Shown: positions 1 through 46,932 of the stretch, in pieces
Layout of the letters: the number at the start of each line of letters is the position of its first letter
How positions within the stretch are numbered: the stretch's first letter is position 1
Source: an uncultured Candidatus Peribacteria bacterium
Lineage (GTDB): Bacteria > Patescibacteriota > Gracilibacteria > BD1-5 > JAGOOR01
Reading direction: 5' to 3'
Length of the DNA stretch: 46,932 bases
Assembly (NCBI GenBank): GCA_964603225.1
Contig: CAZRUI010000001.1
Span: 1 to 46,932, forward strand
The notes under the pieces: generated by a model
What the model saw: only the letters and a program-made list of their open reading frames with translations
Database searches by the model: none
What the model was told of the DNA's origin: nothing
Program-made: the position numbers and the translations under genes

Positions 1-329
1 AACGCACGAGCAACCCAGAGTAGCACCCCGGGGCACGACCGGCGAGGCGCTATCCCGATCCCCGCCCGTCAGCGTACGCGCGTCACGATCCGGGCACCAT
101 GCGAGTGCGCAGATCGTACTCCATAGGGAACCATAGCGCATGCCTGTGTACGGTCTCCCGCCATCAACGCGGGGCCGGCCGGCTGCATGACTGCGCAACG
201 TGCAACCGTCCGGCTCAGCCGCCCCCTGGCGACCGGCCGGCAGGACCGCACCGCCAGCATGCCGGATGGGAGGTCTGAGCCATTCGATTCTCCGGCAACA
301 TCCGGTATGCTTCGTCCATAGACCGGCCT

Positions 330-1580
330 GTGCTCGCCATCGTCGGCTTGGGATACGTCGGTTTGCCCCTCGCGCATGCGTTGGCGTCTAAGGGTTACCG
401 CACGGTCGGCTTCGATAGTAGTGCCGACCGCATCGCGGATCTGAGAGATGGGCGAGACCGGACGGAGGAGCTCACACCGGAGCAGCTCAAGGGCAGCACC
501 ATCGAATTTACGGATGATCCCGCAGTCTTGAAGCAGGCGGATATCCTCATCCTAGCGCTGCCCACCCCGGTGGACCACAAGAACGTGCCTGACCTCACGC
601 TGCTAGCCGCCGCTTCCCAGACCGTAGGGCGGAACCTGAAGAAGGGCGCGATCGTGGTCTACGAGTCCACCGTCTACCCCGGCGTCACGGAGGAGTTCTG
701 CGGCCCTATCCTTGAGCGGGAATCTGGCCTGACGTGCGGGAAGGACTTCACACTGGGCTACTCCCCGGAACGCATCAACCCCGGCGACAAGCAGCACACT
801 GTCACCAAGATCACCAAGATCGTGGCCGGGCAGGACGCCGCCACGCTGGATACGCTTGCGGACCTCTACGGATCAATGATCGAAGCCGGCATCCACCGCG
901 CGCCATCCATCAAGGTGGCGGAGATGGCCAAGGCGATCGAGAACGCTCAGCGAGACCTCAACATCGCCTTCATGAACGAGATCGCGCTCCTGTGCCACCG
1001 CCTGGAGATCCGCACCCGGGACGTGCTGGACGCCGCCCGGACTAAGTGGAACTTCTTGCCGTTCACACCGGGCCTAGTGGGCGGCCACTGCATTGGCGTG
1101 GATCCGTACTACTTGGTGGAGAAAGCTCGGCTGCTGGGGATGCCGACGCACGTCATAACCGCCGGCCGGGCGCTGAACGATTCTATGGCCCAAAAGGTGG
1201 CGGACCAGGTGGCGGAGTCGCTGGGATCGCAGGACGCCCGGGTGCTGGTGTTGGGCCTCACGTTCAAGGAGAACGTACCGGACACACGCAACAGTAAGTC
1301 TCGGGACGTGGTGAACACGCTCCTCAAGCACGGCTACACGGTGGAAGTGCACGATCCGTTCGCGGACGCGGCGGAGCTTAGGCGGCAGAATTTGGCAGGA
1401 GGATCGCTTCAGGTGGACACGTATGACGCAGTGGTACTCCTGGTCCCGCATAAGGCCTACCTGGACGCCCTGCCGGACGTGGTGGGCGCCGTGAAGGCCG
1501 GCGGCCTGGTGTACGATCTCAAATCCGTCTTGGATCCGGCTGCCATCACCGCCTCCGGCCGCACGTATCTGGCGCTGTGA
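330..1580 (+). CDS. Nucleotide-sugar 6-dehydrogenase (UDP-glucose/GDP-mannose dehydrogenase family, TviB/WbpO-like UDP-HexNAc dehydrogenase)
   Basis: 416-aa ORF with GTG start. Rossmann motif IVGLGYVGLPLA, catalytic-Cys motif GGHCIGVDPYYL, C-terminal domain LGLTFKENVPDTRNS. Confidence 0.85.
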   Translation: MLAIVGLGYVGLPLAHALASKGYRTVGFDSSADRIADLRDGRDRTEELTPEQLKGSTIEFTDDPAVLKQADILILALPTPVDHKNVPDLTLLAAASQTVGRNLKKGAIVVYESTVYPGVTEEFCGPILERESGLTCGKDFTLGYSPERINPGDKQHTVTKITKIVAGQDAATLDTLADLYGSMIEAGIHRAPSIKVAEMAKAIENAQRDLNIAFMNEIALLCHRLEIRTRDVLDAARTKWNFLPFTPGLVGGHCIGVDPYYLVEKARLLGMPTHVITAGRALNDSMAQKVADQVAESLGSQDARVLVLGLTFKENVPDTRNSKSRDVVNTLLKHGYTVEVHDPFADAAELRRQNLAGGSLQVDTYDAVVLLVPHKAYLDALPDVVGAVKAGGLVYDLKSVLDPAAITASGRTYLAL

Positions 1581-1608
1581 CGGAAGAGCCACACGAGCGA
1601 GCTGGTTC

Positions 1609-3144
1609 CTATCGCTCCTCCAGCAGCACGCGCTGCCCCAGCCGAGAAGGGATCCACGCTTCCCGCTGAATGTACGATCCCATGCCGTACTCCGCCTGGA
1701 CCGCTTTGGCATCTGCCGGATCCGGTCGAACATCCACGATGGTCAGGCCGCTGGCCACAGCTACCTCCGTCACCCGCTTCTCCGCCTCCTCGCTCATGAG
1801 GAAGAAGTACGTGCCCTGGAAGTCTGTCTGTACGTTGCGCCGTAGCGCGTACTGACACCGATGGGAACAGGAATCCGGCGAGAGAGCCTGCGTGAGACGC
1901 GCGGAATAGGTGCTGAACGGCAGGGAAATCTGGCTCACGCGGGAGAGAACGATGAACTGCGGATGGGAGTAGCGTTCCCGGAGCTCCGTGAGCGCCCGGT
2001 TGTAGGTGGTGGGAAGAGCAAGGCTGACGGACGCCACCAGGGCGGCGTACACAGATACGGCGGCGATGGCACGCAAGCCCGCCGTCAGCCATGCAGTACC
2101 AGGGAATTCCAGGGATAAGAATAGAGCGGCGGCCAAGATGTGCACCGGAATGAGGTAACGCAGGTAGCCCAGAATGTCGGCGGAATAGAACATGCCACTC
2201 ACAGCCAGCACGTAGAGCCCGCAGCCGGTGATGGAGAACCAGAAGGCGGCGCGGTCACGCACACGCGCACGCGCGAGCATGGCCAGCACCCCCACGCCGA
2301 GGGTAGGCGCGGATGTGAGGAGAATCTTCTGCAGATATGCCCATAACGTGGTTGCATACAGCCACGCCACCGTCCCCGCACCTCCGCTCTTGGGCGCGGC
2401 CTTCTCCACCTGGGAGTACACGTATACCGTGAAGATCTCCCGCACCTGACCCGCAATGCTCTCCGCATTGAGAAGCATGATGCCCGCAGGGAAGAGCAGA
2501 CCTACGGCCAGAAGGGCCCGGATCGTCCATCGGTCATGCCGCTGGCGGTAGAGACCCGTGATGAGCGCCTGCAGCCAGAAGATGCCCATGACGGGAAAGT
2601 TAGCGAACGCAATGCCGGCGTACGCGACGGCACGCACGGGGCGCCGCTCCAGGTGCGTCACGGCAAGCAGCAGGAAGAATGCGCACGTCATCCACATCTT
2701 GCCGGAGTGCATAAATGTGATGAGTACCAGGTTGGAAAAGCCGATGAGGACGAGCTCTGTACCGTAGGCGGCGGATCGCGCGTAGCGCAGAGCCGCGGCG
2801 ACCATGAGGAGGAAGAGCGTCAAGCTGAGCACGCGCGGCGCCACGTACGCCAGGAACGGATAGCGCATGATCACGTCGATCAGCTGCTCACCGCTCTGCA
2901 GGCCGTACAGCCACGCCAGGCCTAGCATCGCCATTTGCAGAGGGAGCGTGAAGTAGAACGTCACCGTGCCGTACGGCACGTTGTGCGGGAGCGGCCACAG
3001 GCTCTGCAACGCGTACAGCGGCCCGTAGGCGTAGTACATCTCATCGGCAAAGACGTCCATCAGCGGGAACCCGTGCCACAGCCCCGTGACGCCGAGCACC
3101 GCGAACAGACAGAGGACGGCCGCCGCCAAAGAAACGCGCTTCAC
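1609..3144 (-). CDS. Large polytopic membrane protein, GT-C-like glycosyltransferase (putative)
   Basis: 511-aa ORF with GTG start. Many hydrophobic spans followed by a roughly 150-aa soluble C-terminal domain. First-loop acidic motif FADEMYYAYGP resembles the DE motif of ArnT/PMT-type GT-C enzymes. Family assignment is inference. Confidence 0.6.
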   Translation of the reverse strand: MKRVSLAAAVLCLFAVLGVTGLWHGFPLMDVFADEMYYAYGPLYALQSLWPLPHNVPYGTVTFYFTLPLQMAMLGLAWLYGLQSGEQLIDVIMRYPFLAYVAPRVLSLTLFLLMVAAALRYARSAAYGTELVLIGFSNLVLITFMHSGKMWMTCAFFLLLAVTHLERRPVRAVAYAGIAFANFPVMGIFWLQALITGLYRQRHDRWTIRALLAVGLLFPAGIMLLNAESIAGQVREIFTVYVYSQVEKAAPKSGGAGTVAWLYATTLWAYLQKILLTSAPTLGVGVLAMLARARVRDRAAFWFSITGCGLYVLAVSGMFYSADILGYLRYLIPVHILAAALFLSLEFPGTAWLTAGLRAIAAVSVYAALVASVSLALPTTYNRALTELRERYSHPQFIVLSRVSQISLPFSTYSARLTQALSPDSCSHRCQYALRRNVQTDFQGTYFFLMSEEAEKRVTEVAVASGLTIVDVRPDPADAKAVQAEYGMGSYIQREAWIPSRLGQRVLLEER

Positions 3145-3249
3145 GACCGCGCCATACTACTGGGGGAGAAGGCCAGCGCCAAGCATGACGGACAGACCAA
3201 AGTCAGGTACCGGTCGCAAAATCCCTTGTCCCGCCGCATGATGGTCCCG

Positions 3250-3255
3250 TAGCGT
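3250..3255 (+). promoter_or_regulatory. -10-like box (TAGCGT), 6 nt upstream of ATG 3262 (leaderless candidate)
   Basis: TAnnnT hexamer with the fixed 6-8 nt spacing seen repeatedly in this window. Confidence 0.4.
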
Positions 3256-3261
3256 AAGCCA

Positions 3262-5031
3262 ATGCTGAGAAACGCCCTGCGCCAATGGAACACCGCGGAG
3301 AAGTGGTCGCTCATCCTGCTCGCCGTCACCCTGATCAAAGGAATGACGAACCTGCTCCGGCTGGCCTGGATCTACCTGGCATACCAACCGATCAACTGGG
3401 ACACCATGGTGTACCTGAGCATCGGACGGGGGATCCTGAACGGCCTAAAGCCCTACACCGGCCTCTACGAGATGAAGCCTCCAGGGATTTTTCTCATCTC
3501 CGCACTGAGCCTGGCCGTGACGGATAACGAGGTATTCGGCCTGATCCTGCAATGGGTGACGCACCTCCTGCTACCGCTCCTCTGCGGCTGGACCGCCTGG
3601 AAACTGGCACGGAATGAGGAGAAGCAGGAGCGCGCGCTCATCGTTCTCACCGCTCTCGCGTTCGGCCTGATCATCTCATTGTACGCGGAGTACCGTGGCA
3701 TGGCGTTCCAGTCAGAGGGGTTTGGGTTCTTCTTTGCGCTCCTCTACGTACTGGCCATCGCCCAGCGCGGGCGCATGACCGCCTTGAGTACCATCATCGC
3801 CGTGATAGGGATCGTCGGCTCCGTGGGCATGAAGGAACCGTTCCTCCTGTCCGCTGCTGCGAGCGCGCTCGTACTGCGTGATGCGGATAAGCCGTTCTGG
3901 CGCACGTTCGGCGTTCCCGCTGCCGCAGCTGTCGTCATGGGGTTCATCCTGCTGGTGGTCCTGGGTTATACGGACGGATACCTGACGGTCCACCTGCCAT
4001 TCATCTTTTCCTCCCGCTTGGCGGAGGGCGTGCCGCTCCCTGTGCGCGGTATGGCGATCGGCCACGTCCTGATGGACACCGCCATCCCGCCCCTCCCCCT
4101 GTTCAGCCTCTTCATTGGCTTCCTGTTCTACCGCTTCCTGCGGGGTCCCGACCGATCTGCCAGGGACGACCGTCGCCTGCTGGCCAGCTTTGCGGCGAGC
4201 GTGATCCTCAGCACGCTCCTGTGGTTCACACTGGAAGGCGCGGAACTAGTCACACGCCTGGAGTGGACTAACGTCAACATCATTCGCCATAGCGTGCGCG
4301 GCGCGCTGGGGATCACACAGGAGTGGACAATGTGGAAATGGACCGTCGTGGTCCTCCTCATCCTAGGCTTCATGGGAACGCTCCGTGCCTCCCCCCGCGG
4401 CTCCCGCCCAGTCCTGCTCCGCCTACTTGGCGCCTTGTACCTGGTAACACTGGCAGTGGCCCTGGGCGGGTTCTTCGGCTCGCACATGCTGTTCGCTCTG
4501 CCGCTATACTGCGCCTTGTTCTTCCACTTCCTAGCGCACCTGCCTGCAAACCGCCAAGCCAGCGGTGCGCTATTCCCTTGCGGGCTGCTCTTACTGGGGA
4601 CCGTGCTGTTCTCCTTTCAAGCCGATCACGAACGTATCTTGCGGTCGGAGGAGCAGTACAACGCGCGGGTCAATGCCATCCTCGCCGAGCACTTTGATGA
4701 CATCATGCGCGACTGCACAATCAAACGGTACTTCATCGTAGGCGACGCCGCACTTCTTTCTGCCCACACGCACTACTCGCCCATCGGCCCGCTCGTCTTC
4801 CAACTGCCCTTCATGGCCGACGATCATCCGATGCTCATGGACTACTACCAGCGCGGCCTGGACACCGCTCAGCTCGCCGTGGTCACGGCCGGTGCCCGCA
4901 ACCGCGACCTTATGCTCTACCTTCTGCAGGAATCCGGCTTCACAGCTGCGGTACCCCCCTGCGCTCAGCCCTATCCCGAGCCCCTAGGCCGGTATATGCT
5001 GTACTTCCGCCTCCCGGCCGTCACCCCGTAG
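3262..5031 (+). CDS. Polytopic membrane glycosyltransferase, ArnT/PMT_2-like (GT-C) (putative)
   Basis: 589 aa, multi-pass. N-terminal region INWDTMVYLSIGRGILNG..YEMKPPGIF resembles the ArnT/GT39-83 loop motif. Soluble C-terminal domain. TAGCGT sits 6 nt upstream of the ATG. Confidence 0.65.
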   Translation: MLRNALRQWNTAEKWSLILLAVTLIKGMTNLLRLAWIYLAYQPINWDTMVYLSIGRGILNGLKPYTGLYEMKPPGIFLISALSLAVTDNEVFGLILQWVTHLLLPLLCGWTAWKLARNEEKQERALIVLTALAFGLIISLYAEYRGMAFQSEGFGFFFALLYVLAIAQRGRMTALSTIIAVIGIVGSVGMKEPFLLSAAASALVLRDADKPFWRTFGVPAAAAVVMGFILLVVLGYTDGYLTVHLPFIFSSRLAEGVPLPVRGMAIGHVLMDTAIPPLPLFSLFIGFLFYRFLRGPDRSARDDRRLLASFAASVILSTLLWFTLEGAELVTRLEWTNVNIIRHSVRGALGITQEWTMWKWTVVVLLILGFMGTLRASPRGSRPVLLRLLGALYLVTLAVALGGFFGSHMLFALPLYCALFFHFLAHLPANRQASGALFPCGLLLLGTVLFSFQADHERILRSEEQYNARVNAILAEHFDDIMRDCTIKRYFIVGDAALLSAHTHYSPIGPLVFQLPFMADDHPMLMDYYQRGLDTAQLAVVTAGARNRDLMLYLLQESGFTAAVPPCAQPYPEPLGRYMLYFRLPAVTP

Positions 5032-5752
5032 GGCGTGGAGCGCTATGCGTGTACTTCCAGCGGATGCGCAGCACAGACAGGAACGCTTCTTTGATCTCGT
5101 GGAACGACAGGTTGGAGATCCCCCGCCGCCGGTTCACGAACACGGTGGGCACCTCAGCGATACGCATGCCACGCAGGAACAGCTGGTACGAAACCTCGGA
5201 AAGCACCACGTAGCCCCTCGCCTCGATCGCCGCCATGTCCAGCTGTTCGATCGCCCTCCGGCGATAGCACCGGTAGCCGTTGGTGTAGTCCGTGATGGGA
5301 ATACCCAGCACCAGACGGGCGTACCGGTTGGCCCAGCGGGAGAAGAACGTCCGCTTGAATCCCCACTCGTGGATCTGGCTCCCGGGCAGGTAGCGCGAAC
5401 CTACGACCATATCGCATGTCCGGATCTTCTCCAGAAACTGCGGGATCTCCCGGGGATCATGGGAGAAATCCGCGTCCATCTCAAAGACGACCGGGTAGCC
5501 GCGTTTAAGCGCCCAGAGGAAGCCAGCTAGCACTGCGGATCCCCGCCCGCCCTTTCCCTGCCGCTCCATGAGGTGCACGCGGTCCGGATGCTTCCCCTGC
5601 ACTTCCTTCACCGCTGCCGCCGTGCCGTCCGGCGAGCTGTCATCCACCACCAGCACATCCAAATCCAATTCCAGTCCCACGATCCGCTCAATGAGACTGG
5701 GAAGATTCTCCCGCTCGTTGAAGGAAGGAATGATGATCAGGGCGGATCCCAT
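5021..5752 (-). CDS. Polyprenol-phosphate mannosyl/glycosyl transferase (GT2, Dpm1/Ppm1-like)
   Basis: 243 aa. Motifs IIIPSFNERENL, LVVDDSSPDGT, EMDADFSHDP, VVGSRY. TACACT sits 8 nt upstream of the ATG. 11-nt convergent overlap with 3262..5031. Confidence 0.85.
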   Translation of the reverse strand: MGSALIIIPSFNERENLPSLIERIVGLELDLDVLVVDDSSPDGTAAAVKEVQGKHPDRVHLMERQGKGGRGSAVLAGFLWALKRGYPVVFEMDADFSHDPREIPQFLEKIRTCDMVVGSRYLPGSQIHEWGFKRTFFSRWANRYARLVLGIPITDYTNGYRCYRRRAIEQLDMAAIEARGYVVLSEVSYQLFLRGMRIAEVPTVFVNRRRGISNLSFHEIKEAFLSVLRIRWKYTHSAPRPTG

Positions 5753-5760
5753 GCCTGTGA

Positions 5761-5766
5761 AGTGTA
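5761..5766 (-). promoter_or_regulatory. -10 box TACACT, 8 nt upstream of ATG 5752
   Basis: Reverse complement of agtgta at 5761-5766. No SD-like purine run in the 8-nt spacer. Confidence 0.5.
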
Positions 5767-5797
5767 CTGGAACACCGCGGTTTTGCGAGCACGACCC

Positions 5798-6721
5798 TCA
5801 TGCGGCGTTCTCCCGCCACCACTCCGCCGTCCGCCGCAAGCCCTCCGCCAGGGGCGTCCATCGCATGTCCGCCAATGCTGGGTGACGCGTATCCGGAGCG
5901 AACACGAGCGACGCTGAGGGCTTTGCTGGATCGAACGCCAGTTCCAATCCCGGCTGGTTCAGGTCCACAATCATCCGCGCCAGCTCCGCCATGGTCGTCT
6001 TGCCATCCGGCACAAGGAGCTGGATGCCGGTCGCATCAGCGACCAGGAGCCGGAAGACCGCCTCCACGGCATCTTCCACAAAGAGGAACTGCCGCACGGC
6101 CGTGCCGTCTCCCCACACGGATAGGGATCCTCTGGCTGCCGCCGACCGGACCATGAGCGCCGGAATCACGTTGCCGTCCTCCGCAAACCGGTCCCGGGGA
6201 CCGTAGACCCCCACCGGCCGGGGGATGAGGAGCGGCAAGCCGAATTCATGGGACGCGGCGATCCACTGCGCTTCACAGAGCGCCTTGCCAAGGCCATACC
6301 CGTCGATCGCCTCCGCCGACGCAAGCGCGGAGAGATCTATGACCGACGGCGCCAGGGCCGTGCTCATGCACACGGTCCAGAGAGGGTACGATTGGGCGGC
6401 GCCGGCCAGCGCCAGCGTCATCTCCAGATTCCGCGCCAGGACCGTGGCGGGCTCCGCCCGGTGAAGAGCCACGTTCTTCCGGTAGGAAGCCAGGTGGAAG
6501 AGGAGATCCGCACCGTCAATCAGCGACTCGCAAAACGCGCTATCCGACAGATCGCCCATGCGCCAGTCAATGCGGTGCGCAACGTGCTCCAGAAACCCGT
6601 GGTCCGCGCGCCGGGTGGGCACGCGTACGGATGCGCCCTCTTTCAGGAGGCGCTCCACCATGAAGCTGCCGATGAATCCCGTGCCCCCCGTCACCACCGC
6701 CGTCGTCCCCTGCCAGTTCAT
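5798..6721 (-). CDS. NAD(P)-dependent epimerase/dehydratase (extended SDR); candidate GDP-4-keto-(3,)6-deoxyhexose reductase/epimerase
   Basis: ORF track 5798..6757. Start moved to ATG 6721 ([19 protein letters not shown]), which forms an ATGA overlap with the gmd stop. Motifs TGGTGFIG and YGLGK (YxxxK). Substrate is inferred from neighbours only. Confidence 0.75.
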
Positions 6722-7767
6722 ACCAGGGACGGGACCTGCACGTGCTCCCGCTGGCAATCCGCTCTCACCATGAGCTTGGCCAGCTCGCTGAGGCGCGTCT
6801 TAGCCTCCCAGCCCAGTTCCCGCTTGGCCTTGGACGGGTCCCCCACCAGCAGGTCCACTTCCGCCGGCCGGTAGTACTGAGAGTCGATCGCCACAATGGT
6901 CCGGCCCGTCCGGGTATCCACGTACCGCTCAGAGAGGCCTGTGTCATCGCGTTCGTAGGGAAGATTGATCTCCTCCAGACAGAGCTCCAGGAACTCCCGC
7001 ACCGTGGCCGTGGTGCCGGTAGCCAGCACGTAGTCATCCGCGCGGTCCTGCTGCAGCATGCGCCACATCCCCTCTACATACTCCGGCGCGTAGCCCCAGT
7101 CCCGGCGGGCGTCTAGGTTCCCCAGGTACAGGCAGTGCTGCTCGCCGGCCAGGATGCGGGCAAGGGAGAGGGTGATCTTGCGCGTCACAAAGTTCTCTCC
7201 CCGCCGCGGTGACTCATGGTTGAACAGGATCCCGTTCACGGCGAACATGCCGTAGGCCTCGCGGTAGTTCCGCGTCAGGTAGAACGCGTAGGCCTTGGCG
7301 CAGGCGTAAGGGCTGCGCGGATAGAAGGGCGTGGCCTCCGTCTGCGGCGTCTCCACCACTTTTCCGTAGAGTTCGCTGGAACTGGCCTGGTAAAACCGCG
7401 CCGGCATCCCGCTCGCGCGCAGGGCTTCCAGCAGCCGCCCTGCCCCCAGCCCCGTCACGCTGCCGGTGTAGTCCGGAATGTCAAAGCTGATGCCCACGTG
7501 GCTCTGTGCCGCCAGGTTATAGACCTCGTCCGGGCGCACCTGCATGAGGATGGAGAGCAGCGAGCTGGAATCCTCCAGATCCCCGTAGTGGAGCCTGAGC
7601 GGCAACCTGGTCTCATGCAGGCCCTGGAACAGGTGTTCAATCCGCCCGCGGTTGAAGCTGGAGGACCGCCGCACCAGGCCGTGCACCTCATAGCCCTTCT
7701 GGAGCAGCAGTTCCGCTAAATAGGAACCATCCTGGCCGGTGATACCGGTAATCAGGGCCTTCTTCAC
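6718..7767 (-). CDS. gmd: GDP-mannose 4,6-dehydratase
   Basis: ORF track 6718..7896. Start moved to GTG 7767 ([22 protein letters not shown]), which has TATCCT 7 nt upstream; the 43-codon extension runs into the CCTTT repeat. Gmd-type motifs throughout ([32 protein letters not shown]). Confidence 0.9.
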
Positions 7768-7774
7768 GGAGAAG

Positions 7775-7780
7775 AGGATA
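7775..7780 (-). promoter_or_regulatory. -10 box TATCCT, 7 nt upstream of GTG 7767 (gmd)
   Basis: Reverse complement of aggata. The same hexamer recurs at 11849, 38762 and 42606. Confidence 0.5.
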
Positions 7781-7818
7781 ACAGGGCTTCCAGCGTAACG
7801 GAATACAGACTTGGCGAT

Positions 7819-7936
7819 CCAAGGGTGAAAAAGGCGACAAGGGCGGAAGTGAAAAAAGGAAAGGCAAACCGTTGTCACCCTTTCGACCCCTTTCACCCTT
7901 TTTACCTTTTTAGCCCTTTCGATCCTTTTTACCTTC
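7819..7936. repeat. Imperfect inverted repeat built from AAAGGG/CCCTTT-type 9-10 nt tandem units
   Basis: Left arm 7821-7865 (aagggtgaaaaaggcgacaagggcgg..), right arm 7877-7935 (accctttcgacccctttcaccctttttacc..). Fills the spacer between the stop at 7939 and the gmd -10 box. Confidence 0.7.
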
Positions 7937-7938
7937 CA

Positions 7939-9381
7939 CTATCGCCACTTCAGCTTCCTCGCTCCGTGGAAGAACATCCTCATCAGCAGCCACGCGTGGT
8001 GGAAGCGGCGGATCTTTGTCACCCCGTACGTCCGTTCCAGGTAGCGGACCGGCACCTCCCGCATCTTGAGCTGCTGCTCCGCCGCCCCTAGGAAGAAATC
8101 GAAGTCCCCAAAGGGATCCATCCGCGAATCCATCCGCCGGTAGTCCGCGCGGAAGAAGGCTTTGACCGGAGAGAGGGTGTCCACCAGCTTCTGGCTGAAG
8201 AGCCAGGAGAAGATGAGGCTGAAGGTCTTGTTGCCGAGCAGATTGAGGAAGCGCATCGCGCCCTGTTCCAGGGGATACACGAGCCGCGAAGCGTTCACCA
8301 TCTCCCCCTTGCCGGTCTCCAGGACGTCGATGAGCTTGGGCAGTTCGCTCGGGTGGACGGTAAAGTCCCCGTCATAGATCACAATGATGTCCCCCGCGGA
8401 CGCTGCCGCCCCGCAGTGGAGCGCGTCCGCCTTGCCGCGCCCCGGCTGCTTGATCCCGCGCACGGTGAGGCCGGGCCAGCTGAGGGCGCTCACGCGCTCA
8501 ATCTCCTCCCACGTGCCGTCGGACGAATGCCCTTCCACAAAGAGGAGCTCGGTCCTCAGGCCCATCTTGGGCATGGCCTTGGCAATCGGTTCGATGTTCC
8601 CGCGCTCGTTCCGCACGGCGGAGAGCACCGTCACCGTCTTAGAAGCGCGGCCCGTCGGCCGCGGCCGCGCGATGATCGTCTTCACCAGGCAGAGCGACCG
8701 GAAGAGCGGCAGGCTGGCCAGCACGCGGTTGCAGAAGGGCTCGATGAGAGGGATCCCCACCGGCAGCAGCACGCGACCGCCGGTCTGCACCGGCTCGAAT
8801 CCCGTGAGATCCAGGAGATTCACGATGTCCGCCCGGGAGAGCCAGTTCTGCTCCGGGAACCGCGTCTTGTATCCCAACGTCTCCCCCAGCCAGAAGAGCG
8901 GCTGCCACAGGAAGTTGTAGTGCGTGATCACCAGCCGCGTCCGGTTGTGACAGAGGCGGGCGTGGATCTGCTCCAGCGCCGCCTGCACGTCGCTCAGGTA
9001 GTTGATGGTGTCCAGGAGGAGGACGTAGTCGTACGTTCCTTGATGTTCCAGCCTCTCCGCGTCGTCCACCCGGTAGTCGGTCAATGGATCGGCCTTGCGA
9101 GCGCACTGGATCATTTCCGGCGAGAAGTCGAGTCCCACCTTCTTCATGTTCGGCAACGGCGCCAATGCCAGGCCCGTCCCGCAGCCAACCTCAATGACGC
9201 TCATCTCCGGCCGGATGAGCTGCCTGAGCCACCGGTCGCGATCGCGGTAGTACGTCCGGTGCCGTCTGGCATCCCGGGCGCGGTGAGCGGCCAATTGGTC
9301 GAAGTACTGGCGGCGCGCCGCCTCGCGTGAGGGGCCGGCGGCATCCAGGGAGAGGGAGCCCGTCGTCATAGTCGAATACAC
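7939..9381 (-). CDS. Fusion protein: class I SAM-dependent methyltransferase (N-terminal) plus GT2 glycosyltransferase (C-terminal)
   Basis: 480 aa. N-terminal half has VIEVGCGTGLALAPL and YDYVLLLDTINYL. C-terminal half has VTVLSAVRNERGNI, LFVEGHSSDGT and IIVIYDGDF (DxD). Start is GTG 9381 or ATG 9369. Confidence 0.8.
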   Translation of the reverse strand: MYSTMTTGSLSLDAAGPSREAARRQYFDQLAAHRARDARRHRTYYRDRDRWLRQLIRPEMSVIEVGCGTGLALAPLPNMKKVGLDFSPEMIQCARKADPLTDYRVDDAERLEHQGTYDYVLLLDTINYLSDVQAALEQIHARLCHNRTRLVITHYNFLWQPLFWLGETLGYKTRFPEQNWLSRADIVNLLDLTGFEPVQTGGRVLLPVGIPLIEPFCNRVLASLPLFRSLCLVKTIIARPRPTGRASKTVTVLSAVRNERGNIEPIAKAMPKMGLRTELLFVEGHSSDGTWEEIERVSALSWPGLTVRGIKQPGRGKADALHCGAAASAGDIIVIYDGDFTVHPSELPKLIDVLETGKGEMVNASRLVYPLEQGAMRFLNLLGNKTFSLIFSWLFSQKLVDTLSPVKAFFRADYRRMDSRMDPFGDFDFFLGAAEQQLKMREVPVRYLERTYGVTKIRRFHHAWLLMRMFFHGARKLKWR

Positions 9382-9399
9382 AGGGAGCTGGAAGACCGG

Positions 9400-10569
9400 T
9401 CAGAGCAGGCTGCAGAGCAGATCCACTTCCTCCGCGCGCAGATCCGGACGGTTGGGGAAGTACAACCCGTGCTCGTGGACGGAGGAGGCGTTGGGACACC
9501 GGTCCGCCGGAGCGTGCTTCCGGTAGAACGGGTGCCGCGTGATATCCCCGGCAATCACCGGCCGCACTTCCACGCCGGCATCCCGGAAGCGCGCAATCGC
9601 AGCTGCCAGCGTGTCCGCCTGCCGGCAGACCACCGGCATGGCAAAGCTGGATACCCGCTCCAGGTGTGACGGATCAAGCGGCTCGTACAAATCGGACTTG
9701 GCGCGCAGGCAGGCCAGGAAGCGCTGGAAGTTGGCCTCCCGGGCGGAGATCGCCTTCATCAGAAGCGGCAGCTGGATGTGTCCCAAAAACCCCTGCATCT
9801 CCGTGGGCCGGGCGTTGTAAGCCAGATGGTAGAACGTGTACTGCGCGTGGAAATCCGAGACACCGTGCTCCTTCCTGAGCGCCGCCTGGACCGGTCTGGG
9901 CAGTTGGCGGTCCCACCCGTGCGCCCGCACCATGATGAGCATCTGCGCCAGCTCCTCCTCATCCGTGCACACCATGCCGCCCTCCACCGTGGAGAGGTGA
10001 TGCCCCACAAAGAAGGAGAATGTGGACGCCAGCCCCATATTCCCCAGGAGCTTCCCCTGGTGCGTAGAACCAAGCGCCTCGCAGTTGTCCTCCAGGAGCA
10101 AGACGCCCTCGTCCCGGCACAGCGCCGCAATGGCTGAGAGATCATCGCACAGGCCAAGGACGTTGGTGAGGAATACGGCGGCAAGCCCTTTGATCCGGTC
10201 CTTGAGGATGTCCGGCGACGTGTTCAGCGTGGCAACCTCGCAGTCCAGCGGCACCGGCACCATGCCCAGCTGAATGATGGGCATGACGTTGGTGGCCCAC
10301 GTGAGCGCGGAGAAGCCCACGCGGTCACCGGGCTTGAGCCTGCCCAGGTTCAGGAGCGCCTGCAGGAGGAGGAGGTTGGCCGCGCTGCCGCTGCTCACGA
10401 ACACCGCATACCGCCGCTCCTGCCACGCGCAGAAATCCGTCTCAAACTGCCGGCACGCGTCGCCCATGCTCAGCCGGGACGCCCCGCGGATGAAGGCGAT
10501 CAGTTGCTCTTTGGTCTCCGCCTCCTGAAAGAAGGTAGAGTGCATGAGAGGGATGTTGGCAAGCGCCAT
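9400..10569 (-). CDS. PLP-dependent sugar 3-dehydratase, ColD/E1-like (DegT/DnrJ/EryC1 fold with His replacing the Schiff-base Lys)
   Basis: ORF track 9400..10650. Start moved to ATG 10569 (MALANIPLMHSTF), with TACCAT 6 nt upstream. Motifs VFVSSGSAANLL and LLLEDNCEALGS. FSFFVGHHLSTVEGG carries His where aminotransferases carry Lys. RAHGWDR and EVRPVIAGD match my recollection of E. coli ColD. Confidence 0.8.
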   Translation of the reverse strand: MALANIPLMHSTFFQEAETKEQLIAFIRGASRLSMGDACRQFETDFCAWQERRYAVFVSSGSAANLLLLQALLNLGRLKPGDRVGFSALTWATNVMPIIQLGMVPVPLDCEVATLNTSPDILKDRIKGLAAVFLTNVLGLCDDLSAIAALCRDEGVLLLEDNCEALGSTHQGKLLGNMGLASTFSFFVGHHLSTVEGGMVCTDEEELAQMLIMVRAHGWDRQLPRPVQAALRKEHGVSDFHAQYTFYHLAYNARPTEMQGFLGHIQLPLLMKAISAREANFQRFLACLRAKSDLYEPLDPSHLERVSSFAMPVVCRQADTLAAAIARFRDAGVEVRPVIAGDITRHPFYRKHAPADRCPNASSVHEHGLYFPNRPDLRAEEVDLLCSLL

Positions 10570-10575
10570 GCGGGC

Positions 10576-10581
10576 ATGGTA
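10576..10581 (-). promoter_or_regulatory. -10 box TACCAT, 6 nt upstream of ATG 10569
   Basis: Reverse complement of atggta. Confidence 0.45.
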
Positions 10582-10646
10582 GGGACAGACGAATGAAATG
10601 CAAAGATCACACCAGAGAACGTCTGCACACAGGCCGGAGGCACCTA

Positions 10647-11840
10647 TCACCGCAGCACGCTCTCAATGGCCTCACGCACGATGCGCTCCACGGCCTCTTG
10701 CGAGAAGAGCTCCTGCGCCCGCGCGTACGCCGCCTCTGCCAGTTTCTGGCGGCGCGGCGCCGACCGGAGCGCCATCAGGTGCTCCACGTAGTCCTCCGCC
10801 GTCTGCCCAAGCAGCACGTGCTCGCCATCATGGAACGGGTAGCCGGCGGTCTTGTGCGTGATGAGTGGTAACCCCCGGCAGAGCGGCTCGAACACCTTCT
10901 GCTGCATGCCGTGACCGGAGATCCACGGCGAGACGGCGATGTCCATCCCCGCGAGGAACGCCCCCAGGTCCGGCACGAATCCTACCAGTCGCACGTCGTC
11001 CCCCATGTACCGGTTCCAATCGGCCGGGAACTTCTTGCCGGTCAGATGGAAGCAGAACGCGCCCGGCGCGCGCGTGCGCAGGAGCGGGATCACCTCGCGC
11101 AGCAGGAAGAGCGCCGCGTCGCGGTTGTGCCCCATGCTGTAGTTGGAACTAAGGAACACCACGTCCAGCACGTCTTTCTCCGTGTGCTGCGGCCTGCGAA
11201 AGCACTGGGAGAGTCCCCGGAGCGGCAGGACGCCCGCGCGCGCGGCGCCCAGGCTCTTGTACCACTCCTCTTCCTCCGGCGTGATGGCCAGGATGCGGTC
11301 ACTCTCCCTCGCCGCGATGCGTTCGCTGGCGTACTTGGGGATGGCCTTCAGCCGGTACAGGAGCGTGCCGCCGTTCTCCGCCACGCAGTTGCGCGGCTCG
11401 TTGATGGAGGACTTCACGATCATGGGGATGCCGTACGGCCTGAGAAGCCGCAGGAGCGGCCACAGCAGCGAGTACTCGATCCAGATCACATCCGGCTTGA
11501 ACCGCTCCACCGTGTCGCACACCATCTTCTGGTACGCCGGATCCGTATACTCGAGCGCCGCGCCGTCCGCGTACGCGATGGACGTGAGGAACCTGGGCAG
11601 GTTGTGCAGCACCAGTTTCCACCGTTGCCGTACGTACGGACACAGCTGAAGTGGTATTCCCGCCTGCTCGAACGCGTGATGGATCTCCTCCTGCGGCTGG
11701 AACGCGTGGATCTTGGCGATGACCTCCACCTGGTATCCCAGGTGGCGCATCTGCCGCAAGCCGTGAAACCGGTCCTGCTGGCAGGCGCCGGTGGGAGGAT
11801 ACGGAACCCAGGGGGTGAGGACGAGCACGCGACGCGGCAT
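10647..11840 (-). CDS. Glycosyltransferase family 1 (GT4-type)
   Basis: ORF track 10647..12095. Start moved to ATG 11840 (MPRRVLVLTPWVPYPP), with TATCCT 8 nt upstream. C-terminal GT-B motif SGHGMQQKVFEPLCRGLPLI. Confidence 0.8.
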   Translation of the reverse strand: MPRRVLVLTPWVPYPPTGACQQDRFHGLRQMRHLGYQVEVIAKIHAFQPQEEIHHAFEQAGIPLQLCPYVRQRWKLVLHNLPRFLTSIAYADGAALEYTDPAYQKMVCDTVERFKPDVIWIEYSLLWPLLRLLRPYGIPMIVKSSINEPRNCVAENGGTLLYRLKAIPKYASERIAARESDRILAITPEEEEWYKSLGAARAGVLPLRGLSQCFRRPQHTEKDVLDVVFLSSNYSMGHNRDAALFLLREVIPLLRTRAPGAFCFHLTGKKFPADWNRYMGDDVRLVGFVPDLGAFLAGMDIAVSPWISGHGMQQKVFEPLCRGLPLITHKTAGYPFHDGEHVLLGQTAEDYVEHLMALRSAPRRQKLAEAAYARAQELFSQEAVERIVREAIESVLR

Positions 11841-11848
11841 ACGGACGG

Positions 11849-11879
11849 AGGATACCCCACTGGCGCAGCGTGATACACT
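11849..11879. promoter_or_regulatory. Divergent promoter pair: TATCCT (minus, 8 nt to ATG 11840) and TGaTACACT (plus, 6 nt to ATG 11886)
   Basis: aggata at 11849-11854 and tacact at 11874-11879, inside a 45-nt divergent spacer. Confidence 0.55.
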
Positions 11880-11885
11880 CCCCGC

Positions 11886-12668
11886 ATGCGCACCTCCAAG
11901 TGGCAGCTGCTTCGGCTGGTCCTGGCGCATGTGCGGAACTGGCCGATATACTTCCTCAACCGCTACGGCGTCCTGAGGCACGGCACCGTGCGCTACCGCC
12001 TGCACTGCGGCGTCACCGTGCTCAGCCGACCGTTCCGCACGGACGGCTCCGCCCTGAACGACGTGTGGCTGGAGGAATCCTACGATCCCAACCATTTCGG
12101 CATCCCGTTCGACTGGAACGGCTGCCGCACCGTCGTGGACGTGGGCGCGAACATCGGCACGTTCACCCTATACGCCGCGCACCGGTCGCCACAGGCGCGC
12201 ATCGTGTCCGTGGAACCGGAGCCCAGCAACGTTAGCATGCTGAAGCGGAACGTGGAGGCGAACCGCCTGCAGGGACGCGTGAGTGTCGTTGAAGCCGGCA
12301 TCGCCGAGCGCGAAGGAGCCATGACATTCCACGTGGCCCACAAGAACAGTGGCGGGCACTCGCTCTACGCGTACACGGCCAACAGTCACCCGATCACTGT
12401 GCGCACCGTCACGCTGCGCCGTGTGCTGGAAGAGCAGGGAACGGACCGGTGCGACTATCTGAAGCTGGACTGCGAGGGCGGCGAGTATGAGGGACTCTAC
12501 AGCCTCACCCCTGAGCAGTTGCGGAACATCACCTTCATGGCCATCGAGTACCATTACTTCTCTGAAGACCCGCGCCACACCCCCGACGCGCTGCGGCGGT
12601 TCCTTGTGCAGCATGGTCTGACCGTACGCGAGGGCAAGAAGTCCATGCTGTTCGCCTTCCATCCTTGA
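11886..12668 (+). CDS. FkbM-family SAM-dependent methyltransferase
   Basis: 260 aa. Motifs VVDVGANIGTFTLYAA and LKLDCEGGEYE. TGaTACACT sits 6 nt upstream of the ATG. Confidence 0.85.
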   Translation: MRTSKWQLLRLVLAHVRNWPIYFLNRYGVLRHGTVRYRLHCGVTVLSRPFRTDGSALNDVWLEESYDPNHFGIPFDWNGCRTVVDVGANIGTFTLYAAHRSPQARIVSVEPEPSNVSMLKRNVEANRLQGRVSVVEAGIAEREGAMTFHVAHKNSGGHSLYAYTANSHPITVRTVTLRRVLEEQGTDRCDYLKLDCEGGEYEGLYSLTPEQLRNITFMAIEYHYFSEDPRHTPDALRRFLVQHGLTVREGKKSMLFAFHP

Positions 12669-12704
12669 GTCGGTTCCAGCGGCGTCGCACTGGCAGCGCC
12701 GAAA

Positions 12705-12725
12705 GCCCCGTACCGAGAACGGGGC
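12705..12725 (-). terminator. GC-rich stem-loop between convergent genes (weak terminator candidate)
   Basis: gccccgt-accgaga-acggggc: 7-bp stem, 7-nt loop. On the minus strand it is followed by TTTC only. Confidence 0.3.
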
Positions 12726-12770
12726 AGGCCCCTGCGGAGGTCAGGACGGCCGGGCGACGGTGCTCAGGCC

Positions 12771-14408
12771 CTAGCGCACGTCCGGCTCCCGCACACGCCA
12801 CAGGCTCCATCCGTCCCCCCGTTCTTCCGGCATGAGGAGCAATGAATCCGGTGACCAGTCCGGTTCCCGCCGCTCGTTCCATACCACGTGGGTCACGCCG
12901 TATGCGGCCATGTACGATGCCAGCCGCCGCTTCACTATGCGGCAGATGCGCAGCGCGTCGGCCAGGTGCGCGTCATAGAGCTCCTGCGTCTGGTGCCCGC
13001 GCGCCACGCGCAGGGCCTCTTCCGCCAGCACCACCAGCCTCTGGGGCTCCGGCGGCCGGGGCGAGAGGGCGCGGCTCAGGCAGTAGCGCTCGTAGTACTC
13101 CCGGTCCGGGATAAGCAGGATGTTACTGTACTCCGTGAACACCACGTCCTGGTCCGTGTACGACGCCAGGATGTCCGCCGTCTTCTGGTCCGTGAGAATG
13201 GTGCGCCTCTGCCCGCGGTTGAGCAGGTCTGTCAAGGACGCCAGGTGCTGGTACGCCATGCTGGCCGCGTCCGGCGGAGAGAAGGCGTACCCCAGCGTGG
13301 CGTAGTCGCGGAAAGCGAAGAAGATGAGGATCCCCGCGCAGGCAGACGCCACCCGGCCAGCCCACTGCCGCCAGCGCAGCTGCTGCGCGATGGCCAGGAG
13401 CGCGAGCGCACCGAGCATGACCGCATACTGGTAGTAGTGCGACGAGAACGACATGATGCGCCCGTGCACGAGCTGCTGGCTGAACACCAACGCCAGGCCG
13501 ATGAGGCCGCTCAGGAGCACTGCATACCACTCGCGATCTTCACGCCTACGCCACAACCACGCGGCTGCACCGGCAAGGACGAACAGGAGGACACTGCGGG
13601 GCAGGGATTCGAGATCGCGGCTGTACGCCAACCCCACGCGAGCGGAAGATTCCCTAAAGAACGGACTGTGCGCGGCCACCACCATGCGCAACAGCGACGG
13701 CGAGGCGAAGACAAGCGCTGTCGCTCCCAGGGCCGCGAACGTCTTCAGGCGACGAACGCGGACAGGAGACTGTGGCAACACCATGGCGAACAGGAGCAGC
13801 ACGCCGGCGGTGGCCCACAGGAACGTCCACGCCCAGAAGTACACCGACACGACGTACCCCAAGACCGCGCCGGTCAGGACCGCACGCGACGGAGTGGAAG
13901 ATTCCCACCATAGGACAAGCAGCCAGAATCCGAGCATCACGAGCGGCTGGCTGAATCCCGGGTGGAAGAACCGCTGCGGGAACCCCAGTGCGGCGTAGAA
14001 CAGCAATGCTCCCAGCAGAGAGAGGCCGCGGCTCACGCCAAAACGACGGGCAATGACCGCAAAGAGCGGTAGCATGAGCGGCGCGATGATGACGGTGAGC
14101 ACCTGCGTAAGATGCGGCGCGGCGATTCCGGTCCATCCAAAGAGCCACCCCAGCACCTGCTCGATGCCTGCCATCTGCATGCCCGGCGGTGCACTGGGCG
14201 TGCTCCAGATGCCGTTCGTGGCATCCGCCAGCGGGTGACGCAGCGCCTCCTGCAACCGTAGGTAGTACATCGCCTCCTCGCTGCCCCGGTAGGGGACCAA
14301 CCCCCGGTACAGGGGATGGAGGAGCGCGCGCAGCGGACGCACGCTCTGCGTGAGCACGCCCAAGAGCCAGGAGAGGAGGAGTACTGTGCGGAACGACCGG
14401 TCTGTCAT
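12771..14408 (-). CDS. Large polytopic membrane protein with soluble C-terminal domain (GT-C-like, putative)
   Basis: ORF track 12771..14504. Start set at ATG 14408 (MTDRSFRTVLLLSWLL); alternative GTG 14432. About 12 hydrophobic spans, then a roughly 190-aa soluble tail. Function not recognisable beyond architecture. Confidence 0.6.
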   Translation of the reverse strand: MTDRSFRTVLLLSWLLGVLTQSVRPLRALLHPLYRGLVPYRGSEEAMYYLRLQEALRHPLADATNGIWSTPSAPPGMQMAGIEQVLGWLFGWTGIAAPHLTQVLTVIIAPLMLPLFAVIARRFGVSRGLSLLGALLFYAALGFPQRFFHPGFSQPLVMLGFWLLVLWWESSTPSRAVLTGAVLGYVVSVYFWAWTFLWATAGVLLLFAMVLPQSPVRVRRLKTFAALGATALVFASPSLLRMVVAAHSPFFRESSARVGLAYSRDLESLPRSVLLFVLAGAAAWLWRRREDREWYAVLLSGLIGLALVFSQQLVHGRIMSFSSHYYQYAVMLGALALLAIAQQLRWRQWAGRVASACAGILIFFAFRDYATLGYAFSPPDAASMAYQHLASLTDLLNRGQRRTILTDQKTADILASYTDQDVVFTEYSNILLIPDREYYERYCLSRALSPRPPEPQRLVVLAEEALRVARGHQTQELYDAHLADALRICRIVKRRLASYMAAYGVTHVVWNERREPDWSPDSLLLMPEERGDGWSLWRVREPDVR

Positions 14409-14536
14409 GCGAGGATGCGAGGGCGGATGCACGGCACAGTATAGGGATGGACGCGCCGGGCGGAACGCGATCCCGCCGCACCCGACGCTGGGAGGGCGGC
14501 GCACCGTCCGCTATCATCGCGGCGCCTGCCACACCA

Positions 14537-15691
14537 ATGCCTACGTCCCTGCGAACCTTCTGGCCCGTCCTGGTCCTCTGCCTACTGCTCCTGGGAATCC
14601 AGGCCATGCTCCTGCAGCCGTACGGATGGAACGTCACGGCGCCGTTCCACATTGATACGCTGGTGCACAAGCGCAGGCCAGTACCCCCCGGCACAGTGGT
14701 TTTGGACGTACCCGCGTATGACGGCGCGCAGTACTACCAGATTGCACGGACCATTCCGCTCCTGTTCACCCCGGAACGCTGGCCGGAGATCCGCGCCATA
14801 ACAGAGCAGCAGTCGTACGCTTACCAGCGGTTCCTCCTCCCGCTCAGCGCGTACGTGCTGGCATTGGGCCAGGAGCCGCTCCTGCCGTACGCGTTCCTCG
14901 CCATCCACCTCGCTTCGCTCATCCTCACGGGGATTGTCACCCTGCGCTGGAAGCCGGAAAACCCGCTCTACGCCCTGGCACTGGCGTTCAGCCCAGCGGC
15001 GATGGTGGGCTTGCACTTCTCACTCGCGGAACCGCAGGCCCTCCTGCTCTACACCCTGTTCCTCACACGCTACAGCCAAGAGGAACGCATCCGTCCCCTA
15101 GACGTCCTCCTCCTCTCACTCATCGCGTGTGCGCGCGAGGTGAGTATCCTGTTCATCGCGCTCCTCATCGCCTACAGCGGCTACCGCGGCCGATGGCGGG
15201 ACATACTACTGCTACTCATCCCCGTAGCCGCCTTCGCGGCGCTGCATGGCATGATCTACCTGGTCTTCCGGCAGATGCCCTTCTTCATCAGCAGCGGAAA
15301 CAACGCTGTTTTTGGGTCAGCCGTCACCAAGATCCTCCTCGGCCTGAGGGAATACAATGTGTACACGCTCTCCTCTATAGCCCTGTTCACCCTTATTCTG
15401 CTGCCGGCCGGCCTGTGGAACGTGGCACGCGTCATTCGTGAGCGGCGCGTGGACTTCCTGGCCTGTGGGACGGTCGCTTTCATTGTCCTCATGCTCTTCC
15501 TGTCCGACAACATCTGGGGGTCCATCACCAGCGTCGGGCGCGTGATCACCCCGCTCTACCCGCTGATCGTCCTATCCTGCGCGACGCGGAACACCTTGTC
15601 TGCCCAACTCATCAGCAGCGCAGTTCTAGCCGTCGGCCTCACGACTGCCGTCGGCATGGCGCTCATCATCCACCCGTACCATCTCGCCTGA
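14537..15691 (+). CDS. Polytopic membrane protein (possible GT-C/GT87-like or polymerase-like)
   Basis: ORF track 14447..15691. ATG 14537 (MPTSLRTFWPVLVL) sits just before the first TM; ATG 14447 remains possible. Loop motif PAYDGAQYYQIA. At least 9 hydrophobic spans. Confidence 0.55.
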   Translation: MPTSLRTFWPVLVLCLLLLGIQAMLLQPYGWNVTAPFHIDTLVHKRRPVPPGTVVLDVPAYDGAQYYQIARTIPLLFTPERWPEIRAITEQQSYAYQRFLLPLSAYVLALGQEPLLPYAFLAIHLASLILTGIVTLRWKPENPLYALALAFSPAAMVGLHFSLAEPQALLLYTLFLTRYSQEERIRPLDVLLLSLIACAREVSILFIALLIAYSGYRGRWRDILLLLIPVAAFAALHGMIYLVFRQMPFFISSGNNAVFGSAVTKILLGLREYNVYTLSSIALFTLILLPAGLWNVARVIRERRVDFLACGTVAFIVLMLFLSDNIWGSITSVGRVITPLYPLIVLSCATRNTLSAQLISSAVLAVGLTTAVGMALIIHPYHLA

Positions 15692-16380
15692 TGCCGCCTG
15701 CGCTGACCGTCCTGGTACCGGTGCACAATGAGGAACGTACGCTCGCCATGATCATGGACGCACTTAGCGCGGCGTGCCCGGACGCGCAGATCGTGTACGT
15801 GGACGATGGCTCCACCGACCGTTCGCTGGAGATCCTGCGCAAGCAGGCCCGCCCGCAGGACGTAGTGCTCACCAAGACCAACGGCGGCAAGGGCTCGGCC
15901 GTCCGCGAAGGCCTCAAGCACGCGGCTGGCGCCTACACCGTGATCCAGGACGCAGATCTGGAGTACGACCCGCACGAGATCCGTAATCTTCTGGAGCACG
16001 CCGAAGGCCGCACGGATACGGCGGTCCTGGGATCGCGCTTCCTCATGCGCAACCCCAACATCTACCGGCGCTACCTCCTGGGCAACAAGGTGATGACCGC
16101 CTGCCTCAACTGGCTCTTCTGGTCCAACCTGACCGACAGCTACACCTGCTACAAGCTACTCCCCACGAGCGTGTTCCGGTCCCTCCCGCTCACCGCCAAC
16201 GGGTTCGAGCTGGAGGCGGAGATCTGCGCGCTCTGCCTGCAGCACGGCATGCGCATGGTGGAAGTGCCCATCACGTACCGGCCGCGCACCATCGAACAGG
16301 GCAAGAAGATCCGTTTCCGCGACGCCGTGAAAGGCGTAGAGACGATGATCCGCATCTGGCTCAAGCCGGACGGACGGTGA
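15691..16380 (+). CDS. GT2 glycosyltransferase, Dpm1/GtrB-like polyprenol-phosphate sugar synthase (putative)
   Basis: 229 aa. Motifs LTVLVPVHNEERTL, VYVDDGSTDRS, IQDADLEYDP, VLGSRF. TGATG overlap with the upstream membrane gene. Confidence 0.85.
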   Translation: MPPALTVLVPVHNEERTLAMIMDALSAACPDAQIVYVDDGSTDRSLEILRKQARPQDVVLTKTNGGKGSAVREGLKHAAGAYTVIQDADLEYDPHEIRNLLEHAEGRTDTAVLGSRFLMRNPNIYRRYLLGNKVMTACLNWLFWSNLTDSYTCYKLLPTSVFRSLPLTANGFELEAEICALCLQHGMRMVEVPITYRPRTIEQGKKIRFRDAVKGVETMIRIWLKPDGR

Positions 16381-16393
16381 CCCGCCCCGGGCG

Positions 16394-17464
16394 ATGCGGG
16401 AGGCGGGAAAGCGCTTTGCGCATGCGAAAACAGACGATACGATGGCCGCCGTGCATCCTCCGCCCCCGCGCCTCCGTCGCGCCCTGGTGAATGCCGCCAC
16501 GCTCTCCGTGAGCCTGATCGTCATGCTCCTGCTGCTGGAGTGGCTCCTCCGCGTGAGTGGCATCCAGAAGGTCATCGCCCTGAACCCGCCCATCTACCGC
16601 GAAAGCCTGGACCCCGCGTTGTCCTACGAGATGCTGCCGTCCATCCGTGAACACGCGTACGGCGCGACGATCACCACCAACGGTCGGGGACTGCGCTCGC
16701 CCGCCATCGCGGCGGACAGGCCGACCATCGCGATCCTGGGCGACTCCGTCGCCTTCGGCTTCGGCGTGCAGGACGATCAGACCATTCCCGCCCTGCTCCA
16801 GGAAGACCTCCCCGGGTACCAGGTGGTGAACGGCGGCGTGTGCGGCTACAACATGCAGCAGATCTCCGCGCAGTACGACCAGATCTTCGCTCCGCTATCG
16901 CCCAAAGCGAGCATCCTGTTCTTCAACTTCAACGACGTGGATGAGACCTTCAGATTGGATCCGGAAGGATACTTCGTTCCCCGATCCGCCACCGGTACGC
17001 TCACATACCGGCAGCGGATGACCGCCCTGCTGAACCGACCGGGAACCGTCCCCATCCCCTTCAAGGCCTTCCTGCAGGAGAAGAGCGCCCTGTTCAAGCT
17101 GCTCGTCCGCGTCGCGCGCAACATCCGTATCCGCGCGCCGGAGAGGGGCATCCTGGACGATCCGATCACGGACGAGCAGCTGCGGGCCTACGCGGTGTCG
17201 TTCTCCGAGCTTGCGGCGAAACTGGGCGACCAACCGCGCCTGTTCGTCATCTGGCCGGAGGCCACGCTCCACCTGCGCACCCGGGCGTTCCTGACGGACC
17301 TGGCGAAACAGAAGGGGTTCCGGGTGCTGGACTTCTACGAAATCTACGGCAACAGCTACCCCTCCCTGGGCTGGGATGGCCATCCCAACGCCGCGACCAA
17401 CCGCCGGACGGCGGCGATCATCGCGGAAGCACTCCGCGAGTGGCAGTTTCTCCCGCTCCCGTAG
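16394..17464 (+). CDS. Membrane-anchored SGNH/GDSL hydrolase (paralog 1 of 3)
   Basis: 356 aa; alternative start ATG 16442. N-terminal TM, block I ILGDSVAFGFGV, GGVCGYN, block V GWDGHPN. Clearly paralogous to 21472..22548 and 29491..30495. Confidence 0.75.
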   Translation: MREAGKRFAHAKTDDTMAAVHPPPPRLRRALVNAATLSVSLIVMLLLLEWLLRVSGIQKVIALNPPIYRESLDPALSYEMLPSIREHAYGATITTNGRGLRSPAIAADRPTIAILGDSVAFGFGVQDDQTIPALLQEDLPGYQVVNGGVCGYNMQQISAQYDQIFAPLSPKASILFFNFNDVDETFRLDPEGYFVPRSATGTLTYRQRMTALLNRPGTVPIPFKAFLQEKSALFKLLVRVARNIRIRAPERGILDDPITDEQLRAYAVSFSELAAKLGDQPRLFVIWPEATLHLRTRAFLTDLAKQKGFRVLDFYEIYGNSYPSLGWDGHPNAATNRRTAAIIAEALREWQFLPLP

Positions 17465-17470
17465 CCCTCC

Positions 17471-19294
17471 ATGTGCGGTATCGCAGGATTCGCCGGCCAG
17501 GACCACGAACGCATCGAGCGGATGACCGCAGCACTCTCCCACCGCGGACCGGACGGTCGCGCGTGCATCCTGACCGATGACGCGTCGCTCGGACATGCCC
17601 GGCTGGCTATTCTGGATCCGCGGCCGGAAGGCAACCAGCCCATGTGGAACGATGCGAAGACGGCCGCCATCATCTTCAACGGGGAGATCTACAACTACCG
17701 CGACCTGCGGGAGGCTGAAGGGTTTGCCTGCCGCACGGGGACCGACACGGAAGTGCTCCTGCGACTCTACGAGCGCCATGGCATGGCGTTTATTCCGCGC
17801 CTGCGTGGCATGTTTGCGCTGGGCATCTACGATACGGCGACGCGCACATGGCACCTGACCCGGGACAGCGGCGGCATCAAGCCGCTATTTGTGGCGTACC
17901 CCGGCGGCAAGCTGCACTTCGCCTCGGAGATGCGCTCGCTCCTGAGCGCTTTCCCTGTCCGTCCCGCACTGGATCTCACGTCGCTCTCCCTCTACCTGCG
18001 CCTGCAGTATGTGCCCGGTCCGCGGACCATGTGCGAAGGGATAGAGTCCCTGCCACCCGGCACCATTCTCAGCTGGCACGAGGGCAAGGAAACGCGCCAA
18101 TCCTTCAGGCCGCAGGAATCCGTCAGCTTTCCTACGCCGGAAGCGTTTCGTGAAGGCTTCCCCACCCTCATGGACCGGGTAGTGCGGTCGCACTTGGTAT
18201 CCGATAAACCCGTGGGACTCTTCCTGAGCGGAGGGATGGATTCGTCCATCGTTCTGCACCATATGGCCAAGCACGCCAGCGAGCCCGTACGCACCTTCAC
18301 CGTGCGGTTCGATGCCACCGAGGCCGAGGGCGCCAAGCGCTTCAATACTGACGCCGACCTTGCCGCCCTCAGCGCCAGGCACTACGGCACGAAGCACACG
18401 GAGCTTCTGCTGACCGCAGAGCTGTACCGGGACTGGTATCGCGCCACGGCCCGCGCACTGGACCAACCCAACGCAGACTCAGTAGGTGTCGCGCAATTTC
18501 TGCTCTCCCGGGAGGCCAAGAAGACAGTGGACGTGGTGCTAACCGGCGCTGGCGGAGATGAACTCTTCGGCGGCTACCCGCGCTACCGCGTAGCCCGCAT
18601 CCTGCGCCTGCTGCGCACGATGCCACCGCCGCTGCGCGCGGCGACTGCCGCGCTCACGGGCCACCCGGCCGACGTTCTGCGCCTCTCGCCGGGGCCCAAG
18701 CTGGCGGAGCGCCTGCTGGCGCGTCCGGTTCTGGAATGCCGGTCGATCGCGCGGGGGGAATGGTTCGAGCCGGAAGCGACCAACCAGCTCTTTGCTGAGC
18801 GATTCGCGCGCCTTGCGGGATACGATCCCGTACGCGCATTCATGGAGTTCGACCGGACGTTGTGGCTGATTGACGAATCCCTCCGCCTGGCCGATGCCAC
18901 GACGATGGGCAACGGCCTGGAGGGACGCGTGCCGTTCGTAGATCCCCGCCCCCTCGCCGCGAGCCTCTCAACAGACGCGCGCTGGCACGTGACACGCGGT
19001 CGCACCAAGGCGCTCCTCAAGCGCACCTATCGCGGCCTTCTGCCGGACCATCTGTACACGCTTGAGAAGGCATCATTCTACCCGCCTGTGGCCAAGTGGA
19101 TCCGACGGGAAGCCGGGCCCCTGGTAGAAGAGATGCTCGTCCATCCCGGCATCGCCCGGTACTTTGAACAGAAGGCACTCCGCCGGCTCTACAACGCCCA
19201 TTGCGGCGGCGGATACCACCTGCACCCGCTCTCGTCGCTCATCCAACTCATGTGCTGGTTCGATGAAGTGTACGAAGCGCGATCGGAACCCTAA
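17471..19294 (+). CDS. asnB: Asparagine synthase (glutamine-hydrolysing) family amidotransferase
   Basis: 607 aa. N-terminal MCGIAGF (Ntn Cys2), PP-loop LFLSGGMDSS. Confidence 0.9.
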   Translation: MCGIAGFAGQDHERIERMTAALSHRGPDGRACILTDDASLGHARLAILDPRPEGNQPMWNDAKTAAIIFNGEIYNYRDLREAEGFACRTGTDTEVLLRLYERHGMAFIPRLRGMFALGIYDTATRTWHLTRDSGGIKPLFVAYPGGKLHFASEMRSLLSAFPVRPALDLTSLSLYLRLQYVPGPRTMCEGIESLPPGTILSWHEGKETRQSFRPQESVSFPTPEAFREGFPTLMDRVVRSHLVSDKPVGLFLSGGMDSSIVLHHMAKHASEPVRTFTVRFDATEAEGAKRFNTDADLAALSARHYGTKHTELLLTAELYRDWYRATARALDQPNADSVGVAQFLLSREAKKTVDVVLTGAGGDELFGGYPRYRVARILRLLRTMPPPLRAATAALTGHPADVLRLSPGPKLAERLLARPVLECRSIARGEWFEPEATNQLFAERFARLAGYDPVRAFMEFDRTLWLIDESLRLADATTMGNGLEGRVPFVDPRPLAASLSTDARWHVTRGRTKALLKRTYRGLLPDHLYTLEKASFYPPVAKWIRREAGPLVEEMLVHPGIARYFEQKALRRLYNAHCGGGYHLHPLSSLIQLMCWFDEVYEARSEP

Positions 19295-21051
19295 TCCAGC
19301 GCGAACTGCCGGAGGTACACCTCAATCTCCTGCGCCTTCTCTGGCGGCATGGCGGATTTCTGCAGGATGCAATTGCCCAGCACCAGGTAGTCCATATGGG
19401 TGTGCGTGAAGCAGTTCAGCGCGTCCCTGGGCGATTCCACGATCGGCTCCCCGCGGACGTTGAAGGACGTATTGATGATGACGGCGCATCCGGTGCGTCG
19501 CTCAAACGCCTTGAGGAGGTCGTAGTAGCGGGGATTCTGTTCCCGGCGAATGGTCTGGATGCGCGCCGACCCGTCCACATGGGTGACGGCGGGGATCTCT
19601 CCCCGGCGGTGTTCCCGGACCGGCGCCACCAGCAACATGTACGGGCTCTCGCGGTCCAGCTCGAAGTACTCCCCCGCCTGCTCCTCCAGCACCGTCGGCG
19701 CGAACGGCCGGAACGATTCGCGGAACTTGATCTTCAGGTTCACCTTCTGCCAGTTGGCCCTGTTGCGCGCGTCAGCGATGATGCTGCGGTTCCCAAGTGA
19801 CCGCGGACCGAACTCCATCCGCCCCTGGAACCAGCCGATCACGTTCTCGCCTTCAAGCATTGAAGCGACTCGTTCGATCAGCACATCGTCGTCCAGCGTC
19901 TCGTACGGCAGGCCCGTGGAATCCAGGAAGGAGACGATCTCCTCCTGCGTGTAGGCGTTGCCCAGATAGGCGTGCTCCATGCGCGGCGTGCGCGCCCCCT
20001 TGAAGTGCTTGTGCCACACGGCCAGCGCCGCCCCCAAAGCGCCTCCCGCATCACCGGATGCTGGCTGGATGAAGATGTCCTTGAACATCCCGCTTCGCAG
20101 GATCTTGCCGTTGGCCACGCAGTTGAGCGCCACGCCGCCCGCAAGGCACAGATAGTCGGATTTTGTCAGTTCCTTGGCGTGCGCGGCGATCTTCAGCATG
20201 ATCTCGTCCGTCAGCTCCTGGAGCGAGCGCGCGACGTCCTTGTGGAACTGCGTGAGCTCGCCCTCCGGCGATCGGCGGGGCTGGCCAAAGAGCCGTTCCA
20301 TTGCCGCTCCCGTCATGGTGCTGCCGTGCTCGTACGTGAAGTACTTCATCTGCAGCTGGAAGCTGCCGTCTTCGCGCACCTCGATGAGCTTGCGCATCGT
20401 TTCCAGGTACGTGGGCTCCCCGTAGGGCGCCAGGCCCATCACCTTGTACTCCGCGCTGTTCACCCGGAACCCCAGGTAATACGTGATCGCGGAGTAGAGC
20501 AGGCCGAGCGAATGCGGGAAATCTATCTGCTTGCGAAGCTGGCAATCCACGCCCCGGCCGTGGCCGATCGTCGTGGTTGCCCACTCCCCCACGCCGTCCA
20601 CTGTGACAATCGCTGCGTCTGGGAAGCCGGACACGTAGTACGCGGACGCCGCATGGGACTCATGGTGCGGCACGAAAAAGATGTCGCCCTGGTAGGACAG
20701 TTCCGAGCGGATGTGCTGCGGAATCCAGAATTTCTTGGTCATCCACTCCTGCATGGCACGGTGGTACGTCAGGAATCCCAGCGGCCACACCTTGATAAGG
20801 GTCCGGAGAATGCGCTCGAACTTGAGGAGCGGCTTCTCGTAGAACACAACGGCAGCGAGGTTTTCCACCGTAATTCCCGCATGCGCCAGCGCGTGGTCGA
20901 TCGCCTCACGTGGGAACGCCTCGTCATGCTTCTTTCGCGTGTAGCGCTCCTCATGGGCACCAAAGAGCACTTCGCCGTCCTTCAGGAGCACCGCTGCACT
21001 GTCGTGGTAGTGGCAGGAGAGGCCTAGGATGTAGGTCGGTTTGGGGGACAT
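19291..21051 (-). CDS. Carbamoyltransferase (NodU/CmcH family)
   Basis: 586 aa. Motifs YILGLSCHYHDSAAVLLKDGE, VPHHESHAASAY, RPFAPTV, TSFNVRGEPIV. 4-nt convergent overlap with asnB. Confidence 0.9.
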   Translation of the reverse strand: MSPKPTYILGLSCHYHDSAAVLLKDGEVLFGAHEERYTRKKHDEAFPREAIDHALAHAGITVENLAAVVFYEKPLLKFERILRTLIKVWPLGFLTYHRAMQEWMTKKFWIPQHIRSELSYQGDIFFVPHHESHAASAYYVSGFPDAAIVTVDGVGEWATTTIGHGRGVDCQLRKQIDFPHSLGLLYSAITYYLGFRVNSAEYKVMGLAPYGEPTYLETMRKLIEVREDGSFQLQMKYFTYEHGSTMTGAAMERLFGQPRRSPEGELTQFHKDVARSLQELTDEIMLKIAAHAKELTKSDYLCLAGGVALNCVANGKILRSGMFKDIFIQPASGDAGGALGAALAVWHKHFKGARTPRMEHAYLGNAYTQEEIVSFLDSTGLPYETLDDDVLIERVASMLEGENVIGWFQGRMEFGPRSLGNRSIIADARNRANWQKVNLKIKFRESFRPFAPTVLEEQAGEYFELDRESPYMLLVAPVREHRRGEIPAVTHVDGSARIQTIRREQNPRYYDLLKAFERRTGCAVIINTSFNVRGEPIVESPRDALNCFTHTHMDYLVLGNCILQKSAMPPEKAQEIEVYLRQFALD

Positions 21052-21052
21052 G

Positions 21053-21277
21053 CTAGAACTGGAAGCGGATGTCCTGCTGCGGTTCGGCGTCTCTCCAGTA
21101 TGAGGCCGGCGCGCGTCCGGGCCGGACTAGCACAACCGCCTTAAGAACTAGCGCGTACGCCGCGATGACCGTGAGCCAGAAGATCGTAAGCAGGATGCGG
21201 CTCATCACGAAGCCGAGCGCATGGCTGAACGCCATCCATCGGTCCTTGAGCCACTGGAGCCACGAAGGAAGCCGCAT
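21053..21277 (-). CDS. Small membrane protein, possibly a short SxtJ-like carbamoyltransferase partner
   Basis: 74 aa with one or two hydrophobic spans (FVMSRILLTIFWLTVIAAYALVL). Ends 1 nt before the carbamoyltransferase start. Family call is weak. Confidence 0.5.
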   Translation of the reverse strand: MRLPSWLQWLKDRWMAFSHALGFVMSRILLTIFWLTVIAAYALVLKAVVLVRPGRAPASYWRDAEPQQDIRFQF

Positions 21278-21286
21278 GGAAGAGGC

Positions 21287-21475
21287 CTAGATGAGCGTGT
21301 AGATGAACGGCGCCAGCACCGAGGTCTGCGCGAAGATCAGCAGGAACGCGAAGAGGACGATGCAGAGCAGGATGGGGGCCAGCCACCACTTCTTCCGCAC
21401 GCGGAGGAACTGCCAGAGCTGCCAGAAGATACTGAGTTTTCCGTTCGGCATGGAGTGGAGGGAAACGGAACTCAT
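21287..21475 (-). CDS. DUF5989-like small membrane protein
   Basis: C-terminal part of ORF 21287..21838. ATG 21475 forms an ATGA overlap with the SGNH stop; alternative ATG 21451. FLRVRKKWWLAPILLCIVLFAFLLIF..APFIYTLI matches my recollection of DUF5989 proteins found next to carbamoyltransferases. Confidence 0.6.
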   Translation of the reverse strand: MSSVSLHSMPNGKLSIFWQLWQFLRVRKKWWLAPILLCIVLFAFLLIFAQTSVLAPFIYTLI

Positions 21476-22548
21476 CGTACCGATCCGGTGCCTGTAGGCA
21501 AGCCGGATGCCGGCAGAAGGCCTTCCCGGCGGATGTACGCGACCATCGCTTCCGCTGCCTTGGCGTGCGCGTCCGCCGTCGGGTGGTGATCCCAGCCCAG
21601 AGTGGGATAGTGGTTGCCAAAAAGGTCGCCCAGATCCAACACGCGCCACCCGTGATCCTGCGCCAGCCGGTCCACCATCAGGACCGTCTCCGGGTGCAGC
21701 CAGTTGTCCGGCCAGCGGACCAGGAGCTTGGGCTTGCCGCCTACGGACGCCGAGAGGCGCTCGAACCATGCACGGTAGTACGCCCGCATGTCCGGGGTCC
21801 ACTCGGCGGCCAGAATATCCGTCTTGGCCCGGAACCACATGCCCTTGGTGCGCCGTTCGATGAACGTGAAGAGGGCGCTGTTCTCATGCAAGAATGCCTT
21901 GCCGGGGATCCGCCACGTGCCACGGCGCGTGATGGCCGCCCGCAACCGAGCCGCTTCTTCTTCCGGCGTCAGGTTTTCCGTCGTGAGCCGTCCTCCCGCA
22001 TCGTAGTGCGCTTTGGGGTCCGCATCGTTGATCACGAACTCCAGGATGACCATTACCGGATCCAACGGTGCCACCTTGGTCTCGTATGCGATCACCTCCT
22101 GCTCCATGTTGTAGCCACTCACCCCCGCGTTCACCACGCTATAATCCGGGAATGCCTGCGCCAGACGGGCGGGATTCGTTTCTTGATCCTCCACGCCGAA
22201 CCCAAACGCCATTGAATCGCCCACCACGGCAATGACTGGCCTGGCGGGATCCAGTGCCGGCGAGCGGAAGCCGTTTGCATCCGTGGTCACCGTCTCGCGG
22301 TTATAGCCATCCCGGTGCAGGCCGGGGATCAGCTCGTACACCAGGCCTTCCACCGCGCTCGGCCGGTATAAGGGAGGATCTGGACGCATGGGCTGCAATC
22401 CCGCCACACGGACGAACGCCTCGCTAAGCAGCAGGCACAGCAGGAGCGAGCACACGGACAGAAGCAGATTCAGCACCAAGGCGCGCCACGAGCGGAGCCA
22501 GGAGGCGGTCATGGCACCCATGCTACGTGAGAGACAGCGCGCATCCAA
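21472..22548 (-). CDS. Membrane-anchored SGNH/GDSL hydrolase (paralog 2 of 3)
   Basis: 358 aa. TTG 22548 has CAGTAT 6 nt upstream; alternative ATGs at 22521 and 22512. Motifs VVGDSMAFGFGV, AGVSGYN, GWDHHPT. Confidence 0.75.
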   Translation of the reverse strand: MDARCLSRSMGAMTASWLRSWRALVLNLLLSVCSLLLCLLLSEAFVRVAGLQPMRPDPPLYRPSAVEGLVYELIPGLHRDGYNRETVTTDANGFRSPALDPARPVIAVVGDSMAFGFGVEDQETNPARLAQAFPDYSVVNAGVSGYNMEQEVIAYETKVAPLDPVMVILEFVINDADPKAHYDAGGRLTTENLTPEEEAARLRAAITRRGTWRIPGKAFLHENSALFTFIERRTKGMWFRAKTDILAAEWTPDMRAYYRAWFERLSASVGGKPKLLVRWPDNWLHPETVLMVDRLAQDHGWRVLDLGDLFGNHYPTLGWDHHPTADAHAKAAEAMVAYIRREGLLPASGLPTGTGSVR

Positions 22549-22553
22549 TACGG

Positions 22554-22560
22554 CATACTG
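22554..22560. promoter_or_regulatory. Shared palindromic -10 (CATACTG/CAGTATG) serving divergent leaderless starts TTG 22548 and GTG 22566
   Basis: Exactly 6 nt from each hexamer to its start codon. The start codons are 17 nt apart. Confidence 0.45.
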
Positions 22561-22565
22561 GACCG

Positions 22566-23891
22566 GTGTTCGCCCAATTCCTGCGCTCCCTTCACCGGAT
22601 TCTCACTCTGCCGTTCGTACGAGATCTTCTGACGCTGCAAGCTGGCTCCATGGCGTATCTCGGTGCTACGTTCGGCGCCTCAATCCTCACGGCGCGTATT
22701 CTGGGCACCGACCAATTCGGCATGTACGCCGTCGCCCTTGCCTTCACCGGAACGGTCAACGTGTTCCTGAATTTTGGACAAGGATCATCCCTACTCGTCT
22801 TCTTCGCCGAAGAGTATGCCAAACAAGGCAAGCAGGGCATGGCCATTGTGCTGCGCAATTACCTGCACCTCTCACTACTCAACGTACTTATCCTGGTAAT
22901 CCTGATCCTTCTGACTCCGTGGTTCGCCCGCACGCTCTACGGCCGGTCGGACATCGCGCTGCCGGCACAGCTACTGTTCGCCTTCGATGCCGTGGATATC
23001 TGGAGCAGCATGGGGCTTACCATCCTGCAGGCCACACGGTCCATCCGGCCGAAAGTCGCAGTGGAACAGGCGAGTAACATGGCTGTTCTCGGCTGCGGGC
23101 TCTTTGGCCTTCTCTTTGGGTTTGGTGTCACCGGCATCGTCACAGGTCAGCTCATCGCGGCACTTGTCATGCTGCCCGTCACATTCATAATAGTACGCCG
23201 CAGCGTGCGTCACAGCCGCCTGCCCAGCATGAAAGACCTATGGCGGATACGTTTCGGCCAGACCGTTCCATACATCGGCCAGAGTGTCCTGTTCGCGGTC
23301 GATAAGAACATAGGCGGCCTATTCCCCAACGCACTGTTTTTCCTCGTAAGTCTCATCGCTCCTCCTGCCGCCGTGGGGGTCATGCGCATCGCCACGCAGA
23401 TCGCAGCCATGCCCCGCACGGTGGTCCTGCCCCACGTAGCGGACCTGTCCGTGAGCGTGTTCGCCAAACTGCGCGCTTCAGGCGGTGACGGTCTGCGTCG
23501 TAACGCGGCTCAGGTGGTGAAGCACGCGCTCCTCCTGCACAGCCTGATGGTGCTGGGCGCATTGATCGCTAGTCCGTTCGTCCTGTTGCTCTACGGCCCG
23601 CAGTATGCCGACGCCATTCCGCTCACACTCGTCCTCCTGCCGCTCTCCCTGCCCGTTTCGCTCACTATCACTAATTCTCCTCTCCTACGGATGTTCCGCA
23701 AGATCCACCTTTCAATCGTCCTGACATCCGCCTCCTGGCTCATCGCCATCGGCGGCATGCTCCTGCTGCGCTCGGTGATCGCACCGTACACGCTATTCGC
23801 CCTCATGTACGGCTTCCTGTACGCCATGCCGTGCGTGCTCACAATCTACATCTTCCGGCGGCTCTTACAGCCACTCCCGGCAACGACATGA
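22566..23891 (+). CDS. Oligosaccharide flippase (Wzx/MOP superfamily)
   Basis: ORF track 22527..23891. GTG 22566 (VFAQFLRSL) has CATACT 6 nt upstream. At least 12 hydrophobic spans with a typical polysaccharide-biosynthesis-protein N-terminus (GSMAYLGATFGASILTARILG). Confidence 0.8.
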   Translation: MFAQFLRSLHRILTLPFVRDLLTLQAGSMAYLGATFGASILTARILGTDQFGMYAVALAFTGTVNVFLNFGQGSSLLVFFAEEYAKQGKQGMAIVLRNYLHLSLLNVLILVILILLTPWFARTLYGRSDIALPAQLLFAFDAVDIWSSMGLTILQATRSIRPKVAVEQASNMAVLGCGLFGLLFGFGVTGIVTGQLIAALVMLPVTFIIVRRSVRHSRLPSMKDLWRIRFGQTVPYIGQSVLFAVDKNIGGLFPNALFFLVSLIAPPAAVGVMRIATQIAAMPRTVVLPHVADLSVSVFAKLRASGGDGLRRNAAQVVKHALLLHSLMVLGALIASPFVLLLYGPQYADAIPLTLVLLPLSLPVSLTITNSPLLRMFRKIHLSIVLTSASWLIAIGGMLLLRSVIAPYTLFALMYGFLYAMPCVLTIYIFRRLLQPLPATT

Positions 23892-25045
23892 GGATCCTGC
23901 ACGTCACCGACGGACTGCCACCGCGCGTACTGGGCGGAACGGGCGCTATTGTATTGCAGACTGCCTGTGAACAGGCAGAGAGGAAGAATGACGTGCACAT
24001 TCTCACTGCCGGCCCGGACCCAGCTACCCGCATAGAGCGGGATGTGACCGTGCATACCCTGCCGGAACACCCCCAGCGGTGGGCGTACTACCGCAGTGTG
24101 TTCTCGCACAAACGTGCTCGCGAGGTGCTGCAGGTCATCCGCACCGTGCAACCGGACCTGATTCACCTGCACACCGTCGCCGGGCAGTGCGGTTACGTCT
24201 GGATCGCTCCGGCAGCACGGGATGGCGTTCCCATCGTAGCCACCGCGCACGATGTGATGCATGTCGCCTGTGGCCGCGTGACTACCCATGAACGCGCCCT
24301 CTGGCTGAAAGACTTGCGCCGGACGCGCTGGTACTGGAATCCACTACGTACCGTATTCATCCGACGCGCACTGCGGCAAGTACGGCTCCTCACGGTGAGC
24401 GACGCGCTCAAGCGGTACCTGGAAGCACACGGCTTACGGGTAGCCAGCACAGTGCATAATGGGATTCCTACCTCATTCTGGGAACCACAGAACCAGGCGG
24501 CAGCAAGATTGCACACTGGCATTCCAGCGGATGTTCCCGTCTTCCTGCTGGCGGGCCGCCTGGGGTACGACAAAGGCACCACGCTGGTGGCGCAGACATT
24601 GCCGCCGGACGCGCACTTGATCGTCGCCGGCGACAGCGACCGGGCACACTTCGCGATGCTAGGGGATAGGCAACATGTTTTCCCCCGCCAATCCCCCACA
24701 GAGATGCGGACGCTCTACGCGGCATGCGACGCCGTACTGGTGCCGTCACGCTGCCTGGACTGCTTCCCGACGGTTTGCCTGGAGGCTATGGCCTGCGGCC
24801 GACCGGTGCTAGCCACCAGCTGGGGGGGCGCCAGAGAGGCGGTGGCGGATGGCATCACCGGCTGGGTGATGGACCCATACGATACGGCAGCATGGCGTTC
24901 CCGCATGGAGTGGTGCGCAGCCAACCGTGCGCTCTGCCGGGCATCCGGTGAATGGGGAAGAATCCGAGCGGTGGAGCGATTTTCCCTGCCGCCGTACATC
25001 ACGCGCTTGGAGGAACAGTACCAGCGGGCGGCTTCTGCGCGATGA
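23888..25045 (+). CDS. Glycosyltransferase family 1 (GT4-type)
   Basis: ORF track 23831..25045. ATG 23888 (MRILHVTDGLPP) forms an ATGA overlap with the flippase stop. Motif VPSRCLDCFPTVCLEAMACGRPVLAT. Confidence 0.85.
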   Translation: MRILHVTDGLPPRVLGGTGAIVLQTACEQAERKNDVHILTAGPDPATRIERDVTVHTLPEHPQRWAYYRSVFSHKRAREVLQVIRTVQPDLIHLHTVAGQCGYVWIAPAARDGVPIVATAHDVMHVACGRVTTHERALWLKDLRRTRWYWNPLRTVFIRRALRQVRLLTVSDALKRYLEAHGLRVASTVHNGIPTSFWEPQNQAAARLHTGIPADVPVFLLAGRLGYDKGTTLVAQTLPPDAHLIVAGDSDRAHFAMLGDRQHVFPRQSPTEMRTLYAACDAVLVPSRCLDCFPTVCLEAMACGRPVLATSWGGAREAVADGITGWVMDPYDTAAWRSRMEWCAANRALCRASGEWGRIRAVERFSLPPYITRLEEQYQRAASAR

Positions 25046-25961
25046 TCCACACGTAATCCAACCTGCCCGCCCGAATGACAGCCTGGGCCAACAAGGACCG
25101 TAGCAGTTCACGCATGATGCGCTTCAGCAACAACGGGCGCACCCCGACAGGCGCGACAGACTGTAGTGCGTCTATGCTGACTGGTGCGGATTGCTTGGCT
25201 GCCACCGGTGATGGCCGGCGGAGTCCCAGGCGGAACAGGGATTCACCGATACTGAAGTGCGGCGCGTCAAAATCCCGTCTGCCCTGCACTACCACAGTGA
25301 ACCCGACCTTGCGCAGCAAGGTCGGCAGCGTCTGCTCATTGAACAATGTCAGATGCTCCGGGTAGTACAACTGCCAAGCGTCACCTAGTGCGCGCGCCGA
25401 GTAGCTGTCTTTGTTCGGCGTCTCAATCACCAGGAAGGAGCCGCCGTCCATGGCGGAGAAGAGCGTTTGCAAATCCGTCACCGGATCATCCAGATGCTCA
25501 ATGACATGGAACAAGGTCAACACACGCGTGGGACGCTGCGCGATCAGGGCCGGCACGTCGCTCAAGGTGCCTCGGAGCACAGGCAGTCCGACTTGCGCCG
25601 CCATAGCCACACCCTCCTCCCCTGGTTCGATGCCGTAGGCATCACGGTACCCCTGCTCCTGCATCACCTGGAGGAGCGTACCCTCCCCCGTACCGATGTC
25701 GCATAATCCTTCTAGGGGAATGTGTCGCCTGATCGACCGCAACCGCTGCAGCGAGTTCCGCCTGCGGCGTTCGATCTTCTCTGGATTCTTCTGCACATCG
25801 ATGGTGTCATAGTACGTATCATCAAGGACCTTGCGCTCCATCCACAGCAAGCCGCACTGCGAACACTGCCGCATGGGCAGATCCCGGATGTGACGAGAGG
25901 TGCCCAGAATGAGGCAGAGGCTGCAGTGCGTACGCTCAGGATACCGGGATGAACCATGCAT
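24999..25961 (-). CDS. Class I SAM-dependent methyltransferase with N-terminal zinc ribbon
   Basis: 320 aa. CSLC..CSQCG near the N-terminus, motif I LCDIGTGEGTL. 47-nt convergent overlap with 23888..25045. Confidence 0.8.
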   Translation of the reverse strand: MHGSSRYPERTHCSLCLILGTSRHIRDLPMRQCSQCGLLWMERKVLDDTYYDTIDVQKNPEKIERRRRNSLQRLRSIRRHIPLEGLCDIGTGEGTLLQVMQEQGYRDAYGIEPGEEGVAMAAQVGLPVLRGTLSDVPALIAQRPTRVLTLFHVIEHLDDPVTDLQTLFSAMDGGSFLVIETPNKDSYSARALGDAWQLYYPEHLTLFNEQTLPTLLRKVGFTVVVQGRRDFDAPHFSIGESLFRLGLRRPSPVAAKQSAPVSIDALQSVAPVGVRPLLLKRIMRELLRSLLAQAVIRAGRLDYVWIIAQKPPAGTVPPSA

Positions 25962-26006
25962 GGCGGCACAGTAAGCTACCTGCTCCTACGCAGGCAAACA
26001 GGGTGC

Positions 26007-27134
26007 CTAGCGCAATAGCGCATCGATCGCCTCCGTCACCATCCCAACGGTCGTCTGCTCGATGGCCGCCCGCTGCCCCGCAGTCTCTTCGCGCAGCGTC
26101 TCTGCTACAAACGACGACGGACGTATCTCCGGCGGCGGCACGAGCGCCACGCGCGGACCGGGCGGAGGCGGCTGCTCGCGCGGATCCACTGGCCCCACAA
26201 TGTCTACGACCGGCACGCCAAACGCGTGGGCGATGTACAGCGGACCAGTATCCACACTCACAAAAAGCGCCGCCCGCTCCAGTATAGCGGCTAACTGGCG
26301 CAAGCTCAGGCCGCCGGCATCCACGAACAGCGGATCGTCACCCGTCGCGGTCTTGGCCTGCGCGGTGACGGCAGTATCGGCCGAAGAGAAGAGCACCACC
26401 ATCCCCCACCGCTCGCGGATGTGCCGTGCCACGCGCACGAAACGGTCCAATGGCCATTCCTTGACCCGGTTGCCAGCGGTGAGGGAGAGCACGGCGTAGC
26501 GGGCGTTCGGTTCCGGCAGACGGTCGCCCAGCCAGCGCCCGGCCTCCGCGCGCTCGTCCTCTGCCAGGAAAATCTGGTGCTCGTACGGCACTCTGGGTGC
26601 ACCGCATGCTTCCGCGATCCGCATGTAGTGGTCGTATGTCCGCGTACCGCGATGATACGTGAGACGATGCGTGTGGAGCAGATGGAGCAGCCGCGTCCAC
26701 ATCCCCGCACGCTCGCCGCGCGTGTGCAGGCGCACGAGCGCGGAAGACCATAGCCCAACGATGGCACTGGTTGTTCCCGGCAGAACGGAAACGCAGCAGG
26801 CGTAGCGCCGGCGATGGATGTGCAGGAGGAGACGCAAAAAGCCGAAGGCAGTGCCATATGCCGGGTCATCCTGGAACACGCAGCGCGATACGGCGGGATG
26901 GTGCCATAGCACCTCGCTTACCCGTTGCAGGCAGAGCACGTCAAGCGGGCGGGATCCGGGCAGGTTCCCGAACGCGCGAAGGAGCGGAGTGGTGCACACC
27001 AGGTCGCCAATCTTCCCCGTCTGCTGCACCAGGACGCCGCTGGCCGTGCCCCGCGCCCGCCGCCACGCGGCGGCGGCCAATAGCCAGGGGAGCATCAGCA
27101 GCGTGACGAGCGAGATGATGCCTGCGCGTATCAC
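26007..27134 (-). CDS. Glycosyltransferase family 9 (heptosyltransferase-like)
   Basis: ORF track 26007..27314. GTG 27134 (VIRAGIISLV) forms a GTGA overlap with the upstream stop. Motifs GKIGDLVCTTPLLRA, SLTAGNRVKEWPLDRF, VSVDTGPLYIAHAFGVPVV. Confidence 0.85.
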   Translation of the reverse strand: MIRAGIISLVTLLMLPWLLAAAAWRRARGTASGVLVQQTGKIGDLVCTTPLLRAFGNLPGSRPLDVLCLQRVSEVLWHHPAVSRCVFQDDPAYGTAFGFLRLLLHIHRRRYACCVSVLPGTTSAIVGLWSSALVRLHTRGERAGMWTRLLHLLHTHRLTYHRGTRTYDHYMRIAEACGAPRVPYEHQIFLAEDERAEAGRWLGDRLPEPNARYAVLSLTAGNRVKEWPLDRFVRVARHIRERWGMVVLFSSADTAVTAQAKTATGDDPLFVDAGGLSLRQLAAILERAALFVSVDTGPLYIAHAFGVPVVDIVGPVDPREQPPPPGPRVALVPPPEIRPSSFVAETLREETAGQRAAIEQTTVGMVTEAIDALLR

Positions 27135-27631
27135 GGCTGCTGAGGGACGGATTCTAGGATCTTCGCGACGTAATCCGATGTGGAAAGGACGTCCGTAGAG
27201 CGGGGTACCAGCACCAGGCGCGCTCCTATCTCCCGGAGGACCGGTGACTCCACGCAATTCTCCCCATACTCCGCCGAGTTCACATGCACGTCCGGCTGCA
27301 GGAGCAACAGCCATCGACGGGGGTCCAGGTCATTGAAGAGGAAGACGGCATCCACGCAGCTGAGCGCCGCAATGATCTCCGCCCGCTGTGCGCCCGGCAC
27401 AATGGGCCGCCGGTCGCCCTTGAGCGTTCGCACGGAGAGATCGCTGTTAACCCCCACGATCAGTACGTCCCCCTCGTCCTTGGCGCGCCGGAGCAGTCGC
27501 ACGTGGGCGGCAGAGAGCAGATCAAATGCACCGTTCGTGGTCACCACGGTGCGGCCATCGGCGCGTGCGCGCTCGCGGAAGGCGAGCACGTTCTGGAACG
27601 ACAGGAAAGCGGACATGCGCCAAGCATACAT
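27131..27631 (-). CDS. D-glycero-beta-D-manno-heptose-1-phosphate adenylyltransferase (RfaE domain II / HldC-like cytidylyltransferase fold)
   Basis: ORF track 27131..27640 (TTG). ATG 27631 gives a TGATG overlap with the kinase stop; alternative ATG 27616. Motifs TTNGAFDLLSAAHVRLLRRAK, VGVNSD, RRPIVP. Confidence 0.85.
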   Translation of the reverse strand: MYAWRMSAFLSFQNVLAFRERARADGRTVVTTNGAFDLLSAAHVRLLRRAKDEGDVLIVGVNSDLSVRTLKGDRRPIVPGAQRAEIIAALSCVDAVFLFNDLDPRRWLLLLQPDVHVNSAEYGENCVESPVLREIGARLVLVPRSTDVLSTSDYVAKILESVPQQP

Positions 27632-28632
27632 CACAGGCAAGCTGCAAGCTCTTCCAACGTGAGGGTAGCCGTCCCGTGCTTACGCACCACTACGCCCGCC
27701 GCGCGGTTAGCCATGTCTGCCGCCCGGTCTAGGCTGCAGCCAGACGCCAGACAGAGGGCCATAACCGCGGCCACAGTGTCTCCAGCACCGGATACGTCAG
27801 CCACGTCGGGCGAACGGGCGTCTGCATGGAACGCGCGCTTCCCACGCACGTAGAGATCCAGCCCGTCCTCCCCGCGCGTCAGCAGCACGGCGCCGCGCAC
27901 GGCGGTACTCAGCGCTGCTCCCGCTTCATGCGCGGAAAGGGAGGGGTCCCCCAGGAGCTGCCGCGCCTCGGAGAGGTTGGGCGTGATGACGGTGGCTCCA
28001 ACCAGATCCGCCAGGTCCAGATCCCTGCGGGGCTTGGGATCGATGACAAGCGACACGCCCTGCGCGTCAGCCGCCTCGCGCGCCGCGCGCAGCACACTGC
28101 CGGTGCACACACCTTTCCCGTAATCGGCCACCAGGATGGCGTTTGCGCGTGCAGCACCTGTCCGCAGGAGCTGCACCAGGCGCCGCTGTGAAGCGGGACT
28201 GACAGGATGTGAAGCCTCCTGGTCCAACCGGAGCATCTGGTAGCCGTGGTTTCCCACAACGCGCGTCTTGAGCGTAGTGGGACGACCCTTCTCCGTGATC
28301 GCACGCAGCGTGATGCCCAACGCGCGGCAGCGCCCGGCACACACGTCCGCCACATCGTCCTGCCCGCACACGGTGAGGAGTGTGACATGCGCGCCGAGCG
28401 CCACCACGTTCGCCGCGCTGTTCCCCGCCCCGCCGAGCACGTCCCGCTGCGCCTGGTAACGGACCACCGGGATGGGCGCCTCCGGCGATATGCGCTCCAC
28501 CGTCCCATGGACGTAGCGGTCCACCATCGCATCGCCCACTACCAGAATGCGGGATCGAGGAAAGGCATTTAACAACTCCCGCTGCCAGGAGGGAACTGTC
28601 GCCCGATGAGATGGCGTAGGACGTGCGGACAT
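27631..28632 (-). CDS. D-glycero-beta-D-manno-heptose-7-phosphate kinase (RfaE domain I / HldA-like PfkB kinase)
   Basis: ORF track 27631..28863. Start moved to ATG 28632 (MSARPT..). Motifs ILVVGDAMVDRYVHG, GGAGNSAANV, DVSGAGDTV. Confidence 0.85.
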   Translation of the reverse strand: MSARPTPSHRATVPSWQRELLNAFPRSRILVVGDAMVDRYVHGTVERISPEAPIPVVRYQAQRDVLGGAGNSAANVVALGAHVTLLTVCGQDDVADVCAGRCRALGITLRAITEKGRPTTLKTRVVGNHGYQMLRLDQEASHPVSPASQRRLVQLLRTGAARANAILVADYGKGVCTGSVLRAAREAADAQGVSLVIDPKPRRDLDLADLVGATVITPNLSEARQLLGDPSLSAHEAGAALSTAVRGAVLLTRGEDGLDLYVRGKRAFHADARSPDVADVSGAGDTVAAVMALCLASGCSLDRAADMANRAAGVVVRKHGTATLTLEELAACL

Positions 28633-28651
28633 AGGGGAATACAGGAGTGCG

Positions 28652-29110
28652 TTAGGCTTGCGCCTGGCGCTCTGCGCGATCGGCGAAGACGAAGGCGTGG
28701 AGTAGCGTGTAGTTCCAGAGCATAACACAACCCACCGCCAGCGCCTTGGAAACGTTCGCCACCACCGAGAAGGACACATGAGAGAGCAGGCGCAGGCCGG
28801 CAGTGATGAAGAGCGCCGTGAGCGACACGTTGAAGAGCATCGCCACGCCGTACACCAAGCCAAACCGCACCAGCTGACGGCGCGTACGCCCTGGCCGGCC
28901 GCGGAACGCGTAATACTTGTTGAGCAGGAACACCGTACTGAGACCGAGCGGCGCGGAGATTACGCTCGCCAGGCGTGCGTCCACCGGCGTGAGGAAGAGG
29001 ACCGCGTTGAAGCCCAGGAAATCCGCCGCGGTACCAGCTAGGCCGGCAATACCGTACCGCATGCCCTGCGCCAGGTGCGTACGGACCCGTGGGTGCGCGA
29101 ACGGGAACAT
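28652..29110 (-). CDS. GtrA-family membrane protein (polyprenol-phosphate-sugar translocation)
   Basis: ORF track 28652..29140. ATG 29110 is preceded by TTGACG-18nt-AACACT-7nt. Four hydrophobic spans. Motifs GIAGLAGTAADFLGFN and LNKYYAFR are typical of GtrA. Confidence 0.8.
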   Translation of the reverse strand: MFPFAHPRVRTHLAQGMRYGIAGLAGTAADFLGFNAVLFLTPVDARLASVISAPLGLSTVFLLNKYYAFRGRPGRTRRQLVRFGLVYGVAMLFNVSLTALFITAGLRLLSHVSFSVVANVSKALAVGCVMLWNYTLLHAFVFADRAERQAQA

Positions 29111-29117
29111 GCCGAAA

Positions 29118-29147
29118 AGTGTTTCTCCAGACGCGATCATCCGTCAA
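29118..29147 (-). promoter_or_regulatory. Sigma-70-like promoter TTGACG-18nt-AACACT, 7 nt upstream of ATG 29110 (gtrA-like)
   Basis: cgtcaa at 29142-29147 and agtgtt at 29118-29123 (plus-strand coordinates). Confidence 0.5.
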
Positions 29148-29477
29148 GGCCGATGCTGCGCCGCGTGCTAGTCGCGGACGACACCCTGTCGCTCCCGCCC
29201 GCGCACTACGCCGCGATCGCTTGCCTGGATGTGCCCGAGCACATGTACGAACCACTAGCCATTGTCTGATTGCTCCTGGCATCCCGGCGGCTTGCTGACC
29301 GCTTCGTTCCCGGTGGAAACGGATTTCTCCGCCGCGCATCTATAGCGCTCGCAGCGGCAGCGCGACGAGACGTTCAGGTTGATCGAGGGCCAGTGCCAGA
29401 CCGTGGTGCCGCAGTACGCGTTCCGCAAGCACGCATGAACGGTGAACCGAACGCTCGACACGCCCAACCCCGCTCCA

Positions 29478-29483
29478 TACAAT
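29478..29483 (+). promoter_or_regulatory. -10 box TACAAT, 7 nt upstream of GTG 29491
   Basis: Read directly from the sequence. Confidence 0.5.
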
Positions 29484-29490
29484 CCGCTCC

Positions 29491-30495
29491 GTGAACCAGA
29501 GAGTCCGTCAACTGGCCGTGAACGTGGGCGTTCTACTGGCCACGCTCGCGCTGCTCACGGCCGCCATGGAAGTGTTCCTGCGGGCGTCCTTCATCCAGCC
29601 CATGGGCGCCCGGCAGGTGCGCCTACACCGGCCGAGCGACATCGAAGGGCTCGTATATGAGCTGCTGCCGGACGTCCGCACGCGCGGGTTCGGGCGGGAA
29701 ACGATCACCACGAACAGCCAGGGGTTCCGATCTCCGGAACGCGATCCCGCCAAGCCGCTCATCGCCGTCGTGGGCGATTCCTACACCTTCGGCCACGGCG
29801 TAGAGGACCACCAGACCAACCCCGCCAACCTGCAGCGGCAGTTTCCCGAGGCGTACGTCCTGAACGCCGGCGTGGATGGGTACAACATCGAACAGCAGGC
29901 GATCGTGGTGCGAGAGCGAGTCATGCCGCTCAAGCCGGCGCTGCTCATCGTGGAATTCGTGTTCAACGACGCGCAGCCGAAGGGCGTGGTGTATCCGGAC
30001 GGCACCATCCAGGTGGGCCACATCCGTACGCCGGAAGAGAACGACGCCCTGGTGAAGCAGGCCATCACCCGCAAGGGACTGCTCAACTTCCCAGGAAAAC
30101 TTTTCCTGCAAAAGTACAGCGCCATCTTCGTGTTCCTGGAACGGACCACCAAAGGCCTCCCCTTCCGTAAGAAGATCCCCGATACCGCCGATACGTTCAC
30201 CGCGCAGGACGTGGCGTTCTACGAGCGGTGGTTCGCGCAGCTGAGCGACGCCGCCGGCGACACGCCGCGCCTGTTCGTAATCTGGCCGGAGAGCAACTGG
30301 CATACGGAATCCCGCGCCGCCCTGCGCCGCATGGCGGCAGGGCGCGGCTTCACGGTGGTGGATCTATACGATGACCTGGGGAACGGCTACCGGCATCTGG
30401 GCTGGGATTACCATCCCCATCCCAGCGTGCACGAGCGCGTGGCGGGGATCCTAGCTCGGACCGTCCGCGAACAGAACCTTCTGCCGCTGCCCTAA
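29491..30495 (+). CDS. Membrane-anchored SGNH/GDSL hydrolase (paralog 3 of 3)
   Basis: 334 aa. GTG start with TACAAT 7 nt upstream. Motifs VVGDSYTFGHGV, AGVDGYN, GWDYHPHP. Confidence 0.75.
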   Translation: MNQRVRQLAVNVGVLLATLALLTAAMEVFLRASFIQPMGARQVRLHRPSDIEGLVYELLPDVRTRGFGRETITTNSQGFRSPERDPAKPLIAVVGDSYTFGHGVEDHQTNPANLQRQFPEAYVLNAGVDGYNIEQQAIVVRERVMPLKPALLIVEFVFNDAQPKGVVYPDGTIQVGHIRTPEENDALVKQAITRKGLLNFPGKLFLQKYSAIFVFLERTTKGLPFRKKIPDTADTFTAQDVAFYERWFAQLSDAAGDTPRLFVIWPESNWHTESRAALRRMAAGRGFTVVDLYDDLGNGYRHLGWDYHPHPSVHERVAGILARTVREQNLLPLP

Positions 30496-32939
30496 AGCTG
30501 GTCGGGATCGCATCGGCAGGAGAGCCGTTCCACCGCACCGCGAAGCAGCGCGCCGTACGTGATCGCCAGCCGCACCTCGTGCTCGCCGGCCGGTACGCGC
30601 ACGGCGTAGAACATGCCGTCGCCGATGGCTGTCCTGACCGGCCGGTCGTCCACGAACGCCCGCCAACCCGGCAGGCGCGGCCGAAGGACGTGCAGGAAGA
30701 CCTCGGCTGGCGCGCTCACGCGGAGCGTGACGGACGTATCGCGCTCCTCCACCACTGTGACCCGGGCGGACGGCTGTCGGAACGTTCCAGCTACGCACCC
30801 CGCGCACTCCACGAGCGCAGGCTCTTTGGCGGGCGCGTCGCGCAGGTACGCCATCGCCTGGTCCTCCTGCGGCGCGCGCACCAGCACGGAGGACGCCACG
30901 TACACGGACGGCCGCGGATCCGGCACGCGGTAGACGTGCACGGGAGGCAACCGGGGAACGAAGACGAGGGACGTGACGGGCGTGAGCGGCGCTGGCAGTT
31001 CCCACACGGAGCTCACGTACCGCACCCCCAGCCGCTGCGCGAGCGGCAGGCGGTCCATGAACAGCCGGAGCTTGGCCTCCAGTGGGATCTTGGCCAGGAC
31101 CAGGCGCTCTGGGAGCGGCGCCGGCGCGTGCTGGCTCCCCAGGGCCGTGAGCAGCCGCGCCATGCGCGTCGGCTGGATCGGCTGGTAGAAATCAATGCTC
31201 CGCACTCCCACCAGTGCATGCGTGTTGGGCACCAGCAGGCCCAGCTGGTAGGCCACGCGCTCCTCCGGCAGGTCCCCCACCACCCCCGTCCGCTCCAGCT
31301 GATCGGCAATGCTGGGGAACACAGACAGCACCGGGGCATCGCCCAGACCAGCCGAGCTCCAGACCGCCCGCAGCTCGCGGATGAGGTAGGCGGGAACGCG
31401 CGGGTGGTAGAAGAAGAAGGGCGGCAGCAGGCTGAGGATGGTGAGGAGCGCCAGCGCGGGCAGCCGGGAACTCAGCTTTGGAACGACCGCGCGCAGCATC
31501 CAGCCCGTGAGAAAGAGCGCCAGGAGCGGCAACATGAACCGCGGCGCGAGCGGGGACAGCTGCCCCGTTCCCAGCTGCCACAGGTTGGCGATATGGCGGT
31601 GGTAGTGCGAGAGCGGCAGTCCGGACGTCTGCGCGGAGAGATGGGCGTCAAAGTACCGCTGCCCGGCCCGCACGATCGCCTCGCCAAAGAACACGTCCGC
31701 CACCGTAGCCAGGAATGAGCCAACCGCCGCGACGCATGCGATAAGCAGGAACGCGCTCCCCACCCCCCGCACGTAGCGGAGCCGACCCGCCTGGATGCCG
31801 TCGGCCGTGCCGGCCGCAATGAATGCCACGCACGCGTTACCAATGAACAGCCACCGCCGCGGCGTGCGCAGGAATGAGAAGAACGGCAGACTCTGCACCA
31901 GCGCGTACAGGGGCGATCGAGGCAACGCTATGAGCAAGATGAGCGCGAATCCCAGGAGCGCCGGGCGCAGCGTCCGGTCGCGCTGCAGTACGCCGATGAG
32001 GAGCAGGGCGAGCCCCGCGGCCCCAAAGAACAGCATGCCCATCTCCCCCTCCACCCCCGGCACGTACATGTAGGGGAAGAGCGGCGTGAAGAGCGCGGCC
32101 AGCGTGATGGCGCTCCTGCCGGCGGCGGCCACGGACAGGCCGCCGGCGCGTTCGGACAGACCCACGTATGCCAGCGCGGGGATCAGCTTGAGTAGTCCGA
32201 TCAGCATGCCGCATCCCGCTGCGACCAGGTAGAGCAGGAGCGGCTGCAGCCTGCGCGGCCAGGATGCGGCATCGGAACGCCAGGCGAGGAAGGCCGTGAA
32301 CACCGTGATGGCCACCAGGATCAGCGGCACGAAGTTGAAGTGCCCGCCCGCCCACCCGAGCCCCACCAGCAGCGCCATGAGCGCCGTCGCCCTCCAGGGG
32401 TACCGCCGCAAGTACGTAGCGGCAAGCAGAAGCGCTGGGAACAATGCGAGCGTGAGCGGAAATGCGTAATCGCCATCCGCGGTCCAGAAAAAACCTCCCA
32501 TGTAGACCAGTCCGCCCAGGAACGCCGCTGTCCAGGAACGGCCGCAGTGGCGCAGGAACAAATGGAACAACCACGCGCTCAGGACCAGGTAGATGTAACA
32601 CAGCCACGCTAGAGCCAGGTACTCGTCTAGGAACAGCCGCAGCGCATGCGCCAGAGGATCTAGCGTGCCGTACGTGGCCAGCCACGGGAAGCCGCGCCCG
32701 CTCCACGGGTCCGCCAGGAGGGAATCCAGGGAGAAGGCCCGGACGGCTCCCAGAGCGGGGTAACTGAAGCCGAGCGTGTCGCCCGGCGCGTACGTCTGCA
32801 GCCCTGTGAGGAACCCCGCATAGAGCGGTAGGAGGAGCAGCGCGTAGAGGACCGGCGCGCTCGTGCGGGGGAAGCGCCGGAAGAGCGCGGAACAGCGGCG
32901 CGCTGCGGCCTGCGCCTGCCGCAGAAAAATTGGCTGCAT
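30492..32939 (-). CDS. Large polytopic membrane protein, YfhO-like GT-C glycosyltransferase (putative)
   Basis: ORF track 30492..33437. Start moved to ATG 32939 (MQPIFLRQ); the upstream 166 codons are antisense to the GT2 gene at 32964. About 815 aa: many TM spans plus a roughly 250-aa C-terminal soluble domain. Family call rests on size, architecture and pairing with the GT2 and GtrA genes. Confidence 0.6.
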
Positions 32940-32957
32940 TCGCACGGAGTATACCTC

Positions 32958-32963
32958 TACACT
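32958..32963 (+). promoter_or_regulatory. -10 box TACACT, 6 nt upstream of in-frame GTG 32970
   Basis: Read directly. Argues for 32970 rather than 32964 as the start. Confidence 0.45.
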
Positions 32964-33710
32964 GTGGACGTGTTCCACGGCAAGCGCATCGTCGTTGTCA
33001 TGCCGGCGTACAACGCGGAGAAGACCCTGGAGGTCACGCACCGGGATTTGCCGCATGACATCGTGGACGAGGTGATCCTGGTGGATGACGCCAGCCATGA
33101 CGACACGGCCGCTCTGTCCCGCCGGCTGGGCATCACCACTGTGGTGCATCCAAAGAACAAGGGATACGGCGGCAACCAGAAAACGTGCTACGCGACCGCC
33201 CTGGAGCACGGCGCGGACGTGGTTATCATGGTCCACCCGGACTACCAGTACGATCCCAAGCTGGTGGTGGCTATAGCGGCGATGATCGTGGACGGTCCGT
33301 ACGAGGCGGTGATCGGCTCGCGCATCCTGGGCGGGCACGCGCTGCGCGGGGGCATGCCCCTGTGGAAGTACGTTGCCAATCGCTTCCTCACGGCAACGGA
33401 AAACCTGCTCCTGGGCGCCAAGCTCTCGGAGTACCACACGGGTTACCGCGCGTTCTCCCGCAAGACGCTCGAGGCCGTCCCCTGGCTGCGCAACTCGGAT
33501 GACTTCATCTTTGACAACCAGATGCTGGCGCAGGTGATCATGCGCGGGATTCTTGTGGGAGAGATCTCCTGTCCCACCAAGTACTTCAAGGAGGCCTCGT
33601 CCATCAACTTCCGCCGCAGCGTACGCTACGGCCTGGGAGTCCTGGGCGTGTCGCTGCGCTACCGCCTACACAAGACCGGCCTGCGCAAAGATCTGCTCTT
33701 CATCCCCTAA
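32964..33710 (+). CDS. GT2 glycosyltransferase, Dpm1/CsbB/GtrB-like (putative polyprenol-phosphate sugar synthase)
   Basis: 248 aa. In-frame GTG 32970 has TACACT 6 nt upstream and may be the true start. Motifs [38 protein letters not shown]. Confidence 0.85.
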
Positions 33711-33719
33711 CCCGCACCC

Positions 33720-34472
33720 ATGGCCAACTTCCTGCCGCTCAAGCGGTACATGTTCTACTGCCTGGACAAGTGCATCGCGCAGGAACAGCTCACCGGGCCC
33801 TTCCTAGACATCGGCTGCGGCATCGGCGACGTCAGCCTGCACCTGGCCAGGAAGGGCTGGCAGGGCACGGCCATCGACTACTCCGACGCGGCGGTGGAGC
33901 GCGCCACGGAGACGCTCCGGGCCTTCCCGCAGGTGACTGTCAGGAAGACCGGCCTGCAGGACTTCAACGGGCAGTTCCGGACGGTCATCCTCTGGGACGT
34001 GCTCGAGCACGTCGAGCACGACCAGGAGGCGCTGCGGAAGATCGCCACACTCCTGGCTCCGGGCGGACACCTGCTCATCGCCGTGCCCAGCAACCCCACG
34101 GAGTGGCGCTGGGATGACGAGTTCTACGGTCACTTCCGGCGTTACACGCAGGAAGACCTGAGCGGAAAGCTCCGCGCCGCCAGGCTCACGCCGGTGCTGT
34201 TCTGGGACTTCACCCTGCCGGTATTCTGGCTGCTGCGCCGCCTCTACACCCGCATCAAGCGCCCGCCGAACGTGCCGTACAGCCAGAAAGAGGAACTCAC
34301 TAAGCAAAGCGCCACCGTGAACGCGTGGGACATTCCCGTCGTCTCGTTCATCCTGAACCGCTCCACCGCCGTCTGGCGGCTCATCTACGCGGTGCAGTTC
34401 GCCCTTTTCCGCAAGCAGGCCCGCCGGGGCCATGAGTTCTTCGCCCTGGCGAAGCGCAACGACGAACCCTAG
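33720..34472 (+). CDS. Class I SAM-dependent methyltransferase
   Basis: 250 aa. Motif I FLDIGCGIGDVS; WDVLEHVEHD; LLAPGGHLLI. Confidence 0.8.
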   Translation: MANFLPLKRYMFYCLDKCIAQEQLTGPFLDIGCGIGDVSLHLARKGWQGTAIDYSDAAVERATETLRAFPQVTVRKTGLQDFNGQFRTVILWDVLEHVEHDQEALRKIATLLAPGGHLLIAVPSNPTEWRWDDEFYGHFRRYTQEDLSGKLRAARLTPVLFWDFTLPVFWLLRRLYTRIKRPPNVPYSQKEELTKQSATVNAWDIPVVSFILNRSTAVWRLIYAVQFALFRKQARRGHEFFALAKRNDEP

Positions 34473-35566
34473 GATGAGGCCGCAAGAAGCCGGCGGATCC
34501 GCTCCCCGGCCTTCCCGTCCCAGAACGCGGGAACAGTGATAGCAGGATCCGTCGGATGCCGGGCGAACGCCAGCACCTGCGCCCGGTCCTCCGGCCTATC
34601 TAGATCAATGAGCACGTTGCTGCCGCTCAGGACGGTGGCCGGACGTTCGGTGTTCCTGCGCAGCGTGAAGCAGCATTTGCCAAGCAGCACCGCTTCCTCC
34701 TGGATGCCGCCCGAGTCCGTCAGGATGAAGCTCGACCGGCTCATGAGGGCCAGGAAATGGAGATAGCCGACCGGTTCGCCCCAGCTCACGCGTCGTCGCA
34801 AGCCGGCTTCGATCTCCGGCTGCGCAGCGAGCGCCTTCTGGAGACGCGGATGCTTGGGGATGACCAAGGGGGTGAACTCGCTCACTTCCCCGACGAACTG
34901 GAAGACGGATCTGAGCTTCTGGGGATCATCCACGTTGCTCGGCCGGTGAAGCGTGAGCACAGCGAACTGTTCGATCGGCTCACCGTCCGCATCGCGGATC
35001 CTCACCTCCTGCCGGTCGATGAAGGGCCTCATCCGAAGGAGCGTATCGATCATCGTATTCCCCACCAGTTCCATCCGCCCCCCGGCCTTTTCGGACCGCA
35101 GGTGGTCGATTCCCGACTGCTCTGAGCAGAGGAGGAGATCCGCGATCGCGTCGATCGCGATGCGGTTGTGCTCCTCCGGCATGCCCGGATCCCCTGAGCG
35201 CAACCCCGCTTCCACATGTGCTACCCGCAGACCAAGCTCCTTGGCCGCCTGAGCGGCGCCTACCGCCCCGTTCACGTCGCCGTAGACCAGTACCCAATCC
35301 GACCGGAGCTCCCGCAGGACCGGAAGTAGGGCCAGCCTGGTCCGCTCGATCGTCTCTTCCCTAGTCCCGCCGTGGATTCCCAGATTCTTCACCGGCTGCG
35401 GAATATCCAGCTGACGGAAGAAGATATCTGAGAGCAGCGGATCGTAATGCTGCCCGGTGTGGACGATCATATGCTCCGTGTTCGCGCCGCTTTCCACTAT
35501 CGCATGGTGCACGGCAGCCAGTTTCACGAAGTTCGGCCGAGCGGAGGCGATGGAGACGAGGCGCAC
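34469..35566 (-). CDS. wecB: UDP-N-acetylglucosamine 2-epimerase (non-hydrolysing)
   Basis: ORF track 34469..35641. Start moved to GTG 35566 (VRLVSIASARPNFVKL), with TATACT 6 nt upstream. Motifs HTGQHYD, HVEAGLRS, DSGGIQEEA. Confidence 0.9.
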   Translation of the reverse strand: MRLVSIASARPNFVKLAAVHHAIVESGANTEHMIVHTGQHYDPLLSDIFFRQLDIPQPVKNLGIHGGTREETIERTRLALLPVLRELRSDWVLVYGDVNGAVGAAQAAKELGLRVAHVEAGLRSGDPGMPEEHNRIAIDAIADLLLCSEQSGIDHLRSEKAGGRMELVGNTMIDTLLRMRPFIDRQEVRIRDADGEPIEQFAVLTLHRPSNVDDPQKLRSVFQFVGEVSEFTPLVIPKHPRLQKALAAQPEIEAGLRRRVSWGEPVGYLHFLALMSRSSFILTDSGGIQEEAVLLGKCCFTLRRNTERPATVLSGSNVLIDLDRPEDRAQVLAFARHPTDPAITVPAFWDGKAGERIRRLLAASS

Positions 35567-35572
35567 GGGGAG

Positions 35573-35578
35573 AGTATA
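35573..35578 (-). promoter_or_regulatory. -10 box TATACT, 6 nt upstream of GTG 35566 (wecB)
   Basis: Reverse complement of agtata. Confidence 0.55.
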
Positions 35579-35597
35579 GGGAATGTGCGATCGCCGA

Positions 35598-35692
35598 TGA
35601 ATATGGATGAAGGGCAAAAAATCAAAAGATAACAATAGCAAAAAGGAAAGCCTTATTTCTTTTTCGCCCTTTGGACCCTTTTCTCCTTTTCA
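35598..35692. repeat. AAAGG/CCTTT-unit imperfect inverted repeat (same family as 7819..7936)
   Basis: gaagggcaaaaaatcaaaag..gcaaaaaggaaag / ccttatttctttttcgccctttggacccttttctccttttcac. Lies between the GT1 stop (35690) and the wecB promoter. Confidence 0.6.
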
Positions 35693-36838
35693 CTGTACTC
35701 CCTCCAAGATCCGTCTCATCCGCTCCTCCCACGTGTGCTGCCGCACGATCTCCCGAGCGGCATCCGCGCGCTTCTGGGCTTCCTCCGGATGCTGCGCCAC
35801 CCATAGGAGGGAGTCCGCCATGGCAGACGGATCCCCCGGCACGCAGAACACCGCCGTGTCCTCCGAGAGCACGTCGCGCACGGGCGGTAGGTCTGCGGTC
35901 ACAATCGGCCGGCCGGCTGCCATGTACTCAAAGAGCTTCAAGGGGGATGTGTCGCGCTGGTAGAAGGGATGGTCGGATTGCGGCGCTGGGTAAACCAGCA
36001 CGTCGCTGGCCGCGTGCGCCATGCGCACGTCCCGCGGCGGCAGATGCCCAACGAACGTGATGTGCGGCCGCAGGTCCGCCGGCATGGATGCCTGAAACTT
36101 CCGACGCGCCGCATCCGGTCCGCCGGCCAGCAGCGCGTGGAAGCTGATACCCCGTCGCCGCAAGCGCTCCAGCGCTCCGAGAAGCTCCGGGATCCCCTTG
36201 GAGAGCCCAGCGGATTCCAGCTGTCCGGCGTACCCGATGGTCCAGGCAGATCGGGGAATGCCGAACCGCCGGCGTACGGCGTCGCGCTCCGGCAGGGCCT
36301 TGAGCGCGCTCGATCGGACAGCGTCACCCGCCACCACGGTGCGGACGGACGGCTCGCGATTGAGCAGCTCCCGCTCCATGGCGCGTGTGAGGCAGACGAC
36401 AAGCGTGCAGCGACGCAGATCCGTCCGCATGCGGCGCGTGAGACGGGGGATGCGGTGCAGTTCCAGAACAACCGGCATTCCCCTATCCAGCAGGACCGGC
36501 AGCAGCGCCGGCGCCCGCGTGTACGCCAGATCGAACTGCTCGGGCGAAAGACAACTGCGCAGCGCGCGCCGCAGCGACGCGTTCATGAACCACAGCCCCA
36601 GCACCGCGGGCGTGAACGGGCTCTTGATGAAATCGAACGAACCGAGCGCCCGAACCCGCACCGCGCGGTCCGCGCCGTAGTACGTCCAATAGTCCTGCTC
36701 CACCACGTTATGGCGGAACGGGTGGAACACGGTCACGTCATGCCCAAGCTTCACCAGCGCGTCGCACACCTGTGCGATCTGGTGGCCGTGCGCCCGTTCG
36801 GAAGGCAGCCGGACGTTGGTGCAGTAGGCAATGCGCAT
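35690..36838 (-). CDS. Glycosyltransferase family 1 (GT4-type)
   Basis: ATG 36838 (MRIAYCTNV) forms a TGATG overlap with the upstream GT2 stop. Motif DTSPLKLFEYMAAGRPIV. Confidence 0.85.
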   Translation of the reverse strand: MRIAYCTNVRLPSERAHGHQIAQVCDALVKLGHDVTVFHPFRHNVVEQDYWTYYGADRAVRVRALGSFDFIKSPFTPAVLGLWFMNASLRRALRSCLSPEQFDLAYTRAPALLPVLLDRGMPVVLELHRIPRLTRRMRTDLRRCTLVVCLTRAMERELLNREPSVRTVVAGDAVRSSALKALPERDAVRRRFGIPRSAWTIGYAGQLESAGLSKGIPELLGALERLRRRGISFHALLAGGPDAARRKFQASMPADLRPHITFVGHLPPRDVRMAHAASDVLVYPAPQSDHPFYQRDTSPLKLFEYMAAGRPIVTADLPPVRDVLSEDTAVFCVPGDPSAMADSLLWVAQHPEEAQKRADAAREIVRQHTWEERMRRILEGVQ

Positions 36839-37701
36839 CAACCATGGCGCACGTTACGCCGGATGGGTACTGTGAGCCAGATGAGGGTCCAGGCGTACCG
36901 GACCGCGAGCCATTCGTACCGGAACGGCATCAGGTGCCCCTCGCCGGGCAGGAGGCGCAGCTGCGCGGACCGCACCAGGATCGCCGCCATGGTGCGCAGG
37001 TTGCGGTACAGGATCCAGCGCCCCCACGCCGCCCAGCCCCTGTGCGCCGAACGGGCCCGCTCGATGGCTAGGTAACGGCGGTATTTGGGCCACAGCCGAT
37101 CAGCCGGCGGCAGCGGAGTGCGGATCTCCGCGCGGAGAATGCGCGGTTCCACGCCGGGACGCAGCGCCAGCCGCTCATGGACAGTCTTCACGAACCCGTC
37201 GGTGCAGCCGCGGTGGAAGAGGCGGATCTGGTACACCGGGTAACCCGCGCAGCGATCGATCCGCTTCCCATCAACGTAGAAGCGGCGGAACGCCCGGTAG
37301 ACTGCCGACTCGTCGACCCGCACGATGGTGCGCACCTCTTCGCAGAGCGCCGGCTCGATCTCCTCATCCGAATCCACCAACAGCACCCAAGGGAACTGGG
37401 ACTGCGCCAGCGCCGCGTTCCGCACGCCGGAGAAATTGGTGATCCTGCCGTCAGGGTCCAGGAACCGCGGATCCTGGTCGACCACGCGCGCATTGGAGAA
37501 ACGGCCGGCTGTTTCCCGCGTCCCGTCGGTCGATCCGCCATCCGCCACCAGCACTTCAGCAAATTCCTGCAAAGACTCCAGGCAACGCTCCACGCCCGGC
37601 AGGCTGTTGCGGGTGAGGACCAGGACGCTGCAGGGAATGGGATTCGATGACACGAACAACGGGGGTGACGGTGCGCTCGCGAGGAACTGCCGAATTATCA
37701 A
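36838..37701 (-). CDS. GT2 glycosyltransferase
   Basis: 287 aa. Motifs CSVLVLTRNS, LVADGGSTDGT, LLVDSDEE. Start is TTG 37701 (GATAAT 6 nt upstream, inside the TGATAAT array) or GTG 37653. Confidence 0.8.
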   Translation of the reverse strand: MIIRQFLASAPSPPLFVSSNPIPCSVLVLTRNSLPGVERCLESLQEFAEVLVADGGSTDGTRETAGRFSNARVVDQDPRFLDPDGRITNFSGVRNAALAQSQFPWVLLVDSDEEIEPALCEEVRTIVRVDESAVYRAFRRFYVDGKRIDRCAGYPVYQIRLFHRGCTDGFVKTVHERLALRPGVEPRILRAEIRTPLPPADRLWPKYRRYLAIERARSAHRGWAAWGRWILYRNLRTMAAILVRSAQLRLLPGEGHLMPFRYEWLAVRYAWTLIWLTVPIRRNVRHG

Positions 37702-37726
37702 TTATCCATTATCAATTATCAATTCG
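37691..37726. repeat. Direct tandem heptamer array (TCAATTA x about 4.5; TGATAAT on the minus strand)
   Basis: cgaatta tcaatta tccatta tcaatta tcaattcg. No complementary arm seen nearby. Confidence 0.8.
37708..37713 (-). promoter_or_regulatory. -10-like GATAAT (one of the iterated TGATAAT units), 6 nt upstream of TTG 37701
   Basis: Reverse complement of attatc. Further copies of the same box lie upstream in the array. Confidence 0.35.
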
Positions 37727-37729
37727 TGC

Positions 37730-38755
37730 TCAAATTCCAGGGCGAACGTACGTATCCATCTTCATCATCAGCTCCTCCAGACTATGGCGCTCCGCGACCA
37801 CCCGGTACATCTCCTCCTCGCTGAGCGGGAGGCGGTCAAAGTACCGCATGACGAACTCGTGCATGGCTTCCGGCGTGTCATGCGCCGGTGCCGCCGGCAG
37901 TCCGATCGCCTGGGCGTTCCCATGGGTGGTGACCGGATAGCAACCACAGGTCAGGGCTTCCAGCATGGTCTTGTCGATCGTCTCCGAAGCCATGTTCAGG
38001 ATCAGCCAGTGCCGCGCGTAGATTGCGGGTAGCTCGCGTGCCGCGACCGAGCCGCGGAACGTCACGCGGTCGGATAGTTCCAGTCGTTCCACGAGCATCC
38101 TAAGTTCCTTGGCATAATCCGGCTCCGGCTCATTGCCGTAGATGTCCAGCGTGAAGTGTTTGGGAAGAAGACGCATCGCATGCAACGAGAGCTCCACGCG
38201 CTTGCTGCGCGCCAGTCTGTGGACCATGAGCAGCCTATGCGGTTCAGTGCAGCGGTTCTGTCGCTTGGGCCAGTACGTCAGATCGATCCCATGGCCCGTC
38301 ACCACCTTCTTGGGATTCCCCTCATAGCGGGGCAGGCTCTGCGGTGTAGCACAGAAGAGGCGCTTGCCGTACCAGCCGAGCAACCGCAGCCCCAGCTGCA
38401 GCTGGTAGTGCGTGTACCACAGGTACACGGGCGTTCGGCGCAGGATCCACACCGGCATCCCAAAGATCCCCCACACAGGGGTCATGTGGATGAACACCCG
38501 GTCGTACTGGAGCTGCGCGACCAGACCCAGGAACTGCAGGACCTGCCCGAGCTTGCCAACCCCCCGCTCCTTCCCGAGCGAGTGCACCTCCGCCGTGAAT
38601 GGCTCGCCGTGACCGAGCAGGCGGCCCACCTCCTCCACCCGCGCCTCCAGGCAGATCACCTTCACCTCATACCCCAGCTGCTGGAACTGCCGGATCCAGA
38701 GCGCGCCAAAGGCATCCTGCCCGTGGAGCTTCTGCGTGATGAAGAGGAGGGTCAC
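37730..38755 (-). CDS. Glycosyltransferase family 1 (GT4-type)
   Basis: ORF track 37730..38815. Start moved to GTG 38755 (VTLLFITQKL), with TATCCT 6 nt upstream; the 20-codon extension lies in the hairpin repeat. Motif MASETIDKTMLEALTCGCYPV. Confidence 0.8.
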   Translation of the reverse strand: MTLLFITQKLHGQDAFGALWIRQFQQLGYEVKVICLEARVEEVGRLLGHGEPFTAEVHSLGKERGVGKLGQVLQFLGLVAQLQYDRVFIHMTPVWGIFGMPVWILRRTPVYLWYTHYQLQLGLRLLGWYGKRLFCATPQSLPRYEGNPKKVVTGHGIDLTYWPKRQNRCTEPHRLLMVHRLARSKRVELSLHAMRLLPKHFTLDIYGNEPEPDYAKELRMLVERLELSDRVTFRGSVAARELPAIYARHWLILNMASETIDKTMLEALTCGCYPVTTHGNAQAIGLPAAPAHDTPEAMHEFVMRYFDRLPLSEEEMYRVVAERHSLEELMMKMDTYVRPGI

Positions 38756-38761
38756 GGACGA

Positions 38762-38767
38762 AGGATA
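38762..38767 (-). promoter_or_regulatory. -10 box TATCCT, 6 nt upstream of GTG 38755
   Basis: Reverse complement of aggata. Abuts the hairpin arm. Confidence 0.5.
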
Positions 38768-38855
38768 CAGAGGACTCAGAGGATCCAGAAGACTCAGAAG
38801 AACGCTGTGCCACATCCGCTGAGTCCTCTGCGTCTTCTGAGTCCCCTGAGTCTTA
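38768..38855. repeat. Hairpin with arms of tandem 9-mers (CAGAGGACT type)
   Basis: Left arm cagaggact cagaggatc cagaagact cagaag. Right arm ctgagtcct ctgcgtctt ctgagtccc ctgagtctt. About 24/30 complementary by eye; 18-nt loop. Confidence 0.8.
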
Positions 38856-39965
38856 TCGGGCGAAGCCCTTCAGAAACTCCGCATACTGCCTGATCAGTGT
38901 CTTCCGCTCAAACCGCTCCAGGATCTTCCGCGCCGCCTGGCCCAGGCGCTCCTGGACGGCAGTATCCGTAAGCAACCGGCTGATCTGCCGCGACAGGTCA
39001 CGGACCGAGCCGTCTGTGAACACGCCATTCTCCCTGTCACGGATCACCTCCGGCATCGCGCCCACGCGCGTGGCAATGACGGGCAGACCTAAGGCCATCG
39101 CCTCCAGCGCGCTGCGCGGACCGCCCTCGCTCCTGGAGTTCATCACAAAGATCCGCCCGCTCTGCATCGCATGTACCAGCTGCCGCTGATCAGGCAACCA
39201 GCCGGCGAACGCCACGCGGTCGGCCATCCCTCTCGTTTGTACGCGCCTCTGCAGGCGCGTCTTGAGCGGCCCGTCGCCGATCAGGAGCAGGCGCACGCCG
39301 GGGAGCGCGCCCACCGCGTCGATCAGCTCCAAAAGCCCCTTATTGGCCACCAGCCGCGCCGCAGTGACCACGTCGTACGCCTTTGCGACGGCTGCGTCCG
39401 GCTTCAGGGCACCTGCATCCAGGTAGAACGAAGGAACGAGGCGGAGCTTCTCCCCCGGTACGCCCCAGGCAACCAGCAGGTCCATCACCGACCGGCTCAC
39501 CACCCGCACGCCGCAGGCCCGCCGCGCCGCCCAGGGCAGGTAGAGGCGGGACATCAGGCGACCAGCGCGCTCCGCGAGCGACGCCGCCGTGGGCGCACCC
39601 ACCACGTGGTGCACTTCCAGGACGTACGGGATACCGGACACGCGGTGGAGCTTCCTTGCCCCCAGTCCATTGAAGAACGGCGGGTACTCATGGACGGTCA
39701 TCACGTCATGATGATGGTCGGCGATCAGCTGCGCCCCCTTCTCCGTAATCCATCTCTTCTGCCACGCGAGCGGCCATGGGGAGGGGTGGAACCACACATT
39801 CTCAAATTCCGACGTCTGACCACTAACCACTGGCCACTGGCCACTCCTTGGACAGATCACATCCACCCGCTCCCAATGCGTATGGAACTCTTCCAGGGTG
39901 TGCCAGAACGCCCCCCGCTTCCCCGCCAGGATGGAACGGTCGCCGGAGATCATCAAAAGCTTCAC
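38853..39965 (-). CDS. Glycosyltransferase family 1 (GT4-type)
   Basis: ORF track 38853..40025. Start moved to GTG 39965 (VKLLMISGD), with CATAAT 6 nt upstream. Motif NSRSEGGPRSALEAMALGLPVIAT. Contains the in-frame heptamer array at 39816..39845 (SGQWPVVSGQ). Confidence 0.8.
   Translation of the reverse strand: MKLLMISGDRSILAGKRGAFWHTLEEFHTHWERVDVICPRSGQWPVVSGQTSEFENVWFHPSPWPLAWQKRWITEKGAQLIADHHHDVMTVHEYPPFFNGLGARKLHRVSGIPYVLEVHHVVGAPTAASLAERAGRLMSRLYLPWAARRACGVRVVSRSVMDLLVAWGVPGEKLRLVPSFYLDAGALKPDAAVAKAYDVVTAARLVANKGLLELIDAVGALPGVRLLLIGDGPLKTRLQRRVQTRGMADRVAFAGWLPDQRQLVHAMQSGRIFVMNSRSEGGPRSALEAMALGLPVIATRVGAMPEVIRDRENGVFTDGSVRDLSRQISRLLTDTAVQERLGQAARKILERFERKTLIRQYAEFLKGFAR
39816..39845. 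repeat. CCACT-heptamer array embedded in frame in a GT4 CDS
   Basis: ctgaccact aaccact ggccact ggccact. Translated on the minus strand as SGQWPVVSGQ. Confidence 0.75.
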
Positions 39966-39970
39966 AGCTG

Positions 39971-40046
39971 AATTATGAATGAGGAATGATGAATCATGAA
40001 GGCCAGCCGCCGCATACTTCCTCATTCACGATTCCTGATTCTTAGG
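39971..40046. repeat. Hairpin with arms of tandem heptamers (GAATGAG/GAATCAT type)
   Basis: Left arm aattatg aatgagg aatgatg aatcatg aagg. Right arm cttcctcattcacgattcctgattcttagg. The right arm encodes the last codons of 40026..41237; the left arm contains the -10 of 38853..39965. Confidence 0.8.
39972..39977 (-). promoter_or_regulatory. -10 box CATAAT, 6 nt upstream of GTG 39965
   Basis: Reverse complement of attatg. Lies inside the hairpin arm. Confidence 0.5.
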
Positions 40047-41237
40047 AGCGGCAACTCCTTCAGCTAGCCCCTCAAACAGCTCCATCCACTCATCCGCCAC
40101 CTGCTCCCAGCTGCGCGCGGGGAGAGGCGCGGACGCAGCCTCCGCTGCTTCCGCATAGGATTGTTCCAGCTCCAGCACCGCCCGGGCAATGTCCTCCGCC
40201 TCCCGCAGGGGCGCAAGGACCATGCCCGCCGTGAGCTCCGGAGAGAGGCCCGTCTCCTCCGTGAGGAGGACCGGCATGCCCGCCGCGCGCGCCTCCAAGG
40301 CCGCATTGGGGCTGATCTCCGTGAGGGACGGAATGACCAGCGCGTCATGGTCCCGGAATACCGCCGCCTTCTCCGTAGGCCCCCTGGATGCCTGGAAGCT
40401 CACGCGATCGATGATCATGAGCGCTTGCGCCTCCTGCTTGAGCTGTTTCAAGAGCGGCCCCTCTCCCACAACCGACAGCCGCACGTGCGGCAGCCGCGCC
40501 ACGGCCCGGAGCAGGGCGGAGAGGTTCTTGAACCCCACCAGCCGCCCGAACCACAGGAGCCGCACCGGCCGCTCTTTGAGCTCTGCTGCTCGCGCGGCGT
40601 ACGGCACGTCCGCCGGCAAATTGAGGGAGGGGAACGCGTTCTGGATCACCAGATGCCGCCGGATATCCGGGTACGCCAAGCGGTAGAGGTGCTCCTGGAA
40701 CGCCGTGGTGAAGGCGATGGCATGGAACCTGGGGAGGAGCGGCTGGAGGAACACGCGGTTGAGCCGCCGCGTGAGGCGGTAGGCGAGCGCGTCCTGCACC
40801 GTGCCGCTCGCGGAAACCGGCCGCGACCGGTACCACTCCCGGAGCGTCCGCTTGCCACCCATCCCCGTGTACCGCTCCCAGAAGTAATCCCCGCCCACGC
40901 GCAGCACCCGGTACGGCTTCTTCAGTTTGGCCATTCTGAGCGGCATGCCCACGGAGACGGAGGAGAACGCCAGCACCACGTCCGCGTCCGCCGCGTACCG
41001 GCGCAATACCCCCGCGTACCGCCGCCAACGCACCACCGGCCCGCCCGCGCGGGACACCCGCACCACCGGCATGCCGCCGCTCTCATCCCGCGCCACTCCG
41101 CCCTTCACCTCCTTGGCGAACGTGATGACCGTCACATCCTGTCCCCGCCGCAGGAGCTCCTTGCCCAGCGCATCCACGTACGTAGCCGGACCGCCGATCT
41201 CCGGAAGAGCGATGCCGGTAGCGAGGATAATCTTCAT
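40026..41237 (-). CDS. Glycosyltransferase family 1 (GT4-type)
   Basis: 403 aa, starts MKIILATGIALPEIGGPATY. Motif PSLTEISPNAALEARAAGMPVL. ATGA overlap with the upstream four-helix-bundle gene. The last 7 codons are encoded by the hairpin arm. Confidence 0.85.
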   Translation of the reverse strand: MKIILATGIALPEIGGPATYVDALGKELLRRGQDVTVITFAKEVKGGVARDESGGMPVVRVSRAGGPVVRWRRYAGVLRRYAADADVVLAFSSVSVGMPLRMAKLKKPYRVLRVGGDYFWERYTGMGGKRTLREWYRSRPVSASGTVQDALAYRLTRRLNRVFLQPLLPRFHAIAFTTAFQEHLYRLAYPDIRRHLVIQNAFPSLNLPADVPYAARAAELKERPVRLLWFGRLVGFKNLSALLRAVARLPHVRLSVVGEGPLLKQLKQEAQALMIIDRVSFQASRGPTEKAAVFRDHDALVIPSLTEISPNAALEARAAGMPVLLTEETGLSPELTAGMVLAPLREAEDIARAVLELEQSYAEAAEAASAPLPARSWEQVADEWMELFEGLAEGVAAPKNQES

Positions 41238-41623
41238 GAGATGTGGGACTTGAGTGATGAGACTTGAGTGAGAAGCTTGCTGTGAAAACTGTGCAGCATA
41301 CGGCTCAACCCATCAATGGATTCCAGGATGCACGGAGCGCGATCTTCAGTTATTCGACCAAGTTCCCTAGCGATGATCACCTGAGTTTCCAGTTCGGCCA
41401 GAGACCCACGGGCAATAAGGAGAAAATTTGCGAATTCTTTAACCGTACTACGCTGGCTACCTTCAGCGATATTCGATGGCACAGAAACAGCAGCTCGACG
41501 CATCTGGGAAGTTAAGCCATAGAGCTCTGTCTTGGGAAACTCTTCTGTGCACTCATAGATCATCTTCACAATCTCAATGCTTTTCTGCCAAATCTTTAGC
41601 TTTTTATAAGACATGCCAATCAT
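41234..41623 (-). CDS. Four-helix-bundle protein (23S rRNA intervening-sequence protein / Avd-like family)
   Basis: 129 aa. Motifs YKKLKIWQKS, LTSQMRRAAVSVPSNIAEG, FANFLLIARGSLAELETQ. TACTAT sits 6 nt upstream of ATG 41623. About 46% GC by hand count over 41281..41640, against GC-rich neighbours. Confidence 0.85.
   Translation of the reverse strand: MIGMSYKKLKIWQKSIEIVKMIYECTEEFPKTELYGLTSQMRRAAVSVPSNIAEGSQRSTVKEFANFLLIARGSLAELETQVIIARELGRITEDRAPCILESIDGLSRMLHSFHSKLLTQVSSLKSHIS
41238..41275. repeat. Left terminal inverted repeat (ACTTGAG/TGATGAG heptamers) flanking the four-helix-bundle ORF
   Basis: Segment 41247-41275 (gacttgagtgatgagacttgagtgagaag) matches the reverse complement of 41637-41667 at 22/29 positions (hand alignment). 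Confidence 0.75.
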
Positions 41624-41629
41624 ATCGCC

Positions 41630-41635
41630 ATAGTA
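41630..41635 (-). promoter_or_regulatory. -10 box TACTAT, 6 nt upstream of ATG 41623 (four-helix-bundle gene)
   Basis: Reverse complement of atagta. Confidence 0.5.
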
Positions 41636-41636
41636 C

Positions 41637-41667
41637 TACTCATGTCTCAAGTCTCATATCTCAAATC
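41637..41667. repeat. Right terminal inverted repeat flanking the four-helix-bundle ORF
   Basis: Sequence tactcat gtctcaa gtctcat atctcaa atc. Overlaps the rfbB stop codon (41661-41663). Confidence 0.75.
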
Positions 41668-42599
41668 TTCTTCGTATACCAGTCAACCGTCCGCTCGATC
41701 CCCTCCTCAAACGCCACCCTGGGTTCCCAGCCGAGCGAGCGGATGAGGCTTGAATCCACGCGGTAGGCCCAGTCATGACCTGGACGATCCGGGACGAATT
41801 CGATCAGGCTCTCCGGTTTCCCCAGGATCCGGAGTACCGTCCTGGCGACTTCAATATTCTCTCTCTCCTGGTCGGGACCGATCAGGTACACCCAGCCGTC
41901 TTCGCCTTTCTCCCGCACCAGCTCCACCGCGTCGGTGTGGTCCGTCACGTACAGCCAATCCCGCTTCTGTTTGCCCTGCCCGTAGAGGGGAATATTCCCG
42001 TTTGCGAGCGCGTTCCGGATGATCACCGGGATGAGCTTGGTCTTGTCCTGGTGCGGACCGTAGTTGTTGGTACAGCGGGTGATGCGGATTTTGAGGTCAT
42101 ACGTGCGGCGCGCGGCCAGGAGCATCAGATCGCCCGCCGCCTTGGTGGCCGCATAGGGATTGGACGGCCGCAGGGGTGACTCCAGGTTGAACGCCGGCTC
42201 GTCATCCTGCACGTCGCCGTAGACCTCGTCGGTGGAGACGTGGACGAGCAGGATTGCCGGGTGGGCTTTGAGGATCTCCATGAGGCTCTGCACGCCCACG
42301 ATGTTCGCATGGAGGAACGGCAGCGCGTTCTCAATCGACCGGTCCACGTGCGTCTCCGCGGCAAAATTCACGATCTGCTCAATGCCGTACCGCGTGACCA
42401 GCTGCTCCAGGAGCTCCACATCCGCAATGTCCCCCTGGATGAACCGGATCCGGTTAATGACGGAGTCCAGAAGACTCTTGTCCGCCGCGTAGTTCAGGCT
42501 GTCCAAAACGATGACCGTGTCGTCCGGATACCGGTCGATATGCCGCAGGACGTAGTGGGAACCGATGAAGCCCGCTCCTCCGGTTACTAAGATGGTCAT
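41661..42599 (-). CDS. rfbB: dTDP-glucose 4,6-dehydratase
   Basis: ORF track 41661..43124. Start moved to ATG 42599 (MTILVTGGAGFIGSH), with TATCCT 6 nt upstream. Motifs YAATKAAGD (YxxxK) and CTNNYGPHQ. Confidence 0.92.
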   Translation of the reverse strand: MTILVTGGAGFIGSHYVLRHIDRYPDDTVIVLDSLNYAADKSLLDSVINRIRFIQGDIADVELLEQLVTRYGIEQIVNFAAETHVDRSIENALPFLHANIVGVQSLMEILKAHPAILLVHVSTDEVYGDVQDDEPAFNLESPLRPSNPYAATKAAGDLMLLAARRTYDLKIRITRCTNNYGPHQDKTKLIPVIIRNALANGNIPLYGQGKQKRDWLYVTDHTDAVELVREKGEDGWVYLIGPDQERENIEVARTVLRILGKPESLIEFVPDRPGHDWAYRVDSSLIRSLGWEPRVAFEEGIERTVDWYTKKI

Positions 42600-42605
42600 A
42601 TGCTC

Positions 42606-42611
42606 AGGATA
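42606..42611 (-). promoter_or_regulatory. -10 box TATCCT, 6 nt upstream of ATG 42599 (rfbB)
   Basis: Reverse complement of aggata. Confidence 0.55.
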
Positions 42612-42617
42612 CAACGG

Positions 42618-42705
42618 CGATTGAATGTGGAATATCGAATGTCGAATTTCGAGTAAGAATGGTTGGCTGATCGATATTCCATATTCGACATTCGGTATTC
42701 GAACC
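42618..42705. repeat. Hairpin with arms of tandem heptamers (TCGAATG/GGAATAT type)
   Basis: Left arm cgattgaatgtggaatatcgaatgtcgaatttcga. Right arm gatcgatattccatattcgacattcggtattcgaacc. About 23/33 complementary. Lies between the divergent rfbB and rfbA -10 boxes. Confidence 0.8.
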
Positions 42706-42729
42706 ATGTTTTCCCACTTCAAATTCCCG

Positions 42730-42735
42730 TACAAT
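42730..42735 (+). promoter_or_regulatory. -10 box TACAAT, 8 nt upstream of ATG 42744 (rfbA)
   Basis: Read directly from the sequence. Confidence 0.55.
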
Positions 42736-42743
42736 ACCTCCCT

Positions 42744-43493
42744 ATGAAGGGCGTCCTCATCTGCGGCGGTACCGGCTCGCGCCTGCGGCCGCTCACGGAG
42801 ATCACCAATAAGAGCCTCCTGCCGGTCTACGACCGGCCACTCATCGATTACCCGCTGCAGGTGCTCCTCCGCGCGGGCATTGCGGACATCATCGTCATTA
42901 CGGGGCCGGAACACATGGACCAGATCGCCGCGTTCCTGGGTTCCGGAGAGAAGTTCGGCTGCACGTTCGCCTTCCGGGTGCAGGAGAAGCCGGGCGGTAT
43001 TGCGCAAGCACTGGGGCTGGCGGAGGAGTTTGTGGCCGGGGACATCCTCTGCGCGATCCTGGGGGACAACGTCTACTTGGATGACCTCTCTCCGGCCATC
43101 AAAGCGTTCGAACACGGGGCGCATGTGTTCCTAAAGGAAGTGCCGGATCCGGAGCGCTTTGGCGTTGCCGAGGTCCGGTCGTCACTGACCACCGACCACT
43201 CGCCACTGACCACTGTGGTATCGATCGAGGAAAAACCCTCCGTCCCCAGATCGAACCTGGCCGTCACTGGCTGCTACCTCTACGATGCCCGGTGTTTTGA
43301 CTTCATCCGCACGCAGGAACCCTCCCCCCGGGGCGAGCTGGAGATCACGGACGTGAGCCGCCGCTACCTGGAACTGGGCGAACTCCAGGCGTCCGTGCTG
43401 ACGGACGAATGGATCGATGCCGGAACGTTCGAGAGCCTCTACCGCGCGGCGACCGTGGTGCGGGAGCGGCGCCTCTCCGCTGCCGAGTCATGA
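42744..43493 (+). CDS. rfbA: Glucose-1-phosphate thymidylyltransferase (short-form sugar nucleotidyltransferase)
   Basis: ORF track 42663..43493. Start moved to ATG 42744 (MKGVLICGGTGSRLRPLT), with TACAAT 8 nt upstream. Motifs NKSLLPVYDRPLIDYPL and SIEEKP. In-frame heptamer array at 43181..43215 (SSLTTDHSPLTT). Confidence 0.88.
   Translation: MKGVLICGGTGSRLRPLTEITNKSLLPVYDRPLIDYPLQVLLRAGIADIIVITGPEHMDQIAAFLGSGEKFGCTFAFRVQEKPGGIAQALGLAEEFVAGDILCAILGDNVYLDDLSPAIKAFEHGAHVFLKEVPDPERFGVAEVRSSLTTDHSPLTTVVSIEEKPSVPRSNLAVTGCYLYDARCFDFIRTQEPSPRGELEITDVSRRYLELGELQASVLTDEWIDAGTFESLYRAATVVRERRLSAAES
43181..43215. repeat. CCACT-heptamer array embedded in frame in rfbA
   Basis: gtcact gaccacc gaccact cgccact gaccact g. 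Translated on the plus strand as SSLTTDHSPLTT, between the conserved FGVAE and SIEEKP. Confidence 0.75.
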
Positions 43494-43981
43494 CAACAGT
43501 GCTGCACGCCGGGTTGGAGGAACTTGTCGCGCGAGCCGAAGCCGAAGGCCGCACGCTGGTGGTAGGCGCGGGGATCCAGCACGCAGGCCGCCTGCTCCTG
43601 GTCCGCCGCGCAACTACGGAAAATTTTCTGGCTGAGTACTGGGAAGTCCCCGGCGGCAAGGTAGACCAAGACGAATCGATCTTAGATGCGCTCGTACGGG
43701 AAGTCCGCGAGGAGACAGCCCTGGAGATCAGAGACATTCGTGACTGCGTCGGCATGTTCGATTACGACCTTCCGGAAGGCCTCTTCTGCCAGTTCACGTT
43801 CCTGGTGGACGTGACGCACCCTCACCTCACCCTCAATCCCGCGGAGCACGACGCGCGTCGGTGGATCCATCCGAGCGAGCGGCCGACGCTCGATACCCTG
43901 CGCCTTACGCCCCAGATGCGCGCTATGCTAGCAGTCCTGTTCCACCGGATGGAGGGTCAGGCCACCAGCATCTCCGCGTAG
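43490..43981 (+). CDS. NUDIX hydrolase
   Basis: ORF track 43409..43981. ATG 43490 forms an ATGA overlap with the rfbA stop. Nudix box GGKVDQDESILDALVREVREETAL. Confidence 0.85.
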   Translation: MTTVLHAGLEELVARAEAEGRTLVVGAGIQHAGRLLLVRRATTENFLAEYWEVPGGKVDQDESILDALVREVREETALEIRDIRDCVGMFDYDLPEGLFCQFTFLVDVTHPHLTLNPAEHDARRWIHPSERPTLDTLRLTPQMRAMLAVLFHRMEGQATSISA

Positions 43982-45114
43982 ACCTGGCCGTACCGGGCCG
44001 CTATGGCGGACCAGTCGTAGTGCTGAGCATGTTGGCGACCGGCCTCAGCGGCCTGTTCGCGGAGTTTCGGGTTCTGGAGATACACTTGAATCGCCTCCGC
44101 CGCTGCGGCCGGATCATCTGGCGCAACTAGCGTCCCCGCCGCTTTGGGCACGATCTCCGGGATACCCTGGACAGTTGTAGCCACCACCGCGCAGCCCGCT
44201 GCCTGCGCTTCCAGGAAGACGTTCCCAAACGCCTCCGATCGCGACAGCCCGCAGAAGACCTCCGCCTCTGCGAACTCCCGCAGGAGATCTAGACCCGTGA
44301 GGTACCCCCGGAACGTCACGTGCCGATCGACCCCCAGTTCCCGGGCCAGCTGCTGGAGCTGTTTCCTGAGCGAACCATCGCCCACGATGTGCAGATGTGG
44401 AGCGATGAGCGATGAGCGGGTAGCGGTGAGCTTGGCTGCTCCTTGTTTCCGCCCGCCGCTCACAGCTCTCCGTTCGCGCTGACCACTGACCGCTGACCAC
44501 TGACCGCTCACTATCGCGAACGTTCGCAGAAGAACATCCACCCCCTTCATCGGCTCCAGACGGCCAACGAACAGCACCCGCTCCGGCACCTTGTCCCATT
44601 GACCGCACACCTCACGGGTGGCGTCCAGCGGGATACCGTTGGGGATGAGAGTCACGTCCGTACGGCCCAATGACGCGGCCCGGTCGATCAAGACCTGGCT
44701 AATAGCGGTGAGGCGGTGCGGGGCGCGGTGGATGGGACCGAGCAGGAAGGAAGTGTTCGTGCTCTGGAGCGTGAGGAGCCGCCGGGCATCCGGCACCAGC
44801 ATGCGCGCACACAGGAGCGCCACTCCGGCGTAGGATTCCAGCACGGCATGGAGGAGCGCGGGCCGCAGCCGCCTAGCGGTCCAGGCACTGAGGAGCGGGA
44901 AGAGCCACTTGTCGATCGGGAGGCCCAGGCCCACCCGGACAACGCTCACGCCCAGGAGGTCATCCTGCCGGGGCAAGCGGAGCCGCATGCGCGCCGTGAT
45001 GATCACCACGTCATAAGAGGCCGCAAGCCGCACCGCCACCTCCTCCGCGCACGCCTCCGCCCCGCTCCGCAGGGGGGAGAGGAACGCGGAGAGGACAACG
45101 ACACGCTGTTTCAC
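43957..45114 (-). CDS. Glycosyltransferase family 1 (GT4-type) carrying a translated hairpin-repeat insertion
   Basis: ORF track 43957..45168. GTG 45114 (VKQRVVVLSAF) preferred; ATG 45168 possible. Motif SRSEAFGNVFLEAQAAGCAVVAT. About 36 extra residues (SGQWSAVSGQ...TRSSLIA) lie just before the conserved HIVGDG. Confidence 0.8.
   Translation of the reverse strand: MKQRVVVLSAFLSPLRSGAEACAEEVAVRLAASYDVVIITARMRLRLPRQDDLLGVSVVRVGLGLPIDKWLFPLLSAWTARRLRPALLHAVLESYAGVALLCARMLVPDARRLLTLQSTNTSFLLGPIHRAPHRLTAISQVLIDRAASLGRTDVTLIPNGIPLDATREVCGQWDKVPERVLFVGRLEPMKGVDVLLRTFAIVSGQWSAVSGQRERRAVSGGRKQGAAKLTATRSSLIAPHLHIVGDGSLRKQLQQLARELGVDRHVTFRGYLTGLDLLREFAEAEVFCGLSRSEAFGNVFLEAQAAGCAVVATTVQGIPEIVPKAAGTLVAPDDPAAAAEAIQVYLQNPKLREQAAEAGRQHAQHYDWSAIAARYGQVYAEMLVA
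44400..44511. repeat. Complete two-armed GGTCAGT-family hairpin element embedded in frame in a GT4 CDS
   Basis: Arm 44400-44431 (gagcgatgagcgatgagcgggtagcggtgagc) matches the reverse complement of 44478-44509 at 23/32 positions (hand alignment). The right arm contains a perfect 14-nt tandem duplication (gctgaccactgacc x2). Confidence 0.75.
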
Positions 45115-45119
45115 AGTAC

Positions 45120-45198
45120 GGAATGGAAAATTGAAAATGGACAACGCACAATGACCGTCATTGTACATTGTAAATTGCCCATTCTACATTTCCCATTC
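45120..45198. repeat. Hairpin with arms of tandem heptamers (GAATGGA/AAATTGA type) plus a central perfect palindrome
   Basis: Left arm ggaatggaaaattgaaaatggacaa. Centre acaatga-ccg-tcattgt (45148-45164). Right arm ttgcccattctacatttcccattc. Confidence 0.8.
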
Positions 45199-46315
45199 AC
45201 GCGCTCTGCGACATCAATGCAAACAAATCTTGGTACTGCTTCCCCACCGCCTCCCAGCTGAAGTGCTCCTGGATCCGCTGCCGCGCCGCCTGCCCCATGG
45301 CCCGCCGCTTGGCGGGGTCCTCAAGCAACCGGCGAACGTGCGCCGCCAGGGCTTCTCGGTCCCCGGGCGGGAAGAGGAGCCCGGAGACGCCGTTCTGGAG
45401 GAGGAACCGGTTCCCGCCCACGTCGGTTGCTATGCACGCGCAGCCGCTCGCCATGGCTTCCATGAGGGCGTTACTGAGCCCCTCGCTGTGGCTGGGAAGA
45501 ACAAAGATGTCCGTCCCGGCCAGTACCGCCGGAATGTCGTCCCGCAAGCCGGTGAACGCCACGTCCCGCTCGTACCGCCGCACGAGCGGGTGGCCGTCCC
45601 GGTACCAACCAACTACTTGCAGCTTGAGGCGGGAATGGCTCTTTTTGAGCGGCACAACCGCTTCAAGGAAGTCATCGACGCCCTTGATGGACTCCAGCCG
45701 ACCGACGTATGTGACAGTGATCGCAGCGGAATCTGACCACTGACCACGGACTACCGACCACTGTGCCGGATCGATCCCGGTAGGAATCACTTGGCTCTTC
45801 CCAGCAAGGCCAAGCCGCCTCAGGAGCCGCTCCGGCTGCGGATGGAAGAACACGATTCTGGCAGCGCACAGCAGGATCAACCACCCCAGCGTCCACGCAT
45901 AGATGGCCGCGGCAATTTTGGGCAACCTGCCGCGCGGCCACCACGTCATGCCCACCAGGGCGTCCGTGAGCAGAATCACCCGCCGCCCCCGGAGCGCCAG
46001 GGAGAGGACGGACAGGGACGTCCAGAACAGAATCTTATTTACCACCACGATATCCGGCTGCTCCGACCGGATGAGCGCCCGCACGCGGCGGGAGAAGCCC
46101 CAGGCGATCCCATAGTTCCACGGATCGGGCAGGAAGAAGTCCCGGAAACGGTGAATGGCCAGCGTAGCCGAGACACGCTCTCCCCCCGTCTCCGCCCCCA
46201 TGCAGGCCATGATGACCCGGAAGCCCAGCCGCTGCCACAGTTCCGCCAGTTTCACCGAGCTCACCATCCAGCGGTGCTGCTCCTGCCAGTAGGGGGAGAT
46301 AAGGAGGATCTTCAC
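45197..46315 (-). CDS. Glycosyltransferase family 1 (GT4-type)
   Basis: 372 aa, GTG start (MKILLISPYW). Motif PSHSEGLSNALMEAMASGCACIAT. In-frame heptamer array at 45733..45763 (QWSVVRGQWS). Confidence 0.85.
   Translation of the reverse strand: MKILLISPYWQEQHRWMVSSVKLAELWQRLGFRVIMACMGAETGGERVSATLAIHRFRDFFLPDPWNYGIAWGFSRRVRALIRSEQPDIVVVNKILFWTSLSVLSLALRGRRVILLTDALVGMTWWPRGRLPKIAAAIYAWTLGWLILLCAARIVFFHPQPERLLRRLGLAGKSQVIPTGIDPAQWSVVRGQWSDSAAITVTYVGRLESIKGVDDFLEAVVPLKKSHSRLKLQVVGWYRDGHPLVRRYERDVAFTGLRDDIPAVLAGTDIFVLPSHSEGLSNALMEAMASGCACIATDVGGNRFLLQNGVSGLLFPPGDREALAAHVRRLLEDPAKRRAMGQAARQRIQEHFSWEAVGKQYQDLFALMSQSA
45733..45763. repeat. CCACT-heptamer array embedded in frame in a GT4 CDS
   Basis: ctgaccact gaccacg gactacc gaccact g. 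Translated on the minus strand as QWSVVRGQWS. Confidence 0.7.
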
Positions 46316-46320
46316 GGAGC

Positions 46321-46396
46321 GGTCAGAAGCGAGTGGTCAGTGATCAGTATGAGGAAAAAATCCACACCTGGCCACTGACCCCTGACCACTGATCAC
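46321..46396. repeat. Hairpin with arms of tandem heptamers (GGTCAGT / CCACTGACC family)
   Basis: Left arm ggtcaga agcgagt ggtcagt gatcagt. Right arm ctggccact gacccct gaccact gatcac. About 19/27 complementary. The loop contains a CATACT -10-like box for the minus strand. Confidence 0.8.
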
Positions 46397-46755
46397 TCTT
46401 CTGTGGAACTCTCATCCTGCGCCAAGCCGGCCTCTCTCAGCGCAATTTCCCTGACCAACTTGGCCTGCCGCTCTTCCAGCTCCTCCAACCGGATGACCAG
46501 GTAGAACACCATGAAGAAGAGGATGCCCAGGAACGTCACGACCACCGCGTTTTCCCGGTCGGCAACCCCCGTCAGGGCAGAGAGCGTGGTGAGGAGGTCC
46601 GGCAGGAGCGCAATGAGCGCCACCAATCCCCAGAAGAACGTCCAGAGCAGCGCTTCCCACACCGTCTTCTTGCCCCGCCGCACCAGCCCCCACGCGTACG
46701 CGACCGCGACCAGGGACAGGAGCGGCGCGATGATCTGGTAGGGGGTGAGAGACAT
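46393..46755 (-). CDS. DUF2304-family small membrane protein
   Basis: 120 aa with three or four TM spans, then a charged coiled tail (RLEELEERQAKLVREIA). This type usually sits next to a GT2 gene. Confidence 0.7.
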   Translation of the reverse strand: MSLTPYQIIAPLLSLVAVAYAWGLVRRGKKTVWEALLWTFFWGLVALIALLPDLLTTLSALTGVADRENAVVVTFLGILFFMVFYLVIRLEELEERQAKLVREIALREAGLAQDESSTEE

Positions 46756-46758
46756 GAC

Positions 46759-46838
46759 GCGAATGTTGAATAGCGAATGGCGAATGTGGAATACCGATGG
46801 GGTTCGACATTCGACATTCTATAGTCGATATTCGATCC
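46759..46838. repeat. Hairpin with arms of tandem heptamers (GCGAATG type; same family as 42618..42705)
   Basis: Left arm gcgaatg ttgaata gcgaatg gcgaatg tggaata ccg. Right arm ggttcgacattcgacattctatagtcgatattcgatcc. Shares cgaatgtcgaa and gaatatcga strings with 42618..42705. Confidence 0.8.
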
Positions 46839-46852
46839 TACAATAGCCAGAA

Positions 46853-46932
46853 CTACCGGAGGAACGACCGCAAGAGGATCTTCAGCGCCGTCTTCACCCC
46901 CGTGGCAAAGGACTGGCCTTTGGCCAACGTGT
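46853..46932 (-). CDS. Partial CDS (C-terminal end only), possibly a GT2 glycosyltransferase
   Basis: My own translation of the minus strand: ..TLAKGQSFATGVKTALKILLRSFLR*, open to the window edge. The GT2 guess rests only on the usual DUF2304-GT2 pairing. Confidence 0.35.
   Translation of the reverse strand, partial: TLAKGQSFATGVKTALKILLRSFLR

Follow-up and report, generated by a model that had tools for sequence, protein, structure and literature searches.

We believe that the intergenic spacers of a sugar-transferase gene cluster from an uncultured Candidatus Peribacteria bacterium (CPR), carried on the 46,932-nt stretch of DNA analysed here (the window), are best read as ORF-less, self-complementary heptamer stems resembling intervening sequences (IVS). 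To this reading, in which the spacers are selfish or near-neutral elements, probably cleaved by RNase III and/or melted by terminating ribosomes, and changing length by 7-nt slippage, we assign a probability of about 0.5. On this best reading the elements correspond to the stem around PF05635 cassettes, without the ORF, and the window holds one ORF-bearing copy, at 41234-41667. Heptamer arrays on the flanks of PF05635 genes occur in many phyla, a link that appears not to have been described before.

Heptamer stems at the gene junctions

Our own lag-autocorrelation scan, set against block shuffles, finds 13 period-7 arrays in the whole window where 0.13 are expected, and all 13 lie within 37690-46836. 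Periods 9 and 6 yield three arrays each (0.07 and 0.2 expected), period 14, the double period of 7, yields seven, and periods 4, 5, 8 and 10-13 yield none. TRF places period-7 arrays at 37693-37724, 39969-40000, 41645-41668, 42630-42652, 42671-42702, 45122-45141, 45159-45190, 46368-46397, 46759-46786 and 46803-46836, and period-9 arrays at 38768-38798, 38815-38852 and 7877-7933. An array is present in 8 of the 9 non-overlapping spacers between 35.5 and 46.9 kb, which bears out the preliminary description of spacers filled by tandem-heptamer hairpins, as does their GC content (0.41-0.52, against 0.64 for the window) its account of AT-rich stems in a GC-rich genome. The units are locus-specific and copies inside one locus are alike; the CTGACCA unit recurs at five sites within 7 kb of the window, and GAATNNN at three. 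The other junctions of the operon overlap (ATGA).

By the inverted-repeat finder, the arms of every listed hairpin are 22-34 nt long and 71-85% complementary, in keeping with the 70-80% first estimated by hand, and most arrays pair as imperfect stems of 22-36 bp with z from -2.6 to -7.2, where z compares the coding-strand RNA fold with 200 dinucleotide shuffles. The arms pair nearly as well after sliding 7 or 14 nt; there is therefore no single antiparallel register, and the "correct" one assumed earlier has to be given up. The upstream stop codon lies within the stem base and the stem ends 1-9 nt before the next start codon (1-3 nt in three spacers, about 9 nt in a fourth), and the architecture first proposed, three to five imperfect heptamers, a loop, a complementary arm and then a start codon, holds. 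Sense RNA folds are more stable than antisense folds in 8 of 13 cases (p = 0.45); with no systematic bias between them, selection at the RNA rather than the DNA level is not indicated.

Taken individually (features lie on the minus strand unless noted), the elements vary in unit and stability. Between the stop of GT38853 (38853-55) and the start of GT37730 (GTG 38755), the 97-nt spacer is filled by an ORF-less nonamer hairpin (38760-38856; TRF period 9) with about four nonamers in each arm, CAGAGGACT / AGTCCTCTG; its arms are 30 nt long and 83% complementary (dG -54.2, z -7.2), its base contains the stop codon, and the GUG follows 3 nt past the stem end. At 39966-40050 an ORF-less hairpin with GAATNNN / NNNATTC arms (TRF period 7; 22 nt, 82% complementary) takes its 5' arm from the last ~6 codons and stop of GT40026 and ends its 3' arm about 9 nt ahead of the GT38853 GTG (39965). 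The fold here is weak (z -1.75). Arms of the same type, 26 nt and 85% complementary, form the hairpin of the divergent rmlB-rmlA spacer (42615-42706, assigned to neither strand; TRF; z -2.8), where GAAT and ATTC are kept every 7 nt and the element can be aligned with 46759-46838. Another ORF-less hairpin, at 45118-45200 (TRF; (N)AATGNN / NNCATT(N) arms, 34 nt, 74% complementary; dG -37.5, z -6.8), leads from the stop of GT45197 (45197-99) to the probable start of GT43957 (GTG 45114); in the long ORF, homologues begin to align only at residue ~17-23. The ORF-less hairpin at 46315-46400 (TRF; TGGTCAG / CTGACCA arms, 31 nt, 71% complementary; dG -41.8, z -5.2) joins the stop of DUF2304 (46393-95) to the start of GT45197 (GTG 46315), with the GUG 1 nt past the stem end, and that at 46757-46840 (TRF; CGAATGN / NCATTCG arms, 32 nt, 78% complementary; z -2.6) stands immediately upstream of the DUF2304 start (ATG 46755).

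Three elements depart from this pattern. The GT37730 to GT2 spacer carries a direct array of 4.6 copies of AATTATC (37691-37726; TRF, 92% matches), at which the Logan contigs of three samples break off; it had been called direct repeats only, and 37685-37730 is indeed chiefly a direct array, but it also contains a small internal hairpin (z -3.5). The two AAAGGG-type elements included in the preliminary description are not confirmed. In the GT35690 to wecB spacer, 35598-35692 is a weak AAAGG / CCTTT inverted element, purine-rich / pyrimidine-rich, with no TRF array or clear period, not clearly heptameric and folding no better than shuffles (z -0.5); it is partly alignable with a weak AAAGGG / CCCTTT element (7819-7936; TRF period 9/18) that separates the GDP-mannose dehydratase gene from the one that follows, and whose fold is likewise no better than shuffles (z -1.0).

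Arrays inside genes and the PF05635 cassette

Four array sites within genes had been overlooked. A whole heptamer hairpin (GAGCGAT... / ...CTGACCA; 44395-44515; TRF, inverted repeats I8 and I13; z -2.8) lies in frame in GT43957, where by protein alignment it adds about 30 residues missing from 15 orthologues. TRF also finds CTGACCA-type arrays in rmlA (43183-43215, plus strand), adding 9 residues in frame to a variable loop, and in a length-variable linker of GT45197 (45731-45763), and a CTGACCA / CTGGCCA array in a length-variable loop of GT38853 (39811-39848). Aligned with orthologous proteins, the in-gene arrays are lineage-specific in-frame insertions; at that same rmlA loop a related locus, L013, has an AAGCAGT/ACTGCTT hairpin of its own, with arrays at 8273-8353.

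The loop of one split hairpin, also overlooked earlier, is a gene. It encodes (41234-41623) a PF05635 / TIGR02436 four-helix-bundle protein ("23S rRNA intervening-sequence protein", Avd-like), identified by Pfam (PF05635, E 6.7e-39) and NCBIfam (TIGR02436) and matching PDB 2GSC (XCC0516) at E 2.3e-27. Its GC3 is 0.49, against ~0.8 in the adjoining genes, and its stop overlaps the GT40026 ATG. The 5' arm of the cassette (41637-41667; TRF period 7), TGAGATA TGAGACT TGAGACA TGAGTAG, supplies the rmlB stop codon (41661-63) from its first unit, and the 3' arm (41238-41275), of CTCAAGT / CTCATCA units, doubles as coding sequence for the protein's C-terminal tail. In both MFE and centroid folds of the 449-nt transcript the arms close a stem of ~27 bp, confirming the pairing proposed for them.

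Related genomes and other PF05635 loci

Synteny of the cluster is kept in ~20 Peribacteria genomes, and at orthologous spacers these relatives have heptamer hairpins with different, unrelated units, the distance from stem to start often being 10-55 nt. Enrichment beyond the window, whose absence had been named as one refutation, is evident: the closest Peribacteria loci (340 kb) contain 60 period-7 arrays and other taxa 13 over 906 kb, and in the same 340 kb periods 5, 6, 8, 9 and 10 give 1, 5, 8, 18 and 0 arrays. Long ORFs have 1.17 period-7 arrays per 10 kb, and the remaining sequence 8.7 per 10 kb. Loci L138 and L158 share one unit in differing copy numbers; an orthologous hairpin in L008 and L023 has a conserved base and an apical part changed by a 54-nt indel; and between L010 and L012 a 5' indel and a 3' substitution jointly make an extra 6-bp helix. 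The sequence is 100% identical in three samples, and ongoing change in copy number is therefore not observed here.

Complementary flanks (z > 4) are present at 40 of 58 distinct metagenome PF05635 loci, and lag 7 is the best in 35 of 37 periodic left flanks. Near the ends of PF05635 genes there are up to 3.3 arrays per kb, compared with 0.23 per kb in the rest of the same loci; of the spacers adjoining these genes 39 of 76 contain an array, and of the others 6 of 35 (p = 8e-4). All eight plasmid copies (seven cyanobacterial, one from Gemmatirosa) have a heptamer array on at least one flank; in two (Pseudanabaena, Gemmatirosa) the flanking arrays are in direct orientation, and in two others they are unrelated or one-sided. 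Both PF05635 genes of L041 lie between complementary arrays, and in Xanthomonas a GGGAATC x4 array adjoins XCC0516. Homology between L084 and L090 is confined to the array, the ORF and the second array, and the surrounding contexts are unrelated: in this one locus pair, arms and ORF moved as one unit between unrelated contexts. Related PF05635 genes (window, L084, L085, L090) have TGAG-type arm units in common.

Origin of the stems and comparison with known systems

Under the IVS-like reading, the insertions would settle between genes and, more rarely, in protein loops that tolerate them. Within the polycistronic mRNA each element is predicted to fold into an imperfect duplex of 22-36 bp, by analogy with the Coxiella IVS and H. 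influenzae hmw1A a putative RNase III substrate, whose cleavage would split the operon transcript between cistrons. The stem would also bring stop and start together and bury the initiation region; a ribosome that finishes translating the upstream gene would open the base of the stem and make the next start accessible. In that case the insertion would keep, or even enforce, translational coupling, which would explain its tolerance in an operon with otherwise overlapping junctions; 42615-42706 cannot act in this way because it lies between divergent genes. Slipped-strand mispairing may lengthen or shorten the arms in 7-nt steps, and slippage is backed by the shifted-register pairing, the L138/L158 copy numbers and differences among Coxiella strains. 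Finally, the ORF-less stems may derive from, or propagate like, ORF-bearing cassettes. Their descent from such cassettes is unproven, since no decayed PF05635 fragments are found in the ORF-less hairpins or the relatives' spacers and none of the 21 closest Peribacteria loci (340 kb, 60 arrays) has a PF05635 gene.

The register-independent complementarity fits a purely mutational origin equally well. In such a model, which we consider possible but clearly the less probable account, replication slippage, favouring 7-nt steps in this lineage, and quasi-palindrome template switching, copying one arm onto the other, inflate any short junction inverted repeat into a functionless heptamer hairpin that does not descend from PF05635 elements, and the cassettes merely land in, or persist at, heptamer sites. 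Units that are locus-specific and alike within a locus, arrays wherever they are tolerated, protein loops included, the lack of sense/antisense asymmetry and the apical turnover between L008 and L023 would all be expected, the direct-orientation flanks of some PF05635 genes resemble a split older array, and the literature ascribes an excess of heptameric SSRs to polymerase slippage (PMC4692102). Nonetheless, arms travel with the ORF into unrelated contexts in L084/L090, related PF05635 genes retain related arm units, and the recurrence of CTGACCA and GAATNNN suggests dispersal rather than purely local growth; neutral growth does not predict the precise bridging from stop to start, and the paired changes between L010 and L012 also count against it. 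The conserved and free positions of the heptamers (GAAT every 7 nt opposite ATTC, for example) might instead mark iterons bound, as DNA or RNA, by a 7-nt-recognising protein that regulates the flanking genes, perhaps the PF05635 pentamer itself or a cold-shock-type single-strand binder. Arrays adjoin start codons as TAACTGA repeats do in Beggiatoaceae, and CspB binds about one heptamer per protein (PMC4679880); Avd proteins, relatives of PF05635, associate with nucleic acid as accessory proteins of diversity-generating retroelements, and in some cases the arm unit changes with the PF05635 lineage. We think this unlikely: units that differ at almost every locus of one genome fit poorly with one sequence-specific binder, the window has a single PF05635 gene and the 340 kb of related loci none, and binding by stand-alone PF05635 proteins is hypothetical, the Coxiella protein probably not being made.

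On the best reading, the elements are neither terminators nor members of the REP, MITE or attC classes. Ordinary transcription signals, whether intrinsic terminators or attenuators, or promoters in AT-rich spacers, are a very improbable explanation, even for AT-rich islands immediately upstream of start codons in a 64% GC genome. The stems are without U-tracts, as first noted for most of them, and terminator-like sites number 4 against 6.1 expected, with none in the hairpins; the -10 box reported after each hairpin is not upheld, promoter-like sites not being enriched (5 against 2.5 +/- 1.6 expected) and only two matches, 37722-37694 and 41648-41619, lying on the coding strand. Moreover, one hairpin stands between divergent genes, others lie inside ORFs, and the stems bury start regions rather than expose them. 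Least probable of all are the known mobile or recombination palindromes, namely RAYT-dependent REP/REPIN elements, MITEs, integron attC sites or a degenerate CRISPR, for all that imperfect palindromes 60-100 nt long, sited between genes and alike in architecture but not in sequence, look superficially attC- or REP-like, and that in-frame copies inside genes recall Rickettsia palindromic elements. The loci share no sequence family, Rfam yields zero matches, repeat-spacer structure is absent, and no Y1 (RAYT) transposase, DDE transposase or integrase is found in the 47 kb; the REP/REPIN and MITE options raised earlier find neither a shared family, nor target-site duplications, nor an enzyme in the window. 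An attC reading was also rejected: RYYYAAC...GTTRRRY core pairs occur at chance frequency, with none in the hairpins, and the genes are not cassettes, gene order being conserved across ~20 species.

RNase III processing is the sole option listed in the preliminary description with experimental precedent for heptamer-repeat stems, having been shown for the Coxiella IVS (PMC4990558) and for the 5'-UTR heptamer hairpin of H. influenzae hmw1A (PMC12721329). In Coxiella, heptamer arrays are likewise associated with a PF05635-type gene, the copy number of the IVS heptamer varies among strains, and the IVS protein is probably not made (PMC4990558). That the elements match no described repeat class was too strong a statement. 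The arrays of the window are tandem heptameric repeats like the STRR of Nostoc and Calothrix, the paired inverted GGGAATC arrays of Xanthomonas are of the same kind (PMC4692102), and the stems share the design of PF05635-type intervening sequences.

Heptamer arrays at the gene junctions of the sugar-transferase cluster

Nearly all of the window, which has a GC content of 64% and negative GC skew throughout, is a polysaccharide-biosynthesis cluster encoding GT4, GT2 and GT9 transferases, sugar-nucleotide enzymes, a flippase-type transporter, methyltransferases and GDSL acylhydrolases. Its RmlB (41661-42599, minus strand) shares 56-73% identity with that of about 20 genomes labelled Candidatus Peribacteria / Peregrinibacteria, and less than 50% with all else. 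Five large ORFs of 414-981 aa (1609-3144, 3262-5031, 12771-14504, 14447-15691 and 30492-33437) have no Pfam match at E <= 1e-5, and neither a tRNA (ARAGORN) nor an Rfam family (at gathering thresholds) was found in the window. Logan assemblies of three runs (SRR8893623, SRR8893624 and DRR736439) are 100% identical to the window, and no copy-number variation is seen among them. Logan contigs from three samples terminate at the AATTATC array (37693/37695), and two contig sets join inside rmlB at 42214-42242 with a 29-nt overlap; the assembly seems to break at arrays or at a strain-variable point.

The preliminary description held that nearly every spacer between 35598 and 46838 is a hairpin whose arms are tandem arrays of a heptamer or nonamer. 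The tandem repeats are confirmed: TRF gives period 7 at the loci described as heptameric and period 9 at 38768-38852 and 7877-7933, with 18 period-7 rows of 2.7-4.9 copies and 72-100% matches, the 7-nt units lying head to tail. A lag-autocorrelation scan, in which an array is defined by at least 16 of 21 matches and block shuffles supply the null, found 13 period-7 arrays in the window against 0.13 in the shuffles, and three of period 9 against 0.07; periods 4, 5, 8 and 10-13 yielded none, and period 6 yielded three (0.2 expected). Every period-7 array falls within 37690-46836, and they cluster at this right end because the first 35 kb is almost free of spacers, its genes abutting or overlapping. 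The units include GAATNNN, TGGTCAG, AATTATC and TGAGANN.

The reported complementarity of the arms also stands, in that an inverted-repeat finder returns arms of 22-34 nt that are 71-85% complementary; the loops of the ORF-less hairpins measure 1-22 nt. Folded as coding-strand RNA and compared with shuffles, the strongest elements are 38760-38856 (z -7.2), 45118-45200 (z -6.8) and 46315-46400 (z -5.2), followed by moderate folds at 42615-42706, 46757-46840 and 44395-44515 (z -2.6 to -2.8) and a weak one at 39966-40050 (z -1.75). The two AAAGGG-type elements that had been included among the hairpins fold no better than shuffles (z -0.5 and -1.0). The idea of a single correct antiparallel register had to be abandoned, since arms slid by 7 or 14 nt pair about equally well (in one example, 20/24 pairs in one register versus 19, 20 and 18 in others); each arm is an array of units complementary to those of the other, and no register is fixed. 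Positions within the arrays are partly constant and partly variable, with GAAT every 7 nt facing ATTC at 42618-42705 and 46759-46838, and the same pattern is visible by eye at 39971-40046.

Start codons were refined from orthologues before the stems were placed, and with the refined starts the stems fill the stop-to-start interval exactly. Four spacers have the upstream stop codon base-paired at the foot of the stem: GT38853 to GT37730, GT40026 to GT38853 and GT45197 to GT43957 (all glycosyltransferase genes, named by coordinate), and the DUF2304 gene to GT45197. In three of the four the last base pair is 1-3 nt short of the following start codon; at the GT40026 to GT38853 spacer the distance is about 9 nt. 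Because the stems occupy exactly this interval, long-ORF gene calls read into the arms, as in the first ~18 called residues of GT43957 and the last residues of GT40026. Junctions of the operon that have no hairpin overlap as ATGA (36838-41 and 41234-37), and one hairpin is situated between divergent genes. The -10 box said to follow each hairpin, and with it a reading of the spacers as promoters, is not supported by a promoter scan, which gave no enrichment. The preliminary description was right that the hairpins are not intrinsic terminators: the combination of GC-rich stem and U-tract is absent, and none of the four terminator-like sites in the scan (6.1 expected) lies in a hairpin.

Four genes carry heptamer arrays internally, and each of these arrays is of the CTGACCA type when read on the plus strand. 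Alignment with 15-19 orthologues shows the one in rmlA to be an in-frame insertion of nine residues, and a 120-nt element in GT43957, itself a hairpin, to be an in-frame insertion of 30 residues; the remaining two sit in loops that vary in length in the orthologue alignment. A Peribacteria relative (L013) carries its own AAGCAGT/ACTGCTT hairpin at the identical RmlA loop. The CTGACCA-type arrays at 39816, 43183, 44479, 45733 and 46368 all (5/5) read CTGACCA on the plus strand regardless of the orientation of the host gene, and the reverse form is confined to the partner arm at 46321-46347; this uniformity may represent a replication-strand bias of insertion or expansion.

Peribacteria relatives and PF05635 cassettes

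The gene order DUF2304 - GT - GT - (rmlA, reversed) - rmlB - GT - GT is kept in about 20 Peribacteria genomes, and many of these relatives have heptamer hairpins at orthologous spacers with unrelated units: GGGAACA (L007), GGAACTT and GAATTGA (L009), GGACAAT (L004 and L016), AAGCAGT (L013), GACGAGT (L018) and CGAAATN (L008 and L023). Others have different hairpins or none. In 340 kb of Peribacteria loci there are 60 period-7 arrays versus 1, 5, 8, 18 and 0 at periods 5, 6, 8, 9 and 10, while 906 kb from other taxa holds 13 of period 7; in the Peribacteria loci they number 1.17 per 10 kb within long ORFs and 8.7 per 10 kb in the rest. Arrays are also abundant at two further CPR loci, L068 (Paceibacterota) and L046. 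The nearest genomes are about 70% identical in RmlB and have unrelated hairpin units, and comparison of arms comes down to two anecdotal close pairs: L008 and L023 have a common stem base and an apical 54-nt indel, and between L010 and L012 a 4-nt indel in the 5' arm together with an A-to-G change in the 3' arm yields an extra 6-bp helix. Overall, these observations show a lineage-wide class of complementary heptamer arrays at stop/start junctions and in permissive protein loops.

Other structured or inserted sequence was seen at the same junctions. The rmlB to GT40026 junction, which in the window is occupied by a PF05635 cassette, looks like an insertion hot spot, judging from the unrelated 340-650 nt insertions that occupy it in other Peribacteria (L010:10922-11459, L012:8509-9050, L016:10946-11366, L020:10931-11575, L021:849-1447 and L011:10961-11302), with small ORFs of 70-190 aa, mostly on the opposite strand. 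In the DUF2304 to GT spacer, two species (L012:4343-4489 and L014:5846-6047) have in common a perfect, GC-rich hairpin, CATGGAAGG.AAACCTGCGGTTTTCCTTCCATGG, with another conserved stem after it, which makes a structured element of a different, non-heptamer type. In L006, another Peribacteria genome, the rmlB to GT spacer (6519-6780) forms a long stem in which degenerate AAC-rich repeats oppose a (GGTT)n microsatellite with some 19 copies. G-rich heptamers (GGGATTG / GGGGATT) occur at L009:1135-1168, 6106-6198, 7812-7843 and 12255-12290, and in the flanks of a metagenomic PF05635 gene (L129); they resemble the quadruplex-forming GGGGATT repeats of Nostoc and the GGGAATC repeats of Xanthomonas.

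One hairpin of the window had been described as a split pair, 41238-41275 with 41637-41667. Its arms do pair, but what lies between them is a gene, not spacer. This gene (41234-41623, minus strand), between rmlB and a GT4 gene, encodes a four-helix-bundle protein of the PF05635 / TIGR02436 family, annotated as 23S rRNA intervening-sequence protein and Avd-like (Pfam E 7e-39; PDB 2GSC, the Xanthomonas protein XCC0516, E 2e-27), and is the only PF05635 ORF inside an element of the window. When the 449-nt transcript is folded, the MFE and centroid structures both show the arms paired in a closing stem of about 27 bp around the ORF. The 5' arm consists of four TGAGANN units, the first of which, TGAGATA, provides the rmlB stop codon; at the other end, the C-terminal 13 residues of the protein are encoded by the repeat arm, and the stop of the gene overlaps the ATG of the next. 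Its GC3 is 0.49 versus about 0.8 in its neighbours, and the gene looks recently acquired. A search of the spacers without an ORF, both in the window and in 80 rmlB loci, turned up no decayed PF05635 remnant.

The association recurs well beyond the window. In L041, a Peribacteria locus of 32% GC, each of two PF05635 genes, which sit beside rmlB and rmlA, is bracketed by complementary tandem 8-mer arrays. A set of 80 metagenome loci of 28-61% GC supplied relatives of the window protein at 47-68% identity, and 58 of these loci were distinct and had both flanks. Complementary flanks were found in 40 of the 58 (Smith-Waterman z > 4, median z 5.7), and the best lag was 7 in 35 of 37 periodic left flanks. 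Array density is 3.3 per kb within 150 nt of PF05635 gene ends versus 0.23 elsewhere in those loci, and spacers adjacent to PF05635 genes bear arrays more often (39/76) than others (6/35; Fisher p = 8e-4). Among 72,556 plasmids the window protein matches 28 records, almost all from heterocystous cyanobacteria (Nostoc 11, Calothrix 4, Trichormus, Anabaena and others); the short tandemly repeated heptamers (STRR) were first described in these lineages. Eight plasmid copies were retrieved, and every one has heptamer arrays on one side or both. The arrays are inverted in N. punctiforme (GGAGTCA), N. edaphicum (GGGAGTA), Anabaena 90 (AGGTGAC) and Picosynechococcus, and direct in Pseudanabaena ((AAAAGCT)x15) and Gemmatirosa. 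The plasmid genes (L163-L170) sit at tight operon junctions, which in cultured cyanobacteria include cas6-cas4 and cmr2-cmr3 of CRISPR-Cas systems and nrdB/nrdA of ribonucleotide reductase. A published Xanthomonas repeat table likewise has an entry for a GGGAATC x4 array that lies 6 nt from bccP and overlaps the annotated start of XCC0516, without comment from its authors (PMC4692102). Heptamer-array stems are thus present around PF05635 genes in CPR, cyanobacteria, Gemmatimonadota, Xanthomonas and Coxiella, and sequence comparison shows the stem design to be common to these cassettes across phyla.

In one pair of metagenome loci, L084 and L090, the PF05635 proteins are 84-87% identical and homology is confined to the left array, ORF and right array, about 445 nt in all, with flanking genes that are unrelated even by tblastx. 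On this alignment, the arms have moved together with the ORF, and arms and ORF are co-mobile in at least this one pair. A second pair, L138 and L158, has the unit AGTGAAT in common at differing copy numbers.

Origin and possible action of the stems

We favour, with moderate confidence, the reading that the ORF-less stems are the non-coding counterpart of PF05635 cassettes, as ORF-less intervening sequences (IVSs) are to ORF-bearing ones; the lack of ORF remnants in the empty stems counts against it. A further, more tentative reading, to which we assign a probability of roughly 0.3, is that the PF05635 genes with heptamer stems and the far more numerous ORF-less stems together constitute one unrecognised, widespread kind of mobile element, some members being autonomous and others not. 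Such an element would insert seamlessly at stop/start junctions, rRNA helix tips and protein loops, insertion being tolerated because the stem closes on itself. The favoured reading competes chiefly with a purely mutational origin, wherein slippage and quasi-palindrome template switching build the arrays and PF05635 cassettes merely lodge there. Register-independent arms and differing copy numbers point to 7-nt slippage, by which arms would grow and shrink; beside these stands the joint movement of arms and ORF in L084 and L090. We regard a purely mutational origin as unlikely.

Established mobile repeats were considered and set aside. A REP/REPIN identity is at odds with the locus-specific units, and no PF01797-type (RAYT) or other transposase is found in the 47 kb; among about 40 ORFs scanned there is no transposase, RAYT or integrase domain of the kind that REP, MITE or transposon elements would call for. 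MITEs were rejected as well, the copies having no sequence in common beyond the unit within a locus and no flanking target-site duplications. Integron attC sites (RYYYAAC ... GTTRRRY) occur at chance level, with one both-strand site, 28567-28657, versus 2.9 expected and none in a hairpin, and the gene order kept across about 20 species speaks against integron cassettes.

With regard to action, the stems would yield RNA duplexes of 22-36 bp that may be cut by RNase III, by analogy with the Coxiella IVS and H. influenzae hmw1A. The stem base places stop and start codons side by side and hides the initiation region, so that a ribosome terminating there would melt the stem. The element might thereby be translationally "invisible" or enforce coupling, and we propose that it is for this reason tolerated in an operon with overlapping (ATGA) junctions. 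Sense and antisense folding energies show no asymmetry in the window or in 13 spacers of relatives (p = 0.45). Against the favoured reading stand the direct or unmatched arrays that flank some PF05635 genes and the hairpin placed between divergent genes.

PF05635 is a large orphan family that occurs in operons, CRISPR loci and rRNA. If the unified-element reading were true, its protein would gain a role in propagating or maintaining stems, and cyanobacterial STRR, paired GGGAATC repeats of Xanthomonas, 23S rRNA IVSs and CPR intergenic hairpins would be unified. The window and related loci tie heptamer repeats, 23S IVSs and PF05635 together, with ORF-less versions of the stems populating gene junctions, and make three questions testable: whether the repeats are mobile, whether PF05635 proteins act on them, and whether RNase III punctuates operon mRNAs. 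Practical consequences for CPR metagenomes are false N-terminal extensions and repeat-encoded C-terminal tails where gene callers extend ORFs into arms, and assemblies that break at arrays.

Relation to known repeats and intervening sequences

Knowledge of heptameric tandem repeats dates from 1990 and that of 23S rRNA IVSs from about then; to our knowledge, neither has an accepted origin or function. Heptameric SSRs (STRR, Xanthomonas GGGAATC pairs, Beggiatoaceae TAACTGA) and PF05635-bearing IVSs are already described, and the Coxiella paper records heptamer repeats for that one IVS only (PMC4990558). In the literature searched we found no report of CPR heptamer hairpins, exact stop-to-start bridging or in-frame whole hairpins in enzymes, nor a paper that connects heptamer repeats with PF05635, S23 or four-helix-bundle proteins; earlier work on small dispersed repeats of Nostoc might mention some of this. 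Each ingredient is known, and as far as the searched literature reaches, the general PF05635-heptamer association appears to be new. The Rickettsia RPE, short palindromic DNA spreading in a compact genome, can lie in frame within genes, and the window elements are similarly palindromic with in-frame occurrences. RPE, REP, REPIN and MITE elements, however, form near-identical families with a dedicated transposase or known parent, whereas the window elements have a common architecture and periodicity and no common sequence.

The canonical STRR units of heterocystous cyanobacteria are reportedly CCCCAGT, TTGGTCA and CAACAGT (STRR2 after Mazel et al. 1990). The window unit TGGTCAG is one base off STRR2, TTGGTCA; neither units nor host match the canonical set, the host being Candidatus Peribacteria and the window units different. 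STRR-type features that the window does have are tandem 7-nt copies and a lineage-specific, mainly intergenic excess of period 7. STRR of Calothrix and Nostoc and the GGGAATC/GGGGATT repeats of Xanthomonas and Nostoc comprise 2-26 imperfect 7-nt units, mainly intergenic and near start or stop codons, and 70-75 Xanthomonas pairs are convergent inverted arrays, stem-loop-capable and transcribed, whose position is kept across species while length and sequence vary (PMC4692102). In contrast, the window offers a CPR host of 64% GC, exact stop-to-start stems, in-frame coding insertions, and many unit types where Xanthomonas has one dominant unit per genome. The STRR and Xanthomonas papers draw no link to PF05635, though their own supplement holds the array abutting XCC0516.

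In the 5'-UTR of H. influenzae hmw1A, a transcribed (ATCTTTC)n array is one arm of a long hairpin whose processing by RNase III alters expression, and repeat-number change also requires RNase III (PMC12721329). That system is a single contingency locus for adhesin phase variation that pairs a repeat arm with a G-rich region, not a set of dispersed, symmetric repeat/anti-repeat stems. TAACTGA repeats of marine Beggiatoaceae, cyanobacteria and Bacteroidetes (2-6 copies) are overwhelmingly intergenic, lie a few nt upstream of starts and have a patchy cross-phylum distribution that suggests horizontal spread; they differ in having one specific unit, nearly always direct (one inverted case), and a proposed role in translational-regulator binding, not stems (PMC4679880).

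Like the window cassette, the 23S IVSs of Coxiella burnetii and Leptospira have a PF05635 ORF looped out by terminal inverted repeats, 28 bp in Coxiella versus about 27 bp here, and ORF-less IVS stems exist in other bacteria. The Coxiella stem encloses the S23p (PF05635) ORF and is cut by RNase III at the first repeat, and GACAGAT, two to three times, stands just upstream of the ORF start in the 5' arm, the count varying between strains (PMC4990558). The window cassette likewise has a stem of at least 20 bp that encloses an ORF and carries heptamers in its 5' arm, but insertion into an rRNA helix is not seen, the window holding no rRNA or Rfam family. Whereas the Coxiella-type IVS belongs to an rRNA helix, the elements described here lie between and inside the genes of a protein-coding operon, are mostly ORF-less, and are built from units specific to each locus.

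Follow-up and report, generated by a model that had tools for sequence, protein, structure and literature searches.

The heptamer arrays that punctuate a sugar-pathway gene region of an uncultured Peribacteria bacterium (a metagenome-derived window of 46,932 nt, the whole stretch of DNA analysed here) are best explained, with a probability of roughly 0.55, as local representatives of a Peribacteria-wide, STRR-like repeat class (mostly of period 7, some of period 8, about 30 nt long) that was expanded and homogenised in place and filtered by reading frame, stop codons and loop position. Arrays were called with Tandem Repeats Finder, folds were assessed by RNA folding energy and z, and the lineage was surveyed in 83 Peribacteria loci (1.33 Mb). 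Within the window, period-7 arrays with the consensus CTGACCA/CACTGAC occur at five sites spanning 6.6 kb (called at 3.9-4.7 units, each about 4.3, with a CT(C/G) end); RmlA and three GT4 glycosyltransferases each contain one in frame, and the fifth makes up one side of a stable hairpin between genes. The family, first pointed out in a sequence-only reading, is real: (CTGACCA)3 with at most three mismatches has 11 matches, all within the five sites, as compared to 0.00 expected from 100 shuffles, and the 9-mer CCACTGACC occurs five times against 0.38 expected. All four host frames are open, and the quoted peptides (SGQWPVVSGQ, SGQWSAVSGQ, QWSVVRGQWS, and SLTTDHSPLTT) match the translations. 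The family had also been described as lying in both orientations in four unrelated coding sequences; the former is true only relative to the host genes, as all five arrays share one orientation on the plus strand of the DNA, and as to the latter, Pfam identifies the hosts as one RmlA-type nucleotidyltransferase and three GT4 paralogues, in which the arrays do occupy non-homologous positions.

The rmlA gene (glucose-1-phosphate thymidylyltransferase, short form; 42744..43493, plus strand; Pfam PF00483; PDB 3hl3 with E = 3.7e-71) contains a CACTGAC/CTGACCA array of 4.7 units (43183..43215, plus strand) that encodes residues 145-157 (RSSLTTDHSPLTT), with SLTTDHSPLTT as the array peptide. Its third unit reads CTCGCCA, which removes the in-frame TGA of a perfect array. 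By alignment, the segment is a net insertion, which the earlier reading had recognised but sized at 7-8 residues; it is nine residues longer than PDB 3hl3 and most orthologues. In the AF2 model (mean pLDDT 91.3), the beta-hairpin E140-144/E156-163 has residues 145-157 at its tip, and pLDDT is < 50 at 148-152, in keeping with the suggested variable surface segment. Among 120 orthologues the loop is short in 68 and expanded in 42; where it is expanded, 12 of 15 distinct loci carry period-7 or period-8 DNA of unrelated units there; in L009, L010, and L036 complete hairpins lie in frame within it.

The second net insertion is found in GT4_8 (43957..45168, minus strand, start probably the GTG at 45114; assigned by Pfam and alignment with relatives; AF2 mean pLDDT 92.5). 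Its CTGACCR array of about 4-5 units (44479..44513, plus strand; 44479-44505 with 3.9 copies in Tandem Repeats Finder, 44477-44508 in a 14-nt register) encodes IVSGQWSAVSGQ, including the array peptide SGQWSAVSGQ, between helix C-alpha-1 and the LHIVGDG strand, at a position where PDB and Pfam alignments are interrupted. In the AF2 model, residues 220-230 form part of an extended stretch of surface helix (H210-237), after which comes a low-confidence loop, which agrees with the surface location proposed earlier. The segment is absent from L004, and L007 has VVSGQRAAVS at the equivalent position; the window is therefore the L007 state plus 21 nt, the change from VVSGQRAAVS to IVSGQ[WSAVSGQ]RERRAVS amounting to exactly three units. 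Because the array is also common to L007/P0141, P0122 carries SGQ..SGQ at this site, and the window has exactly three units more than L007, it was inherited and expanded in place rather than freshly inserted. The same insert holds a second short array, GAGCGAT (44397..44428, plus strand; 2.7 units by Tandem Repeats Finder), which pairs weakly with the CTGACCR array when 44385-44525 is folded (z = -2.3, with a disagreeing centroid structure) and may be the degenerate second arm of a hairpin lying in frame.

The prediction that orthologues lack the segment thus holds for most orthologues of RmlA and GT4_8 but fails for GT4_2 and GT4_9, which show no net length gain. In GT4_2 (38853..40025, minus strand, start probably the GTG at 39965; Pfam PF00534 and PF13692, alignment with L004, L006, and L007) the CTGACCA array of 4.3 units (39816..39845, plus strand) encodes SGQWPVVSGQ in a loop between DVICPR and NVWFHPSPW that is hypervariable in length and sequence across all orthologues. 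Alone, it does not fold (z = -1.35); the same site of L004 contains a complete hairpin in frame. In GT4_9 (45197..46315, minus strand; Pfam, alignment with relatives) the array of 4.4 CTGACCA units (45733..45763, plus strand) encodes QWSVVRGQWS in the interdomain linker before VTYVGRLE, which is of normal length as compared to PDB 6kih and orthologues (two residues longer than in L004, five shorter than in L007). By these alignments, both arrays are occupants of hypervariable linkers and not net insertions.

At gene junctions, the array class forms inverted pairs, that is, hairpins, and single arms are found inside genes. The hairpin between DUF2304 and GT4_9 (46317..46398, minus strand; -42.4 kcal/mol, z = -3.9) has as its 3' arm on the plus strand a CTGACCA array of 4.3 units (46368-46398; 46368-46397 in Tandem Repeats Finder) and as its 5' arm (46317-46347) a degenerate complement thereof. 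The CTGACCA arm is kept in L004 (at 13615; 71% nucleotide identity), where the hairpin has decayed (z = 0.16). Hairpins of the same element class with another unit include that between the divergent rmlB and rmlA (42623..42702; GAATATC/TCGATAT arms, 85% complementary, z = -2.9). Further hairpins lie between GT4_9 and GT4_8 (45122..45190; AATGGAA/CATTGTA arms, -37.5 kcal/mol, z = -6.4), which is partly kept in L004, between GT4_3 and GT4_2 (39969..40034; TGAATGA arms, z = -1.9), where L004 has a 46-nt gap instead, upstream of DUF2304 (46759..46836; GCGAATG/TTCGATA arms, z = -2.2), and between GT4_2 and the upstream GT4 gene (38762..38852; arms of period 9, CAGAGGACT, -56 kcal/mol, z = -6.1).

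Across the 83 loci, 7 is the commonest tandem period, with 298 arrays of 170 different units as compared to 25 arrays in a composition-matched shuffle (12-fold); a 50-kb rfb/wca region of E. coli yielded no array with at least 2.8 copies. The commonest array length is about 30 nt, with a sharp fall above five units, in genes as in spacers. Roughly 30% of all arrays (91/308) lie inside conserved genes, 33% of these as net insertions and 37% in hypervariable linkers, and they favour a few recurrent loops that hold unrelated units in different species. An inverted partner accompanies 10% of the in-gene arrays, 49% of the intergenic ones, and none (0%) of the random 30-mers. Within genes, arrays tend to read through without stops: the sense strand of the consensus unit has none in 68/79, and the unit variant in rmlA is an example. 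Orthologous arrays evolve more quickly than the sequence that flanks them (identity 0.60 vs 0.75 in 133 pairs), most orthologous sites holding another unit or none; arrays of the TTTCCAC family are the exception, being 94-97% conserved as compared to 72-76% for coding flanks. In L070/L071, L044/L080, and L058/L062, all units of orthologous arrays have changed in concert, and a second in-place expansion by 21 nt leads from AATGGAAAATG in L033 to (AATGGAA)4.6 in L040. At array sites, net differences in length do not fall into clean steps of 7 residues.

The STRR of heterocystous cyanobacteria (among them Calothrix), short tandemly repeated repetitive heptanucleotides reportedly described by Mazel and co-workers in 1990, likewise consist of heptamers in tandem; a genome has several unit families, dispersed and mostly intergenic. 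Unlike the arrays described here, they are known as intergenic markers, and we know of no report of their systematic in-frame occupation of protein loops. Together with them, the four-unit heptamer repeats of Xanthomonas and Geobacter are the closest precedents. Geobacter metallireducens has four-unit heptanucleotide families with a proposed regulatory function, of which GGACCGG has 49 copies (Aklujkar et al. 2009, PMC2700814); this delta-proteobacterium differs from Peribacteria, members of the CPR with many units and few copies of each per region. For the latter, the present analysis also covers how arrays occupy loops in frame, turn over, and pair into hairpins, all outside that paper. In Xanthomonas and Nostoc, the GGGAATC/GGGGATT repeats are enriched in non-coding DNA, form 70-75 convergent (inverted) pairs per genome as potential stem-loops, overlap ORFs in 7-11% of cases, and keep their type between close species as length and sequence vary (Rehm et al. 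2015, PMC4692102). They are, however, G-rich, read as G-quadruplex formers, and of one unit per genome, whereas the Peribacteria arrays have diverse units mostly unable to form quadruplexes, 30% of them inside conserved genes. The same paper cites Mrazek et al. 2007 for heptameric SSRs being generally in excess among bacteria.

The window also contains a four-helix-bundle gene (PF05635, 23S_rRNA_IVP; Pfam E = 6.7e-39) with inverted heptamer arrays (41234..41668, minus strand; ORF 41234-41623). The enclosing arrays, 41237-41261 and 41640-41663, match in 20/24 bases and span 427 nt, and the cassette is missing from the orthologous spacer in L004 and L007. Among four-helix-bundle (23S-rRNA-IVS-protein) genes sampled from five phyla, 13/14 lie between inverted heptamer arrays, as compared to 0.2% for random positions. 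The closest protein to that of the window is XCC0516 of Xanthomonas, whose start codon is overlapped by a four-unit array. Ralph and McClelland are said to have described, in 1993, 23S rRNA intervening sequences (IVS) carrying a PF05635 'S23p' ORF. Such ORF-bearing IVS resemble the cassettes in that the four-helix-bundle ORF occupies the loop closed by a long stem of terminal inverted repeats and that ORF-less ('empty') versions are far more common; they differ in that the Peribacteria cassettes lie between protein-coding genes in operons, with stems of locus-specific heptamer arrays. The PF05635 domain is labelled uncharacterised (PMC11270868).

The best-surviving alternative, a tentative one that we rate well below the preferred reading, is that the arrays are candidate cis-elements whose in-gene copies are kept for function. 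Four to five heptads might bind a multimeric protein, one candidate being the four-helix-bundle protein (five chains in PDB 2gsc); alternatively, arrays in transcripts of opposite orientation might hybridise in trans, for instance as substrates of RNase III, and link rmlA expression to that of the GT4 genes. The preferred four-unit, ~30-nt length common to Xanthomonas, Nostoc, and Geobacter, the conservation of some arrays beyond that of their flanks, and the confinement of all 14 window arrays to a single 9.4-kb gene cluster fit this idea, as does the frequency with which four-helix-bundle genes are enclosed by arrays. Yet most arrays are far from any such gene (4 in 1.32 Mb vs 308 arrays), 170 units are too many for one factor, and the average array evolves faster than its flanks and is replaced or missing at most orthologous sites. 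The predicted pairing of the rmlA mRNA array with those of the GT4_2, GT4_8, and GT4_9 mRNAs (about -54 to -55 kcal/mol, z = -4.7 to -6.6) also appears supportive, but follows trivially from sequence identity.

More doubtful still is an RPE- or MITE-type mobile miniature element, in which a preformed ~30-nt CTGACCA unit or a whole hairpin moved in trans and survived in frame in loops. The Rickettsia palindromic elements (RPE), reportedly described by Ogata and colleagues in 2000, are 100-150 bp long, have a family consensus, and are inserted whole; as in Peribacteria, repeated DNA lies in frame within unrelated genes at tolerated surface positions. This part of the proposed resemblance stands, namely the in-frame location in variable, surface-exposed segments and a recurrence far above chance, but not the jumping palindrome: each in-gene copy is one tandem array of 27-33 nt without a significant fold of its own (z = -1.0 to -1.35), and in the 83 loci 90% lack a partner arm. 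One unit at five nearby sites with a uniform copy number and end, the ~30-nt length in every class, the higher sharing of units within than between loci, the complete in-frame hairpins at the RmlA and GT4_2 sites of relatives, and the cassette missing from the equivalent L004 and L007 spacer would all suit a mobile element. Against it, there are no shared flanks, target duplications, or consensus beyond the heptamer, GT4_2 and GT4_9 gained no length, the 298 arrays comprise 170 units, and no transposase gene was noticed among the ORFs examined in the annotated part of the window. Further points against the analogy are the GT4_8 array and the 46368 arm, both orthologous with relatives' copies at 71% nucleotide identity, unrelated units in the same loops elsewhere in Peribacteria, and (CTGACCA)n in at least 120 unrelated metagenome contigs of 33% to 73% GC. 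At least one in-gene array grew in place, expansion from a pre-existing seed was seen twice, and neither copy-number nor presence/absence polymorphism at arrays was seen in 3+3 independent assemblies.

Ordinary divergence of ancestral variable loops, with a coincidental periodicity and shared unit, is very improbable: it would suit the GT4_2 and GT4_9 sites, hypervariable in every orthologue, but is contradicted by the shuffle statistics (11 matches vs 0 expected, period 7 in 12-fold excess) and by perfect or near-perfect arrays recurring in many species. Mis-assembly, to which short tandem repeats from a metagenome are prone, can practically be dismissed because contigs of three independent runs (SRR8893624, SRR8893623, and DRR736439) are 100% identical over 2.7-4.7 kb including the arrays, as are a relative's array regions among three contigs, and because all host frames are open.

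Expansion and homogenisation in place are favoured by the two 21-nt gains and the concerted unit changes. Under simple slippage, however, copy numbers should tail off geometrically, whereas the observed lengths have their peak at about 30 nt and a sharp drop above five units; the missing polymorphism, the conserved TTTCCAC arrays, and the lack of 7-residue steps likewise count against the in-place model, as do the shared orientation of the five window copies and the 3.4-fold excess of same-unit pairs within loci over those between loci. The latter excess may reflect some copying between sites. We propose that arrays arise and are homogenised in place via replication slippage or template switching, that one unit came to occupy five sites in 6.6 kb through short-range templated copying between nearby arrays (gene conversion or template switching) together with shared descent, and that selection would retain those arrays that are a multiple of 3 nt, stop-free, and located in surface loops. 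The association of arrays with four-helix-bundle genes, unexplained by the in-place model, hints at element-like or factor-dependent biology. Inside genes, the arrays would be translated and tolerated as loop filler, presumably without a role as functional protein motifs.

The five CTGACCA arrays of the window are best explained as part of a lineage-wide class of heptanucleotide arrays. Among homologues with an assigned name, the nearest come from Candidatus Peribacteria/Peregrinibacteria, a CPR lineage. They lie in a polysaccharide gene cluster that occupies 37.7-46.9 kb of the window (64% G+C) and encodes, on the minus strand, a GT4 glycosyltransferase (37730-38815), GT4_2 (38853-40025), GT4_3 (40026-41237), a PF05635 four-helix-bundle protein (41234-41623), an RmlB-like dehydratase (41661-42602), GT4_8 (43957-45168), GT4_9 (45197-46315), and a DUF2304 protein (46393-46755), and, on the plus strand, RmlA (42744-43493) and a NUDIX protein (43490-43981). 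According to TRF, arrays of 3.9-4.7 units start at 39816 (in GT4_2), 43183 (rmlA), 44479 (GT4_8), 45733 (GT4_9), and 46368 (an arm of an intergenic hairpin), all of them head-to-tail with period 7 and 76-90% matches. Three CTGACCA units with at most three mismatches are found 11 times in the window (0 expected), exclusively at these five sites, and the 9-mer CCACTGACC occurs five times as compared to 0.38 expected. Assemblies from three independent runs are identical across the arrays, and no copy-number or presence/absence polymorphism was seen among 3+3 independent assemblies of the same populations. In total, the window holds 14 period-7 arrays with at least 2.7 copies, all between 37.5 and 46.9 kb and none in the first 37.5 kb. 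Glycosylation enzymes (GT9, PfkB, methyltransferases, an epimerase, GT4, and GT2) are likewise encoded at 25-37.7 kb, where the G+C is the same, and in L001 arrays go on for about 4 kb past the window end.

The peptides quoted for the in-gene arrays by the sequence-only reading are correct. In-frame segments that most orthologues lack are seen in RmlA and GT4_8 but not in GT4_2 and GT4_9, where no length is gained. Alignment of RmlA with PDB 3hl3 leaves a 9-residue gap between FGVAxV and VxSIEEKP; among the 120 closest orthologues the loop is short (span 19-21) in 68, intermediate in 10, and spans at least 26 residues in 42. In the AF2 model (pLDDT 91), a beta-hairpin has its tip at residues 145-157, and pLDDT falls to less than 50 at 148-152. 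For GT4_8, the Pfam match covers 28 residues more in the protein than in the profile, PDB alignments are broken at the insert, and the spacing from MKGVD to HIVGDG amounts to 59 residues vs typically 27-30 in orthologues; in its AF2 model (pLDDT 92.5), the array peptide prolongs a surface helix and leads into a loop of low confidence. The GT4_9 array lies within an interdomain linker of normal length (compared with 6kih and orthologues), and that of GT4_2 sits in a loop of about 8 to 30 residues that is variable across all orthologues. Two of the four arrays, those of RmlA and GT4_8, are therefore net insertions; those of GT4_2 and GT4_9 are array-shaped sequence within already hypervariable linkers.

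The wider class becomes apparent in 80 Peribacteria RmlA loci from GTDB genomes, which together with syntenic contigs comprise 1.33 Mb. Period 7 is the commonest period among the tandem arrays (298, followed by 189 of period 9 and 132 of period 8), as compared to 25 in a composition-matched shuffle, and 170 distinct canonical units are present; a 50-kb E. coli rfb/wca region contained no period-7 array with at least 2.8 copies. Array length is about 30 nt in each class (median 30 nt); copy number peaks at 4.0-4.8 units for period 7 and 3.2-4.0 units for period 8 and drops steeply beyond five units. Of the arrays, 70% fall within the 20% of sequence without conserved coding; 91 of 308 period-7 or period-8 arrays lie inside conserved genes, defined by at least ten homologue alignments spanning the site; one third of these 91 are net insertions, and 37% are located in linkers without length gain. 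An inverted partner within 120 nt accompanies 10% of in-gene arrays, as compared to 49% of intergenic arrays and 0% of random 30-mers. The same host loops recur (in RmlA the hairpin, in GT4 proteins residues about 45-70 and 190-240, and in an aminotransferase the C-terminal part), carrying differing units from species to species. Of 79 in-gene arrays, 68 have a consensus unit that is free of stops in the sense strand. Read on the plus strand, CTGACCA yields one TGA per 21 nt; in rmlA, the third unit is CTCGCCA, which turns CAC TGA into CAC TCG. The unit is not confined to the genome of the window, given that at least 120 metagenome contigs (33-73% G+C) contain (CTGACCA)3.

Arrays of this kind are known. 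They resemble STRR-like heptanucleotide repeats in that their 7-nt tandem units are over-represented, dispersed, mostly non-coding, and present in about four copies. Such four-unit-preferring repeats have reportedly been noted since 1990, in cyanobacteria, Xanthomonas, and Geobacter, and to our knowledge neither a mechanism nor a function has been established for them. Precedents include the four-unit heptanucleotide repeats of Geobacter (Aklujkar et al., PMC2700814) and the GGGAATC/GGGGATT repeats of Xanthomonas and Nostoc (Rehm et al. 2015, PMC4692102), the latter study also citing a general excess of heptameric SSRs and the idea of polymerase-footprint slippage. The paper on Peribacteria genomes (PMC4736985) makes no mention of repeats of this type. 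Our literature search found nothing direct on in-frame heptamer elements or on PF05635 flanked by repeats, and no description of an occurrence in CPR bacteria, of the density inside conserved genes, of recurrent loop sites, or of array dynamics.

Syntenic relatives of the window are L004, L005, and L006 (71% nucleotide identity) as well as L007. At the GT4_8 site, L007 reads GTGGTTAGTGGTCAGCGGGCAGCGGTGAGC (VVSGQRAAVS), and the window array corresponds to this state plus WSAVSGQ, that is, 21 nt or three units; the related protein P0122 has SGQ...SGQ at the same site. The GT4_8 array is thus inherited within the subclade and was lost by L004. The intergenic hairpin at 46317-46398 is alignable to L004 only, which keeps the CTGACCA arm, but here the hairpin has decayed and no longer folds. 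At the RmlA site, the span is 28 residues in the window, L004, and L007, yet the three sequences differ. The CTGACCA copies of the window are probably old and evolving in place rather than recent arrivals. Complete in-frame hairpins were moreover observed in relatives in the very loops that carry window arrays (L004 7385-7465 at the GT4_2 site, the RmlA loop of L009, L010, and L036, and GT4 sites of L033 and L040); some are GC-rich (CCCAGCCCCTCC...GGAGGGAGCTGGG) and some possess two heptamer arms.

A second step of three units separates the RmlA loops of L033, with AATGGAAAATG (NGKC), and L040, with (AATGGAA)4.6, the latter being exactly 21 nt longer; together with L007 and the window at GT4_8 these are the two cases of +3-unit differences between species. 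The excess length of array-bearing loops over homologues showed no clean peak at multiples of 7 residues. In three pairs of orthologous arrays, the same substitution or substitutions appear in every unit at a copy number of about four (CATTTTG x4 vs CATTCTG x4 at L070 7948 and L071 7956, TTTCCAC vs TTTCGTA at L044 5844 and L080 12326, and a further pair at L058 3877 and L062 10755), a case of concerted evolution inside 30-nt arrays. Across 133 orthologous comparisons, array identity is 0.60 vs 0.75 for the flanks, with 94 arrays diverged or replaced, 23 absent, and 16 conserved. A general conservation of arrays as a sign of function was rejected, as they are on average less conserved than their flanks. 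TTTCCAC arrays in two different GT4 loops (L042 5585, L080 12793, L056 7061, and L044 2317/5844) share 94-97% identity between species, as compared to 72-76% for the flanks; being an exception to the fast turnover, they hint at constraint on some arrays. Pairs sharing a unit are 3.4 times commoner within than between loci, also when the window is left out, and same-unit arrays outside the window show no orientation bias (40 direct vs 36 inverted).

In the best-supported explanation, arrays would arise and become homogenised in place and, within genes, would be retained only if in frame, free of stops, and located in a loop; the occurrence of one unit at five nearby places would reflect descent plus a presumed short-range templated copying. 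A less likely scenario is functional: the arrays could bind a protein or pair between mRNAs. This is conceivable because simple slippage does not account for why arrays keep to a fixed length near 30 nt, why assemblies show no polymorphism, why all 14 window arrays fall at 37.5-46.9 kb, or why a few arrays are conserved well above their flanks. Since rmlA is transcribed opposite to the GT4 genes, the array in its mRNA is complementary to those in the GT4 mRNAs; duplexes of rmlA 43176-43222 with 39809-39852, 44472-44520, and 45726-45770 are predicted at about -54 to -55 kcal/mol (z = -4.7 to -6.6), energies that result from the sequence identity among the arrays.

A connection to intervening sequences (IVS) concerns the element at 41234-41668, in which the four-helix-bundle gene (PF05635, the 23S rRNA IVS protein family; E = 6.7e-39) lies between inverted heptamer arrays that match at 20 of 24 bases and span 427 nt. 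An open reading frame of this family inside inverted repeats with a potential long stem resembles an IVS-like cassette, a likeness that holds for this element and not for the in-gene arrays. In an IVS, RNase III cuts the stem out of the host transcript. L004 and L007 lack the gene in this spacer and have empty hairpins there instead. An HMM scan of 83 loci revealed three more such genes, all likewise enclosed (L028 9023-9476, 24/24; L077 3558-4004, 23/24; L036 6149-6595, 21/24). Further sampled loci (L209-L217 and L204 307-800) comprise five Peribacteria genes (21, 18, 21, 20, and 21 of 24), those of Planctomycetota, Nitrospirota, Omnitrophota, and Victivallales (22, 19, 21, and 19 of 24), and one metagenome copy (19/24). 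Hence 13 of the 14 genes sampled across Peribacteria and four further phyla have an arm match of at least 19/24; random positions within these array-rich loci reach this value in 0.2% of cases. The enclosing arrays are about 430-490 nt apart, and the 3' array often codes for the C-terminal tail of the protein; since each locus has its own unit, the arrays do not qualify as conserved terminal repeats. Among solved structures, the one nearest to the window protein is Xanthomonas XCC0516 (2gsc, five chains), and a four-unit GGGAATC array lies over the XCC0516 start codon (supplementary table of Rehm et al. 2015, PMC4692102). The PF05635 domain has been called functionally uncharacterised (PMC11270868). 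The enclosure links the arrays to IVS-like cassettes and motivates a joint reading, although the in-gene arrays call for an explanation beyond it. It is rather improbable that heptamer arrays and four-helix-bundle proteins (PF05635, 23S-rRNA-IVS/Avd-like) form one cross-phylum system. Under such a joint reading, hairpins bearing the reading frame would be 'loaded', with the abundant empty hairpins and the in-gene single arms as derived forms or by-products. The multimeric protein would act on stems of about four to five heptads by binding them, protecting them, or assisting their propagation, and the RmlA and GT4 loops would be collateral landing or expansion sites and thus a source of loop diversity. 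If true, it would account for the long-noted bacterial excess of four-unit heptamer repeats and also give the IVS protein a role.

The analogy with Rickettsia palindromic elements (RPEs) drawn by the sequence-only reading extends only to in-frame tolerance and fails for palindromy, consensus, and insertion history. RPEs are imperfect, hairpin-forming palindromes with shared defined ends and a family consensus spanning at least about 100 bp, whereas the in-gene copies here fold like shuffles (z = -1.0 to -1.35, with the GT4_8 region at z = -2.3 as the sole in-gene site beyond this range) and the CTGACCA copies share tandem units only, their flanks being unrelated. Fold tests also ruled out, for three of the four in-gene arrays, that they are halves of in-frame hairpins; the GT4_8 array may be such a half. 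REP/REPIN elements are characterised by a conserved palindrome, a GTAG/CGTC-type tag, and an associated RAYT transposase, and no conserved palindrome family was seen; Rfam at gathering thresholds gave no family across the whole window, and BLAST of the hairpin against a phage collection gave no match.

Hairpins mark every gene junction of the cluster except that of the convergent NUDIX and GT4_8 genes, whose 3' ends overlap by 25 nt (43957-43981). Their arms extend into called reading frames at 40013-40034, 45157-45190, 46368-46398, and 42623-42702, which creates spurious N-terminal extensions (GT4_2, GT4_8, and a 487-aa frame over rmlB) and array-coded C-terminal tails (GT4_3 and the four-helix-bundle protein); the true starts are likely GTG 39965 for GT4_2 and GTG 45114 for GT4_8. 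Two hairpins have arms built of period-9 arrays, one at 38762-38852 with CAGAGGACT (-56 kcal/mol, z = -6.1) and one at 7821-7933 with ACCCTTTTT/TCACCCTTTCGACCCTTT, and the periodic-arm design therefore extends beyond heptamers. As a caution for annotation, array-coded peptides such as SGQWSVV and TRNQKPE are not domains, and hairpin arms are often mistaken for additional N- or C-terminal sequence of reading frames.

Summed up, the window brings the four-unit heptamer phenomenon to a CPR lineage, and the array density in Peribacteria together with the sampling of related genomes makes array behaviour visible: arrays return to the same loops of proteins, lengths differ by +21 nt, the units of an array change in concert, and frame and stops apparently act as a filter. 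The four-helix-bundle genes between inverted arrays provide a testable handle on two orphan puzzles together, and the arrays show concretely how surface loops of enzymes encoded by small genomes can come to vary in length and sequence.

Follow-up and report, generated by a model that had tools for sequence, protein, structure and literature searches.

Four-helix-bundle proteins of the PF05635/TIGR02436 family were first met as open reading frames (ORFs) within rRNA intervening sequences (IVSs), and are also called '23S rRNA IVS protein' or 'S23 ribosomal protein'. ORF-bearing 23S rRNA IVSs are found in Coxiella burnetii (helix-45), and also in Leptospira and others. Among the relatives of these proteins, XCC0516 and Avd form a pentameric nucleic-acid-binding barrel. 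Heptameric repeats are known from cyanobacteria, as GGGGA(T/C)T in Nostoc and, in Calothrix PCC 7601, as three tandem heptanucleotides called STRR.

The IVS of Coxiella, a substrate of RNase III, is closed by a terminal stem of 28 bp and carries three to four tandem GACAGAT heptamers 5' of its ORF (PMC4990558). The motif GxxRxxxSxxxNxxE is conserved in the four-helix-bundle family (PMC3936711). In Xanthomonas, intergenic GGGAATC heptamers form 70-75 convergent pairs per genome; like the cyanobacterial heptamers they are transcribed, vary in length among close relatives and are often arranged in convergent pairs whose G-rich strand points inward (PMC4692102). An array of four GGGAATC units overlaps the start codon of XCC0516, the PF05635 protein of PDB entry 2GSC; the same study treats the heptamers as G-quadruplex-forming simple repeats and does not link them to the four-helix-bundle gene (PMC4692102).

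The four-helix-bundle gene and its inverted heptamer arms

The window, by which we mean the whole stretch of 46,932 nucleotides (46.9 kb) analysed here, comes from a Candidatus Peribacteria (CPR) bacterium. A sequence-only reading had placed a gene of this family within the loop of a heptamer hairpin, in the manner of an rRNA IVS lodged in an mRNA operon. The locus, in the order of transcription, is laid out as follows:

41661..42599, minus strand: rfbB, dTDP-glucose 4,6-dehydratase, upstream host gene (TIGR01181, 392 bits, cutoff 365)
41638..41670, minus strand: 5' arm in the gene's sense, about 4.5 degenerate heptamers, G-rich sense strand
41624..41637, minus strand: spacer of 14 nt from the 5' arm to the ATG, containing TACTAT
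41234..41623, minus strand: four-helix-bundle gene, PF05635/TIGR02436, 129 aa, 46% GC
41237..41269, minus strand: 3' arm in the gene's sense, C-rich sense strand, complementary to the 5' arm
40026..41237, minus strand: GT1, GT4-family glycosyltransferase, downstream host gene

Profile searches bear out the family assigned to the ORF from the letters. It matches PF05635 with an E-value of 6.7e-39 (132.8 bits, cutoff 33.8; profile positions 1-105 of 106), and scores 122 bits against TIGR02436 (cutoff 24) and 144.4 against NF008911 (cutoff 137). The family motif is present as R43-x3-S47-x3-N51-x2-E54. Its first G is replaced by Q40 in the subfamily of the 129-aa protein, while S47, N51 and E54 are invariant among 39 homologues. 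The sequence matches PDB 2GSC chain A (E 2.3e-27), and the putative four-helix bundle may be pentameric as in XCC0516. The start that matches most homologues is an alternative one at 41614 (MSYKK...), and the 3' arm supplies the final ~11 codons of the ORF (QVSSLKSHIS).

The 5' arm consists of the units GAAGATT, TGAGATA, TGAGACT, TGAGACA and a partial TGAG, and overlaps the rfbB stop codon (41661-41663), while the 3' arm ends at the GT1 start codon. In the best ungapped pairing, 41237-41261 pairs with 41639-41663 (25 nt, 84%); further pairings join 41247-41268 to 41646-41667 (22 nt, 86%) and 41239-41269 to 41638-41668 (31 nt, 74%), with 368-377 nt between the paired arms. The stem-bounded layout described earlier is thereby confirmed, its figures of 22/29 paired positions and 361 nt being close to the measured pairings. 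Within the 46.9 kb, no site pairs better with either arm than the opposite arm does. A search with the left arm ranks the right arm first among inverted partners (23/33, ~6 sd over a mean of 8.2), the next-ranked partners are the same site displaced by 7 nt, and non-cognate arm pairs reach a maximum of 16/31. In both the MFE and the centroid RNA folds of the window copy and of a copy from a relative (L009), the arm-arm stem closes the cassette, with weak z-scores for the folds (-1.0 and -2.7, respectively). The element is thus closed by complementary termini in a long stem, as is an IVS. Its neighbours are rfbB, rfbA, NUDIX and GT4 genes, and an Rfam search found no rRNA within the window, so an insertion into an rRNA helix does not apply here.

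Over 41281-41640 the GC content is 45.8%, compared with 64.0% for the whole window, and the four-helix-bundle ORF has the lowest GC among all 390-nt stretches of the window (mean 0.640, sd 0.035). GC3 is 49% in this gene, 85% in GT1 and 81% in rfbB. The computed profile contains the dip that had been counted from the letters. The description of the insert as compositionally foreign is not supported, because the family gene lies below host GC in 57 of 58 loci and tracks host GC with r = 0.91; low GC is a trait of the family and no proof of recent import. The gap to the host is nevertheless larger at this locus, 18 points, than its average of 8 over loci.

The stop codon of the gene overlaps the start of GT1 as ATGA at 41234-41237, as had been read from the sequence, and a stop/start overlap recurs at the second L009 copy. 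We rejected ATGA translational coupling as a general device of the family, since such an overlap occurs in just 3 of 58 loci. No Shine-Dalgarno sequence is evident in the 41624..41637 spacer. The succession of TACTAT, 6 nt and ATG, previously taken for a leaderless signal, is present as described; its role as a promoter found no support in a consensus scan, in which the region held one promoter-like site, elsewhere than TACTAT, against 0.8 expected. The locus has no PADLOC match that would link it to defence systems, and a transposase or other mobility gene is likewise absent. A 7-bp direct repeat of GAAGATT lies outside the arms. We considered it as a target-site duplication and treat it as chance, the 55 other loci having no more of this than controls; the direct repeats at the flanks have a mean maximum length of 3.80 over 56 loci, versus 3.79 in controls.

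Arms, empty sites and hairpins across the family

The arms are widespread in the family. We surveyed 78 PF05635-family loci across phyla and used 1141 shifted positions of the same geometry as controls. The median inverted-repeat score was 31 at the loci and 16 in the controls. Scores of at least 24 were reached by 58 loci (74%) versus 15 controls (1.3%), and scores of at least 32 by 37 loci versus a single control; clear arms are absent in 20 of the 78 members, about a quarter. The arm period is 7 in 51/58 loci, and G outnumbers C in the 5' arm at 52 of 56 loci (p = 1e-11). The heptamer varies from locus to locus, frequently as AGTNNNN, and the arm unit contains AG in 37 of 43 loci and AGT in 26. 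Each arm has 3-6 degenerate heptamers and the enclosed four-helix-bundle gene about 115-130 codons, giving cassettes with a median span of 458 bp and whole elements of about 390-560 bp. In 36 of 44 loci, the gene has the orientation of its two neighbours.

Of 39 loci examined for rRNA, not one is located there, and the arms also occur on four of the six finished cyanobacterial plasmids in the sample. The arms are therefore not an effect of rRNA location or of assembly. In the cyanobacterial plasmids, the gene is found between RNR subunits, between cas6 and cas4 on pANA02 of Anabaena sp. 90, and between cmr2 and cmr3 in Picosynechococcus PCC 7003; NPUN_RS35280 on pNPUN02 of Nostoc punctiforme PCC 73102 is likewise a cassette outside rRNA. 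The family thus occurs in unrelated operons, which comprise glycan, CRISPR-cas, RNR, tRNA and rRNA ones (present survey and PMC3936711). All four other Peribacteraceae copies (L008, two in L009, and L011) carry inverted heptamer arrays 349-387 nt apart, with differing units, even between the two copies inside the L009 genome.

The copies share no terminal inverted-repeat sequence and come with no transposase, as an IS element or a MITE would. To see whether arms move along with their gene, gene identity and arm similarity were compared over 58 loci, among which the maximum DNA identity is 77% and there are no close paralogue pairs. The protein is under purifying selection, with a dN/dS of about 0.19 for one pair (L016/L019). 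Among the non-Watson-Crick positions of the arms, 157 are G.T and 155 A.C. Such equality would result if a DNA inverted repeat decayed neutrally, and the G.U excess expected under RNA-level stem selection is not seen. The mismatch spectrum thus carries no RNA-specific signal and is uninformative or mildly against RNA-level selection.

In four syntenic Peribacteria (L004-L007), the gene order including rfbB-GT1 is kept and the four-helix-bundle gene is absent at the junction in all four, a sporadic presence among related genomes such as IVSs have. Because these relatives are distant, at about 60% amino-acid identity, loss and gain at this junction are not formally separable. The empty junctions of L005 and L007 have no hairpin. 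Those of L004 and L006 hold other, unrelated low-GC inserts, in which neither arms nor a Pfam family were found.

A comparison of L009 with L011 documents change within a cassette. The two arms differ by two heptamers in parallel, units having been gained or lost in both. The cassette interior is 57-78% identical and the flanks about 90%, and dS is saturated in the four-helix-bundle gene and about 0.5 in the flanking genes. This would be in line with cassette turnover at a fixed site. However, UDPG-DH on the same contigs has also diverged (74% amino-acid identity, dS 1.6), so divergence is uneven genome-wide, which weakens the argument and leaves turnover as suggestive only. At another junction, a full cassette in L009 corresponds in L011 to a short ORF-less hairpin, whose loop keeps 14 of 14 nt of the MLYSF codons. 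The ORF relic in its loop marks the L011 hairpin as cassette-derived, so that at least one orphan heptamer hairpin is a decayed cassette; it is the one relic-bearing hairpin that we found. A hairpin-only allele, as the sequence-only reading had envisaged, thus exists for a sister cassette. Together with the arms at 58 of 78 loci, this allele supports the idea that an IVS-like cassette is linked to the intergenic heptamer hairpins. The implied route, in which the gene entered the loop of a pre-existing hairpin, is doubtful: empty sites are hairpin-free and the hairpin-only allele contains the relic.

Seven ORF-less hairpins occur elsewhere in the window, listed here without strand:

7821..7900: short-loop hairpin of 9-nt repeats (AAGGGTGAA / ACCCTTT), G-rich arm first
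38768..38848: short-loop hairpin of repeat arrays at the GT2/GT3 junction, loop 21 nt, G-rich arm first; period 9/18 nt by TRF, not 7
39970..40044: short-loop heptamer-array hairpin at the GT1/GT2 junction, unit GAATGAT, loop ~15-21 nt
42630..42700: short-loop heptamer-array hairpin between the divergent rfbB and rfbA genes, unit GAATNTC, loop 19 nt
45121..45198: heptamer-array hairpin at the GT4/X junction
46317..46398: heptamer-array hairpin upstream of gene X, unit AGTGGTC/CTGACCA, loop 20 nt
46759..46836: heptamer-array hairpin, unit GCGAATG / TTCGATA

The hairpin at 7821..7900 possibly belongs to the same class as the heptamer hairpins. No ORF relic is recognisable by eye in the window's own short hairpins, whose loops measure 1-34 nt. 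Relatives carry short hairpins at equivalent junctions, with other units.

A cassette model and its alternatives

We propose that 41237-41670 is probably one copy of a widespread insertional cassette, built like an ORF-bearing IVS and located in the rfbB/GT1 spacer of a glycan operon: a PF05635 gene within inverted heptamer arrays, G-rich 5' and C-rich 3'. ORF-bearing 23S IVSs carry the same protein family in their loop, measure about 430-460 nt and have complementary termini that form a stem of about 25-30 bp, as does the window cassette. The Coxiella IVS further shares the tandem heptamers directly 5' of the ORF and the sporadic presence among related genomes. In contrast to a 23S IVS, the host transcript of the window cassette is a polycistronic glycan-operon mRNA, and the ORF runs through the 3' arm into the start codon of the next gene. 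Furthermore, cleavage of an mRNA parts its cistrons, while the ribosome keeps the fragments of a cleaved rRNA together.

The cassette would be transcribed by read-through from the operon. The arms may then pair in the transcript and form an imperfect stem of about 25-30 bp. RNase III excision has been shown for the Coxiella IVS; by analogy with the rRNA IVSs, the enzyme may cut the arm stem here too, which would release a small mRNA and part the rfbB and GT1 cistrons. If the stem stays uncut, the ATGA overlap could leave GT1 translationally coupled in this copy. The four-helix-bundle protein may act on the heptamer arms, and the seven ORF-less hairpins of the window would be decayed or non-autonomous forms of the cassette. 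Both the processing by RNase III and the mode of insertion are inferred for the mRNA cassette.

Alternatively, the heptamer hairpins may be host elements, such as mRNA stabilisers, processing sites or REP-like sequences, so that the arms belong to the site and the gene is a passenger that prefers their loops. The seven ORF-less hairpins of like build in the window, and others at equivalent junctions of the relatives, fit this account, as does a repeat unit specific to each site. Moreover, the outer arms are conserved like the flanks in L009 and L011 and the interior is far more diverged, which resembles an exchange of loop contents. Yet the empty rfbB/GT1 junctions of L005 and L007 have no hairpin, other small inserts at this junction gained no arms, and the relic makes the L011 hairpin-only allele cassette-derived there. 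Arms also accompany 74% of family members across phyla, including genomes in which short hairpins are rare. On balance we regard a host origin of the hairpins as unlikely. Mere chance complementarity of two unrelated low-complexity repeats at two gene junctions has next to no probability. Many inverted repeats of 23-39 nt at 70-77% do arise by chance in a GC-rich window, but nowhere in 46.9 kb does the left arm find a better partner than the right arm, which stands ~6 sd above the mean and is followed by heptamer-shifted registers, and the pattern recurs in 58/78 independent loci against 1.3% of controls. The partner ranking and the survey thus refute chance.

Another possibility is that the gene has been in the operon since an ancestor, is not mobile and was lost in the four relatives, the arrays being its private regulatory element, such as an autoregulatory binding site or a translational-coupling device. 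Purifying selection on the protein, a GC content that follows that of the host (r = 0.91), the co-orientation with the operon and the stop/start overlaps in the window copy and L009 copy 2 are all in keeping with a resident gene. Against this, the gene is missing in all four syntenic relatives and the junction holds unrelated inserts; the family occurs in unrelated operons (glycan, CRISPR-cas, RNR, tRNA, rRNA), its GC is below that of the host in 57/58 loci, and the ATGA overlap is rare (3/58). Long residence with private arrays therefore appears quite improbable to us. Finally, the product could be the accessory protein Avd of a diversity-generating retroelement (DGR), to which its similarity is only weak, with 22.7 bits for PF22296, 29 bits for NF033474 and an E-value of 1e-9 for PHROG 3206, 'Avd protein of DGR'. 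DGR Avd (bAvd) is likewise a four-helix bundle, forming a pentameric barrel in solved relatives. However, the 129-aa protein falls below the cutoffs for Avd (40 for PF22296, 80 for NF033474), and neither a reverse transcriptase nor a pair of template/variable repeats lies nearby, the neighbours being rfbB and glycosyltransferases. Six short two-copy direct-repeat families surround the gene (11-25 nt, 72-92% identity), none of them TR/VR-like. A role in a DGR is thus hardly credible.

Relation to other repeats and wider meaning

The insertional cassette shares features with other repeat elements. Like MITEs and REP/BIME sequences, which are short intergenic palindromes derived from mobile elements and not autonomous, it is a short, multi-copy, hairpin-forming intergenic element, and the relation of ORF-less derivatives to full-length copies that we propose for it, after the L011 relic, is common to both. 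Unlike in those systems, its copies have no shared terminal sequence, target-site duplication, transposase or RAYT, and it encodes a small helical bundle in which no catalytic motif is known. The Xanthomonas and cyanobacterial repeats are, like the arrays of the window, tandem heptamers in intergenic spacers, and cyanobacterial four-helix-bundle genes are flanked by heptamer arrays. The Xanthomonas unit is nearly uniform genome-wide, whereas in the Peribacteria window each locus has its own.

More tentatively, it is possible that PF05635 genes and inverted heptamer arrays together constitute one class of insertional element, very widespread and hitherto unrecognised. Within it, rRNA IVSs with an ORF would be the subset that landed in rRNA, and orphan heptamer hairpins and arrays would represent remnants without the ORF or derivatives that are not autonomous. 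Among these might be the hairpins of Peribacteria, the GGGAATC pairs of Xanthomonas, the STRR-type repeats of cyanobacteria or even arrays that lie in frame inside genes, and the protein might recognise or propagate the arrays. We found no literature linking non-rRNA PF05635 genes to flanking heptamer arrays in a search that left most subscription journals uncovered, and a prior description is possible.

Taken together, these observations bring three long-separate puzzles into one frame, namely the nature of rRNA IVSs and the presence of an ORF in some of them, the function of the abundant 'four helix bundle / S23' proteins and the over-representation of tandem heptamers in many bacterial genomes. 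The ORF and the inverted heptamer pair appear to travel together, far oftener in mRNA operons than in rRNA, and the questions that this raises are now testable in culturable Nostoc, Anabaena and Xanthomonas. For annotation, it matters that gene callers accept features that resemble artefacts, namely N- and C-terminal tails encoded by the arms and heptamer insertions lying in frame within enzymes. In the Peribacteria window, heptamer elements punctuate the whole glycan cluster, and may bear on operon expression in CPR bacteria.

A four-helix-bundle gene between heptamer arms

The glycan cluster of this Candidatus Peribacteria (CPR) host takes up the final 9 kb of the window. It runs GT3-GT2-GT1-[cassette]-rfbB, then a divergent rfbA-NUDIX, then GT4-X (GT1 to GT4, glycosyltransferase genes; X, the gene beyond GT4). 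The cassette consists of a four-helix-bundle gene and two arms that pair in inverted orientation:

41234..41623, minus strand: intact ORF, 129 codons, PF05635 and TIGR02436 profile matches
41237-41261 / 41639-41663: inverted pairing, 25 nt, 84%
41247-41268 / 41646-41667: inverted pairing, 22 nt, 86%
41239-41269 / 41638-41668: inverted pairing, 31 nt, 74%

On the gene's strand, the rfbB stop (in the outer end of the 5' arm) is followed by the 5' arm, a 14-nt spacer, the ATG, the ORF and the GT1 start codon, and the last ~11 codons of the ORF form the 3' arm. The upstream gene is the dTDP-glucose 4,6-dehydratase rfbB (TIGR01181, above cutoff). A profile search bears out the family assignment of the sequence-only reading: the ORF covers the entire PF05635 model (23S_rRNA_IVP; E 6.7e-39) and scores 122 bits against NCBIfam TIGR02436 ('four helix bundle protein'; cutoff 24). 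Among solved structures, XCC0516 of Xanthomonas campestris (PDB 2GSC, E 2.3e-27) is the nearest, and the nearest homologues are mostly from Peribacteraceae and Peregrinibacteria. Models of Avd, the accessory protein of diversity-generating retroelements, match only below their cutoffs; together with the rfbB/glycosyltransferase neighbourhood, this led us to reject membership of such a retroelement. A known defence system was likewise rejected as the setting of the gene.

Both arms are degenerate heptamer arrays. Because chance inverted repeats of similar quality are numerous in the GC-rich window, its whole length was searched for the sequence that pairs best, in inverted orientation, with the left arm. 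That sequence is the right arm (23/33 matches; mean 8.2, sd 2.4), the second and third best are the right-arm site shifted by one heptamer, and arms from different window hairpins pair at no more than 16/31. The two arms are therefore cognate and the ORF is stem-bounded, as had been proposed. When the cassette is folded as RNA, arm-arm pairing forms the closing stem of the minimum-energy structure and of the centroid, although the overall z-score is only -1.0. The ATGA overlap between the stop codon and the GT1 start is present at 41234-41237; a leaderless promoter signal before ATG 41623, claimed in the same reading, finds no support.

Immediately outside the arms, 7 bp are repeated in direct orientation: AATCTTC, which reads GAAGATT in the gene's sense (41229-41235 and 41664-41670). 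The two copies make up the last rfbB codons and the first GT1 codons. The repeat is probably due to chance, since no comparable flanking repeat occurs at 55 other loci.

Arms, composition and selection across the family

Three Peribacteraceae contigs with homologues yielded four additional copies, all within sugar-nucleotide or housekeeping operons. All four have lower GC than their flanks and are bracketed by inverted heptamer arrays at a distance of 349-387 nt; the unit changes from copy to copy (GTGGCTA, CAGAGAG, TGAGCTT and CAGAAAT). The wider survey drew 80 loci from metagenomes with the family alignment, 78 of them usable. The score of each was its highest-scoring gap-free inverted match of one gene end with the other, and identical geometry shifted along the same contigs served as control (n=1141).

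Inverted-match scores at family loci and shifted controls
Median score: 31 in 78 family loci; 16 in 1141 controls
Score at least 24: 58/78 family loci (74%); 15/1141 controls (1.3%)
Score at least 32: 37/78 family loci; 1/1141 controls

Flanking inverted heptamers are thus a feature of other copies too, a point that the sequence-only reading had proposed to check. The arm period is 7 in 51 of the 58 positive loci and 8 in six, with a median arm-to-arm span of 458 bp. G exceeds C in the 5' arm at 52/56 loci (p = 1e-11), a bias that is strand-independent because the arms are inverted. AG occurs in the repeat unit of 37/43 loci, AGT in 26/43. The gene shares the orientation of both flanking genes in 36 of the 44 cases that could be resolved. 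Of 39 loci put through an Rfam scan, none falls within an rRNA gene. One, L025 (187-906), has its gene (449-817) flanked by a tRNA gene on either side (187-260 and 834-906), another processed-RNA operon context.

As a check against metagenome-assembly artefacts, we turned to six four-helix-bundle genes on finished plasmids of cultured cyanobacteria. Arms are present at four, which lie between ribonucleotide reductase subunits, at cas6/cas4, at cmr2/cmr3 and among consecutive hypothetical genes. The armless copies are on Nostoc PCC 7120 plasmid gamma (L092) and a Calothrix PCC 7716 plasmid (L095); one of these sits between two IS transposase genes, a placement that points to rearranged or secondary contexts.

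The low GC of the window gene had been taken as a sign of foreign origin. The dip itself is real: GC across 41281-41640 is 45.8% against 64.0% for the window, the minimum among all 390-nt windows in the 46.9 kb and ~5 sd under the mean, and third-codon-position GC is 49% versus 85% in GT1 and 81% in rfbB. However, interior GC is below flank GC in 57/58 loci (mean gap 8.4 points) and the two are correlated (r = 0.91). The dip is therefore a constant family trait atop host adaptation and alone no proof of recent import, although the 18-point gap in the window exceeds the usual one.

Where measurable, the protein is under purifying selection (dN/dS ~0.19 for the L016/L019 pair). Two Peribacteraceae contigs, L009 and L011, share an occupied cassette site with an epimerase gene on either side. 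Each arm is two heptamers longer in L009 (15 nt and 14 nt); with the change made in parallel, the arms still match. The flanking genes show ~90% DNA identity and dS of ~0.5, whereas identity between the arms is 57-78% and dS of the four-helix-bundle gene is saturated. As another gene on these contigs is likewise diverged (dS 1.6), a separate history of the cassette interior is suggestive only.

Cassette-free junctions and ORF-less hairpins

A GT1 protein search recovered four Peribacteria MAGs (59-62% identity) that all keep the order X-GT4-rfbA/rfbB-GT1-GT2-GT3. By tblastn, the rfbB-GT1 interval is free of four-helix-bundle genes in all four:

L007: spacer of 136 nt, nothing in between
L005: spacer of 232 nt with a (TTGG)n run
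L004: ORF 9394-9966, minus strand, low-GC, 190 aa, opposite strand, unrelated to the L006 ORF
L006: ORF 811-1362, minus strand, low-GC, 183 aa, opposite strand, unrelated to the L004 ORF

Neither a Pfam family nor inverted arms were found for the L004 and L006 ORFs. These varied junctions mark the site as an insertion hotspot, and they suggest that the cassette is probably non-ancestral to it, as judged from four relatives at 59-62% GT1 identity, and that arms are likely specific to the four-helix-bundle gene as opposed to other inserts there. The gene is thus absent as expected of an empty site, but no hairpin-only allele occurs at this junction among the four relatives. In L005, ~16 TTGG units followed by AACGATA-like repeats (6534-6605; G/T-rich first, A/C-rich after) could be what is left of a heavily decayed pair of arms, but a search of this spacer for inverted repeats gave none. 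The NUDIX hydrolase gene between rfbA and GT4 (43409-43981) is missing from all four relatives.

A short-loop empty site of the kind that the sequence-only reading had called for is found elsewhere. A further L009 cassette (arms 173-204 and 582-614) separates PfkB from a UDP-glucose dehydrogenase. The corresponding L011 junction lacks the gene and carries a short hairpin, CTTTGAGTGGA / TCTACTCAAAG (437-447 and 471-481, loop 23 nt), followed by an array of CTCAAAG-type units. Collinear local matches connect the two alleles, and the L011 loop holds AAAGAATACAACAT, 14/14 nt shared with the L009 gene, where it forms the MLYSF codons of a conserved family motif near the C-terminus. The L011 hairpin is accordingly a cassette stripped of its ORF, which indicates that the hairpin derives from the cassette and not the reverse. 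The proposed link between hairpins and gene therefore stands, but the hairpin as a pre-existing target is doubtful: at least sometimes, heptamer hairpins are descendants of cassettes.

Short-loop hairpins with heptamer or 9-mer arms occur at nearly every junction of the glycan cluster and once elsewhere in the window; the block-shuffled window has none:

38768/38819: arms, glycan cluster
39970/40013: arms, glycan cluster
42630/42675: arms, glycan cluster
45122/45157: arms, glycan cluster
46317/46368: arms, glycan cluster
46759/46803: arms, glycan cluster
7821/7878: arms, elsewhere in the window

The repeat unit differs for each, and the G-rich arm comes first in all. Such hairpins also lie in the flanks of 22/87 loci from many taxa. 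The ORF-less hairpins 42630-42700, 45121-45198 and 46759-46836 have GAATNTC-type units in common, cross-pair at 23-25 of 31-33, near own-partner level, and may be copies of one another. A CTGACCA unit (reverse complement TGGTCAG) is repeated at 39816-39845, 44479-44505, 45733-45763 and 46368-46397; three of these sites lie within glycosyltransferase genes, where they encode inserts of SGQW/VVSGQ type. AGTGGTC also serves as the arm unit in two unrelated cassettes (L040 and L089).

Within rfbA, an in-frame heptamer array (43183-43215) encodes SSLTTDHSPLTT in a surface loop between FGVAEV and VVSIEEKP. The same loop holds a complete in-frame short-loop hairpin in L007 (8272-8336; 28 extra residues), 12 extra residues in L004 and 5 in L005. 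The window and L007 elements suggest that heptamer elements also insert in coding sequence and get translated.

Relation to rRNA intervening sequences

The cassette has the same build as the intervening sequence (IVS) in helix 45 of Coxiella burnetii 23S rRNA, an element of 428-444 nt that is closed by a 28-bp terminal stem, is cleaved in vitro by RNase III, and carries 3-4 tandem GACAGAT heptamers, strain-variable in number, immediately 5' of its ORF (PMC4990558). The Coxiella ORF is decaying, in contrast to the purifying selection measured for the L016/L019 pair. By analogy with rRNA IVSs, the arms would pair in a read-through transcript, and RNase III would cut the stem, release a short mRNA and separate the flanking cistrons. 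However, non-Watson-Crick arm positions comprise 157 G.T and 155 A.C; such equality is what a DNA inverted repeat would show under neutral decay and counts against an RNA-level function. No target-site duplication surrounds the cassettes at the 55 loci besides the window, no terminal sequence is shared among the Peribacteraceae copies compared, and the element encodes no enzyme. Solved relatives of the protein are pentameric barrels and Avd is a nucleic-acid binder, which would make the heptamer arms a natural hypothesis for its binding target.

23S_rRNA_IVP genes have been reported within cas operons (PMC3936711) and in CPR rRNA insertions (bioRxiv 10.1101/2024.02.27.582315). Heptamer arrays of Xanthomonas (GGGAATC, 70-75 convergent pairs per genome) and Nostoc have been described as G-quadruplex-forming repeats (PMC4692102). 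That account makes no connection to a four-helix-bundle gene, yet its table lists a four-unit array spanning the start codon of XCC0516, the crystallised family member. We did not find non-rRNA family copies linked to flanking heptamer arrays in the literature, which, with incomplete coverage, is absence of evidence only.

Taken together, the window element is an IVS-type element residing in mRNA operons, and the core reading of an IVS-like cassette related to the other heptamer hairpins holds. We regard the architecture and its generality, presence or absence in syntenic genomes, operon embedding, co-varying arms and one relic as demonstrated. The finding reaches well past the window locus. 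In a broader reading, plausible at this stage, orphan heptamer repeats of several phyla would go back to the four-helix-bundle family with its arms.

Follow-up and report, generated by a model that had tools for sequence, protein, structure and literature searches.

How can a glycosyltransferase gene carry a hairpin of about 110 nucleotides within its coding sequence, and what has become of the gene that carries it? The question is raised by a GT4-family (GT-B fold) glycosyltransferase gene located on the minus strand at 43957..45114 of the window, as the whole analysed stretch of 46,932 nucleotides from an uncultured Candidatus Peribacteria bacterium is called here. A first-pass annotation had offered two answers, namely that the segment is an ON/OFF slip site comparable to those of the Neisseria pgl genes, or that it is an insertion that the gene tolerates or by which it has been inactivated. 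The gene encodes a protein of 385 residues, with a GTG start at 45114 and the stop at 43957. A longer open reading frame, of 403 residues, extends to 45168 by reading through an upstream hairpin, and probably reflects a mis-called start.

The hairpin itself was confirmed. Its arms, 44400-44431 and the reverse complement of 44478-44509, pair at 23 of 32 positions across a 46-nt spacer and constitute the top inverted repeat within 44300-44600; none of 300 dinucleotide-preserving shuffles reached 23, the best values averaging 18.1 with a maximum of 22. On the mRNA (minus) strand, the 5' arm (44478..44509) reads (GGTCAGY)x4, that is, CTGACCR x4 on the plus strand, and encodes SGQWSAVSGQ. The spacer, or loop (44432..44477, minus), is unique in sequence and encodes RERRAVSGGRKQGAAK. 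The 3' arm (44400..44431, minus) is an array of (CTCAYCG)-type heptamers (GAGCGRT on the plus strand), which encodes LTATRSSLIA and resembles the complement of the other arm in a variant form devoid of stops. Part of the spacer (44449-44475) is also 70% complementary to the other arm, providing an alternative pairing.

Two details of the original description had to be amended. The perfect 14-nt duplication exists insofar as TRF finds CGCTGACCACTGAC repeated 2.3 times with 100% matches at 44477-44508; since the same stretch is also fitted by a period of 7 (3.9 copies, 90% matches), the 14-mer is in fact an alternation of two heptamer variants, CTGACCA and CTGACCG, in a four-unit array. Likewise, the insert does lie just before the HIVGDG strand, in the 40 residues that separate 'FA' from 'LHIVGDG' (residues 201-240, window 44395-44514), but the number of extra residues is about 30 and not 36, because the stretch from the KG of GRLEPMKG to the LHIVGDG strand comprises 49 residues here and mostly 15-20 among 139 orthologs.

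A foreign-looking hairpin amid the C-terminal domain, at a place where the structural model is uncertain, could mean that the insertion inactivated the gene and left behind a pseudogene in which decay has yet to set in. The state of the gene makes this hardly credible. The frame is open, and Pfam recognizes both Glycos_transf_1 (PF00534, 115.7 bits for a cut-off of 26.4, 2e-33) and Glyco_transf_4 (PF13439, 34.5 bits for a cut-off of 28.5). The E-x7-E motif of the GT4 family is kept (E294 and E302), as are all 46 columns that are invariant across 120 homologs. The AlphaFold2 model, computed with the insert, is confident (mean pLDDT 94.4, pTM 0.91) and displays an intact two-Rossmann-domain GT-B fold, which Foldseek matches to MshA, BshA, PimA and SPS at TM 0.75-0.81, while the insert blocks (residues 201-240; pLDDT 84, 66, 58 and 76) form a low-confidence loop. 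The mismatches between the arms, moreover, have removed stop codons. As a general rule, the helix-to-strand connections of Rossmann folds are found at one edge and the ligand site at the opposite one. By this rule the loop, which would occupy a dispensable helix-to-strand connection of the C-terminal Rossmann domain, should be situated away from the active site. The extra peptide is presumed to be neutral.

Comparison with orthologs bears on the age of the insert and on what becomes of the repeat with time. The insert sits at a variable site of the family, where most orthologs carry none: the KG-to-LHIVGDG stretch reaches at least 25 residues in 35 of the 139 orthologs and at least 30 residues in 17. 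Two relatives, L004 and L005 (66-69% identity), share the insert in a diverged form, with edges that match in the alignment. Judged from this alignment, the insertion preceded the divergence from these relatives; the gene has nevertheless remained intact in all three, which further argues against inactivation. The repeat has not been preserved along with the insert. The 3'-arm unit, CTCATCG in the window, is CTCATGT in L004 and decayed in L005; L005 has no array at all and L004 has other units; as for the hairpin, L004 has lost it (z -0.8) and L005 retains a weak one (z -0.5). The first-pass annotation had named a kind of ortholog that would refute a slip site, with the insert present and DNA-level repeats absent; L005 is such an ortholog, and L004 is one in part. 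A GAGCGAT/TAGCGGG-type hairpin is found between genes in L004 (3780-3860). In other species, the same loop contains unrelated strong hairpins (L083, z -9.5; L070, z -5.1; L055, z -3.1) or other heptamer arrays (L013, L048, L069, L072, L073, L105 and L164).

The arrays are not confined to this loop. The GGTCAGY unit occurs at five sites of the window, which are, besides the insert, three other genes and one spacer. In the neighbouring GT4 gene (45197..46315) the array, at 45733..45763 (minus), encodes AQWSVVRGQWS in the linker joining the two domains of the protein; in a further GT4 gene (38853..~39965), it is at 39816..39845 (minus) and encodes SGQWPVVSGQ. An RmlA-like nucleotidyltransferase gene contains a CTGACCA-type array at 43183..43215 (plus; peptide SLTTDHSPLTT) in the stop-prone orientation, with its in-frame TGAs mutated away (CTGACCA, CCGACCA, CTCGCCA, CTGACCA). 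The remaining site is a hairpin at 46328..46397, in the spacer that separates the neighbouring GT4 gene from the DUF2304 gene, both arms of which are GGTCAGT/CTGACCA arrays (the GGTCAGY array arm being 46368-97) and whose RNA folds with a z of about -4 whichever the strand. Hairpins of similar design made of other units occupy further spacers. An AT-rich heptamer-array hairpin (45122..45198; -40.2 kcal/mol and z -8.7 on the minus strand) fills the spacer immediately upstream of the GT4 start codon, another (46759..46836) immediately precedes the start codon of the DUF2304 gene, a GAATATC/GATATTC hairpin (42623..42702, arms paired at 23 of 28 positions) lies where the RmlB-like and RmlA-like genes diverge, and a TGAATGA one (39969..40046) separates two GT4 genes. 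A hairpin of like architecture with a different period, 9/18, is found in the spacer separating two glycosyltransferase genes (38762..38854, z -7 to -9). By contrast, TRF finds essentially no arrays in the first 37 kb of the window, which likewise contain glycan genes. When the whole module and the 46-nt spacer were compared by blastn-short with the window and 82 loci, the arrays alone recurred. A classical multi-copy MITE is rejected on the present data, neither spacer nor module having a second copy there; insertion of the module as one discrete unit can be inferred but was not seen, since no copy of the whole element lies elsewhere in the window or the 82 loci.

Tandem arrays of at least three copies were then counted in related Peribacteria DNA, 1.5 Mb in total. 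In 731 kb, there were 182 arrays of period 7, against 33, 38 and 50 of periods 6, 8 and 9, respectively, and an independent 821 kb gave 185 against 26, 59 and 53. The 731 kb contained 165 distinct heptamer units. An inverted partner was present within 130 nt for 84 of 211 arrays (~40%), versus 13 in the control, and 96 of the 211 were located in long open frames. Arrays with differing units fill identical protein loops in different species; thus, the linker of the neighbouring GT4 protein carries a period-7 array in 29 of 99 orthologs, while periods 5, 6, 8 and 9 are each found there in 0-1 only. Such recurrence of arrays at fixed loops over a whole class is mildly novel. Array density is highest in the glycan cluster, yet the idea that arrays are restricted to it was rejected, as they occur throughout the 10-kb flanks tested on each side.

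Could the array in the GT4 gene nevertheless be a contingency locus, in which slipped-strand changes of 7 or 14 nt switch the glycosyltransferase and so vary the surface glycan? Phase-variable glycosylation repeats are known from Neisseria pglA and pglE, and heptanucleotide tracts from the hmw promoters of H. influenzae (PMC4235727). As in pglA and pglE, a unit of a length indivisible by 3 is found inside a glycosyltransferase open reading frame, and the frameshift arithmetic put forward for it is right: when 7 or 14 nt are added or removed, the C-terminal domain ends up truncated or scrambled, while a change of 21 nt keeps the frame. The proposal also draws on the fact that arrays of the GGTCAGY unit are present in four genes of one glycan cluster, where array density peaks, and on the mutability of long units at few copies, the hypermutable tracts of PMC4235727 (Table 1) including those with at least three GACGA units. 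The tract here amounts to 3.9 heptamers at 90% matches or 2.3 perfect 14-mers, and may lie within the hypermutable range or below it. In spite of these points, the switch is very improbable. Unlike the pgl tracts, this one is short (four units), imperfect, unconserved in the relatives that share the insert, and one member of a class of arrays that is scattered over the genome and the lineage rather than specific to the locus, as common in spacers as in genes and present in a nucleotidyltransferase gene as well. Nor was any variation in its length found. At the level of consensus assemblies, beneath which minority length variants may exist, three other assemblies carry an identical tract on contigs that continue across it unbroken. 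A scan of JGI metagenome contigs for the two flanks of the tract, set 15-45 nt apart so as to catch length variants, gave no hit, the organism being absent from that collection. Some 24 comparable arrays show no change in copy number between near-identical strains (~140 substitutions apart), and when close relatives are compared, multiples of 7 are not enriched among indels of 5 nt or more (6 of 29). Both domains' motifs are found in a single open reading frame in all 77 orthologs tested, none being broken, and in a 5.8-billion-protein database the protein forms a cluster of one member, with no high-identity truncated relative in the hit list.

If the array does not switch the gene, the hairpin might still be kept for a function of its own, as a structure of the polycistronic mRNA that acts, in the manner of REP/BIME elements, on stability, processing or the pacing of translation, as the source of a flexible basic protein linker, or through factor-binding heptamer arrays. 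Each CTGACCR unit contains TGA, and the genic arrays of the window are either read from the GGTCAG strand or mutated at TGA; in the hairpin segment, every frame of the plus strand is interrupted by stops, and the sense frame by none. All five true arm mismatches hit the four would-be TGAs. Together with the mutated TGAs of the RmlA-like array, they argue that the open frame has been selected for. The avoidance of stops is not, however, a full explanation for the divergence of the arms, because only one of the four removed TGAs falls in the present frame. The remaining four arm differences are transitions that all retain G-U pairs on the mRNA strand, the chance of which is about 1 in 16. The sense-strand RNA of the module folds better than its shuffles (-52 kcal/mol, z -2.8), whereas the plus strand gains nothing over them (z -0.5), so that a DNA cruciform on the plus strand alone lacks energy support. 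The sense fold and the G-U-keeping transitions could hint at a role at the RNA level instead of neutrality. In addition, nearly every spacer of the same-strand cluster has a hairpin, often a few nucleotides before a start codon, a position for which MacGregor proposed a translational role in the case of TAACTGA repeats (PMC4679880), and arrays persist at the same loops class-wide, as at the neighbouring GT4 linker. These indications have to be weighed against the fate of the hairpin in the relatives, where it is lost or weak despite the shared insert, and against the absence of the insert from most orthologs. Besides, the window's hairpins have mixed transcript-strand preferences, none consistent, no Rfam family reaches its gathering threshold anywhere in the window, and the encoded peptides are entirely different between species. 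A function for the hairpin therefore seems unlikely, although it deserves more credit than a switch.

The explanation that I favour, and hold to be probably correct, is that the 110-nt segment is an old, tolerated heptamer-array hairpin, translated in frame within a functional GT4 gene and belonging to a repeat class that is lineage-wide. The element consists of two short inverted 7-nt arrays flanking a unique spacer. Heptamer arrays, single or paired as hairpins, are a general trait of Peribacteria DNA and would be retained only at sites where they are nearly harmless, in intergenic spacers and permissive protein loops, those within genes surviving only in a stop-free orientation or variant. 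Replication slippage has probably grown and homogenised the array, with dispersal as another possible origin, and the array would not be a dedicated expression switch.

Among known systems, the closest in behaviour are the Rickettsia palindromic elements, selfish palindromic repeats that PMC10969869, relating the work of Ogata et al. (2000), describes as lying in frame within protein-coding genes. In both cases a palindrome of ~100-150 nt is translated in frame at a site that the fold tolerates, the host gene stays functional (for the Rickettsia elements, unrelated metabolic genes) and the insertion is retained across species. The Rickettsia elements, however, are sequence families with a conserved peptide, while recurrence here is limited to the architecture and the 7-nt unit; the unique spacer, the tandem-array arms and the CPR host are further differences. 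The question of how proteins absorb repeats, first posed by the Rickettsia elements, is thereby revived.

In sequence, the Peribacteria arrays are presumably akin to the cyanobacterial STRR-type repeats. Among long simple-sequence repeats, heptanucleotides are said to be the most frequent, and a contact of the polymerase with 7 nt has been proposed as the cause (Mrazek 2007, as cited in PMC4679880). TAACTGA direct repeats are present in Beggiatoaceae, Cyanobacteria and Bacteroidetes, and in the forward direction they have stops in every frame (PMC4679880). The arrays described here share with these TAACTGA/STRR repeats a period of 7 in strong excess over the neighbouring periods, 2-6 copies per set, and sets located immediately upstream of start codons. 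In repeats of this kind, only the reverse orientation survives inside open reading frames, because the other gives stops in all frames. The unit here, written CCACTGA/CCGCTGA, is two bases away from TAACTGA, and the peptides compare as WSVVSGQ and LSVISYQ. On the other hand, about 40% of the arrays here are inverted pairs, in contrast to one indirect repeat among 170 sets in the Beggiatoa genome, nearly half are in long open frames, many units coexist per lineage, and arrays recur at orthologous loops. The best reading would be that the insert behaves like Rickettsia palindromic elements and resembles the cyanobacterial and Beggiatoa heptamer repeats in sequence.

Two other comparisons are less close. 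REP, BIME and REPIN sequences and other MITEs are likewise short, genome-dispersed hairpin repeats found in operon spacers (PMC3116915, PMC10969869), but no conserved REP-like consensus exists here and the arms are periodic arrays; inspection of the insert edges by eye revealed no clear target-site duplication, and no terminal inverted repeats were seen. The tandem repeats of Borgs (PMC9879509) also evolve fast within open reading frames and add low-complexity, probably disordered segments. Those are direct repeats of archaeal extrachromosomal elements, unlike the often hairpin-paired arrays here, in which units of 7 nt preserve the frame only in threes.

Heptanucleotide repeats have been known mainly from intergenic spacers of cyanobacteria and large sulfur bacteria. 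Here, heptamers are plentiful in a CPR lineage, where many of them pair into hairpins and where they are translated in enzymes, at loops shared by many species. A literature search for repeats or hairpins in Peregrinibacteria or Peribacter retrieved nothing relevant, the only repeats mentioned in the Peribacter genome paper being short ones close to the origin and a single direct repeat region. With genomes of ~1.2 Mb, Peribacteria offer a compact system for studying how repeats arise and spread and how proteins absorb them. In the window one heptamer unit occupies five sites, and other species carry other units at the same places. Peribacteria may possess 'array slots' at orthologous loops and gene junctions of a conserved envelope glycan cluster, and an active process that spreads one heptamer through a genome would refill or homogenise these slots. 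This idea is a speculative one, and I consider it doubtful; if true, it would mean that CPR bacteria have a new form of gene conversion or repeat mobility, and it might produce infrequent frameshift variants through which a population would diversify its surface glycan.

As regards annotation, 43957..45114 is best described as a glycosyltransferase gene that is intact, has a loop of repeat origin and starts at 45114, and should be entered neither as a pseudogene nor as a phase-variable gene. More generally, many short 'hypothetical proteins', as well as weak ice-binding-domain matches under the Pfam curated cut-off, are translated arrays. A (SGQRSAV)n query matched 61 short open reading frames in Moorena, Pseudoalteromonas, Streptomyces, Thioalkalivibrio and others, and GGTCAGY arrays are present in Moorena, Pseudoalteromonas, Streptomyces and other genera.

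The insert lies within a GT4 glycosyltransferase gene on the minus strand (GTG start at 45114, stop at 43957) encoding a 385-aa protein that matches Glycos_transf_1 (2e-33) and Glyco_transf_4. The homologs of this protein are GT4 enzymes of Candidatus Peregrinibacteria/Peribacteraceae (candidate phyla radiation, CPR), mostly 350-360 aa long. Automatic calls start it at 45168, giving 403 aa by extending over 45115-45168 through the upstream spacer hairpin, but ortholog starts align with the GTG at 45114. The gene belongs to a long cell-envelope glycan cluster, all on one strand, that contains six GT4-type, one GT2, RmlA-like, RmlB-like, NUDIX and DUF2304 genes; the remainder of the window likewise codes for glycan-related enzymes.

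The hairpin described in the first-pass annotation was confirmed: the 5' arm on the mRNA strand (44478-44509) and the 3' arm (44400-44431) are complementary at 23 of 32 positions across a 46-nt spacer. This pair is the best inverted repeat within 44300-44600, and none of 300 dinucleotide-preserving shuffles reached 23 (mean best 18.1, maximum 22). The 14-nt duplication noted in the 5' arm is indeed perfect (TRF, 44477-44508, 2.3 copies). However, since TRF also fits 44477-44508 with a 7-nt unit (3.9 copies, 90% matches), it is really a four-unit array of alternating CTGACCA and CTGACCG heptamers. The second arm likewise consists of tandem heptamers, here of the GAGCGAT type. In the protein, 40 aa (residues 201-240) separate 'FA' from 'LHIVGDG', and the stretch that begins at the KG motif and runs up to the LHIVGDG strand is 49 aa, as compared to mostly 15-20 aa in 139 orthologs. 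An extra segment is therefore present before HIVGDG, but it amounts to about 30 residues, not the 36 or so first estimated.

Such a gene could either tolerate the inserted element or have been inactivated by it. The closest relatives of the host protein, P0002 and P0003 (66-69% identity, gene order conserved), are encoded at loci L004 and L005, and both carry an insert at the matching place. Alignment of the three DNAs reveals common insert edges and units that have drifted apart: at the left edge, GAGCGGTCAGTGGTCAGC of the window corresponds to GAGCGGTCAAGGGTCAGC of L004, while the right-arm units read CTCATCG and CTCATGT, respectively, and have decayed in L005. The L004 insert has arrays and no hairpin (z -0.8); that of L005 lacks both a clear array and a strong hairpin (z -0.5). 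The frame is open in all three genes, and a single frame spans the motifs of both domains in each of the 77 orthologs tested. Moreover, the 46 columns that are invariant across 120 aligned sequences are all retained in the host protein, E294-x7-E302 among them, and its AlphaFold2 model is confident (mean pLDDT 94.4, pTM 0.91), superposing on MshA, BshA, PimA and sucrose-phosphate synthase with TM values of 0.75-0.81. Only residues 201-240 are modelled with uncertainty (blocks 84, 66, 58, 76), as a helix (206-217) followed by coil from 218. Inactivation is contradicted by the open frame, the invariant residues and the confident fold, and tolerated insertion is the supported reading: the insert is old, and the host gene is alive. 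Within the C-terminal Rossmann domain, the insert falls between the first helix and the second strand. Helix-to-strand connections of this kind form the edge opposite the nucleotide site, and general fold topology thus suggests that the insert sits on the edge away from that site. Elsewhere in L004, a hairpin at 3780-3860 with GAGCGAT/TAGCGGG-array arms, the unit type of the 3' arm of the insert, is located where the called DUF2304 and GT4 genes meet and overlaps both.

Each CTGACCR unit contains a TGA, so that a pure array in this orientation shuts all three frames within three units; the same all-frame closure was observed by MacGregor for TAACTGA repeats (PMC4679880). In the insert, the three + strand frames contain 4, 2 and 2 stops and the sense frame none. 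At nine positions the 3' arm departs from exact complementarity to the 5' arm. All five pairing-breaking differences fall on the four would-be TGAs, only one of which would be in the present reading frame, and the other four are transitions that retain G-U pairs on the mRNA strand. Judged from the sequence, the arm differences would appear to reflect selection that keeps the frame open. The array of the RmlA-like gene is in the stop-prone orientation, and its offending TGAs are mutated. Out of 32 arm positions, the mRNA strand forms 23 Watson-Crick and 4 G-U pairs, and the + strand 23 and 1. In line with this, the sense RNA of the insert folds better (-52 kcal/mol, z -2.8) than the + strand (DNA z -0.5).

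The first-pass annotation had also proposed a phase switch, in which gain or loss of a 7- or 14-nt unit toggles the glycosyltransferase. Its frame arithmetic is right, since a 7- or 14-nt change truncates the protein or scrambles its C-terminal domain (a 21-nt change leaves the frame unaltered), and long repeat units can be mutable at few copies (PMC4235727 Table 1). However, the tract is short and imperfect, three contigs from further sequencing runs (SRR8893624, SRR8893623 and DRR736439) cross it uninterrupted at 100% identity over 2.7-4.7 kb, and the repeat is unconserved in L004 and L005 despite the common insert. The host protein cluster has one member, and no high-identity partial protein was found among the matches. 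Between related strains about 140 substitutions apart over about 48 kb, copy number was altered in 0 of about 24 shared arrays. In closer relatives, 6 of 29 indels of at least 5 nt were multiples of 7, which is no enrichment. JGI contigs screened for length variants gave no match, as that collection lacks the organism. An ON/OFF slip site is therefore not supported at the level of assembled contigs, which minority variants in a population would escape.

The window contains 16 period-7 arrays, every one between 37.5 and 46.9 kb. Seven hairpin modules have periodic-array arms, of period 9 in one case; six occupy intergenic spacers, where several stop a few bases before a start codon, and the remaining one is the insert. 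The unit CTGACCR (GGTCAGY on the opposite strand) is found at four other sites: in another GT4 gene (39816-39845, translated SGQWPVVSGQ), in the RmlA-like gene (43183-43215, SLTTDHSPLTT), in the neighbouring GT4 gene 45197..46315 (45733-45763, QWSVVRGQWS) and in both arms of an intergenic hairpin (46328-46397). A strong spacer hairpin at 38762-38854 (period-9/18 arms, z -7 to -9) and a period-9/18 array at 7875-7933, ACCCTTTTT, share the architecture of the heptamer hairpins with another period. Positions 1-37000 are essentially devoid of period-7 arrays although they also code for glycan enzymes (GT2, GT4, GT9, methyltransferase, asparagine synthase, carbamoyltransferase, UDP-GlcNAc 2-epimerase), all 16 arrays being within the 9.4 kb of 37500-46932; the first 37 kb may thus have a separate origin. 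Midway through the glycan cluster, 41234-41623 (minus strand) encodes a 129-aa 23S rRNA-intervening-sequence protein (PF05635, weak bAvd-like match) within a low-GC stretch (56% GC at 41-42 kb), with a heptamer array (41639-41668) upstream of its start codon.

Heptamer arrays are a lineage-wide phenomenon in Peribacteria. In 731 kb, made up of the window and 82 loci around the orthologous gene in Peribacteria genomes, 182 tandem arrays of at least 3 copies have period 7, as compared to 33, 38 and 50 for periods 6, 8 and 9, and the surveyed arrays comprise 165 different units. An independent survey of 80 metagenome loci (821 kb) gave 185 versus 26, 59 and 53. An inverted partner (at least 15/18, within 130 nt) accompanies 84 of 211 arrays (about 40%), versus 13 in the control, and 96 of the 211 lie inside frames open for at least 60 codons to either side. 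Array density is highest in the glycan cluster, yet arrays also occur outside it.

The insert behaves most like Rickettsia palindromic elements (RPEs), which are inserted in frame into many genes and translated (PMC10969869). The conserved multi-copy sequence typical of RPEs is missing, however, since the 46-nt spacer occurs only once across the window and the 82 loci. In sequence and periodicity, the insert matches heptanucleotide long simple-sequence repeats, the most abundant such class in repeat-rich genomes according to Mrazek 2007 as cited in PMC4679880, a 7-nt polymerase contact being put forward there as the cause of the excess. The insert is thus a heptanucleotide-repeat hairpin with RPE-like behaviour. 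Its unit, CCACTGA, is two bases different from the TAACTGA repeats of Beggiatoaceae, Cyanobacteria and Bacteroidetes, which are likewise located directly upstream of start codons (PMC4679880). Unlike known heptanucleotide repeats, the Peribacteria arrays are often paired as hairpins, lie in large share inside genes, recur at orthologous loops and have a CPR host. Literature searches found no description of such array hairpins in Peregrinibacteria. A peptide query, (SGQRSAV/SGQWSAV)n, retrieved 61 short 'hypothetical proteins' that are translated GGTCAGY arrays, from Moorena, Pseudoalteromonas, Streptomyces, Thioalkalivibrio and others. Dozens of these annotated proteins (P0121-P0181, 45-79 aa) consist solely of heptamer translation; some carry precomputed matches to PF21300 (grass antifreeze beta-roll, ice-binding), which are spurious, the three re-scanned all falling below the curated cut-off.

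Once the array family is known, the single locus is ordinary; the class-wide slots (protein loops or gene junctions holding arrays) with changing units merit a genome-wide study. Across species, the same protein positions are filled by arrays of differing units. The insert loop holds a period-7 array in 12 of 139 orthologs, the window not counted; in L013 the array codes for a loop of usual length, and other loci have unrelated strong hairpins there (L083, z -9.5; L070, z -5.1; L055, z -3.1). The interdomain linker of the neighbouring GT4 (xPTGID...VTVTYVGRL) contains a strong period-7 array, with units that vary among species, in 29 of 99 orthologs, among them the window (45733-45763), L017 (3421-3448), L025 (3373-3400), L033 (2983-3043), L062 (3444-3473) and L086 (2475-2506), while periods 5, 6, 8 and 9 occur there in 0-1 orthologs. 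Many other orthologs have Pro-rich or Gly-rich translated palindromes in this linker. Arrays with differing units also recur at the RmlA-like gene loop and two further positions. That GGTCAGY fills five window slots (39816-39845, 43183-43215, 44478-44509, 45733-45763, 46328-46397) while orthologous slots hold other units suggests spread of a unit within a genome by dispersal or homogenisation. At the host-GT4 loop of L069 (about 4620-4720), an additional 48-nt GC-rich hairpin is inserted midway into a heptamer array without a frame shift (GCGATAAGCGG, then the 48 nt, then CAAGCGG); L098, 94-95% identical to L069, lacks it, a clean presence/absence event within an array.
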